In this document: one piece after another, positions 1 through 64,000 of the stretch | How the letters are laid out: each line of letters begins with the position of its first letter | Position numbering within the stretch: the stretch's first letter is position 1 | Source: Hydrurus foetidus | Taxonomy: Eukaryota | NCBI GenBank assembly: GCA_900617105.1 | Contig: UYFQ01000594.1 | Coordinates: forward strand, 1 to 64,000 | Reading direction: 5' to 3' | DNA: 64,000 nt | Translations under genes and position numbers: made by a program | Notes under the pieces: generated by a model | What the model saw: the letters and a program-made list of their open reading frames with translations, nothing else | What the model was told of the DNA's origin: nothing | The model's database searches: none

Positions 1-257
1 GATCCCAACCGGGTGGAGCCCTCGACATAGCACGCAGAGACTACATGGAGTATTTCATTGAGACGGTCCTCGCTCACCGAGGCGACCCACTGCGCGTTTC
101 ATCCCTTTGGTTCCATATCAAGTGGCCCAACTACGACGACACACACAAAACGTGGGAGCCATGGTCTGGAGTTCGACTCACTGACGCTCTGCACGCCTAC
201 CTCAAGACGGTCAATCTAAGTCGCCTTATCCCCAAGACGGTCACAGCGGAAGACTAA
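1..257 (+). mobile_element. 3' end of a Ty3/gypsy pol (integrase C-terminal chromodomain), truncated by the window edge
   Basis: YFIETVLAHRG...FHIKWPNYDDTHKTWEPW is a chromodomain. Upstream DPNRVEP/LDIARRD joins across a 1-bp frameshift at ~20. A purine tract and a TG-starting sequence follow. Confidence 0.8.
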
Positions 258-551
258 GACCCAGGACGTGCACCGGCGTGATAATTTTTTGAAAATTCCC
301 CCTCATTTCCCATTGGGTTCAGGGGTTTTAGTCAGTAAAAACCTGACATACCCACGCCGGTGGCATCACAAGAACGGACATACCACTTTGCTTCTGGATT
401 CAAGATCTGTCCCCGCCGCTCTCTCTTTTTTTTAGTCTAGCTGTAAAACCCTTTTCTTTTTGTAAATATTTTTTTTCTGTTTATATCTACTAGCATGTTA
501 AAAGAATAGAGAGACTAGGGGCATAGATTTTGAAAAAATAAGTAGGGGTAG

Positions 552-770
552 TGTAGTGGTTCCGGGGTCTCCGGACCCCGGACCCTCTGACGGTACATAC
601 GTGCTTGTAGATGTATGGTAGTTTGAGATGTCAATCCTGACATCTCGAACCTTTCAGTGCAACCTTTCAGTTGTTTATCCCATAGACAGCTTATAACCCG
701 TTGTAACTCTAAGAGAGCTCTTCTTGCCAAACCTACCGCCTTCCAACCCCCTTCGGACCACACTTCTGCA
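552..770 (+). repeat. Putative 3' LTR of the gypsy element
   Basis: PPT-like AATAAGTAGGGGTAG (537-551) directly precedes TGTAGTGGTTCCGG. An imperfect inverse, CGGACCACACTTCTGCA, ends at 770. No second LTR is in the window, so the right end is tentative. Confidence 0.45.
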
Positions 771-1864
771 GGAAGAAAGACAGTGGTGGTGTCACTGTCG
801 GTAGGTGAGTGCTGATCTTCTTCACTGTCATCATGGTTGTTGTAATCTCCACCACAGTTTTGACGGTCCACGATCTCATCAAATTCACCCCCAATTTTCG
901 AAGACCGCCAATTTCAAAGTTTTGAGGCACCTTCGCAATATTTCGTGGTATGTGCAATTAATAATGGATGAAACCACTAGCATGTGATTCTCATCGATTT
1001 AAACTCCAAACTTATGGAACCAATCATTTCAGTCATCTTTTTTGGGACTTCAACGTTTGAAAAGGTACTTTATCCCTTCGAAATCAATGGTTGTGACCGG
1101 ACAAGATAAATGCATCAATATGGTTCTTCCAAAAAACGACATAACAGCCAATGAAAAACGAAATTCAAGAAATAAGAAGTCAAAGAATGCCTCTTTCTCT
1201 ACCAATAGTGGAGTACCTTCCAAGATTGCGACGAGGGTTCCTAATAGTTCAATATTCATCTACAGCGCAGAGAGAATCTCAGTTCCCAGGGAAAACCCCC
1301 CTGATTTTCCAGGAAAAATATTCCTGCCTTCCCAGGACCGAATCCCTGGCTTCTCATAAACAAATAAGTACAGGAGCACGATCTAAATGAGTGACTAATA
1401 GATCATAATTTCAAAAAATGTTAATAAATATCCATAGACTCTAACCAAATGGTTGAGAAAAATTTACTCTCATAAAATTCAAAAAGCGTCATTTTTTTTT
1501 TTGGAAATTCAGGAGCATAATTTTGCTCAGGGGCAAATTAATTGCATTTCAATTTATTTTTGAAATAAGTATCCATAGACTCTACTTTAGTACTCCGTAC
1601 AAACGGATGATAAAAAAGCTGCGTTGGCCCATATGCAATATGCATATATATATTTTGTTCAAAAAATTGCATATATGCATATATATTTTGAAGTACAAAA
1701 AAATAGGCAGTTATTCGTAGGTGATATTTCCTCTGCACCCACCATCTCTGGGACATGAATTGGACGGTCAGTCAGTCCCATTCTCGAACTTTGAACAACG
1801 TGGTCAACTTATATCTCCTATCTGCAACTCTCTAGTTACTATTTTAATTCTATCACAAAGGAAA

Positions 1865-2482
1865 ATGTTCTCCCAGCAGACATCATCATCGTCTGCATCT
1901 TCGACAGCTTCGACTTCAGCTTCATCGTCAGCATCATTTTATCAAAAGCCACTCGAAGCAAACAACTTTAGACAGCCTGACGGTCCTATTCTGCAGTTCG
2001 TGTGGATTGTCGGAGCAGCTAAAGGAAACAACATTTACGAGTGCAAACTATGTCAAGCGCGATTTCAGGGGCAGCGTGCAATTGTTTGCACTCATTTCGA
2101 GAAAAGTTTCAGTAGTCAGCGAGTTCGGGAGTGCACATCTATTCAACCGCAGCTACTTCGTGACCAGATAAAAACGTCTTCAGAAATGAAGAAAAAAGAG
2201 CTTCTTAAATCTGAGAAAAAAAGGGCATATAGTGATATGACTCAACCCGATATCGGGTCTGCCATAGCATCTCTAGGCAGACCTTCAGCCGACTCAGCGA
2301 TACTTCAGTTCATTGTCACTTGTGGAGTAGCCCCACTTATCGTGGAACATCCTGCATTCCGGAATCTGATTGCATCTTTGAGAGATGCAGGTCCTTCGTA
2401 CAAGCCTCCGAGACGTCATGAATTTGGAGTCAATTCTTCGGGCGCGGCGATATCTGATTCTAACTCCGATAATGAAAATTAA
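1865..2482 (+). pseudogene. Truncated hAT transposase N-terminus (BED zinc finger plus start of core)
   Basis: YECKLCQARF...CTHF...ECT BED-like finger. FIVTCGVAPLIVEHPAFRNLI...PSYKPPRR is a typical hAT N-core. No DDE or dimerisation domain follows. Confidence 0.8.
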
Positions 2483-2822
2483 TTATTAATTAATCTGTCT
2501 CCTTCTACCGATTACGAGTGAAGTGTATCTACCGATTACGAGTGAAGTGAAAAATTGTGAGCTGATGCATGCAGCGGAGATGATGTGGTTTCGATGATAT
2601 GATAGATAAATAACATCAAAAACAACGTGACCGTTCAGGATGAAGGAGAGTTGGTTCGCAAAAATTCATCAATATGTACTAACGTACATTGTACAGTACA
2701 TTTTGAATTTAGACCCTACATCTGTAGGTAAACGCAAATGTATAAAATTACAAAATACAAAACAGTTCATAGGTGTGCATATATACGGTGCATATATATA
2801 ATTTCCGTGAAAGTGCATATAT

Positions 2823-3212
2823 TCTTGGAATAAGTCTGCCTTTTGGATCCTGGATCCAGTCAGAGCACCTGGTTGATAGCAGTGGTTCGTTCAGAACACA
2901 CTTTGCTTTCAGCTAGTCGACCAAGTCGTTCCAACAGCTCACTCAAGTGTAGGTATAATGGCTCACAGCCATATAGTCTCTTTTAATTAGAAGTGCTCAT
3001 CATGTCAAAACAAAGCAGTTCATGGCTAGCTATACTAGCTATAGTTGACTGTTCACAGTCATCATCAGTTGCAACTTCCAGTACAGTTCGAGTGATGGTC
3101 TTGAGTCTGAAAACGCTACCCTCACTCCTCCGCTTGGGCTTAGATGATATTACCCCAAAGGGATTTCCCCAAGGGGATCGTCCCCGTAGGGATAGCTATG
3201 CTATATCCAACA
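2823..3212 (-). repeat. Copia 3' LTR (390 bp, TGTTGG...CCAAGA)
   Basis: Near-identical to 8292-8675 plus 9590-9596. Confidence 0.95.
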
Positions 3213-3375
3213 CACCCCTAATGTCATAAGCATTCAGGCGGTACATTTGTATTTCCTCGTGAAAATGTAACACAAATCATGTTTGTATCTATCGTAAGCT
3301 ATAGTGATCAGACAAGTTTTGTTGCTAATAAAAATTTGAAAAATAGCTCAACTGTAAGTCAATAATGTGAAGTAC

Positions 3376-6300
3376 TTAATTTCCTAAAATTTTCTTCACC
3401 ATCTTGGAAAAAACTGTTCCTTGCAATGGTTTTGTGAAGTAATCAGACGTCATATCCTCGGTTGGAACGTAGACAATGTTTACAGCACCGATGCGGATGT
3501 AGTCTGATATCCAGAATTTTCGCACCTCAATGAACCGGGTGGTTTCTGCGGTAGACCGACCTTTTGTAAGCAGCGTGATGCATGATTGATTGTCTTGTTC
3601 CAGCCTCACTGGAATCTTGCCGTGTCCTTGGTAAGCAATAAATCCTGCAAGCCAGAGCGGAATGTTCATGCCGTCAGATACTGCAATGATCTCGGACTCT
3701 GTACTTGACTTGGAATTTAGCTTCTGGACCTTGGAACTCGAAATGAAATTCCCAACCCCTAATGTGACACACATTCCTGAGGTTGATTTCATCAAATCAC
3801 GGTTGGCAAATGCAGCATCAATGGATACTGTTACTGTCGGGGCAAAGTACACCCCAGTCGTAATGGCTTGTCTCTAGTAGCCCTCAGATAGCATATGAGC
3901 CTATCGAGTTTCTTGTCGTCTTCAATTGTTGGTGCCTTTACACGTTTGCAAAGTTCACCCAACACTAATACAATGTCTGGGCGAGTTCGGTTCCCCAGGT
4001 AGAGTGCTGTAGCAACGTCGGTATGGAAGGTTTTAGCATCTTTCTCACTTAGGAATTCGCAGTCCAAGGTCCGCTCAAATAGGTGTGGGGCACCCGGTGA
4101 TGATGGGTTCCCGATGAGCTTCATACCTCGTTCAGCATGGCTCTTTTCCCTTGATGAGATCAGATCTTGAATCATTCCAATCTGCGTGACGTTCACAAAT
4201 CCTGGCTCATTGTAATCCCACATGCATCCTAGGTACGGTAGAACTCGCTCTTGAGTGGTACGAAATTGACCGTACGTTCTCAGCAAAATTTGCTCCATGT
4301 CAAGAACCGCTTTCTTGTCCACACACGTCATCTTTAAGTCATCTACGTAGACTAGGATCGTGAATTGGTTGCCTTTGACGTCCTTATTAAAGACGCAAAT
4401 ATCGCGCGGGTTAGCCGTGAAACCATTGGACCGTAAAGTTCCGGCTATTTCGTTATACCAGAGTTTGGCGGACTCGATACACCCGTAAAGTGCTTTGTCT
4501 AGTCTCACTACTAGTAACGTAAGAAAGAGATGTCTTGTTTGATGATTGCGTCGGCCACATTCTTATCAATATACATATGGAGTATTTTATCCGGTTTTTC
4601 CATCGGCATATTAGCGTTGAGGTATGCGGACCCAACGTCCCCGACCATGACGAAACGGTTTTCTACAGCAGCAATCTGTGCAACTGTAAAGATGGCAGCT
4701 ATGCTCGCTGTTGGTGATTCAACTTCATCTGGTGCATAGTCCTCTCTGACTTGAGCACGCCCGTCCACACAGAACCGCGCCTTGACCTTGTCAATTTGGC
4801 GATCACCGTTCGAGTTTAGCGTTGCAAGGTATTTCTCCACAACATTCATGTTTGAACGCAGTATCTTCTGCTTCTGAGTGGGCGACAGTTGTTCCATGTG
4901 CACTCCTGAAAATGTCCCCTTTGCAAGTAGTGATTTGACCTCTGACTCAATTGCTGCAGTAGCCTTGTCCGGAAAAAGTTTCAGTGCCCGAGTAACCGTC
5001 ATAAATGACCACTCACCCCTAATTCCTTCTTTCTGCGTTGGAATAGGTACTTTGTCGGCTACTAAGTTGAGTCGGTCTGGTGGCTTTCTGGTTCTCGTTG
5101 ATTTCTGGCGCATTTCAACAGGTGCACTGGGTACGTACGTACGCACAGTGGTAGTAGGTGGTGCCGCTGGTTGCTCCTCCGGTACTGCTTCAAATGTAGT
5201 TTCTGGTCCGGATACTTCGTCGGAAGCTGGGATGGTATGGTTTGTGTCGACCGCTGATTCCATTTCACCCCGAATCTCAATTTGGTCTTGAGTAATTTGA
5301 GGTTCCATCACGGTATCAAGCGTGTCGGTTTCATCCGGGAACACCGGTAAAATTGGAGGTGTGTGTCGGAACTGGATAGTAGGCTCCTCATCTGAAGGTG
5401 TATCCATTATGACCACATCATCAACTGCATCTCCAGTGATGTCTCTATCATGGAATGTGAATGTTGGTTCTTTTGATGTGTGTATTTTATTCTTCGATGC
5501 CCACCCGTTTACAGTGGTAATGACGAGCGGAGGTATCGGTAACACCACGTAGTGGTTGGCTGATATGACACTCCTTGTGTCAATGCGCATGAAGGTATGA
5601 GTACCTGTTCCATTCATCTTTGGCTCTAGGTATAGGCATCCAATGGTTCGTGGATCCATGCTGTTGCTAAGCACCCTGCCGGTGACTTGGCAGTATGAGC
5701 CGAATGGAGGTCCGATATCTTTTTTCGTGTCAGCCTTTCTGCCGAAGAATGCTTCGAAAGGAGAAATCCTATCTGTTCTTGTTGATGAGGGAAAGAGCAA
5801 AAGCTTCTTCGCCGAGCTCATCACAAGGTGAGGCATGAGTATATCCGGTAGCAAGTATGGTAGACTGAAGATGGTACACCGGATGGTCTCCTTTAAGTGC
5901 CTGATCATTCTTTCAATAACATGATCGTGTTGCCCTGGACCAACGGCAATCACCTCTACTCCCATGGCATTCATGTCATTGACTAGTGCCGCAATGCCAC
6001 GTTCATTATCACTTGTAAATTTCACGATGGAAATGCGTCGGGACCCGATGGTACCGAACATGCGCCTGATACTCTGCCTGAGTACCGGTGTCGTGAGGTT
6101 TTCAGTGCATGCTACCAAAACGATTCCCAATGGGTGAGTAATCGATACTAAGTAGGGCTGTCGATTTACAAACATGATATCGCAATGCATGTGTTGGTCG
6201 TCGAAGTGACGGGCCGTCGTAGGTAGTTGAGGTGGCGTCATAGGCCTCAGCCTGGTAGTGCGTCCTTTGAGTGCAGCAGCGTTTGCTCCCCAAATTTCTG

Positions 6301-8265
6301 TGGCACGCGTGACATCTTCAGGTAAGATGTCGCAGTTTAGAAATGTCCCAGCTCTCAACGCAGAAATGAATTTCTGATCTGGTGGGAATCCCAAACTCGC
6401 TTGCAAACGGCGTGCATCGATGCTTCTCTGAACTTCGCGTTTCGAGAATTTGGCTTCGTTGGCTTCCGTTGTGGCAAGTTTTGTAGAGTATAATATGTTC
6501 ATAGATGATGTTTCTATCACCACGGAGTGAGCATATGCAGTTCTGCGCTCTGCGGCGTCAGAATATCTCGGCTCTGGAGGCGTTGCCAAATCGTTGACAT
6601 ATAGCCCTCCACGATGTTGAAATTTGTAGGTATTCTGATCAGTATGAAGCAAAAATGCATCTTGATCTATTGTAGAACCCTGGCGAAACTCCCAGTTGTG
6701 TCCTTGCAGCAGACAATCCGATGCCGAGATGATGGAGAGTCCAGCACGTGGGTCAAAGTGAACGATGCCAATGTCGCGAAGGTTTGCTGTTTTAGTTACA
6801 GTGAGAGAACCATGCAAGCCATTGAATACAGTTGGAGTGCATGTCACAATGTTACTCAGCACATCTGCACATGTGATAATGGTGCCTGTAGCTCCTGTGT
6901 CGAAGATGGCCTCCGATGTACTTCGTTGATTGATGTTACGGTTGGCGGAAAAATCGGTCCGAGGACCGAGGGTTGCGAGTTTCACCGGTGAGGTGGTGTA
7001 GCACACACTACAGTTCCTTTCGTCATATTGGTTCTCGTCATCCTCTTGATCCCACATTTGGCCAAAAGCAGTGTAGACATCATCTGAAGCACTGGAGTCA
7101 ACTCCATCAGTATGTCTCCTGGCCGAATATGATATTTGTGGGGCTGAAGGGGGCTCTCCAGCGGCCTTCTTTCTGCACTCACTAGCACGATGTCCAGCCT
7201 TTCCACAGTGGTAACACGTTCCACTGAATTTACCCTCCTTCACATCTTTAGCAAACGTGACTTTAGGTTCCTTGATTTTCGCTGGGTTAATTTTCTTGGC
7301 TTTTTCTTTGACGGGTGATTTCTCTCCCTTTGGGGACCCACCCGGTTTGACGGGGTTCTTCGCTGCAAGTGCCGTATGGGGGTCACTATCGCTGATTGCA
7401 ATGCGCTACCCTTTGTCCCACGATGGAATCTAGTTGCTCCATTAATTGCCTCCACCAGGGTCTTCGGATAGATGTCAATTGCGGTGCACTCCAGGGAATT
7501 ACTGAGGTAGTTTTTGTAGTCGTGGTAGACCTGCACGGTACTACTCAGACCATCAATGAACCTCATAGATTGTTGTTTTGCATCTGGAATTTGTGCTGCT
7601 GGAACTCCTGTTGCAGCGAGTCGATCAAAAAGCTTCACCGCACGACGTCCGTACGTTACGATGTCTTCGCCCGTACTCATGGTGAGTGTATACCAATCCC
7701 GTAGGGCCTGGGACCGCTCTAATTCCTGATTCCCATCACATCTTGATGTGACTACTGACTTGATTACATCAAGTAGTCCAAGTGGGTCGTCAAATTTGAC
7801 AGCGATGAAGTTTGCCTCCACTACCAGAATTGCATTGAGTGATGGTGAACACATCGATCGAATCAGTCGATAAGCTGATCTACGGTCCTCCATTTGCTTT
7901 CTCCTCATCTTTGTCACGACCGCTCTGTCGTTATTCAGGTCTGCCATTATTAACTTGGCTCGAAATCCTTTTGGATCAGTGATTTCGTCCAACGCCTCCA
8001 ATGCAGTGAAGTCTGGTTCCGAAAATAGGTACACCTCGTAGGCCGGTTTTAGGGTCAGCATCATAGGGTCGGGACAGATCGACTCGAGATCCTGAAAGTT
8101 GACTCTCATGTACTCTTTCAGTCTCTGAATGTTATCGTCCCATTCTTTCCACCCGTTGTGAGTGATCTCAGGGAGACTCTCTGGCCTCACACCATCTCCA
8201 GGCGTGGTTTTTTCGGCCTTCTCAGATTTGGATTGGGCAGCGCCCTTCTCGCCTTGCTTGCTCAT
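3376..8265 (-). CDS. Copia gag-pol polyprotein, interrupted at ~7380, ~4511 and ~3840
   Basis: Gag 8265-7380; zinc knuckle CYHCGKAGHRASEC; protease FDTGA; integrase HCD..FTSDNE..IER; RT KARF..G, DVGSAYLNA, KALYG, YVDD; RNase H IDAA..SSTESE..EQDNQS..SDYFTKPL. Confidence 0.93.
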
Positions 8266-8291
8266 TCTGAGCAGCTCACGACTTCTAATTA

Positions 8292-9596
8292 TCTTGGAAT
8301 AAGTCTGCCTTTTGGATCCTGGATCCAGTCAGAGCACCTGGTTGATAGCAGTGGTTCGTTCAGAACACACTTTGCTTTCAGCTAGTCGACCAAGTCGTTC
8401 CAACAGCTCACTCAAGTGTAGGTATAATGGCTCACAGCCATATAGTCTCTTTTAATTAGAAGTGCTCATCATGTCAAAACAAAGCAGTTCATGGCTAGCT
8501 ATACTAGCTATAGTTGACTGTTCACAGTCATCATCAGTTGCAACTTCCAGTACAGTTCGAGTGATGGTCTTGAGTCTGAAAACGCTACCCTCGCTCCTCC
8601 GCTTGGGCTTAGATGATATTACCCCAAAGGGATTTCCCCCAAGGGGATCGTCCCCGTAGGGATAGCTATGCTATAGAGTGGGGGACCCTTTATTTCTTAA
8701 AAACTCCAATTAAGAACGCTTTATTTTCCAAAATTTTACGGAAATGACTCTAAATCCGTGAAATAAAATATCGTTTAAAGGGTGATTATAAGACCTCTGA
8801 GAAGTACGAAATCGATATCCGGAATGCGGAAAGCGTCTCACACGGATTTTTTAAATACGGAAATGGCATAGTTGGGATCTGACATTTTTCAAAACCTCAA
8901 TGGAACATCACAATCGACACGAGGCATTCTCTGCAGATCACACCAGATGCAGCAGCTGACCAATAAATCCCGCTGCTGTGGCTTTTCTCCAACTCTGGTT
9001 TGCATGGGGTGTTTTGCCCCCCTCCATGTTCGCTTTCTCCTCGAAAAACTTTTGAACAACTTTCTGAACAACTTTTGGTGCAATCGGCACTGTTTTTTTC
9101 ATAGCAGCATTCTCTTTCGCTGAGGCCATCATGATCAAAAAAGGATTCATATTCTTGGATACGGGGGAGGGCAATTTTGCAACGCAGACAGATACTGATC
9201 TTTAAAACGTCAGAAAGTTGTCGGGACACGTTTGCAATTGTCGCAAAGTTGCAGCAGGCAACGTTTCCTTTCCATCCTACAGGGACCGATTGAACTATCT
9301 TTCGGTTAACCGGTTAGCTTTGCTACCAGATTCGGCTAGTTGCAGAATCCGTTTCACGAAAATTGGGCTAAATTCGTACATTGATTTCAATTAAGAAATG
9401 ATTATTCTGACACATTTAGACCCCCCAAACATAACTCCTTTCCAGTCATCCATATCAAAAATTAGATAGCCTCCAATTTTCTAGAGTATCAGACGAGTAC
9501 AGAAATGTACTCAGAAGTACCATCCGGTTGATGGTCCGTTTACTGGAATTAATCTTGGAGAGCAGTTCTTAATTAGGTCCCCCACTCTATCCAACA
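8292..9596 (-). repeat. Copia 5' LTR, split by a 912-bp TIR element near its outer end
   Basis: 8292-8675 matches the 3' LTR up to CTATA. The remaining TCCAACA resumes at 9590-9596. Confidence 0.93.
8676..9587. mobile_element. Non-autonomous TIR element with TA TSD
   Basis: 12-bp TIRs GAGTGGGGGACC / GGTCCCCCACTC. The empty site CTATATCCAACA is known from the sister LTR and shows a TA duplication. Confidence 0.9.
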
Positions 9597-9886
9597 TATA
9601 TCGCATATAATATATAAAATATTTTTTTGCATATGGGCCAACGCAGGAAAAAAGAGAATACAGACTGCTGTTGTAGGTTCTGGGTTCTGATTCACTTTTT
9701 AGATCTTCCCTATCAAAAATTAGATGCTGGTTCATTCTTCCTCAGCAGATCAGCAGCAGAGAATAGGGCGAAGTAAATGGTTGATCAGACAGTACATTGA
9801 CACTACAGTATCATTTAGAATCAGGGAAGGTTCAGCGTTACTCGATTTTGTAGGCACAGCTGGCTTCGTGTAAATAATTTCCAATC

Positions 9887-12800
9887 ATGGGGAAGAAAGA
9901 TGGAAAGCGTGTCGACAAAGTCAAGGTTGAGGCGAAGAAAGCAAAGCAGGCTGCAAAGCAAACCAAACTTGTGAAGAAAAGCGTGAAAAAGGAAATAAAA
10001 GATCTAGGAGAGGATGACATAGAGATGATGATCGCTGAGGTGAGTGGCAACTGTTCAGTAGGGTGGTTTCAGTCCATGTTCGGCTTCTACGTTTACTCAG
10101 AATGACAACACTGATGGTATGAGATTCTCTCGATGATGGACTGCTGGACGTATCAGAAATAAGTGCGTCTGCATCAATATCGATGGTGAAACTTCATAAA
10201 GTTCCTACTTATCATCCAAGTTGATTTTCAACTGTGATAGTGCTGCATTTGAATGCATTTCTGGCAGTGATGTATGGGCACTTCACAGTTAGAAGAATTC
10301 GAAAGGAATTTTGCATAACTCAGATATACTCGAAAGGAATCTTAGATATCGTTCGCCGATGTTTGCCAGCAGTACCGATATGAGCAGCAGTATCGGTGTT
10401 TGTCTCAGAACAATGAACATGTGTAACTTCTGTACATTGGTAAACTCAGCAGCTTAGGTATAGATAGATCATATCGAAATGCACTGTTGAATCGAAATCA
10501 AGAGGAATTCTTCTTCTGATTGATTGTAAACTCTTTTTATTCTCATGAGATTCCAATCCTAAATCGTCCATATCCTACGAATGTAGTGGTTACGCTGTGT
10601 GAAAGAGTACTTCAAAATGATCGTTATCTAAACAATACCATTACATTTGTTGCACAGTTGGTTTGATCCAATGCTGTCTTGTTGGATACGATTCGGATAG
10701 CGAAAAGCTACTGTACATATTTATAATTTAAGACTGTCGCAGACATTTCTCTCATCTCAAAACATACATCATGCATATAACAAATACCTGCTCTGACTAC
10801 TCAATAGAAAAGAATATGCATCATCACTTCTTCCATGATGATGATCTTAACAGTATCATAATATTACCGAACAGTTCACAGCTAAAGATCAAGCACGTAC
10901 ATCTGTGTCCGTTACGGTGTGTGCGCAACCCAGTCCAAGATCGAACTTCAGTATGACTGCATTGCCAAGTGGTTCGTATTCAATATTATTTAAATGTTTG
11001 CAATGTTTTGATTGCATTGGATAGTGGTTAATAAACTACTAAATACTTCTCAATTCTTAATATCTCCAATCTATCTAATGCTTCTATAGTCGCTTTACAT
11101 TTCAGCATCGCAGTGGTCAGTATACAATCTTGTGAAAGTGTTCGTACCATTTTCACTGGCACTTTGTACTGATGTTTTATTGTCTACTTATTTTCATTAG
11201 TTTCTTATTTTATCTACCGAGGTAATTTTGTGTGATTTTTATTTAATTTTGTATGATATTCTGTACTTCATTTCTGTACTTAATATTCCTTTGCTCATTG
11301 TTTCTTTAATTATTATTTGTTTCTTCATAATTGCCGAACTCGTTATATCTTACTCATTGTATCTTCACTTTCATTACCAGGGGAGATGTTGATGTTTGGT
11401 GGCGAGTTCTGTGACGGAGAAGGAACAACAGTTTTCAACGAATTGTACAGATGGAATGTTGAGAAAGGGGGAGGAGAATGGTGAGTTATAATATGCCATA
11501 AAAAATTACTCAAAAGACTGTGACGTTTTTTTGATTCGATGAGAAATTTTCTGTTGAATTTTTTTGACTTTTTTGCTGACTGATTTTACGTCTGTGAACT
11601 ACTTCATCTAATGCGATGTTAATGAAATTTGATTTGAATGTTATCAACTGATAGAAGGTTGAAAATACGGAAAAAAGCACTTAAATCGGTGGAAATAATA
11701 TATTATGTCAGATGACGTAAAACAATTTCGAGAATGGAACAACAATTAGTAAAATTTTCCAGTCAGCATATAGAAGATTTATGTGAAATAGCAGCAAATA
11801 AAATGAAATAGCAGTAGAAACTGCAATAATTTACACAAATTTGTATCTGTAAATCGTTATTTGCATCTTTATACTAGTGCAGAGGCTTACTTTTTTCATA
11901 ACTTTTTCCCATGAATGTTTATGTGCTACCATTTCTGATGTTCTTTTCCTGCCACTTCATTTCACCATCTCATTCCTCTCGTCATCCCCATCTCTTAATG
12001 AACCGCCACTCCATTTCATATTGTTGTATCTTATTTCACTTTTTGTCATTTCACCTTATCTCACTTCATTTCAATTCATTTCATTATACTTCACTATGCC
12101 AGATTTCATGTCACTAACTCCAACTTTATACTCCTTTTTATTGACTTTTTCTCCATATTCCCAGGAAGCAAATCGAGTCATTGAACACACCTTCTCCCCG
12201 CTGTTCCCACCAAGCAGTATTCTTCAAAGATAGAGTGTACGTGTTTGGAGGGGAGTACGCTACACTAGACCAGTTCCACCATTACAGGTAAAGGAGTGTA
12301 GTGTAGTGTAGTGCAGTGCAGAGTAATGTGGTGTAGTGTAGTGTAATGCAATGTAGTGTAAAGTAATGTCATGCATAGGGAGGGGAAGATGAGTGAGGGT
12401 GGTGTAGGGCAGGGTAGGGTAGCGGAGGGTAGGGTAGGGTGGTGTAATGTGATGTAATGTGATGTAGTGTGATGTGATGTAATGTGGCACACTGCTGAAT
12501 GATGTGGTATGATACGATACAGTGCGATTCTATATGACGAGAAGTCATGTTCTGTGATACAGTACAATGTTTAACATGTCGACTCGCGCAGTACGATGCA
12601 GAGTGGTGCAGTTTAGTCTGCTGTCAGAAGAAGTAATCTAATCTAACTTCCTTCTACTTAAATAAATTAATTTTAATTTTAATATCAATTTTAATATTAA
12701 ATTTTTTGAGGGATTTGTGGAGTTTGGATTTGAAAACCAACACTTGGACGGAAATAAAAAGTACGCCATTAATTACTGTACTTTTGACTAATAGGTTAAT

Positions 12801-15800
12801 CCTCATCGTTGTACCTTTTACCCTACCCAAACCCACCCCACACCTCCCCTGTATGCGAATCAATTTCACGCAGAGTCCACAAAACTAACCGTTTAACGAT
12901 GATTTCAAGTTCATTACAGTTTGTTTATCTCACTGAAATGACAACACGTCATCATAAAATGTTATGTGTTGTTGTAGTAATTGTCATGCTACGGACTACA
13001 TCACTTAAAATATTTATCTGCATATCCCCATCACTTTTCATTTTACACTTGAATTCAATATTTTCTTCACTTGTCTTAGACCTCTATCTCATCTTCAATT
13101 TCTTCCCCTCTTTACCTACTTTCTTTATGGTCTCCTTCTCTGCCTACTTCAATCATCTCTACCTCCTTCTAAACCTTCTCACCTTTCTCTACTTTATATC
13201 CTACCTCTTTCTCTACCTCTTTACCTACTTTGTTTAATACCTTCCACCTTGCCTCAATTACCCTGACCTAAATCTCAACTTTATCCCCATATTTCTCTAC
13301 CTCTTCTCTACCTTCTTCTCTACCTCTTTCTCCACCTAGCTGTGGGTGATGTGCCGACAGCGCGTAGTGGCCACAGAATGGTTGTGTGGCGTAATTACAT
13401 TCTTCTTTTCGGAGGTTTCTACGAAGCCTTAAGAGAGGTAGGCGACTTCGTACCCATGTTCTATTTTTAATGTGTTCTGATCTCATGTGATCTATGATTC
13501 ATTTTTATTTTATTTTTTTATTTTTTTAAGCGATATTTATTGCTTTAAAATATTCTAATTTAACCTCTTGATTTCTTCGGCGTCCCTTGTATTGTCAACG
13601 TTGCTTAAGACCGGTTATTTGGCTCTATCTTATCTTTTACCTTTATCTTTTCCTTCATCTTTTAATATCTTACATCATCATGACAATTCTTTGTTATCTC
13701 ACCTAATTTTCTCTATTCTATGTTTTGTCAGGTTCGGTGGTATAACGATGTTTATCTTTACTCCTTTGCCGAAGAAAGATGGACGAACATTCCGTATAAA
13801 CTGCACTCACAAGTAAGCACGCTCAAAATCACGGATTTGAAAATACCCCGAAATATTCATATGAAAATGATCAGCACGTTTTTGACGTATGCAAATTAAA
13901 GTAGATTGAATTGCTCGTATAGTAAATCATTGTACTGATTTAAGCTGTAAAACAGTGATACATCTTATTAGCATCAATGACGAAATACAATAAACAAAAA
14001 AAACTATTTACTTATTTATTTTACTCTTAACTAAAGATACCAAGACAAAGAAGTGGAGTTCAAATGTGTGTAAGCGTAACGGACGATGTTCTGTACGTAC
14101 ACGGAGGTTACTCAAAGGAAAAAGTTTCCGGACAGAAAAAAGAAGGAAAAGTACATGAAGATATGTAAGTCGATTTCATCTGTTTTTTAATGCTTTTCAC
14201 GAAATTTGTTGTATGCCTCGTGAGTTGTTTGAGATTACAATGTGTGTTGTGTTGTATTACACGGTGTCAAATTGTCTTGTATTCCATTTTTAGTAGCAAT
14301 TCTACGTCATAATCTCCTTTCTTCTCTCACTCCTATCATTATCACACTCTCTTTCCCCTTATTCTCTTTTTTCCTTCCTTCCTTCCTTCCTCCCTCCCTC
14401 CCTCCTCCCTCCCTCCCTCCTCCCTCCTCCCTCCTCCCTCCCTCCCTCCTCCCTCCCTCCCTCCCTCCCTCCTCCCTCCCTCCCTCCCCTCCCTCCCTCC
14501 TCCTCCCTCCCTCCTCCCTCCCTCCCTCCCTCCCTCCTCCCTCCTCCATTCTGCTACACCCCCTCGAATCAGGTGGTCATTAAACCTTAAATCGCTATTA
14601 GGAACAGCGGGTAGCGGCACGGCTGGAGGGAGAGTGTGTCTCGATGTGGGCAAAGCAGTGTGGCAAAAGGTACGCTGCAGTGTGGTATAGTATGGTGTAG
14701 TGTTGTGCAGTGTAGTATAGTATAGTATAGTGTAGTGTAGTGTAGTGTAGTGTAGTGTAGTGTAGTGTAGTGTAGTGTAGTGTAGTGTAGTGTAATAGAA
14801 TAGAGTAGAGTAGAGTAGAGTAGTATAGTAGAGAGTAGAGTAGAGTAGAGTAGAGTAGAGTAGAGTAGAGTAGAGTAGAGTGGAGTAGAGTAGAGTAGAG
14901 TAGAGTATTGTATATAATAGTACGACGTAATATGATATGAAACAGTACGGTATAGTACTGTACTGTTCCACATGCGTATTTGGTATTTGATTCCCTCTTA
15001 CCCTAAATTCTCCAGCATTTTGTTGATCATGACCCTAGCGTTATTTTGGTCCTTTTTCGTCTGTAATCTTCTATCCACCAGCCTATTTTTTCTTCCCCCT
15101 TTCTTCTGCTCCATCTCCATCCCTTTCTATCGAATCCCTCTCTCCATACGAATACACATCCCCATCAACTTTTCTTTCTTTTCTCCCTTAAATCTCACAA
15201 CGTCTCTTTTGCTTCACTGCTCTGATTCTCCTTCACTCACTCTATTTATCATTTCCGTGTCACACCACACCACAATTCGCGGTGTAATCCTACCAAACCG
15301 TATCACACTATTCTACGCTGCCCGTAGATAACGAAGAAGGGTCACTTTCCCTCAGCGAGATGTGGCGCTGTGATGACGGTCTACAAGAACAAAGGACTGT
15401 TCTTCGGAGGTGTGCTGGATGACGAAGGTTGGTGAAGAAAAGAAGGGAAGGGAGTAGAGGTGAAGGGAAGGGAACGAAAGAGGAGGAAAGGGAGGAAATC
15501 TTTGGAGAAAAGATCAGCGGAAGAAGGAGAAAAAGGAAGAAGGAAGTCGAAAGGAAGAAGGGGCGGCCGGATTCGATCTATTAATTCTTCTTTCCTATGG
15601 AGAGAAAATGATGGATCAATGTAGGCTTAAAAGGAGAAAAAGATATAGTGAGGGGAAAAAAAAAGATAAAAAAAAAAAATTCGTTATGGATGGAAGTGGG
15701 TTTTTTCGTAGATGAGAATATTTCATTTTTGATTATTTTGAGTGCATACGTTTATACGCTTCAAAGAGTGTGTGATTTTAGTGAGTCGTAATAAAGTAAA

Positions 15801-18711
15801 CAATATTTGAATGGTTGTTGTTATTATAGAGCTATGGGATACGCCTAGCAATGAATCTAATTCTTTTGTCGTATTATTTTTGAAACAATTTTTCCAGACT
15901 TAGTTTCTTAATTTGATTCATCTGATTTTCTGAAATTTTAATCACTTTTTTTGTAAGCAAATACTGTTATTGTTATTTTCTATTATTATCGGGAATACTT
16001 TCATTACTATTCACATTTTAATGATAATGATAATAGTGATAATAATAATGATGATAATAATGATAATGATAATTATAATAATAATATTTAATATTAATAA
16101 TAATATTCAATATTAATAATAATATTAATAATAATATTAATAATAGTAATAATACTAATAATAATGATAATAATGATAATGTAATGATAATGATAATAAT
16201 AATACTAATAACAATAATAATATTATTATTACTATTACTGTTACCGTTATTATAATTGTTCTTGATGTCTCTGTTTTTTCACTCCTACATAAATCACAGA
16301 AAAGCATACTTGTTAGTCATAACTTATCATAAAAATAAACATAATCTGCACTACAAATAAAGTAAATGATTATACTTGATTGAGAGATATCACATTTATT
16401 ACTTTTGCTCTTATTTTAGAATGACGACTCTGAAGGAGAAGTAGAAGATGGAGAAAAAGACGAAAACATTGAAGATGAAAATAAATTAGAGAAAGGAAAT
16501 TTCTTCGGTTATGTTGATGAAAATGGAAATGTGGTTTATGTCGATTTAGAAGAGGAAGATAACATTGTTGTCTTTCCTTCGATTAGCTGCAATAATGGAT
16601 TAATAGATGCAGAAAATAGTGGAATAAATAATGTGGACGGCAAAATTCAAATCGAAATTGAAAATGATGACAACTTGGATAAAGTGGTGAGCGGCAAAAC
16701 AAACGACAGTGGAGATCAAAAAATGGAAATAGTTGATATCAGTATAAATCTAGAATCCGTATCTATATCAATTACGGAAATGCACAACAAAATAACCGAA
16801 TCTGACAAAACCGAAAAATTATCTAAATCCATTCCGTGTAAATTCATTGTTACCCAAACAATCCAAATCCAATTTATCGAAATATTTTATTTTATTTATT
16901 TTATTTATTTTATTTATTTATTTATTTTATTTTGTTTATTTTATTTTATTTATTTTGTTTATTTATTTTATTTATTTTGTTTATTTTGTTTTATTTTGTT
17001 TTGTTTTGTTTTGTTTTATTTTATTTATTTTATTTTATTTTATTTTATTTTATTTATTTTATTTTATTTTTTTTTGTTTTTTCCTTTATTTTATTTTATT
17101 TTTACATTTTATTTTGTTTATTTTGTTTATTTTATTTATTTTGTTTTGTTTTGTTTGTTTTGTTTGTTTTATTTATTTGTTTTGTTTGTTTGTTGTGTTG
17201 TGTTGTGTTTGTGTTGTGTTGTGTTGTGTTGTGTTGTGTTGTGTTGTGTTGTGTTGTGTTGTGTTGTGTTGTGTTGTGTTGTGTTGTGTTGTGTTGTGTT
17301 GTGTTGTGTTGTGTTGTGTTGTGTTTTTTTTTCGTTTTTTTTTTATAATCGTATGTGACATAGATCAATAACACATATTATCGTAACACATGCTATCAAC
17401 ACTACTACATTATTAAACGCTCTATTCATAAGGTGAAAGGCAACACTTTATACATATACGGGGGAATGACGGAACTAGGAGATATTGAAGTTACGCTAGA
17501 CGACTGCTGGTGCGATACTACCCAGACCTGAGTCGAATTCCATGTTATTAGAATTATTCTCTGTTATGTTATCTTATCTTATATTTATCTTATGTTATCT
17601 TCTCTGTCTTATCTTATCTTATCTTATCTTATCTTATCTTATCTTATCTTATCTTATCTTATCTTATCTTATCTTATCTTATCTTATCTTATCTTATCTT
17701 ATCTTATCTTATCTTATCTTATCTTATCTTATCTTATCTTATCTTATCTTATCTTATCTTCTATGTCTTCTCTTAAAGCCATTTCATTTCTAATTTATGG
17801 TATTATACGTTTTTCCATTTATTTTCTTATGCACATTTTCAACTTATTGTCTGTTCATAAATTAGATAATAATTGTCTTCTGGAAATTCTATGTGTCATC
17901 TGTTATTCTATCGTTTATTAATTTATTTGATGATTATGTAATTGGTGTAATCCTAATCTATTTATTGATTATTTAATTTATTCATATATTTATTTATATT
18001 TTACTCGCTGTTAGGGCACTCGATTTGAATAAAAGAGACACATGGAAAAAGGTAAAAAATCGTGCAGAAAGTTTTGCTGCTAACGACCACAGAAATGGAA
18101 GTGTGCACCATGATATGATGTAATGTGTGTTGAGCGGAGTATGTTCGAGAATGCTTTTCATCGATAGATAACAGCTGATAAAAATGAATCGAAATCATTA
18201 TGGATGGAAATAGCACAATATTTCAGATTTCAATTTTCAAGATACAATACTTCGCATCCTAGAATTGTATACTAAATATTAAGATATTTGTACTAAACAG
18301 GTTTTGCAAGGCACCATGCACAATCTGGTGTGGAAGGGAGAAGACATGGACACCTGCACAGAGGGATCGGTAAATAAGAAATATTGTGTATCTTGTTAAT
18401 ACTGTTACGGAATATGTTGTTATTGGCTGAAGTGAGCACATGAAAAAAGGAAATTGCAAGTGTGTATACGTGTATGTGTGTGGATTGATAAATAAACTCA
18501 TCAGTATTTTATTTAATAATATAATCTAAACAAAGCATTACTGTTCTGACTAGAGGAGGTAAACAGCATTGCTTGAAGCTTAACAAACTAAATTAAGCAA
18601 CATTATACTGAATTAAATACCATATACTAAGAAACACTATTAGTATTACTCTCATTGTTATTATTATTATTATTATCATTATTATCATTATCATCATTAT
18701 TATCATTATTA

Positions 18712-18779
<68 letters not shown>

Positions 18780-21078
18780 TTTATTATCATTATTATCATT
18801 ATCATCATTATTATTATTATTATTATCATTATTATTATCATTATTATTATCATTATTATTATCATTATCGATTCGGCTTATAGAAGTAAACCGTCGAGTA
18901 TGTTTACGATAGAGGGAATTGTGTGTGTTTATGTCGGTAATGAAGCAACATTATGTTGTCTTCAATATTCATTTTATCTACATAACAATTGTGTTGACGC
19001 CGATACAAAAACCTCACTAGAAAATTGTGTTCTAGATGAAACAGAAAAATATAATTAAAATTCCACATTTTTATTTCAAAAAGTAAATATGAATGAATGT
19101 AGTACTAAATATCGTTACTCAGGGATCAGACGGGAGTGACAGTGATGACGATAGCGATGATGATGACAGTGACGATGATGAGGAGGAGGAGGAGGAAGGA
19201 GAGGGCGATGAAGGAGAATGTAAGTATGCGATCGATTATATTTTGTTTCATTTTTTCCAATTAATTTTATTTGGTATTGTTGTCTTTTATTCATTGTCTT
19301 GCGTTTTATCTATCTTTGTTGATAACTTTATTATCATTCGGTCCAACTTGGTCTTTTCGCTTTTATTTTTAGCTACTTACATCCATGACTTATTAAAATT
19401 TCAAACCTGATTTGAATCAGATTACAAAACTTGTCTGTCTCTCGAAAGAAGAGTGCAGGAAGTTATTGTCTGGCACGTGTATCTTGTTTCGCATCGTTTA
19501 TCTGTCCTCATTAAGCTCAGTAGAAATCCTCACAGTCGCCATGATCTTAATCACCATCTAATTTATGTACACCAGCATCAAAAGTCTCGAATCTGAAGTC
19601 CAAGGCCTCCTCTACTCAGAAGAGGAGGGTGGGTGGAATGTCGTCAGGAGCAATGGGAACGCTGCGGTACGTACGTGTTAATTCGTGTGTTCGTGTTTTA
19701 GTAACGCTCGTATGAATGTATGTACGCGTATATGTACGTGTGATATGGTGATGGTGTGGAAATGTGTTTCAAGTGCAACACTTTCTATCATCTTTTTTCA
19801 CCTCCGACTCGCACTTCTATTCCCTTTCCCTTTCCCTTTCCCTCTCCCTTTTTTTTCCATTTCTCATTCTCTTTCCCTTCCCCTTCTCCTTCCCCTCTAC
19901 CCTTTCCTTTCTCTCCCCTTTCCTTTCTCTCTCCTCTCCCAGCGATGAGATAGAGGGTCTTCGAAATCATCTAGGAGTCACGGATGAAAACAGAACACCC
20001 CTAGGCGGAGAAAGTCTCAGGCAATTCTACAGGTCACAAGCACTCATATTCAGTGTTACATTCATCTAAAACGTTTTCCTTTTTCCTTTTCTTTTTTCTG
20101 TGTCTTTTGTTCTTATCACTAATATATTGTGCGGTATTCATTTGAAATATTTTTTGATCGAGAGATATAGTTCTTCCTCAATTTTTGTGTTCTTGTCTGT
20201 ACGTTTTGTATGAGGTACAAGTGTGCCTTATTCATGACTAATACAGATAATTTACTAGTTACATCTTATTCATTTTATACTGCGTTCATTTATTTCTCAT
20301 CTAAAATTAAAGTTCCTCTTTATCCATACTAATTTTCTTCAACACAAAATTACCACATTTTTTATTTTACCATTTTATTGTTTTTAAATTTTCGTACGTT
20401 CACAGTCGTACAGTTGGATTTTGGTCTTCGGAAATTATCCGGTTGTGGAAAGAAGATGAGGTGAAGAAAATGCTGCTGCATTTACAGTTTTTCAGTCATA
20501 CGAAAGTTGAAATTACAATTCAAGCATCTGCAGAAAATTTGCAGCATTTTTTGTAGCATTTTTTATTTGCATTTACTTACGTTGCATTTGCCTCTATCCA
20601 TTTTTACATTTACATATACAATGCCATTCACATTTCTTGCATATATTTTCACATTTTTTTAAAGGCGAGTGGACGTGTCTCTCAAGGCGAAATAATGAGC
20701 GAAAAAGAGATAAAAAGAAAAGGATTTCTTCTGTCAGAAGAAAGGTACGAATGTATCACAATATAGTACGACATAAGCAATCATGGTAGTGTTGATATAG
20801 TGCGTCAGTAATGCTATGAATTATGACACTACAGAGTTCAGCAAAAATTGAAAATTATTAATGTTACTTGTGCAACTTCAGTTCAGCGTAACGTTTTTTT
20901 CCTATCACTCTCCTTGCTATAACAAATATCTGATAAACGTAATTCTGTGTTTAGGTACAATGAGCTTTTACCGATTTTGGCACGGCTAACGGAATTAGAG
21001 AAAGAGCAAGAGGAAGAGGAAGAAAAAAGAGAAAGTAAAGGGGACAAGGGAAAAAGTAGCGGGACAAAAAGAAGATAA
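9887..21078 (+). CDS. KLHDC4: Kelch-repeat protein with C-terminal DUF4110 (KLHDC4/Kel3 family), about 19 exons
   Basis: Exons read MGKKDGK..DDIEMMIAE / PSPRSNFSMTALP / MLMFGGEFCDG..FNELYRW / PSPRCSHQAV..VFGGEY / PTARSGHRMVVW..LFGGFY / YVHGGYSK / PSARCG..FFGGV / LYIYGG..TLDDCW / TPLGGESLRQFY-RT..W / KRKGFLLSEER-YNELLP..GTKRR*, with GT-AG borders. Exon limits are approximate. Confidence 0.9.
12297..12486. repeat. Intronic degenerate (GTGTA/GTGAT/GGGTA)n pentanucleotide repeats
   Basis: Visible directly after the donor at ~12288. Confidence 0.85.
14371..14547. repeat. Intronic (CCT/CCCT)n tract
   Basis: Pure C/T tract before the acceptor at ~14572. Confidence 0.95.
14678..14907. repeat. Intronic (GTGTA)n-(GAGTA)n microsatellite
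   Basis: Visible directly. Confidence 0.95.
16883..17323. repeat. Intronic (TTTTA/TTTTG)n followed by (TTGTG)n
   Basis: Visible directly. It explains the FILF/VLCC ORF-track artefacts. Confidence 0.95.
17608..17760. repeat. Intronic (ATCTT)n microsatellite
   Basis: About 30 perfect units. Confidence 0.97.
18653..18868. repeat. Intronic (ATT/ATC)n microsatellite
   Basis: Visible directly. Confidence 0.95.
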
Positions 21079-21654
21079 AAAACTACGTATTGACACACTA
21101 TTCTTTTTGAATTATTTTATGTGTTATACGGAACATCACTATATCGTCTTTATTTGTTGTAGTTAATGAAGTGTACAGTATCTTTTTTTCGTGGTCTTGT
21201 AATAGATTTTCATTGCCTTCAGAAAATTAAGCCATCACACTTAATTTCGAAGGTTCCTTGACCAGCGAGTTCACTTATCATACGGTCTATTGTAGGCAAC
21301 CGCATCATCTGTTGTAACACATGTTTGATGAGAGTATCCAGTTATGAAAACGATAACCTCGTTCAACTTTGTCGGAAACATGATATATGCGGGAACCGGT
21401 AACCGGATAGTTACGACACTCACGACGTACGGCGTACGGTACCGAACGATATCGTTTCCTTGATAGGAATGTCGAGTACAGAGTACAGCGATCTTCAATC
21501 TCTTACATCAGCGTGATAAAAATACTGTTCCTCTAGGTGAGGGTAGAGAGGAGAATTTCATGCGACCAACAGTCGTCTATCTCGAGTAAATGGCGGCTTG
21601 GTCGAAAATTCAGTAGCAGGTTTTGTATTTTTTGTGTCAAAAATCAATTGGAAA

Positions 21655-27146
<5,492 letters not shown>

Positions 27147-27711
27147 TATTAGTTGTTCCGTTTATTTCTTTTTTCTTCTCCTGTAAATAATCTTTCTGTT
27201 CATAACTCAGATTCTAATTTTAATGCTCCTTTTTATTTAAAATATCCATCAGCGAATCGTCACAATGAAGCGTAAAATATGAACTGCTTACGATATCAAG
27301 TTTATGATGTCACAACACAATGGAATGGGTCGCTACACATATCTGAATAAGCAGCAGAACAACCACAAGTCACCTCGAATCTCGAATAGAGATTGAACCT
27401 TTCTCAGGAGCATCGCAAATTGAATATCTACGTATATAGCAATAGACTCAAACGATATTTTTTTGTGACGTACAAAAAGTTTGCGTCATCAGATTAGACT
27501 ACGCACATTTCGCAGGATACAGAAATCAGAATAAGCCCGGATGTGTCCGGTAGACCCGGGTAGACTCGGTAAACTCTTTATCTTATATTCTGAGAGGTTG
27601 CGGCTTGAGTTGTGAGTGAGTTATGACCTAGAGTAGACAATTCTACTACTTCTTCAAACGATCAAGACTTGAGGCCAAAACAATCTCGCCAGCTAGGAGA
27701 AAAGACTCCAT

Positions 27712-28104
27712 ATGATTGCATTTCCGGCATTTAGGAGCTTCACGGCTTCTTTAACGACTGCCAGTCGTATTATCCAATTTCGAGTTCAACATCAAGCTCT
27801 CGCCCCTCAAAATGTGCTCGTGTATGAAAGAGTACTGGCATCGCTTACAAAATGCAACGCTGTCGCAAAAATCAGTTTTTTGAATCAGCTTCGTTTTGTC
27901 CCAGGAATCGCAAAGAATTATTTTTTCGGCTCTGCTCGTAGTGTCGCAGGAGTAGTATCAACAGAGCAGTCAACAGACTCTACTCTAGACGAAGCAATTT
28001 TGCTGAGCAGTACGATTAAGAAGAGAAGAATGAAGATGAACAAGCATAAACTCAGGAAGAGGAAGAAGGCCCTTAGAATGAACACTAAAGTTTCGAGAGG
28101 ATAA
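27712..28104 (+). CDS. Mitochondrial ribosomal protein mS38 / Cox24 / AURKAIP1 family (DUF1713)
   Basis: C-terminal SSTIKKRRMKMNKHKLRKRKKALR motif, transit-peptide-like N-terminus, single exon. Confidence 0.85.
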   Translation: MIAFPAFRSFTASLTTASRIIQFRVQHQALAPQNVLVYERVLASLTKCNAVAKISFLNQLRFVPGIAKNYFFGSARSVAGVVSTEQSTDSTLDEAILLSSTIKKRRMKMNKHKLRKRKKALRMNTKVSRG

Positions 28105-30138
28105 TATGTTTCAGCATACGTTACTGATTACGATATTTTGGTGATGCATGATTGACAGAATTTTTTGACAATCTCAAGAGTTCTATCATTTGCAGTTTGT
28201 CCAGCATCGCTCGTTAATTCTTGGGATCGACATTTGCTTCTATTTCAGTGACTATTCTGTCCGTAAATTTCTCATCTAAAATTTGCCATCATTATTCTCG
28301 TCGTGAAGATGTAACATTAAAAGAAAAATTGTGTATCGCCCTCAGACTTTACTGCTGTCCTTTTTACTACTAGTTATTCCAGGAACAATTAATGGCAACT
28401 AACTCTCATACAGTTTGTTGATACTGAGATGAAGTGGAGATTATTCATAGACATGTATCATGTTGAAGCCGCAGTAAGTACATGCGGCTTCATTGAACTC
28501 AGTATTAAGTCCAAGTCCATTTCCGATTTGAGGATAAGCCCCTGAAAGTCAATTGATGACAAACAATCAATAGTTTTAGAAATCAAGTCGGATAGGCAAA
28601 CAGACAGAGGCATAGATAGACAGACAGGAAGGGAAGGGAAGAAAGACATCTCACAGAATGAGAATACTCCAAATGCTTCATTATGTCGTCCCGAATATTC
28701 AAACTCCACTTACTGAAATGAGGAGAAATTCAAGCAAGAATTGCGATTGAGATTTGACATGAAAGAAAATCACTGTGTGTGAAATATGACTGCGCAGAAT
28801 TACTTCGAAGGAGGTTTAATTTTGTATTCCGCCTGTCTGACCGAAATCAAGTTCAAATAATTGTGCATCATGTCCCATGTGTAAATCATGTAATTGTACG
28901 AGTAATCGTAAGTCCATTTAAACATTTAACGATTCCTGGTATATTTTCGTCATTATCGAAGAATTGTTATTTTCACAATTATCTGAGTCGATGCAAATTT
29001 TGTTGCAACATTTAATTCAAAGTTGTTGAAATCGATGCCCATTATGGCTAGATAATTATGTGGGCAGCAAAATACAGAGGTGCAAAATTTCATCAAGTCA
29101 TGCAGCAGATACTTTCATTTTAGTTTTCACTGAGAATATGAGTGACAGATAGTTGTTCTACTGTTCCTCGGACCGTACGTACGCGATATACGATATTGCT
29201 CATCTTAACTTGCATTTGTAACATGCAGTGCGTACTCATTTATTATTTTGCACGATCAAGACACAGGTAGCAGAAAGTACTTATATTGATAGACACTTAG
29301 ACAGCGATGCGATAATGACCAATTGTGAATCACACCGAACAAGAATGATTTTAAAAATATCTTTTGTTTTAAAAAGTTGATTTGAAGTCGAGTGAAACTA
29401 CGAACAACTGACGTCATCTTTCAGGAAAAACTGAAAACCGTACGGTCCTTTTGTACATAACAGAAGACTGTTTTTGTACGTGCGGAATCAAGAGGTCTGG
29501 AATCCTAAACTCAACGGTGCTAAACCTGATACCGGATAACCTATTTGACCTTTTGGACCTCTTCTGTACCGTAACAACGGAACAAATAAAAAATTGACAA
29601 CCCACCCTCCGAACTTCCGAACCAGCCACTCAGAATTCTTCGCATTGAATTATTGCGGATCCCAGTTCCTTCCCGGTGAGATCATACGCAACGTTTGAAA
29701 ATTCTGGAGATTTGAGTGGGAAAAAATGTCAGATCGTTCTGGGTACTCTTTCTTTCGATTTGGCATCGCGTCGATTGTTCAATATCTTTGACCATGAAGA
29801 GCTCCTCATCACTGTCGCCTTCAAAGCAAATGTCAAGGGTTCGCTCAAGAACTCTGTCATGCTGATTGCTCTGCGACATCTACAGCGTATCTGAGGCGGG
29901 TGCGATAGTTTAGCGGCGAGACATTATCAATTTCTGCCGGACTTCATCAGACAGGTGAAACTAATCGCCGCCAAATATTTCGATAGAAACTTCTTAATAG
30001 AATTGCTCCACTTTTTTTTCAGTAATTACTCCTCGATAAGACCTGCTCCTAGTTTCTTATAAACGGGGCTGATCTCATAGTTGGACGAACTTCTGACATA
30101 ATACGTCATTAATTGCGACCCAGCATTCCTCATTGAAG

Positions 30139-32425
30139 ATGGGAAACGTCTTCGCGCCGAACACTTTCACTCCGAACGACTGCTTTCCCGGGCAGTCAGG
30201 ATCAGTCATTCCGATGTGCCTCGAATTAGGATACCAACGAAAGGATATCGATAGAATGTACAGGTGAGGTGCCGTCCAGTGCTGATGAGTTTCATGCACA
30301 TTTGGCCACTCATACATTTTGAAAGAAATACCCTCTGCCACTGCTTATTTTCCGCCTTCCGCAATTTCATTCCAGAGTTTTCAATAAATTTGACACTAAT
30401 AGAGATGGATTGATCGGCATTGAAATGGTACGTCGTTATTTTATCCTGCGAATGTTTTTAAGAATCTTGCTAAGAACGTTATTAGGAGTAATGTTCTTGG
30501 AAGCGTCCACCTGGAAATAATGCTCTACTCACGACTGCTCTTGAAAAAATTACTGAAGACAATTTACTAGCAGAAGAATATTGGTGCCGCACTCACAGTG
30601 ACAATTGGACAAATGAAATGTATAGCAGTATCATAAACAGAATGCCCAATAATATTATCTCTTTTATGCATCTCTGACCCAACAACCAACAAAATGAAAC
30701 AAACGAAATGAAACGAAACGGAATAAAATGAAACCCCTGACGCAACAAAATTCACATACCACCTCTTCTTCACCTCACATTACCTCACCTCATCCTACCT
30801 CACCTTATTGCATACGTCACAGTTTCTGCACACAAAATGGAGCAAGGATTTTGGCCGTATGCTCTACGCCATATTTGACGAGGACCAATCAGAAACGGTT
30901 AATTTTGAAGAATTTTTGGTGGCTAGTTATCTTTCCTGCAGGTGAAGACATACTTCGCACGTATATGATTTGGTTTACGCATTGTGAATGTCTCCAAAAA
31001 TTTGCTGACGAACGAATTTTTCTCCCACTGCATCTGGTTTTTGCGAAGCTCTTCAGCAGTAAATTCTTCAAGCATTGTGATGCGACAATACTCTTGTATT
31101 CCCAATACGCCTTGCCTTTCTTCATAGACACTTCAAATTCAGTGATCGATGTCGTCAAATTGGAGCACCATGGTGCGCATACTCACGTCTACGATTCTTC
31201 GAAACACCCCTATTTATACTCTCACATTTTCTAACCTCTTAATACCTCTCCAAATACCTCCCCATCTATCTACTTTCAGTTTTTCCAGCACGTCACTATT
31301 CGTGTTTGCCCTTCGTGTGCACGATCGTCACCATCGGGAAAATCTGTCAGGCAGCGTTATCAAGTTTTTGATAAATTTAATTTGGGGTGTCACGCCACGC
31401 ATGTACTTGTAAGTTGTTTAATTATTTTTATTTGAAATGCTCATCAATTGATATAACTGCAAGTTTTAACCACAATTATTTTATTTTTTGCTAACATTTC
31501 ATTCACGTCTCAGTTCTCGATTATAGTTACTTGACATCAATTGTGTACGACATGTTTCATTCACCAATTTATTGAAACCACCGTGCATCTCATTTTTCCA
31601 TTTATCGTTTACCATTATTAAAAGTACTTATAAACACTTTTTCGTATTTTTTCAGGAATATTTTCCGTGATTTACAGAGCAGAATTGATAAATCAAATGA
31701 CGGGAATCTTACATTGCCAGAATTCATTTCTTTTCTGAAAGCATTTCCCAAGTGTCTTCTACCGCTTAACAGATACCAACATGAACTACGTTCTAAAACA
31801 CTTGGTAAGATTATTATACTTATGACCGCAATTTTTTATCATTTATTTTATTAACATTTTTCAGTGTCATGTTTTCTTGTGTGTATTTTACTGCGCGTAT
31901 TTTTCGACGTGAATTTTGCTTTGCGTATTTTCAAGTCGTATTTGATTCACATTTACCACACTATCATGCACGCAAAGTAAGCATGTCTAATGTACTCCAC
32001 AATTACACCAACTTCGTTTTCAATTATTTTTCTAGGACTAAAAAGTTGGGCTAAAATAACGGAAAGGAGAGGAGTGTCATACGGAAATAAAATTTTGATG
32101 AACATTTTACTAAACTTAAAAAACAAACCAGAAGCGTTGAAGAAAGGTGAGGAAATATTATTGTGTTCAATCACGCTACTTTTGTCTTCTACGTTACATT
32201 ACTAATTCATTACTCGCCTATTTCATAATAATTACTTCTGCACTATCTGTCATGGATTCCCTATTTCGCCTTCTTTTTTCTTATTTTTTTCTTTCTTTCC
32301 TCTCAGGTTTCAGTGGAGAAGATTTGATGAGAAGAGTTCTGAACTTTCAAAAATTTTTGAAAAATGAATGGATTTTGAAAAAATTCGATCCAGAAGCTTC
32401 TTTCCGCCAAGAATCAACTTCCTAG
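30139..32425 (+). CDS. N-myristoylated EF-hand calcium-binding protein (calcineurin-B/recoverin-like), multi-exon
   Basis: MGNVFAP..KDIDRMYR | VFNKFDTNRDGLIG | FGRMLYAIFDEDQSETVNFEEFL | .. | IDKSNDGNLTLPEFISFLKAFP..ELRSKTLG | LKSWAKITERR | ..RQESTS*. Three clear EF loops; middle exon borders are uncertain. Confidence 0.7.
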
Positions 32426-33379
32426 AATATTCTTTCTCAGAACACTCTCACTTCTTTCCTTTCATTTTTTTCTCCAATTTTTCCCATTCCTCCCTCTATT
32501 ATTTCCTATTCTCTTAATAATTTCGTACCTACCTATCTGCCTACCTTCTTCTATTTTCTATATTTTCGATAAATATTAAATTTTCATTAGTTGAACATAT
32601 TCCAACCACTCTAATATGTTTCAATACTAAAAAAATAAATCATGTCGTAGTCGAATTCCAATGAAAATGAAATTAGTAAGTCGTAAATGATGATCAAAAT
32701 AAACAACCATCTTCCTACTTAATAAGCGTAATAAAAGATAAAATTAATTAGAAGAAAGAAATCAAATGGCATGGAAGTCTTCAACTAAAATGTTACATAT
32801 GAGATAATAAAAGTAAAGAATAATTTCTCGAACAGATTGTAAAGGCTTTTAATCATTTTCGTCTAAATACAAGGAAATAATTTAATTAGAATATGAATTA
32901 CGAAGTATGGAAATTGTTGAATATAAGTAGATTTAGCACATTTTTCTAAAACCAAATCTGCCATAAATTGATGAAACACAAAGAAGTGAATCGCTTACAT
33001 GACCAGTTTTGCTTTCTAGCTTTTTGTTCACTATGAATTCATCTACTCATTCAACGCAAATTCACTCAGTCGCCATATCCAGTAATTTACTCCAACAGCA
33101 GTATCGACACTAACGATTTAAAGTTTTTAGTATTTAACAATTAGTAGTTGATTTTAAGTAGAATATTAACAAACATAATATCCGTTTTTCAAATTTGACA
33201 CATACACAGGATCGATACTGTAGCATAAAAATGAAATGAATGTTTTAAGTGAAAAAAGTATCTTAGCGGCATTGTCGAGTAGGTACTAGAAGTACGGTAT
33301 AACATACGTGCACCATTGAGTTTAATTGATGTCAATATTGTTTTGAGTATTTTCAATAAGTTAAACAAGATGACAGATA

Positions 33380-34246
33380 TTTAAGACGTGTAAACCACTT
33401 TCTTGGATCTTGGGTCGGATTGTGACTTTTCCTTCTCCGTGATGCCAGTCTCTACGCGTAGATGTATATGGGTTGGTTAATATTCGATGATAGTATTTCG
33501 AAAGCTAAGTTAGATGGCATGAGGAATGATTCAAGCTTCTTTCCTTCTATGTACTCGACTTCGTGTGATAGTGACGTGACAAGTCTTGGCGCAGCGTACG
33601 AGAGAGAGTAGTGAAGCGTAGTGTGTGAGAATGTCGGAGATGGATAGTTCGTTGCACGTTGTGATGAACAATTTGGGTCGCCGCAAAGATCAATTAAAAC
33701 TTTCAAATCAGTACGTGATACTGTGCTGTTCAACACAAGTCTCGATTACACCGTCATACGGTGATGGATGTACGGTATGTGCTCTCATGACAGTTTCCGG
33801 CTAATTTTGGCCGGGTTAGCCGTATGCACGACGTTTTCATGCACTTTAACGTTTAACGCACTTCAGACGGGTTGTGACGCTTCTCTGTTCCGTCATACCT
33901 TCCTCTTCTGAGCACGTAGGACAGCATTTCGGGATTGTGAAGCTAACGTAGCGGTCAAAGCAACTCTCCACCCAGCATCCTGGAACTCGTTTTTGAAAAT
34001 GTTCTCAAAGCTTTTTTTCAAGCCAAAAACAGTCAACTTCGGTGCAAGGTCATTCCATGCCGCGAAGCCGCTAGCAACTAATTTTCGCACAACAGCATCG
34101 GTAAGTCTATGAAGCACATTAGAATCAGACGGGGCAAAAGACTGTGCGGCTATGTGGCTACGGGATGGTCCGTCTATTTATTGAGAATTATACTGAATCA
34201 TTGAGAAATTCGAGTATGATGACACCCACCGGCTATTAGAGACTCC
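33380..34246 (-). CDS. Possible small spliced gene of unknown function, divergent from NDUFV2
   Basis: Open exon ~34174-33899 (GPSRSHIAAQSF..AVLRAQKRK) bounded by AG and GTATG. Candidate last exon ETGITEKEKSQSDPRSKKVVYTS*. No recognisable domain. Confidence 0.3.
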
Positions 34247-34317
34247 ACACTGCATTAGAATGTGCGATCATCTTATTTCCATTCTGAGAATACGGAAGTG
34301 TGACAATATTGTCCAGA

Positions 34318-38524
<4,207 letters not shown>

Positions 38525-39853
38525 ATCTTGAAATATTAGTGTCCTGTTAGTGACATATACACGCACCACATTTCTCATTTCTCTTCATTCTCCTGTGACG
38601 CAGTCTAAGCGTATGTCGAAATGTTCTTGAAATCCTTCTTGTATCCTATTTAGTACCCAACTCCATCTTCCTCTACCTCGTTCTCTTCTTCTCCTCCTCT
38701 TTCTTCTTCGTAACTGTAATTTCAACGACGAAGAAAAATTTTTCGAAGAAAGCGAACGTAACTTTTTTTCTCTCATATAAGAATTGACTTATTGATGAGT
38801 TACAGCATCTAAAGCATTTAAATATTGTGCGAAGGAAAGTGCAAAGAAGCAACTTAGTCACGCAATTAAATTCTACAGAATTTGTATGAGAATGAGATTG
38901 AACACGTATTTTTTTTAAAAGTGAATGGAGTTTTTATTTTGCTGATGCGGTCAGTGATAAATTTGAAGTGTGACATTTAACAGTGATGAGCTTGTGCTAT
39001 TGCTGGGCGATTCAAATAGTAACACTGAGGATATGAAGACGTCTCGCTGGGCCCGGGCCCACAGAGCCGTTTTGAATTAATTAATTAATTTTCGAATTTT
39101 ATGTGGGCCCAGGCCCATGGCGTGCATCGCGTCGCCAACAGCATCGATGATCACTCATACGTGCCGTTCTCCACACTTCACTTCATCTTCCAGAGTCCTG
39201 AGCGACTCATATCAAAACCATCGTTTTGGGATTTCAGCTTTTTTTCCTCTTCGATTCCCAAACAGCTTCGACTGCCGGAACAAATTTCGTGAGGAAATTC
39301 GCGCTAGCTACTCTGCGATTTGGGATTTTTCGTAGATACCACCTGTCGGATCAACGAGCGCTGATTGTCCGCACCGTTTGCTCGAGGTATCATTAGTCGC
39401 CGACATCATAATGCCTGATTTGACGCCTTCCTATGATCACTGAGTAATTAAACGCTGGCAAATTTCAAAACAGGTGGCGAATTTGGAGTTTCATCGTCGG
39501 AGACTAGCTCAGAGCAACGAGCGCTGTTTGCCCGCACTGTTAGCGAAAGGTATCATTTGTCGCAGTCGTCTGAATGCCTGATTTGACGCCTTCCTGTAGG
39601 TCAATGATCAATAAAACGACTAAGACAAAAAAAAAAATTATCTGGAATTCGAGATTTTTGATAGGGGCTCGCTGTCGGATCTTTAAGTAAAGCGCCCTGT
39701 TTGCTAGAAGTAGCATTTAACCTCACCGCGGGCGTTCTGACTTAAATTTAACATACTATGTATTTATGTACTTTTCAGAAAGCGGGAGCATACGATATTC
39801 TCTTGTGGTAGCACTCTGCCGCCTCCCCCTTTTGGTCAGTAGTTCGATTCCCG

Positions 39854-41225
39854 ATGTCGTCAGACTCTTCCGACGACGACAGTCTTTTTGAGCTTGATAT
39901 CTCAGAGGAGAAAGTTGCAGACTCAGACCAAAACATTGGTCTTGTTGTAGAAAGTTATAGATTTAGTAGAGGTGAAAAAGGACGACTAGTAACAACTCAT
40001 TGTAATCCAAGATCTTTACAGAATGATCAGTACTTAACCTTATCGAGAAAGATGAATAAAGTCGGGAAAGAACTGGATTCGAAAGTTGGGAAAGAAATAT
40101 TTTGGGAATCAAGTTGAGAAGGCATTAATACAGCCCAGTAAATCTCTTCAAGTGGAGAAACCTCTGTTTTTGAAGGTTTCCTCGTTAAGCATTTCAGTGT
40201 CAGATCGAGTTTCTCATACGACACCTACCACTCTCCCAAGTACATATGTTCCTGATCAAATGGAAATCACATCGCTGCTGCTTATTCAACGATTAGATTC
40301 AACTCCTGCTGTTTTGCCGATCCCTACTATCATCTGCATCCCACCACCGGTTCCAATTTCGGCCATAATTGAGGAAGATGAAAATACAAGTAACGAGTTG
40401 TACGGCTTTCGTTGGGCGAAGAGTTCTTGTTCCTTCGACACTATTTCTACAATTCTTCTCTATTTCTACATTTCCTTATCTCGTGATCAGAGAGACGAAT
40501 TTCTGACGGTGATTCCAATCTTCAGGGACAACTTCGAGAATGTCATGATGTCATCAGTCACATCATTAGCTCATGCAAAAGAAAAATTGGTGCATTTTTT
40601 CATGGGAGGTGTAGAGCCCAAATTTGTCACTGAAACGCACTACGCGGTTGAAGCAGTTTATGATCATATCATGCGATCAATCACTGATCAAGGCGACTTT
40701 ATGAGAATTCATTATACTATTACAAGTCACTGTGACGATACTGAATGTATAGGCTATGGGTCAAGAATTCGTGGTCAGAATCGTCATGTATCTTCATTTG
40801 AGAGCTGCACTTTACTGGACGGAAACTATGATACCGATGTGCATGAATTAGTTGAAAATTACTGGGCTCGAAAAGTTCATACTTGTCAGTCATGCAAGAA
40901 ATTGCTAAATGTTACAAGGGACTTCTCTAGTCAGAATCCGATCATGATCACAGTTAGTGTCAACCTTATGGACACATTGATCGATTCATCCATCAACCAC
41001 AAGGGGTCTGACTACTCCTTATTTGCTGTAGCTTACACCGACGAAATTCACTACATTGCCAGAATCATTATAGATAATACAGTTTACGAGTACGATGGAA
41101 TGAAATATACTGGTCAACTTCGATTAATTGAATGTCAAGATCCGTTTGCCCGATGAATAAAAACTTTGTCAGGGTCAAAATGTAAGGCACAAATGATCTT
41201 TTACAAAATAGACAATATTGTTTGA
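39854..41225 (+). pseudogene. Transposon-borne papain-fold cysteine protease, USP/peptidase C19-like
   Basis: Cys box GFRWAKSSCSFD; Zn pairs HCDDTEC / TCQSC; His-Asp box YSLFAVAY..HYIARI..YEYDGM. Frameshift at ~40100 and in-frame TGA at 41154, after which plausible sequence continues (KAQMIFYK). Confidence 0.65.
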
Positions 41226-41629
41226 GTGTGAATAAGTTATCGGGTATTTTATTTCTTAACACAATTCATTTACAACGAGCATAAATGCAACCAAAAGTTC
41301 ATATTGATATCACATAAACTAAATTTTGATCACCTATAAAATATTAAGCCCATATCTTTTTTTCGGATCATTACACTTTTTTTAACAACTTAAATAAAGA
41401 TAAACACAGATACCTCTCAGCCATTGAAATTCTTATCTTTTTTTGCTGAATCTTTTAAGGTAGATTCCGTCTCATCGGGCCCGGCCACGGGCCCGGGCCC
41501 AGCGAGACGTCTTCATATACGGAAAATGTCGACACGGAAACTGACGCGAAAGTGACCGAAAAGCGTGAAAACCGAGAACTTCAGTTCCTGATCTGTTACT
41601 TTTCACTTTCTGTGGCACACGGGCTATTA

Positions 41630-41849
41630 TTACCGTAGCAGAATAAAATGTCTGCTTTTCGTGCCCAAAACTCAGACACCTCGGGTCACGTCCAAATCAC
41701 CCCACACAATACTAAAAAAGCAAAAAATCTGGGGAACCTTCCTCTTTATGATTTTTAGTATGGTGTGGGCTCCGTTTTTGACCATGCCACACACACGTTT
41801 GAGTTGGATTTTGGGCATGAAAAGCAGACATTTTATTCTGCTACGGTAA
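41630..41849. mobile_element. 220-bp MITE with ~40-bp TIRs and TA flanks
   Basis: TTACCGTAGCAGAATAAAATGTCTGCTTTTC(G)TGCCCAAAA ... TTTTGGGCA(T)GAAAAGCAGACATTTTATTCTGCTACGGTAA, with TA on both sides. Confidence 0.85.
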
Positions 41850-41854
41850 TATAG

Positions 41855-44800
41855 TTCTATTCCCAAAAGCTTTCCACTCTCCTATTTCGTACGTTCGCGT
41901 AAGTACGGTTGACCCAAGGTCCCCACTTACAGCACCGAGTATGAACACCGACAAACGCGCACGTACCCGACCTCTCATTTAGCTCACAAAACCCGTCGCT
42001 GGACTTGGCACCGTACTTATGCGTACGTGCGCACCACATTGGTGGACTTGGTCACTCATAAGACTTGTTTTGTTACATTGGGGTTCGCTCTTGTGAGCAC
42101 GGGGAAAGTATCTCCTTCTTCTAGAAGGTTCTCCATGTGGATTGTTATGGCTCCTTCCCCCAGTGAACACATGAGTGGTCAGATAAACAAAACGATAGAT
42201 AAAATGATAGGCATGGTTGGCTACGGGGTGTGAAAAAAGCTCGGCACTCGGCGGCGCAGTATTTACGAAATATGCAAATTGGTATGCTGCACTCTACGCT
42301 ACAGTATGGGCAGGCGTGCAAATCAGTACTGTACGCTTGTGCGAGGTTCAGGTTTGAAAAAAAAATCACATCGAGGTCCAGGAATTCCACGAAGTGGAAA
42401 TCTTCTCTACAGTCCAGAGAACCTATGTTGGAATCCGCTCACTACTCCCACCTTCAGATTCTATTCCCAAAAGCTTTCCACTCTCCTATTTCGTACGTTC
42501 GCGTAAGTACGGTTGACCCAAGGTCCCCACTTACAGCACCGAGTATGAACACCGACAAACGCGCACGTACCCGACCTCTCATTTAGCTCACAAAACCCGT
42601 CGCTGGACTTGGCACCGTACTTACGCGTACGTGCGCACCACATTGGTGGACTTGGTCACTCATAAGACTTGTTTTGTTACATTGGGGTTCGCTCTTGTGA
42701 GCACGGGGAAAGTATCTCCTTCTTCTAGAAGGTTCTCCATGTGGATTGTTATGGCTCCTTCCCCCAGTGAACACATGAGTGGTCAGATAAACAAAACGAT
42801 AGATAAAATGATAGGCATGGTTGGCTACGGGGTGTGAAAAAAGCTCGGCACTCGGCGGCGCAGTATTTACGAAATATGCAAATTGGTATGCTGCACTCTA
42901 CGCTACAGTATGGGCAGGCGTGCAAATCAGTACTGTACGCTTGTGCGAGGTTCAGGTTTGAAAAGAAAAATCACATCGAGGTCCAGGAATTCCACGAAGT
43001 GGAAATCTTCTCTACAGTCCAGAGAACCCATGTTGGAATCCGCTCACTACTCCCACCTTCAGATTCTATTCCCAAAAGCTTTCCACTCTCCTATTTCGTA
43101 CGTTCGCGTAAGTACGGTTGACCCAAGGTCCCCACTTACAGCACCGAGTATGTACACCGACAAACGCGCACGTACCCGACCTCTCATTTAGCTCACAAAA
43201 CCCGTCGCTGGACTTGGCACCGTACTTACGCGTACGTGCGCACCACATTGGTGGACTTGGTCACTCATAAGACTTGTTTTGTTATATTACATTGGGGTTC
43301 GCTCTTGTGAGCACGGGGAAAGTATCTCCTTCTTCTAGAAGGTTCTCCATGTGGATTGTTATGGCTCCTTCCCCCAGTGAACACATGAGTGGTCAGATAA
43401 ACAAAACGATAGATAAAATGATAGGCATGGTTGGCTACGGGGTGTGAAAAAAGCTCGGCACTCGGCGGCGCAGTATTTACGAAATATGCAAATTGGTATG
43501 CTGCACTCTACGCTACAGTATGGGCAGGCGTGCAAATCAGTACTGTACGCTTGTGCGAGGTTCAGGTTTGAAAAAAAAAATCACATCGAGGTCCAGGAAT
43601 TCCACGAAGTGGAAATCTTCTCTACAGTCCAGAGAACCTATGTTGGAATCCGCTCACTACTCCCACCTTCAGATTCTATTCCCAAAAGCTTTCCACTCTC
43701 CTATTTCGTACGTTCGCGTAAGTACGGTTGACCCAAGGTCCCCACTTACAGCACCGAGTATGAACACCGACAAACGCGCACGTACCCGACCTCTCATTTA
43801 GCTCACAAAACCCGTCGCTGGACTTGGCACCGTACTTATGCGTACGTGCGCACCACATTGGTGGACTTGGTCACTCATAAGACTTGTTTTGTTACATTGG
43901 GGTTCGCTCTTGTGAGCACGGGGAAAGTATCTCCTTCTTCTAGAAGGTTCTCCATGTGGATTGTTATGGCTCCTTCCCCCAGTGAACACATGAGTGGTCA
44001 GATAAACAAAACGATAGATAAAATGATAGGCATGGTTGGCTACGGGGTGTGAAAAAAGCTCGGCACTCGGCGGCGCAGTATTTACGAAATATGCAAATTG
44101 GTATGCTGCACTCTACGCTACAGTATGGGCAGGCGTGCAAATCAGTACTGTACGCTTGTGCGAGGTTCAGGTTTGAAAAAAAAATCACATCGAGGTCCAG
44201 GAATTCCACGAAGTGGAAATCTTCTCTACAGTCCAGAGAACCCATGTTGGAATCCGCTCACTACTCCCACCTTCAGATTCTATTCCCAAAAGCTTTCCAC
44301 TCTCCTATTTCGTACGTTCGCGTAAGTACGGTTGACCCAAGGTCCCCACTTACAGCACCGAGTATGTACACCGACAAACGCGCACGTACCCGACCTCTCA
44401 TTTAGCTCACAAAACCCGTCGCTGGACTTGGCACCGTACTTACGCGTACGTGCGCACCACATTGGTGGACTTGGTCCCTCATAAGACTTGTTTTGTTATA
44501 TTACATTGGGGTTCGCTCTTGTGAGCACGGGGAAAGTATCTCCTTCTTCTAGAAGGTTCTCCATGTGGATTGTTATGGCTCCTTCCCCAGTGAACACATG
44601 AGTGGTCAGATAAACAAAACGATAGATAAAATGATAGGCATGGTTGGCTACGGGGTGTGAAAAAAGCTCGGCACTCGGCGGCGCAGTATTTACGAAATAT
44701 GCAAATTGGTATGCTGCACTCTACGCTACAGTATGGGCAGGCGTGCAAATCAGTACTGTACGCTTGTGCGAGGTTCAGGTTTGAAAAGGAAAATCACATC

Positions 44801-45198
44801 GAGGTCCAGGAATTCCACGAAGTGGAAATCTTCTCTACAGTCCAGAGAACCCATGTTGGAATCCGCTCACTACTCCCACCTTCAGATTCTATTCCCAAAA
44901 GCTTTCCACTCTCCTATTTCGTACGTTCGCGTAAGTACGGTTGACCCAAGGTCCCCACTTACAGCACCGAGTATGTACACCGACAAACGCGCACGTACCC
45001 GACCTCTCATTTAGCTCACAAAACCCGTCGCTGGACTTGGCACCGTACTTACGCGTACGTGCGCACCACATTGGTGGACTTGGTCACTCATAAGACTTGT
45101 TTTGTTATATTACATTGGGGTTCGCTCTTGTGAGCACGGGGAAAGTATCTCCTTCTTCTAGAAGGTTCTCCATGTGGATTGTTATGGCTCCTTCCCCC
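41855..45198. repeat. Tandem array of 604-610-bp units (5 full plus 1 partial), made of the YR element's terminal repeats
   Basis: Units start TTCTATTCCC at 41855, 42459, 43064, 43674, 44278 and 44887, and differ at only a few sites. Confidence 0.97.
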
Positions 45199-45227
45199 CC
45201 ACCCCGCCGAAGGACTCGTAGCATCCC

Positions 45228-46451
45228 TCACACTGCACCAAGCGGCAGCCAACTTCTCACATCGTCCGTACTTGGTTGAGTACCCCCGACCAGAGAGTTC
45301 GACGACAGTGGTCCGTGTCCTCCTGCAGAGTAGTCGTAAACGGCTCTCATGACCGTGGACCCTTGGACGTAGTTCCCTCTATCGATCATGTCTAGCTGCG
45401 ATACCCCCATAGCTCTCATCTGCGTGGTCGCTGCTTTCCGAAGAGAGTGCGATGAGAAATAGTCCGCCGGTAGTCCGGCATCGCGACACGCTCCCTTAAC
45501 AGTCTCTCTCACCATTCTTCCCTGAAGTAGTTTCCTGTCTACTTTCCCTGACTGTCGCTCCAGATACCGACAGAAGAGCTCGTCTGAAGGCAGCACCTTC
45601 GAGAAAGCTATGAACGTAACTAGGTTCTATGGAAACTGACTCTCTCCCGATGATCGTCTGCAAACCGTCTTGGCCTTCACGGGTGCTTTAGTTTTCTGGG
45701 ACGCGGTAAGTACTCGGAGCCCCAGTACGTGCGAGGCTGGAGCTCTACCCTCCCTTAGATCCCTGAAGAAGGACGCCCCGCCACCCACTTGGTAGCTTTC
45801 CGTAGCCCCTCGGATTCCAAACACCAAATCGCTGCACCTAACACTGTGATCCCCCGCTCCCACCTCATGGGCGGTGTACTCGGATAACCGAGCGTCCATG
45901 TCGTAACCCCACATGCACCCAATGTAGGTCATCCTGCTATCGATATCCCCTCGTTCCCACCCCCTGCCAGCCCAGAGCTTCACCCTCATGTCCTTGAGTA
46001 AGCTCTCGCACAGCGGCAGCTTCACACTCCCTTTGGGTCCCCCGTCTTTCTTCGCCCGCAACTCTTTCGTGCTCATGCGGCATGCTGTTCGTGCAGCCGC
46101 TACTATCGCTGAATCCAGAAAAGCGGTTGACTGTAGCGCCGCTGCGAACTTCAGTCGGATCCCTGCCGTCACAGAGGTGGCCTGCTTCCCCCGCATCCCC
46201 TCGTCATAGCGTGATTGTAGAAAGAGGCCCACTATGGCCGGTTTGTCTTCCTCCAGCCATTCGCTTAGCAGGGGGTCCTCGGTGTCTAGGTCCTCATATA
46301 AGAATCTGCACCACTTGATCCAGTGCCCTTCGTATGCTTTTGCTGTCGCCGCAGTGACCGACTGCGCTACGAACGACCCCACTCCCGCCCTGCTGAGCTC
46401 CGGTAACTGGCGCCGAAGACCTAAAGAAAGAGTGAGGGGGTCCAGGGACAC
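45228..46451 (-). pseudogene. Tyrosine recombinase with one in-frame TAG at 45627-45629
   Basis: N-terminal TAKAYEGHWIKWCRFL; catalytic ARLSEY, SQKT, SHSLRKAATT, RGNY..AVY. The two ORF-track pieces are in the same frame. Confidence 0.9.
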
Positions 46452-46483
46452 GGCGGGTAAGGGTGTTAGTGCGATGTAGATGT

Positions 46484-48990
46484 CTATGAGGCTATGGCCT
46501 CGACTATCTTATGCCAAAAAGTTATGAAGTTGACTTCATTTATAAATGGCTCGCATGGACGGCAGCTCTCTATAAGCTGTAGCACCCGACTGTCCTCGCC
46601 CAGTTTAAGATCCGGTACCCCTCTCAACCCTAGACCTGCTAAGACCTCATCAACCGTCCTCCCTGACTCTGATACTCTCGAGAGCTGATCACAACGAAAG
46701 TTTGCCTCCCCCGAGATATGCGTTGCGACCTTGGCTTCTATGCCGTACGATACACACACTAGAGTGTACACCATTGCGGCGTTCGATACTTGACTCCCAC
46801 GGGTTCTCTCCTTTTGAGCCCATGTAAGTGCAGATATACTGTCTCCACGTATCTCGATGTCCAGGTGTGTTACACCTAATCGCACTAACCCTAGAATTCC
46901 GACTATTGAGCCGATGAACTCGCACACATTCTGAAACTTCGACTCCGTCACGAAGCCGAGTTGTCGGAGATCTACCGCACTGGCCCCCACACACACCTCC
47001 GAGTCGCGGTCCCTTCTATAAATGAGACAACCTGCACCGTGCAGTGAAGCATCCGTCTCGACAATGTACTCAGTCACATCACTTTTAATGATGCGAGGGT
47101 TCGGGTGAACCTCTGTTCGTTGTAGCGAACGAGGAATAGGATTGCTCGCCAGCATCTGATTGCTATTTAGGTTTCCTCCGCGAGAGTAAATGTCGCGTGG
47201 CGGTCTAGTCTGCCTGCCATCGCTCTATTCAGAGCCCCACAGAAGGGGCGCATGATTCGACATATGCGTCCGTATCGACTCCCCCATGATGCCAATCTCT
47301 GTATGGTCTTCAGGGACATCTTCCCACTTAGGTTGATAGCCATGAAGCCGTGGACCGCCCTGAGGAAATTCTTCCTCGCGATTGAAACTAGTTTTAGGTT
47401 TAAATCGATCGTGTAGCCTATGACTTTGAGTCGTGTGCCCGTCTCGGACTTCTCATCCGCCACTGCCTTGGGCCCCAAAAGACTAGTGCAGATGTCCTTG
47501 GCGAGCTCCATGTCAGATGCCAGGTCAGACTGAAAGCAGACTCCTATCACGTCGTCCACGTACATCTCTGTGGAGCTTCTCAGAGCTCGGGCGAATTCCC
47601 ATTTCAATGCCCTTGTCACCACCTGGAACGCTGCTGGTGTGCATGCCCAACCAAATATGCCACAGAGCTGTAAGTAGATGAGGTCGCCTGTTACTTCCAT
47701 GCCAAACAGGCTGACATCGTCCGGTCGGAACGACAGAAGGGTATATGCACCTTTCAGGTCCATTTTCCAGATTCTCAAATCGCTCCAACTCTTCCCTGAA
47801 TGGCTCGCCCCATTCACCGTAAAGAAGTCTAATATCATGACCGCTATGTCATCTATAGTCGGATGACGAATAGGCCCATAGTAGTCTTCTGCTTCCTTGG
47901 TTGCTTCTTCTGTGTTGAGTGCAGTCCCATCCACGTACGTCATATCGCCTATCGGACGCCCAGATTTCTTGCCTCTCTTCTGCGCCCAGTGTGCTGTGCA
48001 CAGATGCAGTCTAGGGATGGTGTCTATCGCTAGACTCTTTGGCAACAGGAACCCTAGACCACCTGACACGGTCTCGCCTACCATCTTATTCACAGCTTGA
48101 TGGACCTTCAGGTAGGAGGTGCGGAGCGGTGTCAGAACACCTGCACCGTTCGGTTTGAAGCCGGCCGGTATTGGAACACGCATTCCCACAGCCAAGTCGC
48201 GCAACAGCTCTAGTTCCGGGTTATCGGCTGCCAGTCTACTGATGCGCTCCAGATTAAGCCGACTAGATTGCAGTGTCGTCAATCTAGTCCTTACCATATC
48301 CGAGAAGTCGTGATTTGCTTCTTTGAAGGACTTTAAGTCGTTCGCAAGCATGTCCTCCGGAAACTCGTATCCCTGTGCCCACTCCACAGCTTCAACTACG
48401 CCGTAGTTTGTGGCTGCCATATCCTGCGCATCTTTCACAGTTTCCACCAGATCCGCGAAAGGGAATACTTCCCCTGGTGCGAAGTATGATGCCATGGTGG
48501 CCATTATTCCACGTATCGTGGCTGATTCTACGCACTCTAGAGTGTGCTCCTCCTCCAGCGACCGCATGTAGGCGGGCATTCTATCTGGAAGAGTCTCCTC
48601 TTCATCACATCTGGATGACTGCATGTGGGCAGTCACCGCATCAGATCTCGCTATTAGCACATCTTCAGCAGGTGTTCGCATGTGGGCGAACGCTTTGTCG
48701 GATCTCATCCTCGAAAGGACTCCAACCGATGCTTGCATGTGAGCCAACATCGTGCCCTGCCCCCTTGCTACCTCCATTCTATCAGACGTTTGCATGTGGG
48801 CAAACATCGAGGTGTCTCTGCATGTCTCCTCTTCAGATGGCTTCTGCACGTGAGGTAGCTTCAAGCGAGATCTCTTTCTACACTCCTCATCTCTCCCTGC
48901 ATCCTCACCCGCACTTGATGCCGCCCCACATCGACCAGGGTTCCATTGCTTGTCCTGTGGTTGACTCCGCGGAGTGCAACCACCTTCATC
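46484..48990 (-). pseudogene. YR-element pol: reverse transcriptase plus RNase H (in-frame TAA at 47167, frameshift at ~47087)
   Basis: KMDLKGAY, IFGWACTP, YVDD, VIGYTID (RT); TDASLHGAG, NVCEF, RGDSISAL, HISGEANFRCDQLSR (RNase H). Confidence 0.92.
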
Positions 48991-50640
48991 TCACGCCTTT
49001 GCTCTCATTTTCTTCAGTGCCGCGTCCCGCAAGTTCTCAGGTAAACATTTGATAGCGACGGAAATATCCGCCTTGGCAAGGGCGGATACGTTGCAGTGCT
49101 CCTTGGGACAGGCCGCGCCTCGTGTGCACACCACTAACTTTCCATTCTCTTTCTTGGCTGCAAAGTGTGCCAGCACATCATAGGAGCAGATGACACTCGC
49201 ACTAGGGGCCGCGACCGCCTTCTTTGCTCCAGCAGCGCTAGGTGTAGCGGTGCCCTTGCGAGGTGTTAGTGCTAGGGCGGGCTTGATGTATGTCCTGAAG
49301 TGCAGGTCTTGTAGGAGCACTTTGTCTCCACACAGGCTTTGTACTGTCGCATCCATCATGGCTGACAGGAGGATCGCACAACCGGACGGTGTGTGCATCG
49401 TAAGCTCTGGAAAAGACCGTGACTGTCGCTCCGTCCGGACCGATGAGCCCCATCGCTCCAGGCAACTTTCCATCGCGTGTTGAAGCAGATCATCAGGTAC
49501 TAGCTTCAATGGATCAGCTGCTCCTATGAGTGCCACACGTGTTTGCTGGAAGCAGTCCAGGAAACTCCCCGAGTAGAACACTCTCATAGCCATCTCCAGG
49601 GTTGACAGGTCCTCTGCCACCTGGCGACGACCCTGCAGGGTAGGTTTGCTCTGTAGGGTGACCCCCGGTGATAGGCGGAAGTCACTCAGCACTATACTCC
49701 CACCACGTCCAAATTTGGCCTGGAGAAACGCTGTAAGGGTTGTGACTTCAGTCGCCACTTTCAGCGTTGCAATTTGGAAAATCAAAGGCGCCCCTGAGAA
49801 GGGTCCCATAGAATCCAAAAATGGATCAATAGCTGCTGCCCAGATGTATCTTAAGTACTCCTCCACCTGTAGAAGATTTCCTCTCCCAGCCACCTCAAGT
49901 TCTCTTCCTTTCGTCAGTCTCCAGACTGGTCCCAGTATAGCCTCTCTCTTCGAAGACTGTGTCATGTCGCGACACAGCCGACGGCCTCCATCTAAGTCAT
50001 CCAAATATCCCCTAGCTACCGTCTCACCTGTCTTCTTCAATGACGTTGTGCTGGCTCCCTCAGTCTGCTCCTCGACACTTACTGCACCCGACTCTGAAAT
50101 GTTGCCTAGATTGGCACTGTATTCTTCTGCGGACTCTTCGTTGATTCCCATAGGTACCACGAACCTCGATGGAGTGCTAAACTTAACGAAGGATCCTGCG
50201 AGAATAGTGAGGTCGGAGAAAATTGTACCCAGAATTCTTGTCGTTGTCGGCGTAATCGAGATGATTATCGCGAGCACCCAATTGAGATCAGCTACTGCGT
50301 CGCCGTTCAAAGTCTCCCCCTCATCGAGATCCTCTGCAGGCCACATGATAAACGTCGCTGCTGTTACATCGACTGCTCTTCTAATTGTAGACAGTTCTAC
50401 AGCGAAACGCTGCCCCTCTTCTGTTAGATTGTTTCCTGTCATTGCAGCTGCTGCCGCCAATCTTGCAGCAGTTGTGTCTGAAATGATATGGAAACGTGGT
50501 CCGATCACCGCATCGGTGTCTCTATTGTGCCTTTTCCTCGAGACTTTCGTCGACGAGTTACTCGAAACGTTCGTCGCACCCACGTCCTGATTGTAGATAT
50601 CTATCAGGATGTTTGCGATGACGTCTGTCGGTGCGCTCAT
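48991..50640 (-). CDS. gag-like ORF1 of the YR retrotransposon (~549 aa)
   Basis: Long open frame from MSAPTD, ending in a Cys/His finger (ICSY...CTRGAACPKEH), in the ORF1 position upstream of pol. Confidence 0.8.
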   Translation of the reverse strand: MSAPTDVIANILIDIYNQDVGATNVSSNSSTKVSRKRHNRDTDAVIGPRFHIISDTTAARLAAAAAMTGNNLTEEGQRFAVELSTIRRAVDVTAATFIMWPAEDLDEGETLNGDAVADLNWVLAIIISITPTTTRILGTIFSDLTILAGSFVKFSTPSRFVVPMGINEESAEEYSANLGNISESGAVSVEEQTEGASTTSLKKTGETVARGYLDDLDGGRRLCRDMTQSSKREAILGPVWRLTKGRELEVAGRGNLLQVEEYLRYIWAAAIDPFLDSMGPFSGAPLIFQIATLKVATEVTTLTAFLQAKFGRGGSIVLSDFRLSPGVTLQSKPTLQGRRQVAEDLSTLEMAMRVFYSGSFLDCFQQTRVALIGAADPLKLVPDDLLQHAMESCLERWGSSVRTERQSRSFPELTMHTPSGCAILLSAMMDATVQSLCGDKVLLQDLHFRTYIKPALALTPRKGTATPSAAGAKKAVAAPSASVICSYDVLAHFAAKKENGKLVVCTRGAACPKEHCNVSALAKADISVAIKCLPENLRDAALKKMRAKA

Positions 50641-50936
50641 GGTCCTTTTGCCGCTCAGATTTGCTAAAAGTAGGAAGAGTTTTGCAACTTTTTTGCAACC
50701 GTTGTCAGTACGACACTCCGGAAACTGAAAACTGAAAAAATCTCGGCACTCGGCGGCGCAGTATTTACGAAATATGCAAATTGGTATGCTGCACTCTACG
50801 CTACAGTATGGGCAGGCGTGCAAATCAGTACTGTACGCTTGTGCGAGGTTCAGGTTTGAAAAGGAAAATCACATCGAGGTCCAGGAATTCCACGAAGTGG
50901 AAATCTTCTCTACAGTCCAGAGAACCCATGTTGGAA

Positions 50937-53900
50937 TTGGCATTTCGCGATTCTACCACTTGTTTTTGAAATTCTGCTAGCAGAATTTATGTCTTTTTTG
51001 ACCCTTTTTTTGAGGAATTCTGCCACTTGTAAAAAGGAAGTTGCTGCTTAAGTTCGTATTGTGCCACTTTAAAAAACGGAATTTCCACTTTACATTTAAG
51101 TGATGCCATTTTAACGGTATCATTATGCTACTACGTACTTAAATTATGCTACTTAAAAAGTTGTTAGATCATTAATATTGCTTTCTAGATCGAAAATTCT
51201 CATTGTATCTGATCATTACCGAAGCTTCCTTATAATCATTCAGACATTGGTGCTGATGGTAATCAAAAAGGCAATTTAATAAAGAAAACACTCGCTCAAC
51301 TGATGCACTAGAGCACATCACTAATGCCACCTCAGCGGCCACCTTGTACCATAGGGGTAATGAAATATAATATCTTCTCCAAAATGCCCACCCGTCATCT
51401 TCTTCTCGGTCAAATCCGTCGACCAATTTCTTGTAAGTGTGTAGCTCTGCGTGCAGGCCATCAAATAGAGGCACCGCTACAGGCAAGTGCTGAATGAAAA
51501 CGATTTCTTCTTCGAGTGCCTCATATGTAGTATCTTTGACAAACTGGTAGCCAACAAGACGGCAACCTCTAAGTACTTGCAGGGTGTCCTTGAATCTTGT
51601 CAGCGAGTCTGACTCAATCTTCTCCAACACTACGACAGCTTTAGCAACAGTCTGCTGTATGAGTTCTTGTTGTCGAGGTAAGTTGTTTGGAGCTATTTGT
51701 GCAGCTACAGCAGTGCATGCTGAAACACAGTCGACCTCCATATATCTGTGGACGACATTCCTCATGTGATGATTGAGATTGTTCCATGAATCGAAAGCGT
51801 AGGGTGCTAGAAAACCATCTCCTTCAAAGTGGTTGCAAAAGTGTGCTATCGGTTCTCCTGCATCTTTGATGAGGGCCAACTCCAAGCGGAGTGCATCCTC
51901 ACCTGATGGAAGGTGATTACCAGCAGGGTTGTGGAGGATTCCTCGCAGCGTTTCCATCAGATTATCGCACCCAACATCTTGATTTTCTATTATGTCTCTG
52001 ATAAGGTCGAATCTGTCGTTTACTTGGACAGCAGTGCGAAACTCAGCCATCCAGCGAATGGCATGATTTTTCATGCCACCTTCACCGAGTGCTCTCCGTG
52101 TAGCGGCCCGAACCTTCGAACCTTGGGTCAGACATTGGCTCCATGCCTGAAGAAAGTTGTGCGCGGTCGGTGTCGCCTTCTCAAACAACTTCATGGGAAG
52201 GTTTGATGTATGCGAGACACATACGAGATCACTGCACTCTGCAAATATGGCCTTAATGACTTCATTGGCAACTCCATTAGTCGCACAGCCATCGACAGTG
52301 TTGAATCTCAGTTTCAGGGGATTCTGTTGTGCCAATGTCATTACTTGCTTGATGACTTGCGCTGCCAGAGAGTTGCCGTACAATGGACTCTCTAGGAAGC
52401 TGAGAGACAGGAGCCGCTGCTGAATAGCTTTTTTCGGGCAGACGAAGCGGACTACCTAAATTCAATCATTCAGTATTGGTCAGTAATGTTGATCACATTT
52501 TTTAAGGGAATTTGAATCGTAGGGAACTTACCACAGCCAGTGACTCAGCTACATTGATCGTTCCATCGGAGCTGATTGAGAAAGCTGCTGCTTCGTTGAG
52601 CTCACTGATTGTTTCTACATGCTCTTTTTTCCTTAACAGAGGGATCATGTCGCTGCATGCTTGCTTCGGGCAGATGGCATGGTAGTCTTCGAGTAGTAGA
52701 CGGATTTCACAACCGCTATCAAGCATCGTAAACGGCATTCCAGTTTTCAAGAGGGCGTGAGCTACTGACATACGATATGCGTTGACATTCAGAGGTAACG
52801 TTGCTCCTGCTGCTTTCTCTTCCGTTTCGTTCTCGGCTACCAGGCCTTTATAACTCAGCATTGTCAACTGACTCTTGTCTCTCCTCTTCATGTTATTTTC
52901 ATGCGTTTCGCCAGTGATATGACTCTTGATGCTGGAGGACTTCAGCGCTATTTCTTGCATTCCACAGGCTCGGCAGCACAATTTTCCTGCTACGACAGTG
53001 AGGCCACTTTCTGAGAACTCTTTGGCGCGATCGTAGACAGACTTCGCATTTTTTCTTGTTGTCGATCTTGCCTTTAATATCGACCTTTTGTATACACCCT
53101 TGCTTGTTCTTGTTTTTCTTTTTCTGTCAAGTTTACTTTTCTCAGGAAGGTCTTCATTTATCCTTTCTAATTTATTTTCGTTATCCGATCCACTATCTTG
53201 ATCCGATGGTTCTGGTGAACTAACATCATCACTGTCGACATTGTAATTTTTCTTGGGGACATAATCTTCCTCGTCATCCGAATCCGCGTCATCTGACGCA
53301 CAAATTTCTATTTGCTTAAAAACTCTCTTAGTCCCCTTTCTGGTAATAGCTTTGGGCTTTAGGGCAACTCTTTCAGAGGAGGTACTAGATCTGACGTCGC
53401 CTGCAGACCCGGCACCAGGCTTAAAGTAGGAATATACCGCCGTGGCTGTGGGCGTTGATGTATAATTGGAAGATGGCTGAGAAGCCGACGACGACGATGA
53501 CGAGCTGCATGGCAAATTTCGCCTCTTCATCTCACTGGCCTTGCTTTCATCATCATCCTCATCGGTATCGTAATCAGCAGTAATCTCTTGCATTCCGGTG
53601 ATATTTTGGCCGATAATTAAAAGTGGAGGATGCTCGAAATCAAGGTCAGAGAAGAGTGAAGCGATAGGCGGGAGCGGGAATGTAGTAAAATAAACCATCA
53701 TATCACAGCAGCCATCCAATCTTGCGGCTAAAAAAGAAATTTGGCTACTTTAAAATTGGAGAATGCTACTATTATGTTTTGATTTCTACTTAATTATAAA
53801 ATTATGCCACTACTATTTCCATTATGCCACTTATAATTTTGTCTTGCCACTTAGCATAAATAAGTGTGAATTTATGCCACTTGTTCTGCTAGCAGAATCC

Positions 53901-53959
53901 AAAATCCCTATAGGGTCAAATTCTGCTGAGCAACTGCTAGCAGAATCGCGAAATGCCAA
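50937..53959 (-). mobile_element. Apparently autonomous hAT transposon (3023 bp)
   Basis: 18-bp TIRs TTGGCATTTCGCGATTCT / AGAATCGCGAAATGCCAA; perfect 8-bp TSD TGTTGGAA (50929-36 / 53960-67); subterminal TGCCACT repeats. Confidence 0.95.
51172..53593 (-). CDS. hAT transposase, two exons (intron 52531-52456)
   Basis: Zn finger CCRACG..SHITGETH; SSDGT; GTAAG..TTTAG intron joins ESLAV|VVRFV in frame; TVDGCATN; CVSH; IRW; SSASVERVFS. The start could be up to ~110 nt further upstream. Confidence 0.92.
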
Positions 53960-55643
53960 TGTTGGAACCCGCTCACTACTCCCACCTTCAGAAAAAGGAA
54001 AGTTCACTTTTCCGTCGAAAGTTCACTTTTCCGTCATGTCGACATTTTCCGTATATCCTCAATGTAAGTAATTTTGAAGACGAATCTTCTCACAACCTGT
54101 TTAATTTGATCTGTTATTGCAGAAACCCTCTTGTTTGTTCACAGCAATGGTGAATATTTTTAGAGTGATCATGATCATTTTTAGCAGATACAAATTCGCC
54201 GCAACTGAACCCCCAGAATACTCCTTACAGAGTGTATTTTGTGAAAGTTTAATTACCTCGGCTATTAGAATGTAACTGATTCTTTTTGTCTTTAAAAAGA
54301 AAACAAGTAAAAAGTTTAATATGTGAAATTAGTTACAACATTTTGAATGCCACTGAAATTTACAAAATGCAAGCGTATTTACGTGTCATATCTATTATCT
54401 AACTCTGGTCTCCAAGCCTGAGTCTTGAGATGCGGCTCCGACTGTTCCACGATTTTGATCCTGGATTGTCAGGCACATTGGAAGATGAGATCAATTTTCA
54501 GAAGTGAAATATGAGCTGAAATGACCTCAACATCAGATTTGTCGAGGATTTCATCACCTGATGCGCTCGAAGACCTATGCTCTTCGAAGCTGGAGAAAGA
54601 ATCACAGCTCGGCTAGCATCGACATTTGGAGCCTACAAAAGCAAATACATTTTAAAATGGTGAGAGAGGTCAAATTTGATGTTGAGGAACGCTATCATCT
54701 ATTTTAGAGTATTTGCAGGGTGATTTTTGAGTGGATACATCAGAAAATGATCATTTTTCGACCACAGAATAAAGAGTTAAAGAGGTTGGTGGAGCAAAAA
54801 CTTTGCATTTACATCGAGTGAGCAACCATTCAATAATTTCTGCTCGTTTTGGGCTCCACCATGTCATATTGACGCCGCCTCCTGGGCAGCATTCTGCGTG
54901 AAAGTGTAATTTCTTGGTCCATAACACCTTTTCAGTCTTTCACCCACAACTATTTTCAATGATCGAATTATTGACTTCTGAATAGCGCATGTTGTAGACC
55001 ATGTAAAGATTAGTGATTTGGCCGAAGGGAATTGAATATAAAAATTTATTGATGATGATAGGGCACTAAACGTCAGTATTTTAAATTCTTCCTGTTACGG
55101 ATTTGAGAATCGTGAAAAAGTACCCAAAGTTTGGAAGTGTACCCAACTGTCATCCAGTATATTCGTCTCTGCGCACAATTCTAGCTGATACCAGAGCTCC
55201 ACCATTTCTCTAGCGGTGGAGCTTCTGAGTAGCTTGGGCTTCTCAAGAAGGCCAACTTTACCAGGTTCGATACTCAAATGTTGCTCTGGACTACAACTGA
55301 ATTTTGTTTTTGCAGCAACTTATGTTGATGATTTTCAAAACCTTGCTGACCCTCTTGCCACTCGTTTTGTTGCCCGAGAATCAGGAAAAAGTGCGAGCAC
55401 ATCGTAGGTCATCTGGATCCGCCGGTAATTTTCCAATTGATGGTGAGCTCATCTTTCTGTGAACATCCAAGTGCCATATTTTTTCCCTAAGAATTGGGTG
55501 ACTTTTTCTGATGCTGGAGTCTGGGAAATGTGTTTGATTCCCTGTAGTTTTGATTTTCATGTTGCATGATGACTTCTCCTCAATGGCTTTCAATCAGATT
55601 AGCTCATATATGTTCCTAACTCGAATTATCATCAGGAATTTCG

Positions 55644-55950
55644 CTGCCGTCCCCAGCGATCTGTGTTAAACGCAAGCACCACAGATCGCTGGGGACACCA
55701 ATAATGAAATTAAAGCAGCCATGGATTGTCTGTTTGTCAGTGAAACAGCCAAGGATTGCTGTATGTCAGTGAAACAGCCAAGGATCGCTGTTTGTCAGTG
55801 AAACAGCCGAGGATTTCGTAGAGGAGCCATTTATCATCTTAAGATAAATGGCTCCTCTGCCGTCCTCAGCAATCCGTGTTAAACACAAGAACCATATATT
55901 GCTGGGGACGTTAAGCACAGAGAAACAGCCATGGATGTACAATCAGTGAA
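55644..55950. repeat. Cluster of hairpins and 30-bp tandem repeats
   Basis: 17-bp stem 55649-55696; 16-bp stem 55820-55858; diverged copy of the first hairpin 55862-55909; GTCAGTGAAACAGCC(A/G)AGGAT three times at a 30-bp period. Confidence 0.85.
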
Positions 55951-56165
55951 AAAGCTTGGAATTTTGTTGAGTGCCTGTTTTGACTATCTCTATTCCATCT
56001 TCTCTCTCTCTCGCTCGCTCGCTCGCTCACACACAATCTCTCTCTCTCTCTCTCTCTTTCTCCTCTCACATAGGTAGATCTCTACTGCACACTCTGTCGT
56101 CTTCTATTCTCATGGTAAGGAAGAAAATTAGGTTTAAATGCACTCATGCACTCCCTCACTAATAC

Positions 56166-56292
56166 ACTCACTCACTCACTCACTCACTCACTCACTCGCT
56201 CACTCATTCATACACTCACTCACTCACTGATGCACTCACTCAATCAATCACTCACTCACTCACTCACTCACTCGCTCACTCACACACTCACT
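56166..56292. repeat. (CACT)n microsatellite
   Basis: Visible directly. Confidence 0.9.
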
Positions 56293-56394
56293 GAAGTGTG
56301 TGAGTGATTCTTTTCTTCACCAATTTCTTTTTTACTAAAGTAAGAAGTACTGAAGTATCATCTGGATCAGTGAGAAGAGTAGCATCAAGTACAC

Positions 56395-56928
56395 CTACTG
56401 TAGCAGGTACTGAGATATCCAGCTGTTGAAGGGGTACAGTGGTAGTTGTTTCACTAACATTACTGCCATTTTTTGTAATGCTATGATCTCTCTTTCTTCA
56501 GCTAAGAAATTTCGAATGTTATTTCTAATTGGTTCTATTAATTCGTTACCTACAGTGGTATCATCACCCAAAATTTTCATTTTGTAAGCATTATATTGCC
56601 TATGTAAATAATGGAAGAAGTCGCTTTTCTTTCTGGACTGAAGAAAGAGAACAGAATAAGTTCTTGAGACGTATACTCGTAGGCAATGCAGCGAAAGTCC
56701 GAGCTGTATATGTACTAAATTTGGGATTGCGAAGGCCTGTTTTAAACGATTACTTTTGCCATCGCGACGAACAGAGCCATACACTACACTCCTCAAATCA
56801 TGCATTATTGTCTCTGCATCGCGAAAGTCGCAGTAAGTGATGGGACTACTCATCGCAATGGCGATGGCCATCGCATTTGCTATCTCCTCGTCCAATTTTG
56901 GTGGAATAAACTGTAATTCGTTAACCAT
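56395..56928 (-). CDS. Hypothetical 177-aa intronless protein
   Basis: ATG-to-stop ORF with normal complexity and no recognisable motif; possibly transposon-derived. Confidence 0.35.
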   Translation of the reverse strand: MVNELQFIPPKLDEEIANAMAIAIAMSSPITYCDFRDAETIMHDLRSVVYGSVRRDGKSNRLKQAFAIPNLVHIQLGLSLHCLRVYVSRTYSVLFLQSRKKSDFFHYLHRQYNAYKMKILGDDTTVGNELIEPIRNNIRNFLAEEREIIALQKMAVMLVKQLPLYPFNSWISQYLLQ

Positions 56929-58584
56929 TGTTGGTACAAAGAATGCCAGCTAGCGGAGCGAAGAAAATAAGCTTTTATTATAGTTTAAGAAAAGATTCGA
57001 CTAGTCTCCGCTAGCTGAGATTACTTCTGTATGTCATGGCTTGCAATAAACATGATTTCGAGGACGTTGAGAAAGAAATCCGTTATGATTTCTGAAGGAA
57101 TCAGATGACTTGTAGACAAAACAGCTCTACTAAAACTAACCAGCTCGACAAGAAGTTGGCTTGATGTACAGCTCAAAAGAGAGCGTGCGATGATATCTCG
57201 ATGTATCTAGCGAACTGCGATAGCATTGGATTGAAGAATACTGGAAGACTTCAGTGGGAAATGTGAAGTGACCGTTTCCGTATTTTGTGATAGGCAGAAA
57301 TTTATCGAGGTGTTATGGACCAAGAATTTCGGCAAGACAAAAAAAATAAAAATGGCAGCTTCGATTTTTTTTCTTTCAGAGATGCACAAGGACCAGAGTG
57401 TAAAGTAGTTGCCACACTTACCTAGAATATCCAACAACGTCGAAATCCAGAGATAAGTGGTTGTGAAAAAGGGCAATTTTGAGTGTAGATTCTCCTCGTT
57501 TCTGGGTCTGACGCGCGAGGTTTCTGGGTCTGTCTGACCTCCCTTATTTGGTGCCCCCCGCCTGTGAAACATACATCAAAATATTTGTACGTACATGTAC
57601 GGTCTAAATATACCTACCTTGGGTCGGTTAAAAAACATTCACTTCGAGTGGGGAAAGTGCGGTAGAAAACATTCCGCGCGCAGAGAAACAGTGGATAGCT
57701 TTCGCACGCCATATTTACGGTTTGACGAGAAGTTTGGTTCACAATTCTTTCGAGATGGAAAACTGCAAATCAAGAGTTCTAGATTTTAGGACTTGAAGTG
57801 ATTTTGGCCTCAATAGCAGAGGCAGATTCAGAGACAAAATAAATAATGGAGCTAAAGCATATTTCATCGAATATTGTGATAGCTGTAGTTTAATACTTGA
57901 ACAATTCCCAATCTAATACGGGCCGGAGGTCAAAGGCCCCAAGGAATTCTATGAAGGCATCGAAATCTATCGAGTGCAGAATTTGCAGACGGGGAGCGGA
58001 AATAGAAGTTCTTGGCGGTTAAACGCTAATGTGTGGGGACATTCAGAAGTGATTTGATTTTACAGGCATAGAATCGAAAAACAGGGGAGTAAGCGAGAAA
58101 GTTCTCGAATTATTTGGCCTTCACGGTTCAGTTCGGCTTGGTGACGAAGTCCCTTACCCTATTGGTTATCCGGAGATATAGCAGCCACTATGTTATAATG
58201 TGTAAAATCATCGAGATTAAATAAAGAAGAGACTAAATGAAATGGGGGAAGTAAAATGGGACACCAACTTCAGATTGAGAATTGGCAAATATATTGATCA
58301 CGCAGAGGAAATTAAAAAATTGGCGAGGATAATCACAACCGGTAGAAAGTCGGAAATATTTGGAGGACATAAGTGTTGCTGTTGCGTAGAAAAGAAATTT
58401 ATGTTTTTCCCTCCATCCAGTCATAAATTTCAGGATGATGATATAATATGTTATATCTAATAACATTATGATGTAATGTAGAGGTACAGCGGGAGCTAGG
58501 GGTGTAGAGTAGCCGCTCTAAAGCGTATGTGTAGTGTACGTGTTGTATATGGTATTATTGATATTAGAGCTTCCTAAGTAATGG

Positions 58585-60459
58585 TCAATGGGAGTATTGA
58601 CCCTGAAGTAGGTGAGCTGGTGAGAGGTTATTATTCGAGTACTCCGTCTTGACATGATCCAACTCTACATTCGTTGCGTACACAGGCTGAGGCTGGCAAA
58701 TTGACATCTGTTGATGGCCCGATTCGAAACTCGGATCCATTTTCTGTGACCCACAAATTCTTCCTCCGAGCGAGGAGAAGAACCCTGAGCTGGGCGCGGC
58801 TGAGGGTTGATACGACAGCCTTTGGAAGCCGCAGAACACGTCGTTGATTTCGGGTTGTTCCATGGCGTTGCTTTGGCCGGTCGAGAAGCAACCGGATGCT
58901 GCGTTGGTCGCTGCAATCGAACAGCAGCCTGTGACACCCCAGTCGAACGAGGATCTGTAGAATGGTACGTCAATATCGTTGGAGCGACCGACCTGGGTCT
59001 CGATAACGATACCGTCGTCCATCCAGTCGTCGAAAATGTTCTCATCGAGGTCGATGCTTGATGCTGACGGGATGTTCATTCTGAAGTCTTCGCTGAAGGT
59101 TGGGGACAGGGGCATTGTGGACACGGGCGCGAGTCTGTCCTTCACGGACAGTCCATTGAAAGGCGTTCTGTTGTACGTTTGTGAGACGTATGACAGATCC
59201 GTGCTGCCGGAAAGTCGTAAGAGCGCTTTTCCTATGGAGCTGGAGAGCGGCAGTGGCATGGCGAAAGTGGGGGAAGGACACGTTGACACTCTGGAGGACG
59301 ACGGCGAAATGACAGTGGCTGTGGGCTGCTGGGCAGCATGGTGATTTCGCTGCTGGCTCTGCATAGATATAAGGTTGCTATGCGTGAGGTCGGAGAGGAG
59401 GTCTTGCGTGCTGTTGATCGGTTGAGCCCAGCCGGCGCTCATGACTGTTGTCTCTGGAGAGAAATGATGCGTCCTGATCTGACTATTGCTATTCATCTTT
59501 TTGCTTTTCTTTGCGCACTTGTGTGTCTTGGAAGATTTCATCGTCGAACCACTTTGGGCCGGCATTATGTTCCGTATCAGGTCGGCGGAAGATATTGAGC
59601 TGTCGAACATATAAGGTACTACTGAGTTGGAGAAGACGAAGAGCGATCCGTTTTGGAAGCAGTCTGGGGACGGATATGCCAGGATAGGGCAGTGGGCCTG
59701 CATCATGGCTATGGAAGAGCCGCCTGAGGCGATGTCCGTGCGCATCCGACCGCTCGTCTCGGATCCATTTGCGGAGTTCGAGTCGCTGTCGGTGTTCCCG
59801 TCGTTATAGTGGTATGATGATTTCTCGTAATCCCCTGGTTCCTTACGGGATTGGGCGCGGCACGTGGCATGAAATCTGTTTTTGATAGCATTGTCGGTGC
59901 GCCCTGGCAGAGCTTTTGTTATCTGAAAAGGAGTGAGGTGTGACATTAGTCTCGACTGTGCGGTTTGTTCATTTAAGTAGAATTGGGAAGTAAATTGCTC
60001 TCACCTTCGCCCATTGGTTACCGATGGTTTTTTGCATCGTAGATAGTATCAAGTCCTCCTGATAGTATCGGATGGAATGGTGGTTCGTTAGGGATCCGTG
60101 CTTCCGTTCTCGCAGATAAATTTTAAAAAGGCAGAAGAATTTTACCTCTGCTGTCCACTCTCCTTTCTTTACAGAGGGATCAAGGTGATTGTACCACCTT
60201 TCTCTGCACTGCTTCCCCGTTCTCTCGGTAAAACTTTCTCCAACTTTGGTCCACGAACAGGTGCCGTGTTCTTCGATGAGGCTCTTTAATTTCAAGTCCT
60301 CCTCGCCAGTCCATATTTCTAATTGCGGAAGATGTTTAGGTTTATCGTTACAGGGGTGGCCAGTTGATTCGTTCAGCTGCAGGTGGAGTGTTGCTCACTT
60401 TTGCTGCATGTGAGCAGGGTGTGTGAGTTGGGGTCTCGCGTGAGTTCCTTGGACATCAT
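58585..60459 (-). CDS. R2R3-Myb transcription factor, about 4 exons
   Basis: WTGEEDLKL..SWTKV..RTGKQCRERWYNHLDPSVKKGEWTAE | EDLIL..GNQWAK | ITKALPGRTDNAIKNRF, then a long Ser-rich tail. First exon is tentative. Confidence 0.93.
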
Positions 60460-62582
60460 TGTTTCTTTGTTCCGAGAGACAATTTTCAAGAGTGATTAAA
60501 TGCCGAAATTAACGCTCTCCGTTGACGGGGTAGCGATGACTTTGAAGCGATCTCGCGAATCGATTGTGCTTATGGTGTCCTTTGAGTTGTAAAATTTAAT
60601 CTGACGCTGTGAGGATCGTATCTTTCTTGGTGGTATTAAAATATCGATGATCGAGGAGATTTCTACACCCAAACAAATTTTTCAAACGATTTTCTGCCAG
60701 ACTTCAATCTTGAAGCAACCCACAAACGCACAGTTCCGCTGAGATAAATTTTTTTCTAAAAAAACGTCATTTGGGATTTGGCATCGTCATGCATTCCGTT
60801 CTGATTTTTTTTTTGCGAAACCGGCGAAAGTATGTACTTGATCCAACTGCATTATCACACCTTCGATCTTCGAACTGCCAAGAAGAGAAGTACGCAGTAC
60901 GCAGCACGCAGTAGTTGCTGCATAAATCCATACCAACACATTAAATCAGCGCAGCAATCAATTTCATGGTAGCTTTCGCTGGCAGCCTAGATGGGAGTTA
61001 CCCGCGCTGCACAACAGATTGAACGCGAATTTTGCAGTCACAAGAAGATTTTCCGTTTTAACTGTGGACGATCGCGATCGACTGTGACGATGAAGTTACA
61101 AAATTCTAAATTAATGAATTCTCCTGTATTGCGGAAAAGGATTTTTTTCTACGTGTTACTAATGCTACCCTTTAAGCGCTAGGCGAAGATTTGGAGAAAT
61201 TACCGTGGCCGATGAAAGTCATTTATGTGCAAGAAATGTGCTGGATCTTGCTATATCCGTGCGTGTGGATGTAATACAAGGGCCATAGTTTTGCTAACCA
61301 TTTCTAATTTTTTTAGAAACCAAACTGATTTCAAAAATAGAAATAGATAAATATTTACAAAAAAACGCATTTTAAGCACCTCCTGAACTGTTTTGACCTA
61401 ATCTCATTATCAGTGATGCGCGACATTATTCCATATTCTATCTTCTACAGATTTGCAGAAAATTGTATTTTCCGATTTATTACACTGCACATTAAAATAG
61501 CAATAGTCACGTTTTTGATCCGTTGGAAATCAATAATTTCTAAACTGTATCATTTTACACAAAAATATGCAGATCACATAAAAATGCACTATTGGCTATT
61601 GAATCTACAAAACAACTTCTCATTTTGATGCATGTCAGCAGTTCGACGGAATGAAGTGTAATCATTTGTCAATTTACACTGAATTCACATACATAGCCAT
61701 GTTGCCTATTTTAAGTTCTAACCTGGTAACTATAACTATTATTTGTCTTCTAAGAAATTTAGGAGAACAAGTTTTTTCTTTCGGAAATCTATTCAAATGT
61801 ACTAGATTTACTGAAGTTAAAAATAAGTTCAATAACATCCGTTCATTTTATTTGGTCCGAGGATCTCTGACAAGAAAACTGCTTCAACAATTTTCTCTGA
61901 AAAGACGCGATCATAGGACTCCGTACATCTTAATGAAATTGTTTGACTGCATTGGGGCGCTCTGGAATTCAATGATCGAATCATTAAACCAAAATTGTCC
62001 AGCAAGTGCAATTTAAATATAACATCGAGAAACAGTGTAACATGGTAGATGTGGCTCATGTGTGCCAAACAACATTGTCATATTGCGTCTCTGAGACAAA
62101 TAGTCACGTAAAGCAATTTCGGCGCTTGAGATTCTTCGCTGATAGTAATCGCCAGAATTGTTTGTTTCAAATTAATGAAGCCGAAATAGATGTTCTCTTT
62201 TGATCTCGTGAACACTCGCTCACCTGCTTTCATTACTCAATTATCTATCGAAAGTGTTACCCAGCACTTGACCACTTCAGAGTTCGATCACGAAGTCAAA
62301 TTTCTGTGTAGTATGATTGCGTTGTCTCTGTAATTATCAATGCAGGACTCTTCTCACTAACACATCGACTCGTCAAATTCGATGCCATATAGGTGGGGGA
62401 AAAAAACTTCAAGTTGAAAAACATTGAGATGAAGAAGACATTACGAAACATTCACAGCACTCCTCGGAGACCCAACACAAGCATATGAGTATGTTGACGT
62501 CAAACAGTCATCAGCTTATGACAACATTAAGATTTAATCTGAAGGACATTCTAGTTGATTAATTTCCTTGTCAGGAGACTCC

Positions 62583-63334
62583 TTACTGCTGCTTCGCGGC
62601 TTTCTCAGCTAAGTAGACAGCGTGCTCTTCCTTGGTTCTGATGTGACCTCCTCTGCCCTCAAGCATGCTCAAGTAGCCGGATCTTCTTACAGTGTCAGGA
62701 TCCGCGGCTGCCCATGCCGAGGGTACGTACCATGCGACGAACCATCCGAGGCAACTGCATTAGATTAGAAGGGCACGGAGGGGATCACTCAAAGGAACTT
62801 TTTTGGAGATGAAATTTTTGCAGATGAAAGAAGGTGCTAATAATACTCCGGTATAAATAAAGCAAAGTCAACAGCTTATCCGTTGATGCAAAGCAAATTG
62901 AGAGGCAGCACAGAAAGGGAATGTGGGTGACACAGATGACTCTAGTAGCGTTGAAAACGCGCAACTTACACGAAACCCAGGAAGAAGCCGTAATTGACAG
63001 TCTTACGCATCTCGTGATTAATGAGTCTACCCCAACCAAAGTTCTGCCATACATTGGGATTCTTAACGAAAGGAGCATGATATATCTTGTTAGTGCCGCA
63101 AACTAAGAGCATCTCGTATTTTGTTAGCTCAGGTTGGGTCATGACTTGCTCGATTGTGACAGGATCGGTTAGGGCGGCCTTCAAAGTTGTCTCGCATGTC
63201 GCGGCGGCAATACGTCTCAATTTCAAGATATTTTTGACGATGCCAATCTTGGGGTGGTTTAAGTTCACGTTATCTGGGAGGGTTGCGATGCATCTTCGTG
63301 CGACACTTCCGAATTTCGCGGACCTGAGCATCAT
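62583..63334 (-). CDS. Small predicted mitochondrial single-pass membrane protein
   Basis: Transit-like MMLRSAKFGSVARRCIA. A GTAAG..TGCAG intron (~62969-62756) joins YGFFLGFV|CLGWFVAWYVPSAW (TM helix), and the frame ends AEKAAKQQ*. Confidence 0.6.
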
Positions 63335-64000
63335 TTTATTCAATCTGTAGGTCAAGTGAAATTGCGCTAGAGCGCTGGTAGAATCAGCCACAACGTGAAC
63401 TCTTGTGCATCTCCCCATCTCCCATACGTACAGTAGTACCGCGTGGCGTGCCAATTGAGTGTTTGCGCATTGGAAATTACAGAGATTCTGACCCCCTTTT
63501 CCCGGTCCGACCCCCACAATCTCGAAATTTACGAGAATCTCGCAAATCCCCTGCAGAGATTGAGGGCCATTCTACACGGCGACGAATTTTGGTGAATTTT
63601 GGTAAATTTTTAGGGATGGTGGCTAGCCTCTTTTTCCGCTATCAGCCGGGCTAGCCGGTAAAAAATGAAAATTCAGCCCATTTAGGTAGCCCAGACCGAG
63701 GTGCTAGCCTAGCCGCTAGCCCAACATTTAAACGAATAACCATAGCCCAACAGGAAATAGCTCCAAAACAGTGAAATTTTGCATAAAATTTTCTTAAAAA
63801 CGAAAAGGTCAAAAAGTCGGTTCTAAACTGAACATAGTGCCACTTACTCGTGCGTAGCCCTATGGATTGCCCTGTCGTAAGGCTGTTTTGTACTGAACGA
63901 ATCAACCGAAGATGATCTAATAGCTATTTGCAAGACAAGGGAATCGTGGAACTACCTACCTCGCATCCATTTTACTTTTTATTTCCTCGTATGTATCCCA

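Follow-up and report, generated by a model that had tools for sequence, protein, structure and literature searches.

This locus raises the question of how a Ty1/copia element starts reverse transcription when no tRNA primer-binding site (PBS) follows its 5' LTR. The first 8 nt after the LTR contain no TGG, and the 11 nt directly after it on the minus strand (8291-8281, TAATTAGAAGT) are the exact reverse complement of an 11-mer inside the LTR (8463-8453, ACTTCTAATTA), with a further copy of that 11-mer in the 3' LTR at 2994-2984. These observations of the first-pass annotation were all confirmed. We consider that the element is very probably self-primed in the manner of Tf1, with the 5' end of its own RNA, and that it belongs to a deep lineage. 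This mechanism, which the first-pass annotation had proposed, is supported by covariation of the two sequences in 11 of 11 families and by an initiator-like motif at the start of the duplex in 8 of 11.

The window, that is, the whole stretch of 64,000 nucleotides that was analysed, is eukaryotic, with many microsatellites and with genes that contain introns. Of the 19 sequencing runs that contain at least half of its sampled words, one is an unlabelled metagenome, one a coded organism and the rest are metagenomes from freshwater or sediment. The host would thus be a freshwater microbial eukaryote, at a guess a stramenopile. The Ty1/copia element occupies 8675 to 2823 of the minus strand and has the following parts.

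8292..8675, minus strand: 5' LTR, 384 nt, ending in ...CCAAGA and without the outer 7 nt of the family LTR
8453..8463, minus strand: predicted self-primer ACTTCTAATTA, exact complement of the PBS, with its first base in a CA(+1)CTT initiator-like context
8281..8291, minus strand: predicted PBS TAATTAGAAGT, directly after the 5' LTR
7243..8265, minus strand: first piece of gag, with its ATG at 8265 and a frame break near 7380
4514..7405, minus strand: gag zinc knuckle, protease, integrase and start of the reverse transcriptase (RT), with a frame break near 4520-4560
3834..4562, minus strand: RT core with YVDD, RVT_2 at 39.5 bits, 88% identical to the relative P0257, with a frame break near 3840
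3376..3873, minus strand: RNase H piece, with copia-type RNase H motifs in the translation, 87% identical to P0257
3213..3219, minus strand: short polypurine-tract-like motif AGGGGTG, preceding the 3' LTR
2823..3212, minus strand: 3' LTR, 390 nt, running from TGTTGGA to TCCAAGA and carrying the other copy of the 11-mer (2994-2984)

The coding region is in four pieces with 3 frame breaks, and the pieces are 84–88% identical to P0257, an intact relative of 1639 aa (87% to its residues 1-299 for the first gag piece and 84% for the piece at 4514..7405). At two of the three frame breaks, contigs from other samples show indel differences. The 4514..7405 piece has Pfam matches to zf-CCHC and RVT_2; Pfam profiles gave no match for protease or integrase there, and both were read from motifs in the translation. 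The domain order in the translations is that of copia, with integrase before RT-RNase H, and the RT is of the RVT_2 type above the cut-off, also in intact relatives; the gypsy domain order and RT type that define Tf1/sushi elements were not found in the window element. The 5' and 3' LTRs differ in their alignment by one substitution and one single-base indel. The element is a young, frameshifted Ty1/copia copy.

Two lines of evidence place the LTR end at 8292, namely the pair of LTR copies and the dissimilar flanks in 9 contigs of run X7. The loose ends of contigs of the same run (8675 in 7 contigs and 8292 in 9) set the family termini as TGTTGGA/TCCAAGA, and because contigs on the LTR fix these termini, the 5' LTR of the window copy was recognised as lacking 7 outer nt. 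The LTR ends are 5'-TG...GA-3', unlike the TG...CA criterion for copia; TG...GA ends are known from Tos17 (bioRxiv 10.1101/137141). Non-canonical ends were seen as GA in the window family (8292 and 2823) and apparently as CG in the related locus L012. Copia elements are also expected to have a 5-bp target-site duplication; one was sought at the window element and none was found. The outer end of the 5' LTR is lost in this copy. At 8674-8676 the left flank meets the LTR through a 2-nt overlap, and a contig of X11 carries the flank on into other sequence. A later deletion or rearrangement appears to have shaped the 5' junction of this copy and would account for the absent target-site duplication.

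Several other features were noted in the window. Just past the 3' LTR, an ORF with a BED-like zinc finger (1721-2482, plus strand) resembles the start of a DNA transposase. A tyrosine-recombinase retrotransposon of the DIRS/Ngaro type lies at 41753-50937 (minus strand), with an RT carrying YVDD, RNase H and recombinase motifs identified by eye and no Pfam match. Its 205-bp 5' repeat (50733-50937) recurs within a 3' array of about 5.5 near-identical units of 604-610 bp (41855-45198), an expanded split-direct-repeat end. Adjoining this element is a hAT-type transposase in two ORFs (51172-53749, minus strand) with a weak Pfam Dimer_Tnp_hAT match. Host genes include NDUFV2, the 24-kDa subunit of complex I, with short exons and microsatellite-filled introns (35815-37270, plus strand), a MYB gene (58585-60394) and an orphan gene of 122 aa with six homologues (62969-63334).

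Watson-Crick pairing between the PBS and the LTR ends at 11 bp on both sides in the window copy, as the first-pass annotation had stated. In the plant copia lineage TAR, the test for self-priming asked for 10 bp or more of complementarity, beginning 0-5 bp past the LTR (PMC6317226); the window element has 11 bp at offset 0. Pairing of 11 bp was reached by 12 of 30,000 dinucleotide shuffles of the LTR with offsets of 0-5 allowed, and at 1 of 832 internal positions of the element against the LTR. When the whole LTR-leader region of the window element was shuffled and no anchor was used, an 11-bp inverted repeat arose somewhere in 12 of 500 shuffles. Variants within the window family keep the first 10 PBS bases, with base 11 changed or interrupted, so that 11 bp is no fixed rule. 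Perfect pairing in the relatives ranges from 7 to 16 bp, and exactly 11 bp, which had been put forward as the signature, was therefore given up. Among the 40 family-contig rows covered, of 46, no variant fell at 8282-8291 or 8453-8463 (about 2 expected on a rough estimate, which alone is not significant). Some diverged contigs align over 8415-8481 or 8436-8474 and nowhere else, which indicates that this part of the LTR is conserved.

Relatives of the element were collected in two scans using RT and integrase motif patterns, which gave 22 related loci (12 + 10). Because they were found through such patterns, the relatives share RT and integrase motifs by construction; their LTRs played no part in the choice. 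Three scans of viral contigs found no relatives. Ten of the loci (L013-L022) are contigs of this retrotransposon group in bacterial genome bins and are most likely binning contaminants. The LTR-leader junction was present in 12 of the 22 loci, representing 10 families; L015 and L019 were left out as repeats of the L014 and L004 families, and L007, L009, L010, L011, L013, L016, L018, L020, L021 and L022, in which the junction is absent, were also left out. The identity of the RT-RNase H region (RT-RH) to P0257 is 30–41% in nine families, with L006 too short to measure, so the covariation was examined at an RT-RH identity of at most about 41%, that is, against distant families outside the clade of the window element. 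For the relatives, whose contigs show one LTR, the LTR ends were placed from terminal motifs and are therefore less sure than those of the window element. A blind terminal-repeat rule placed the chosen LTR end first in three of the five families tried, second in L001 and outside the top three in L014, and L014 has a poor terminal inverted repeat. The window element and L001, L002, L003, L007, L014, L016 and L018 have a common GGGGTG-TG junction.

The first-pass annotation had suggested examining related copia families for covariation between the PBS and the LTR 11-mer, and covariation was found in all 11 testable families, window included. Within the stretch from the pol stop to the gag start, the perfect inverted repeat of greatest length has a 3' arm that begins at the LTR end or 1 nt before it in every one of the 11 families, at a distance of 16-65 nt from the gag start; its 5' arm lies inside the LTR, about 65-225 nt upstream of the LTR end. 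The letters themselves differ: the 11 PBS sequences are all distinct, and each pairs best with its own LTR (11 of 11), over 7-16 bp compared with 4-9 bp in 110 cross pairs. Nine of the 11 families have at least 10 perfect bp; L004 has 9 and L001 has 7 (12 with one G-U pair). None of the 11 has a TGG in the 8 nt that follow the LTR. When families were taken singly and without an anchor, seven exceeded chance (0-12 of 500 shuffles), and L001 (418 of 500), L004 (227), L017 (45) and L006 (38) did not. With the LTR end given, eight of the 10 correctly anchored families were matched by at most 3 of 2,000 shuffles, L004 by 22 and L001 by 394.

The start of the duplex was compared with the expected start of transcription. 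An initiator-like context at the beginning of the LTR 11-mer, which had been noted before, was borne out as CA(+1)CTT in the window element, and 8 of 11 families have CA(+1)Y within -2..+1 of the base that opens the duplex (the per-position background is 0.0275, giving p about 2e-6 for a range of positions picked after seeing the data). In L002, L005, L008 and L012, the A of CA lies just outside the perfect duplex; in L017 the motif fits only with a bulged duplex, and it is absent in L001 and L004. The oomycete initiator is YCAYTYY, and an initiator (INR) has also been seen in a diatom (PMC3599244). The TATAG motifs reported upstream are present, at -49 and -40; by eye, the upstream sequences of the relatives show no counterpart at that place. 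TATAG as a TATA box was rejected as support.

The window duplex forms with a mean pair probability of 0.94-0.95, and in folds from the putative start, the mean duplex pair probability is at least 0.75 in 10 of 11 families; in L006 a rival pairing across the LTR end wins, and the duplex probability is 0.01. Folding does not locate the start, because the window duplex forms equally well from upstream starts.

In Tf1, the RNA folds back, RNase H cleaves after the paired stretch, and the new end is extended into U5 (PMC7175516). We propose that transcription by RNA polymerase II begins on the A of the initiator-like CA, at 8463 or no more than 2 nt from it. By analogy with Tf1, the first 10-11 nt of the transcript would fold back onto the PBS, closing a loop of about 160 nt. 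The RNase H of the element would then cut after the paired stretch, and its RT would extend the new 3' end into U5, giving minus-strand strong-stop DNA. The geometry fits, since in each of the 11 families the 3'-terminal base of the stretch is paired with the nucleotide that immediately follows the LTR. The predicted primer would be about 11-17 nt long across the lineage, with the +1 base unpaired in several families. Seven of the 11 PBSs start with TAA, which predicts primers ending in UUA for these and may reflect a cleavage preference.

Covariation and folding show selection on the pairing but do not show what it is used for. The duplex could be a selected structure of the leader RNA (for packaging, dimerisation or translation control), with the primer elsewhere, such as a host small RNA. 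In the fungal GalEa copia, a conserved hairpin for which no mechanism is known occupies the PBS position (PMC5445492). However, both arms of that hairpin lie downstream of the LTR, and the authors of that study report that they found no LTR complement. In the families studied here, the 3' arm begins at the LTR end, where a primer must anneal, in 11 of 11, and the 5' arm at an initiator-like motif in 8 of 11; no other primer site was seen. A role of the duplex as leader structure only is thus improbable in our judgement, and self-priming remains the preferred reading.

Another candidate primer for the window family is the 5' half of the host tRNA-Arg(UCU), cut in the anticodon stem, with the LTR match as a relic or a second route. 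PBS bases 2-12 (11 nt) are complementary to the anticodon arm of tRNA-Arg(UCU), which the first-pass annotation had overlooked. Half-tRNA priming has precedents in FunCo1, a fungal copia with a similar PBS that matches an internal part of tRNA-Lys (PMC5445492), and in Osser, Bryco and Bianca. ARAGORN called tRNA-Arg(tct) in 5 of 9 viral matches; the search pattern was derived from the PBS, so these calls show only that such arms exist. No tRNA gene was found within the 64-kb window, and the tRNA-Arg arm was compared using viral genes. A tRNA-Arg half, however, leaves the exact LTR copy and the 10 relatives unexplained, and the base-11 variants leave at most 9 nt for it but 10 bp for self-pairing. 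A loose anticodon-arm pattern matched five relatives, with the anticodons AAA, TTT, ATT, ATA and TCG, and five matched none. In our judgement, the arms matched in the first five are atypical of real tRNAs. Priming by this tRNA half is accordingly improbable, a minor but genuine alternative for the window family. The chance that the 11-bp match arose by coincidence in a single AT-rich, degraded copy is negligible: 12 of 500 shuffles of the LTR-leader region without an anchor do yield such a repeat somewhere, but at the PBS position the figure is 12 of 30,000, and the arrangement recurs in 10 of 10 other families.

To place the self-pairing elements among copia, quick IQ-TREE trees of RT-RH were built, unrooted and without bootstrap, and with no TAR, CoDi, GalEa or Ty1 references. 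In the 100-row tree, for which diatom-type matches were thinned and six loci were too short to enter, the window element falls in a 32-row clade that is sister to a 22-row clade and apart from a 25-row Fistulifera/Fragilaria clade. The 43-row tree held 10 tested elements with RT, 5 rows of the diatom clade, 14 further relatives and 14 mainstream copia, the named ones being from Tanacetum, Centaurea, Micractinium and Cordylochernes (land-plant, green-algal and arthropod sources among them). A long branch with SH-aLRT 100 splits the 14 mainstream copia from all other rows, and the diatom clade is nested among the self-pairing elements. Against Pfam RVT_2, the scores of the window lineage are no higher than 60-108 bits.

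Because the self-pairing elements and the diatom clade stand apart from mainstream copia on this RT-RH tree, which holds no TAR rows, self-priming here likely has an origin separate from that in TAR. We consider it probable that tRNA-independence arose lineage-wide in this deep protist copia branch, diatom clade included, at the root of the branch and independently of both plant TAR and Tf1. If the branch diverged as early as its long stem suggests, self-priming could even be the ancestral state of copia, which we regard as unlikely.

The first-pass annotation knew of no described self-priming copia group. This novelty claim falls because Neumann et al. (2019, PMC6317226) predict self-priming for TAR (89% of 203 elements) and refer to previous suggestions of it in Houba and Osr-1. 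No paper describing self-priming in protist copia was found in a literature search that had most subscription journals and Repbase Reports outside its coverage. Maumus et al. (2009, PMC2806351) define CoDiI and CoDiII, and a word search of the main text of that paper finds no discussion of primer sites.

In the sources consulted, self-priming is described as experimentally proven for Tf1, whereas for copia it has been a sequence-based prediction in one plant lineage. The present analysis adds another copia lineage, a much deeper one, whose signature covaries between families that are only 30–41% alike in RT-RH; covariation at such distances would make self-priming lineage-wide and old. The series of duplexes, with 7-16 bp, bulges and an unpaired +1 base, is natural material on what the RNase H of copia needs. 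These elements also bear on whether tRNA priming is ancestral. Benachenhou et al. (2013, PMC3601003) proposed that self-priming preceded tRNA priming, and if the ancestral reading is true, this proposal of late tRNA priming becomes directly testable. Annotation is affected as well: a pipeline that discards LTR candidates lacking a PBS call, like the one used for a diatom genome (PMC7466962), would probably miss such elements.

Compared with known systems, the window element differs from Tf1 and Tf2 of Schizosaccharomyces pombe, which belong to the Tf1/sushi-Tcn1 group of Ty3/gypsy, in its copia domain order and RVT_2-type RT. A further difference from Tf1 lies in the range of perfect pairing, 7 to 16 bp from family to family, and in a putative +1 base that frequently stays unpaired. 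Like TAR (Houba, Osr-1 and Fourf), it belongs to the copia superfamily and passes the same self-priming test; the hosts of TAR are plants, whereas the window lineage lies across a long, fully supported branch from unlabelled plant copia. With regard to the diatom copia lineages CoDiI and CoDiII, the comparison covered named diatom proteins: the window element shares its side of the tree with proteins of Fistulifera solaris (P0066) and Fragilaria crotonensis (P0156), at about 35% identity in RT-RH. Its family nevertheless forms a clade of its own. From its motifs, we would guess that the window lineage is CoDiII-like.

As in the copia elements primed by half tRNAs (FunCo1, Bianca, Osser and Bryco), a TGG-type PBS is absent and the PBS of the window element resembles the complement of an anticodon arm. 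In contrast to these, the PBS here has an exact complement in its own LTR, and the two change together across families. The Conserved Hairpin Site of GalEa is similar in placing a self-complementary sequence where a tRNA PBS would be (PMC5445492); its arms both lie downstream of the LTR, 12-41 bp apart, whereas here the 5' arm lies inside the LTR.

What the first reader, a model, noticed from the sequence alone, without database searches (positions are those of the whole stretch)
41855..45198. Split direct repeats of the YR element amplified into a ~604-bp tandem array of circle-junction copies
Seen on the + strand: (A-B-C)x5, A, [YR RH RT gag], C, with A ~305 bp, B ~70 bp and C ~230 bp. On the sense strand this is the Ngaro/PAT layout A1-ORFs-B1-A2-B2, but with the A2-spacer-B2 block present five times instead of once. 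Each C|A boundary (CCTTCAGA|TTCTATTCCC) joins the element's two termini, i.e. the predicted circle junction. Inference: a satellite arising from YR termini, or a replication by-product that gives the element multiple recombination sites and could shed ~0.6-kb non-coding circles.
Basis: partly seen in the sequence, partly recalled or inferred. Interest (0 to 1): 0.72.

Follow-up and report, generated by a model that had tools for sequence, protein, structure and literature searches.

The report
Retrotransposon tail amplified into tandem array
A broken jumping gene here ends in five tandem copies of the 0.6-kb block that its textbook relatives carry once, and sequence depth in four separate samples suggests its family likely carries many extra blocks too, probably made by out-of-register recombination and possibly passed on when the element jumps.

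Summary
The array is real: five 604-610 bp units plus a sixth partial one at 41855-45198, 98-99.8% alike, each with its own variants. It is the 3' tail of an Ngaro-like tyrosine-recombinase (YR) retrotransposon at 41855-53992 (minus strand), laid out A1-gag-RT/RH-YR-B1-[A2-spacer-B2]x5. New: in contigs of 4 runs from 4 studies, the repeat block is 3.5-17 times deeper than the coding body. In one run the end-to-end junction itself is at least 2-4 times deeper than the body, which dispersed solo repeats cannot produce. So extra blocks exist beyond this locus. Variant switches fall inside units, none at junctions, which favours homologous out-of-register exchange over YR insertion of small circles. 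Neutral exchange from one block seldom gives such averages, so inheritance of multi-block tails is my lead reading, unproven. No second assembled copy was seen; circles and expression are untested. Eight literature searches found no described multi-block Ngaro tail, but key reviews were not held. The scan's notes hold no earlier report of it.

The parts
41855..44886 (-).
44887..45198 (-).
45228..46367 (-). Tyrosine recombinase gene with R, K, HxxR and Y catalytic positions; broken by an in-frame stop at 45627-45629
   Evidence: intact relatives of about 380 aa at 82-89% identity
46484..48849 (-). RT + RNase H gene (YVDD motif; D-E-D-D-type RNase H residues read by eye); frameshift at about 47083-47089 relative to one 748-787 aa ORF in relatives; no methyltransferase
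   Evidence: (table 4)
48991..50640 (-). ORF1, gag-like by position only; no Pfam family
50733..50936 (-).
   Evidence: 99.5% to the C at 44658-44862
50937..53959 (-). hAT DNA transposon inserted in A1; 18-bp TIRs, 8-bp target duplication (50929-50936 and 53960-53967)
   Evidence: weak Dimer_Tnp_hAT hit, E 0.0008, under the curated cut-off; its junction with C is also in runs X1 and X3
53960..53992 (-). Outer end of A1 = 5' terminus of the element
41519..54052 (.). Host of the insertion: an element with 16-bp terminal inverted repeats, flanked by ATAT

Best explanation
This is the 3' tail of a broken Ngaro-like YR retrotransposon in which the A2-spacer-B2 block stands five times instead of once; the block was likely multiplied by out-of-register homologous exchange between its B repeats, and multi-block tails are likely common in the family, possibly because they are copied along when the element retrotransposes. 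Shown: layout, copy number, broken genes, variant mosaic, and excess depth of the block in four runs. Inferred steps: (1) B1-A2-spacer-B2 is already one and a half tandem units, so misaligned exchange or template switching adds or removes whole blocks. (2) A copy that drops to zero blocks would lose the internal junction that is thought to template the ends, so it could not transpose. (3) A transcript that reads through several blocks would hand them to daughter copies. Steps 2 and 3 would let the family average climb. Every added block carries a perfect end-to-end junction, the predicted YR attachment site, but no use of the extra sites is shown.
For: Array and element anatomy. Excess beyond this locus: depth of the A|B joint against the gag|C joint (both occur once in a one-block element) is 3274/575, 118.6/14.5, 344.4/20.7 and 42.5/3.16 in runs X1, X3, X7, X14 = 5.7, 8.2, 16.6, 13.4; against median summed body depth 3.5, 4.7, 12.6, 6.7 (4 of 4 runs laid, of 22 listed). 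The junction itself is amplified: in X3 a 90-nt contig through it has depth 122.7, which bounds junction words at 54-115 against a body of 17-28; dispersed solo repeats carry no junction. Flow check in X1: C depth 3778 against 3850 expected from B-to-C plus gag-to-C. Possible internal control in X1: a second sequence type gives 0.85: 1: 1.93 for A|B: YR: C, the one-block pattern, if those three contigs belong together. Route: 6 haplotype switches among 27 intervals, 0 in the 5 intervals that hold a junction; 5 switches and still 0 when the homopolymer site is dropped (my count). Inheritance: the window's 5 blocks match X1's average, and neutral exchange from one block gave a family mean of 3.5 or more in at most 9% of simulated families over 30 settings. 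Repeats intrinsic to TEs are known substrates for unequal exchange (PMC5932611, passages).
Against: No second assembled copy with an array was seen: none of 67 related loci shows three or more B copies, though short-read contigs collapse such arrays and most end earlier. The tool warns that contig depth is no copy number; against the deepest summed body bin the ratios fall to 1.3, 1.7, 5.4 and 2.7. The junction bound is direct only in X3; in X1, X7 and X14 it is indirect. X1 may be the window's source sample, and X1 and X3 share insertion flanks, so the runs may report the same few loci. The ratio varies about 3- to 4-fold between runs, which also fits a few unstable or body-less arrays. Zero switches at junctions is also expected 29-44% of the time if switches fall evenly, so it only rules out a junction-only route. 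One variant site is a CpG and may recur. The simulation is simple and neutral, and the window was flagged because it had an array. Loose-end tables were cut (117 and 9 rows hidden), so deleted derivatives sharing the ends are not excluded.
Confidence: 0.5

Rival explanations
1. Post-insertion only: elements insert with one block; this locus grew later by unequal exchange, and the surplus in other samples comes from one or a few long arrays, with or without a coding body (A1-to-A-repeat recombination would delete the body and leave an array).
For: The copy is old and dead, and differs from the run's main type at 50 of about 3,850 letters over 7 long X1 contigs (my sum, table 8), close to the roughly 1% between the two unit haplotypes. 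A two-unit duplication explains most of the mosaic. Ratios differ between runs. Only 1 left and 2 right flanks per run are listed for X1 and X3, so few loci may be involved.
Against: Neutral exchange keeps the mean at one block and reached 3.5 in at most 9% of simulated two-locus families. The second type in X1 looks unexpanded, so the expansion seems tied to this family (pairing inferred).
Confidence: 0.28
2. YR-driven growth: 0.6-kb A-spacer-B circles (from solo or internal transcripts, like SIRE) are integrated by the element's recombinase into the internal junction, adding one block at a time.
For: Each boundary is the predicted attachment site. Solo AB repeats are described for Cafeteria Ngaros (PMC8547959, passages) and SIRE equals the A2-B2 block of VIPER (PMC6681497, passages). 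DIRS-1 is reported to insert into existing DIRS-1 copies (PMC7192593, passages).
Against: Inserted units should switch haplotype at junctions; 0 of 6 switches do, and the two variants that flank the junction stay linked at 5 of 5 junctions. Later homogenisation could hide an early role.
Confidence: 0.1
3. The excess depth is an artefact of shared ends: internally deleted non-autonomous copies or diverged subfamilies share the repeats but not the ORFs, so only this locus is amplified.
For: A second type at about 88% identity is in the runs (table 8). Loose-end tables were cut.
Against: No deep alternative joint into C or out of A is listed. In X14 one contig runs through A|B|C|A unbroken. In X1, C depth is fully explained by B-to-C plus gag-to-C.
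Confidence: 0.08
4. Assembly artefact: a single block was written five times.
For: No raw long reads were available; three variants lie in homopolymers and may be errors.
Against: All 10 unit pairs differ, by substitutions as well as indels. The 5-bp indel allele occurs on its own in X1 contigs at depth 1243 (table 4). Block depth is in excess in 4 of 4 runs.
Confidence: 0.04

Closest known systems
Ngaro-like YR retrotransposons (e.g. Cafeteria Ngaro types 1-4, PMC8547959; Ectocarpus Ngaro families, PMC12477816; Xenopus DIRS-53, bioRxiv 2021.08.05.455354)
   Same: gag-like ORF, RT/RH and YR in one orientation; no methyltransferase; split direct repeats A1-ORFs-B1-A2-B2 with the internal repeats behind YR; no target duplication seen.
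   Different: The A2-spacer-B2 block stands five times. All 13 'A-int-BAB' rows returned from the Ectocarpus table and the elements in the passages read have one block. No hydrolase ORF here.
Solo AB repeats of Cafeteria Ngaros and SIRE of T. cruzi VIPER (PMC8547959; PMC6681497)
   Same: The repeated unit is exactly this A-B block.
   Different: Those are described as isolated, dispersed units. Here the units are head to tail, attached to the element, and each boundary rebuilds the end-to-end junction.
TE-derived tandem arrays and satellites by unequal exchange on intrinsic repeats (PMC5932611)
   Same: Likely the same route: direct repeats inside a TE as substrate for out-of-register exchange.
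   Different: In LTR elements the exchange repeats the whole element with a shared LTR. Here it repeats only a 0.6-kb non-coding block that holds the predicted integration site.
Irregular split-repeat elements: TATE copies with 'more complex patterns' (PMC6681497, Additional file 5) and Ectocarpus unknown2-N1/N2 ('multiple split repeats', PMC12477816 supplement)
   Same: Show that extra or rearranged split repeats occur in this class.
   Different: Neither is a five-fold A2-B2 array on an Ngaro body; the TATE authors suspected misassembly or nesting, and the Ectocarpus rows are unclassified non-autonomous elements.

Membership tests
Ngaro-like | RT, RNase H and YR on one strand, order gag-RT/RH-YR | tested here: met
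   RVT_1 passes the cut-off in relative P0048 only (1 of 4 pol relatives scanned), and Phage_integrase hits stay under the cut-off
Ngaro-like | Split direct repeats, internal repeats downstream of YR, A1 = A2 and B1 = B2 | tested here: met
   A1 99.5% to the nearest A copy; B copies about 98-100% alike
Ngaro-like | No methyltransferase domain | tested here: met
   117 bp between the pol stop and the YR start; no methylase family in 4 of 4 intact pol relatives at E up to 1
Ngaro-like | Exactly one B1-A2-B2 block | tested here: not met
   five blocks; hence reported as a structural variant, not as a standard member
Ngaro-like | No target-site duplication | tested here: inconclusive
   no duplication at the flanks, but a MITE sits 3 bp from the left end and may have changed that flank
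Ngaro-like | RT and YR group with named Ngaro elements in a tree | not testable with these tools
   no named reference sequence was returned; PMC4157794 warns that structure alone is homoplastic
PAT-like | Methyltransferase domain after RNase H | tested here: not met
   definition from PMC4157794
DIRS1-like | Inverted terminal repeats with an internal complementary region | tested here: not met
   the element's repeats are direct; the inverted repeats found belong to other transposons
VIPER/TATE | YR ORF ahead of RT/RH | tested here: not met
   YR follows RT/RH here; order in TATE from PMC6681497 Additional file 5
Solo AB / SIRE-type unit | Single dispersed A-B unit without an end-to-end junction | tested here: not met
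   tandem units with junctions; junction amplified in X3
TE-derived satellite | Long arrays independent of the parent element | not testable with these tools

The most novel reading that the evidence does not exclude
A family of YR retrotransposons whose normal, transposing form carries an expandable array of its own end-to-end junction: block number is inherited through the RNA/cDNA cycle and ratchets upward because zero-block copies are dead, so the element seeds a 0.6-kb satellite made of its own attachment sites at every insertion and could release A-B minicircles.
Probability: 0.35. Interest if true: 0.7.

Novelty: new variant of a known kind. Interest (0 to 1): 0.45.

Why it matters
The replication model for split-direct-repeat elements rests on one internal junction that templates the ends, and it has been tested experimentally only for the inverted-repeat relative DIRS-1, as far as the passages read show (PMC7192593). 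A family with many marked blocks is a natural experiment: unit variants in daughter copies would show where transcripts end, which junction templates the ends and which junction the YR uses. It also shows a direct route from a YR element's ends to satellite DNA, and warns that short-read consensus models would collapse such tails to the textbook single block. If the surplus is only a few old arrays, it is an ordinary case of unequal exchange.

Tried and rejected
No whole genome is held for this window, so other copies could not be counted. No RNA holder was listed; this says nothing on expression. Only Logan contigs, no raw or long reads, were available. Viral contigs: 15 pattern matches, 0 relatives. 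Of 67 metagenome loci, 5 (L015, L021, L022, L027, L033; L021 and L022 are one family) show a repeat behind YR with a period of 703-906 bp, which fits the same split-repeat tail but gives no block number; L022's longer repeat and L020's whole-element tandem may be assembly loops and were not counted as arrays. PDB sequence searches: 0 hits for the YR relative and 0 for the pol profile. The ESM Atlas gave no informative family for ORF1. Earlier scan notes: nothing by sequence, three unrelated bacterial cassette notes by words, and two bacterial notes from the same assembly. A short shared core between junction and target could not be fixed: the window's left end lacks the A that another locus shows. 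A coding role for the unit was rejected: the longest stop-free frame is 104 codons. Literature: 8 searches; one search returned only noise. The kangaroo and PAT papers were not held. The Goodwin and Poulter papers, the Poulter and Butler review, the TOC1 papers and Repbase were not seen and may describe extra blocks. The host lineage was not identified.

Full report
Observation. The array is as described: unit starts at 41855, 42459, 43064, 43674, 44278 and 44887, five full units of 604-610 bp and a sixth partial one to 45198, 98.0-99.8% identical to unit 1, with no N in the window. All 10 pairs of full units differ, by 1 to 8 events.

The element. On the minus strand lie an ORF1 without a family, an RT/RNase H gene and a tyrosine recombinase gene. 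Relatives are many: 474 proteins for the RT among 7,996 candidates scored, and 21 for the YR part among 2,888. None listed has an informative name. Only 117 bp separate the pol stop from the YR start, and four intact pol relatives carry no methylase family, so the element is Ngaro-like by the criteria in PMC4157794 (passages). A tree with named references could not be built. The 5' repeat is split by a 3.0-kb hAT with 18-bp inverted ends and an 8-bp target duplication; its last letters lie at 53992. The layout is thus A1-gag-RT/RH-YR-B1-[A2-spacer-B2]x5 over 41855-53992. The copy is dead: a frameshift at about 47083-47089 splits what is one 748-787 aa ORF in relatives, and the YR has an in-frame stop at 45627-45629. 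Contigs of all four runs laid differ from the window at both places. Each of the five C|A boundaries joins the two termini, and contigs of X1 and X3 leave into other flanks at that boundary.

Is it only this locus? Twenty of 22 listed runs, from 11 studies (one cultured organism, and freshwater, sediment and air metagenomes), hold the element. I laid four, from four studies. A one-block element has one A|B joint, one C|A junction and one gag|C joint. Observed A|B to gag|C depth is 5.7, 8.2, 16.6 and 13.4 in X1, X3, X7 and X14; against median summed body depth 3.5, 4.7, 12.6 and 6.7; against the deepest body bin 1.3, 1.7, 5.4 and 2.7. Solo A-B units, known from Cafeteria (PMC8547959, passages), would raise A|B but not C|A. 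In X3 a contig through the junction has depth 122.7, which bounds the junction words at 54-115 against a body of 17-28. In X7 and X14 contigs run through the junction unbroken at depth 374 and 42.5, but few of their words span it, so these are weaker. In X1, C depth (3778) equals the sum of its two entries (3850), and a second sequence type shows the one-block pattern 0.85: 1: 1.93 if its three contigs belong together, which is my inference. The tool warns that contig depth is no copy number; I use only ratios within a run. X1 may be the source sample, and X1 and X3 share the hAT insertion and one flank, so the runs may reflect the same few loci. Among 67 related loci, 5 show a split-repeat loop behind YR and none shows three or more B copies; short-read contigs cannot count blocks.

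How the blocks multiplied. Five variable sites define two haplotypes that alternate along the array. There are 6 switches among 27 intervals, all inside units; the two variants that flank the junction stay linked at 5 of 5 junctions. Insertion of unit circles by the YR predicts switches at junctions, so it is not the source of this mosaic. An even spread would also leave the junction interval empty 29-44% of the time, so the pattern fits homologous exchange without proving it. B1-A2-spacer-B2 is one and a half tandem units, the kind of intrinsic repeat on which unequal exchange acts (PMC5932611, passages). Reverse-transcriptase template switching between B repeats would leave a similar mosaic and is not separable here.

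Why so many in the family. So either a few arrays grew large, or multi-block tails are inherited. I favour inheritance modestly: the window's five blocks match X1's average, and the second type looks unexpanded. The proposed ratchet (zero-block copies lose the junction template, multi-block copies pass blocks on by read-through) is inference. It extends to split repeats, from my own knowledge, the end-restoring role shown for the DIRS-1 internal complementary region (PMC7192593, passages). The variation of the ratio between runs and the lack of a second assembled array speak for the rival.

Comparison with print. Passages read: PMC4157794, PMC6681497 (plus Additional file 5 whole), PMC8547959, bioRxiv 2021.08.05.455354, PMC7192593, PMC12477816 (plus supplement rows), PMC5932611, PMC12278014 and PMC9940879. 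Those that describe split-repeat layouts give one block. The nearest precedents are SIRE (the A2-B2 block of VIPER, dispersed), solo AB repeats, odd TATE copies and two unclassified Ectocarpus elements with multiple split repeats. Eight searches found no multi-block Ngaro tail. The founding papers, the TOC1 papers and Repbase were not seen, and supplements of bioRxiv preprints are closed, so an earlier mention is possible.

Verdict. A real feature and a new structural variant of a known kind. The local mechanism is probably ordinary, but the surplus of junctions in four samples lifts it above a one-off. Circles, expression and use of the extra sites are untested. Interest 0.45.

Noticed in passing
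window 39031-54056: Two elements with terminal inverted repeats sit side by side and share three ATAT copies: 39035-41514 (26-bp TIR, a 366-aa stop-free frame at 40056-41156 without a Pfam family) and 41519-54052 (16-bp TIR). The outer flanks make the empty site a palindrome. It looks like a double insertion at one target.
   Followed up: partly
window 41628-41851: A 224-bp MITE with 43-bp TIRs lies 3 bp from the element's 3' end.
   Followed up: partly
window 48480-48990: The pol N-terminus has about six degenerate 19-aa repeats; contigs of relatives skip 75-287 bases here, so the repeat number seems to vary.
   Followed up: no
window 48991-48993: ORF1 and pol are in the same frame, separated by one TGA; relatives' pol proteins start further downstream, so read-through is not needed.
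   Followed up: partly
L020:1-12327: A related element stands as whole copies head to tail with a 5,430-bp period at 99.8-100% identity; a real tandem or an assembly loop.
   Followed up: no
window 3376-8328: A Copia-type LTR retrotransposon on the minus strand (RVT_2 and zinc knuckle hits), in several frames.
   Followed up: no
window 58585-60394: A host gene with a Myb DNA-binding domain on the minus strand.
   Followed up: no
window 12000-38400: Dense, varied 4-9 bp microsatellite tracts.
   Followed up: no

Follow-up and report, generated by a model that had tools for sequence, protein, structure and literature searches.

The closest described systems are the Ngaro retrotransposons of Cafeteria burkhardae and Ectocarpus, which have three ORFs, and in the available text of their reports no mechanism is given for making the reverse transcriptase (RT) or the recombinase (PMC8547959, PMC12477816). 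More generally, in the accessible parts of the literature we found no explanation of how DIRS-order elements, which are drawn as three ORFs, control their output of the two enzymes, nor did we find a published description of gag-pol readthrough in this order. Readthrough of a gag stop codon is itself already known, from murine leukaemia virus (MuLV), Tj1 and Tca2. DIRS-order elements are described, in the text available, as having no protease (PMC3783388), and in the Cafeteria Ngaros it is ORF1 that is reported to set insertion preference (PMC8547959).

Here we analysed a 64,000-nt stretch of the Hydrurus foetidus assembly (contig UYFQ01000594.1; hereafter the window), which holds on its minus strand an element with the ORF order gag, RT/RNase H and tyrosine recombinase, without long overlaps (Table 1). 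Ngaro-type split direct repeats are present in the arrangement A1-(ORFs)-B1 A2 B2 (A1 53992-50733, B1 45198-44887, A2 44886-44658, B2 from 44588), with a 69-bp spacer added between A and B and the A-spacer-B unit amplified five-fold at the 3' end. The recombinase is of the tyrosine type, with HSLR as its His-X-X-Arg motif plus a downstream Tyr, and no methyltransferase, protease or DDE integrase was seen in the element; the RNase H frame ends at 46484 with no methyltransferase after it, and no Pfam match of that kind occurs in the window or in the homologous protein P0001. By its split repeats, ORF order and domains the element is a Ngaro-type recombinase retrotransposon of the order DIRS, and the tree of its relatives took in unnamed relatives and one Dinobryon model. 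The hAT DNA transposon at 50937..53959 is a passenger within A1 and lies outside the retroelement proper. No Pfam family matched the gag-like ORF1, and a protein atlas searched with Gag returned clusters without names only, with low recognition.

Table 1 Features of the Ngaro-type element in the window
Feature	Position	Strand	Remarks
First 33 bp of 5' repeat A1, true 5' end of element	53960..53992	-	matches start of internal A repeat
hAT DNA transposon inserted in A1	50937..53959	-	17-bp inverted ends, 8-bp target duplication; PF05699 E 0.0008, below cut-off
Rest of 5' repeat A1	50733..50936	-	98-99.5% identity with five 3' copies
gag-like ORF1, 549 aa	48991..50640	-	ATG 50640 to TGA 48993-48991; Cys/His finger 34 residues before stop
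Likely splice donor G/GTGAG in gag codon 205, phase 1	50021..50028	-	candidate partner of recombinase acceptor
gag stop codon UGA, in frame with pol	48991..48993	-	UAG in sister subfamilies
Purine-rich 7-nt spacer, first base G	48984..48990	-	sequence varies among subfamilies; length kept in the one readable
11-bp bulged hairpin, candidate readthrough stimulator	48957..48983	-	folding; common to a UAG subfamily
Further nucleotide-conserved stretch, weak	48895..48956	-	possible second stem 48940-48936 with 48899-48895; second phase-1 donor-like GT at 48908
pol: ~160-codon low-complexity linker, conserved helical domain, RT, RNase H	46484..48990	-	PF00078 E 0.04; RT motifs
Likely recombinase splice acceptor, phase 1	46421..46471	-	branch-like motif, pyrimidine tract, TAG ending at 46421
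Tyrosine recombinase ORF without early Met	45228..46420	-	PF00589 E 0.00028, 21.1 bits, below 27.1 cut-off
3' repeats: B1 (45198-44887), then five tandem A / 69-bp spacer / B units	41855..45198	-	element end = 41855

The gag frame continues past its UGA and stays open for 607 codons, to a TAA at 47169-47167, with the RT motifs MDLKG, GIFGW and YVDD inside and the first in-frame Met only at codon 62 after the stop, which bears out the original prediction that gag and pol lie in one frame across a single UGA. The further expectation that the other stops of this copy are private to it stood for the stop at 47169, which together with a 1-nt frameshift near 47082 breaks pol in this copy and differs in the contigs of all four runs. 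The 40 variants listed of a longer set include none for the stop at 45629-45627, which breaks the recombinase, but a sense residue occupies that column in five of six related recombinases, the sixth ending before it. An out-of-frame AUG starts one base past the gag stop and opens a frame of 43 codons. Re-initiation at this AUG was rejected, given the wrong frame, its shortness and the absence of the AUG from the sister subfamily with a readable spacer.

We next compared the stop across relatives, the sister subfamilies being known from variant positions and 30-letter loose ends in contigs of the four runs. The main subfamily keeps UGA at the gag end (majority contigs, all four runs); variants at 48991 and 48992 convert it to UAG in one subfamily (two of four runs), and loose ends at 48990 (three of four runs) and 48983 (two of four) place UAG at the same position in two more. 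Among ten metagenome loci, three include the gag end, and in each of these a single in-frame stop precedes pol in an open frame: UGA in L001, UAG in L004 and L005, with pol identities to the window of 44%, 37% and 38%, respectively. L004 and L005 are 85% alike, so the three loci count as two lineages. The seven loci outside this junction set are L002 (5' end a fold-back duplication), L003 (contig starting past the stop) and five that start inside pol. At all four DNA junctions the next 150 codons contain no stop in frame and 6-14 in each other frame, and across seven junction forms the stop is UGA or UAG, never UAA.

Among 17 close gag homologues, the end falls at the window's stop or one residue past it in 12, while one runs on and four break earlier; the finger motif is present in 110 of 166 gag homologues, 102 of which end 33-62 residues past it. 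The homologue that is 91% identical (P0129) has Arg at the stop position and runs straight into pol sequence before breaking again 105 residues later, and P0199 likewise runs straight into pol sequence, with Gln where three sister proteins stop. Each is a single record on one contig; they look like point mutants of an in-frame stop and confirm the shared gag-pol frame. Two annotated gene models (P0121, P0268) also run from gag into pol without a stop, but are known as protein models in which introns may have been modelled. As a weak indication, pol was matched by a single protein of 1064-3035 aa when 6113 candidates were scored, but by 398 of 7998 candidates of near length. Because UGA is kept in the main subfamily, UAG in its sisters and one in-frame stop in all three informative distant loci, these comparisons indicate that the gag stop is inherited and not a product of decay, as had been anticipated for both stop and frame. 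Viral contigs searched with the pol alignment, with the gag alignment and with the hairpin pattern gave no match; a prokaryote genome collection yielded a single contig, which does not include the junction, and no further contig from that genome; PDB sequences gave no match for pol.

The four DNA junctions share no start codon for pol, their first in-frame Met lying at codon 62, 97, 26 and 32 after the stop; taken alone, the stop-free run up to that Met is not significant (shuffle P 0.06, 0.03, 0.64 and 0.35). The best Met column in the conserved part of pol holds Met in 13 of 120 homologues, and a 58% Met column in the pol alignment was discarded as an artefact that arises where called N-termini are aligned. 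In one subfamily an in-frame AUG stands at codon 14 past the stop (variant at 48950; P0001 cluster).

Folding confirmed the predicted 11-bp bulged stem 7 nt past the stop (spacer 48990-48984): it spans 48983-48957, with 7 bp, a one-base bulge, 4 bp and a 4-nt loop (-15.9 kcal/mol). Its stability exceeds chance locally. A 44-nt piece containing the hairpin had z = -2.65, with 3 of 200 shuffles equally stable, and in a 27-nt scan of the element only 2 of 5383 windows fold as well or better, the hairpin tying for most stable; six sampled stem pairs had pairing probabilities of 0.65-0.97 within a 500-nt context. Longer pieces are unexceptional (z +0.23, -0.36 and +0.43 for 74, 104 and 91 nt), and in a 44-nt scan 145 of 5366 windows fold as well as the hairpin piece. 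The plain hairpin dominates the predicted folding after the gag stop. An alternative 7-bp pairing of 48974-48968 with 48930-48924 could make a pseudoknot, but it includes three G-U pairs and competes with the upper stem, and the folding program used covers pseudoknot-free structures.

The hairpin was also expected to be conserved with compensatory changes, and this held in part. It is kept within the close family: nucleotide depth peaks at 48925-48987, the region being common to several subfamilies with diverged flanks (summed depth ~2.5-4x the gag side), and the conserved stretch reaches some 30 nt past the hairpin. Two UAG-bearing contigs that begin at 48957 show 14 and 19 differences within 100-120 nt, of which the junction variant table places none in the stem. 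This table lists fewer differences than the pieces hold, and a change in 48956-48986 that it does not show must be present in two or more subfamilies. Compensatory changes were not seen among the close subfamilies, and no equivalent hairpin was found close to the stop of the three distant loci L001, L004 and L005, where pieces of 45-130 nt gave z from +0.4 to -2.1.

Together with its next base, the window's stop reads UGA-G, that of L001 UGA-A, and those of L004, L005 and one sister subfamily UAG-G. The following base is thus G or A at all four DNA junctions, in place of the UGA-C (CUA or CGG) of Type II signals, and UGA-G differs from the permissive UGA-C context, which counts against readthrough. 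Seven of the 9 nt after the window's stop are purines, and the window, the readable sister, L004 and L005 all have G right after the stop, with 7-8 purines in the next 9 nt. Selenocysteine recoding was rejected, the codon being UAG in three sister forms as well as in L004 and L005; in 48700-49200, two weak, unrelated Rfam matches were obtained and no SECIS match.

Turning to the recombinase, its start-less ORF is likely spliced onto the first 204 Gag residues, judging from a candidate donor at 50027 and acceptor at 46421. The donor, in gag codon 205, is the top-scoring one of gag under a rough generic matrix. GGT followed by AA or GA stands at the matching Gly in L001 and L004, and that Gly is present in 61 of 70 homologues; the Gly column at gag 195 is equally conserved (59 of 64) though the window has no donor there, and therefore protein alignment alone proves little for the donor. 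Recombinase acceptors are T-rich (0.36-0.5) in all seven sequences compared, and six of the seven have an AG-free upstream region and a branch-like motif by a loose pattern; this set leaves aside L007 (identical to L002 there), L009 and L010, in which no start of the recombinase can be recognised, and L001 and L004, whose contigs have no recombinase. Insertions of 2, 4 and 5 nt in other copies fall in the acceptor's pyrimidine tract. A recombinase made from such a spliced RNA would need no readthrough. We rank below it a phase-compatible post-stop donor at 48908 (2488-nt intron), with which the recombinase would need readthrough; this donor has a possible match in L001 (offset 88), none in L005, and GC in its place in one sister contig.

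Given this arrangement, we consider it probable that programmed readthrough of the gag UGA makes a Gag-RT/RNase H fusion. A few ribosomes would pass the UGA on the full-length RNA to yield Gag-linker-RT/RNase H, and Gag would be in excess over Gag-Pol. If readthrough holds, the hairpin 7 nt downstream rather likely assists it in the close family. The recombinase would come from an RNA in which the donor of gag codon 205 is spliced to the acceptor at 46421. As there is no protease in DIRS-order elements, the two enzymes would remain joined to portions of Gag and so be brought into the particle. We give about even odds to the wider proposal that a broad clade of algal Ngaro-type elements, with one promoter and no protease, makes Gag by termination, Gag-RT/RNase H by UGA/UAG readthrough and an N-terminal-Gag-recombinase by a conserved 3.6-kb splice from mid-gag. 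Under that scheme every enzyme would be a Gag fusion.

Other routes to pol must be weighed against readthrough. That pol is made separately from a linker AUG, through an internal promoter, re-initiation or internal entry, with the conserved post-stop stretch as the signal and the shared frame as a relic, seems to us unlikely. Tca2, of the same layout, is described in the text available as carrying a minor promoter at the gag-pol junction, and its junction alone directed no readthrough in a yeast reporter (PMC2194720); here, the AUG at codon 14 in one subfamily and a repeated His/Tyr-Met motif that gives several in-frame AUGs would serve such a route, as would conservation extending some 30 nt past the hairpin. 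The Met position is not conserved, however, and a relic frame should drift, yet all four DNA junctions are in frame and open in lineages at 37-44% identity; L003 adds 96 further open codons without Met, and Pol in Tca2 itself followed the LTR promoter, according to the same text (PMC2194720). Splicing from the mid-gag donor to a linker acceptor, skipping the stop, is decidedly unlikely, even though the element has likely spliceosomal signals and every linker offers phase-1 YAG sites (10, 7, 15 and 21 within 600 nt). A spliced pol mRNA had been named as evidence that would speak against the original prediction, but the pol linker has no acceptor like those before the recombinase: among the four most pyrimidine-rich phase-1 sites per linker, none combines T-richness, an AG-free upstream region and a branch-like motif. 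Nor could the stop serve as acceptor, as UAG gives phase 0 and the UGA forms have no AG; several contigs have lost the CAG close by, at 48957-48955, and splicing would not hold gag and pol in one open frame.

Two readings concern the stop codon itself. A-to-I editing, guided by the nearby structure, could turn UGA or UAG into a Trp codon; stop codons are known to be edited in this way in hepatitis delta virus and in certain fungi, and one edit would suffice for each of the seven junction forms, which are never UAA. Readthrough also disfavours UAA; the stop sits outside the stem, and we know of no A-to-I stop editing in stramenopile nuclei, leaving editing very improbable. We give as little credence to the stop being a nonsense mutation (for example CGA to TGA) in a once-single gag-pol ORF of a decayed copy, or to a host that reads UGA as sense. 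This copy does have two other stops and a frameshift, and P0129 has Arg at the stop, but that single record is broken again downstream, and the nonsense-mutation reading is already contradicted by conservation among the sequences compared, with the stop in majority contigs of all four runs, UAG in sisters and an end there in 102 of 110 homologues. As for UGA as sense, UGA ends the recombinase ORF of this element and UAG its RNase H.

If readthrough of the gag stop is correct, the element offers exact candidate answers to how its enzymes are made, namely a readthrough cassette of 40 nt at the stop of gag and a single splice for the recombinase. Stop-codon readthrough would then reach a third major retroelement group and stramenopile ribosomes, in elements without a protease, and the Gag part on the recombinase would give a direct reason for the ORF1-dependent target choice of the Cafeteria Ngaros. 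For annotation, it would mean that gene prediction truncates pol to an arbitrary Met and overlooks where the recombinase begins.

Among known systems, as described in the available text of the reports, the Type III cassette of MuLV shares with this locus one in-frame gag-pol stop followed by G, a purine-rich spacer of 7-8 nt and then RNA structure (PMC3159437, PMC2194720). It differs in that the stop here is UGA (UAG in sisters), the structure is a predicted simple hairpin rather than a shown pseudoknot and is not found in distant relatives, there is no protease, and the locus is known from sequence. Alphavirus-type Type II signals likewise place, 7-12 nt past UGA, an 11-bp stem whose 5' arm has a one-base bulge, but combine UGA-C with loops of ~100-150 nt and compensatory changes, in contrast to UGA-G, a 4-nt loop and no covariation seen here (PMC3159437). 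An in-frame UGA between gag and pol is found in Tca2 of Candida albicans (PMC2194720) and in Tj1, Tcry1 and Tosmo1-3 of fission yeasts (PMC10085805), Tca2 also having a purine-rich spacer and predicted structure (PMC2194720); these are, however, Ty1/copia and Ty3/gypsy elements with integrase and protease (PMC2194720, PMC10085805), and the fission-yeast elements use UGA-CU, which is absent at the junction here (PMC10085805). The Ngaros of C. burkhardae (PMC8547959) and Ectocarpus (PMC12477816) match the element in split repeats, in the ORF order gag, RT/RNase H and tyrosine recombinase, and in having no methyltransferase, protease or DDE integrase. Unlike the Ngaros described there, the element has gag and pol in one shared frame across a conserved stop and a start-less recombinase preceded by a likely acceptor; its A and B are separated by a 69-bp spacer, and the A-spacer-B unit forms a five-fold array.

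On re-examination, the junction between gag and pol was as originally described in its coordinates, frame, spacer and stem (see table), and the first in-frame Met past the gag stop lies at codon 62, in line with the claim that no ATG occurs for about 60 codons. Conservation of the stop across copies, which had been predicted, was borne out by contigs from four public sequencing runs: the majority contigs over 48890-49090 retain the UGA, and in a minor subfamily two base changes (rows 48991 and 48992; two of the four runs) turn it into UAG. Two further forms, seen as diverging contig ends at 48990 and 48983, carry UAG at the same position after gag-like codons, and the one with a readable spacer has 7 nt, most positions of which differ. 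The 17 close gag homologues mostly stop where the window does: 12 at that position or one residue beyond, with four breaking earlier and one running on. A gag profile search across 1.84 billion representatives matched 286 proteins, and the 150 listed were combined with the close set (n = 166); a Cys/His finger motif is present in 110 of these listed and close homologues, of which 102 end 33-62 residues past the finger, five end sooner and three run on. Some of these ends may be contig ends; the tight spread of distances after the finger points to real stops. The gag stop in frame with pol is a real, conserved feature.

Features of the retroelement, its gag-pol junction and the inserted hAT transposon
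Feature	Position	Strand	Details
Retroelement genes		-	549-aa ORF1 (gag); RT/RNase H gene (pol); tyrosine recombinase gene
Repeat A1	begins 53992		split by hAT transposon
hAT DNA transposon	50937-53959	-	3023 bp, 17-bp inverted ends, 8-bp target duplication
Gag stop	48993-48991	-	UGA
Spacer	48990-48984	-	7 nt
Hairpin	48983-48957	-	11-bp stem with one bulge
Repeat B1	45198-44887
3' tandem array after B1	41855-44886		five units of A + 69-bp spacer + B; element ends at 41855

The frame relationship extends to distant relatives, as had been predicted. Three of ten metagenome loci include the gag end, and each has a single stop there (L001, UGA; L004 and L005, UAG) directly past which the pol frame begins, staying open for 614-791 codons. 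Their pol identity to the window is 44%, 37% and 38%, respectively; L004 and L005 resemble each other at 85%, and a tree of 20 sequences places the window, L001 and the L004/L005 pair on separate long branches. At all four DNA junctions, the 150 codons past the stop, a stretch that in some extends into conserved pol, contain no in-frame stop and 6-14 stops in each other frame. Run-on proteins provide a natural test of the shared frame: P0129 has Arg at the gag-stop position and continues with linker sequence until the next break, and P0199 has Gln where the sister proteins P0142, P0151 and P0161 stop, reaching the conserved pol domain 260 residues on. Each is a single record, whereas the stop-bearing clusters have several members. 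Two gene models, P0121 and P0268, are open from gag through into pol, at the level of the models rather than the underlying DNA. P0121 was the only pol match among 6113 long candidate proteins; near-length candidates gave 398 of 7998. This 1584-aa Dinobryon divergens model carries an insert of ~300 residues (~590-890) between Gag and RT, part of which, judged by eye, resembles a SET domain; Pfam returned no SET match in P0121.

Among the element's 5383 windows of 27 nt, only 2 equal or exceed the stability of the hairpin (-15.9 kcal/mol); a 44-nt piece containing it is equalled or exceeded by 3 of 200 shuffles and by 145 of 5366 windows of that length. In a 500-nt context it persists, with probabilities of 0.65-0.97 for six sampled pairs, and z-scores vanish for pieces of 74-104 nt; its stability is a local feature. 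Summed contig depth over 48925-48987 is ~2.5-4 times that of the gag side because this stretch is common to several subfamilies with diverging flanks. None of 24 variant rows falls within 48956-48990, in a table that omits some differences. Two UAG-bearing contigs begin at 48957, a position that, given how de Bruijn assemblies are built, would mean that their first 30 letters are common to other copies, yet they differ from the window at 14 and 19 places overall; at least two subfamilies must carry a change in 48956-48986 that goes unseen. The predicted conservation stood in part: the hairpin is kept in the close family, but no compensatory change in the stem could be shown in the contigs of the four runs, and in L001, L004 and L005 purine-rich sequence is retained past the stop without an equivalent hairpin. 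The hairpin is thus under selection within the close family and plausibly stimulates readthrough there, but on the sequences compared it does not belong to the signal universally. Judged by eye, the diverging contig ends of sister forms lengthen a possible second stem that pairs 48940-48936 with 48899-48895. In L001 (2617-2665), a 9-nt spacer after the UGA precedes a possible H-type pseudoknot with 4-bp and 6-bp stems, also by eye; folding z-scores for this region are not significant.

The recombinase appears to be expressed differently. The first Met of its frame comes at codon 105, which is 55 codons beyond the point where conservation starts. A phase-1 YAG with a T-rich run lies just before the conserved start in seven of seven sequences, with an AG-free stretch and branch-like motif upstream in six; insertions of 2, 4 and 5 nt occur within this tract in further copies. 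The best gag donor, G|GTGAG, sits at 50027 and shares that phase; a second phase-compatible donor lies past the gag stop, at 48908. In the three gag genes read as DNA, the codon of the matching Gly, which precedes a conserved DxDG by 10-15 residues, is GGT with AA or GA after it; GGT makes up only 6-19% of their Gly codons, with only two GGT-AA/GA sites per gene. This Gly is present in 61 of 70 gag homologues; in 47 of the 61 the next residue is E, K, M, T or N (background, 25%). Since another Gly column ten residues earlier is equally conserved and not a donor, it is the DNA cases that carry weight. A likely conserved splice from 50027 to 46421 (3607-nt intron) would join Gag residues 1-204 to the recombinase, which lacks an early start codon, a reading that draws on the window, L001, L003-L006, L008 and L011. 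The last, a relative of this eukaryotic retroelement, sits on a 2.4-kb contig assigned to a bacterial metagenome-assembled genome and is most likely a binning contaminant.

Could pol be reached without readthrough? An independent start within the linker seems unlikely. An in-frame AUG is present at codon 14 in one subfamily, and the Met-free run past the stop is not significant on its own (P 0.03-0.64); the first Met lies at codons 62, 97, 26 and 32 in four sequences, and in 120 pol homologues, 117 of which reach an invariant Trp, called starts lie 2-304 residues before it, with no shared start Met in the conserved part of pol (best column, at most 13 of 120). Splicing into pol we consider somewhat more doubtful again: in four linkers, none of the four phase-1 sites per linker that are richest in pyrimidines combines a T-rich run, an AG-free stretch and a branch-like motif. 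Because such acceptor signals precede the recombinase and none was found among these sites in the pol linkers, splicing likely serves the recombinase rather than pol.

RNA editing of the stop is very improbable, and so, to a like degree, is its origin by decay or a code change. The window copy does carry lesions of its own: contigs of all four runs differ from it at 47169 and have a one-base insertion near 47082 (40 variant rows listed, 883 more), so this stop (47169-47167) and frameshift are private, as anticipated for the former. The recombinase stop (45627), also expected to be copy-specific, is a sense residue in five of six related recombinases, the sixth being too short. The gag stop recurs in sister forms and distant loci.

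The repeat order follows the Ngaro plan A1-[ORFs]-B1 A2 B2 described in PMC8547959. The hAT transposon interrupts A1, the 5' repeat, ~33 bp from the element's end and has probably cut the retroelement off from its start. The five ~605-bp A-spacer-B units are 98-99% identical, through either unequal exchange among B copies or an effect of assembly. The element's ends correspond to the two halves of its internal B-A junction, and no target duplication was seen. Next to the 3' end lie two pairs of inverted repeats, one of 43 bp with 138 nt between the arms (41628-41851) and one of 30 bp with 2428 nt between them (39031-41518), the latter enclosing a 366-codon ORF; both are possible small DNA transposons. 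The pol linker (48810-48560, minus strand) contains about six short Ala-His/Tyr-Met-Gln/Arg repeats, retained in proteins P0001 and P0002, and the contig 5' end of L002 (~30-170) folds back almost perfectly as a duplicate of the start of pol, probably a chimera that arose in amplification or assembly. Elsewhere, a copia-type LTR element (2823-8675, minus strand; 384-bp repeats, 99.5% identity) has long overlapping frames at 8328-7243, 7405-4514 and 4562-3834, all in different frames. Metagenomes from freshwater sediment, biofilm, water and air contain sequence near-identical to the window, and named relatives are gene models from two chrysophytes only, Dinobryon divergens and Ochromonadaceae sp. 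CCMP2298, which makes a chrysophyte alga of fresh water the probable host.

Taken together, we consider it probable that full-length RNA would yield mostly Gag by termination and, by readthrough of its stop, a small amount of Gag-linker-RT/RNase H, with spliced RNA giving Gag(1-204)-recombinase. The frame, the conserved stop and the splice-like signals are observed, whereas readthrough, splicing and the part played by the hairpin are inferred from them. In search listings and abstracts, in passages of the papers cited here and of PMC12440569, and by term search in supplementary files of PMC12477816, we came across no description of readthrough for DIRS, Ngaro or PAT elements; reviews by Poulter and co-workers or Repbase entries may hold one. 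A known recoding strategy would operate in a retroelement group for which we found no such description, the in-frame gag stop of an Ngaro-type element standing alongside a likely recombinase splice. DIRS-order elements are described with three, often overlapping, ORFs and without protease (PMC6681497, PMC3783388, PMC3266345, PMC7192593), and two TATE copies a single ORF (PMC3783388). In-frame gag stops occur in Tj1, Tcry1 and Tosmo1-3 (PMC10085805) and in Tca2, whose junction by itself gave no readthrough in a yeast reporter (PMC2194720). The MuLV gag stop, a UAG with a purine-rich 8-nt spacer and a pseudoknot, is read through at ~5% (PMC2194720), and stems 7-12 nt past the stop are common readthrough stimulators (PMC3159437).
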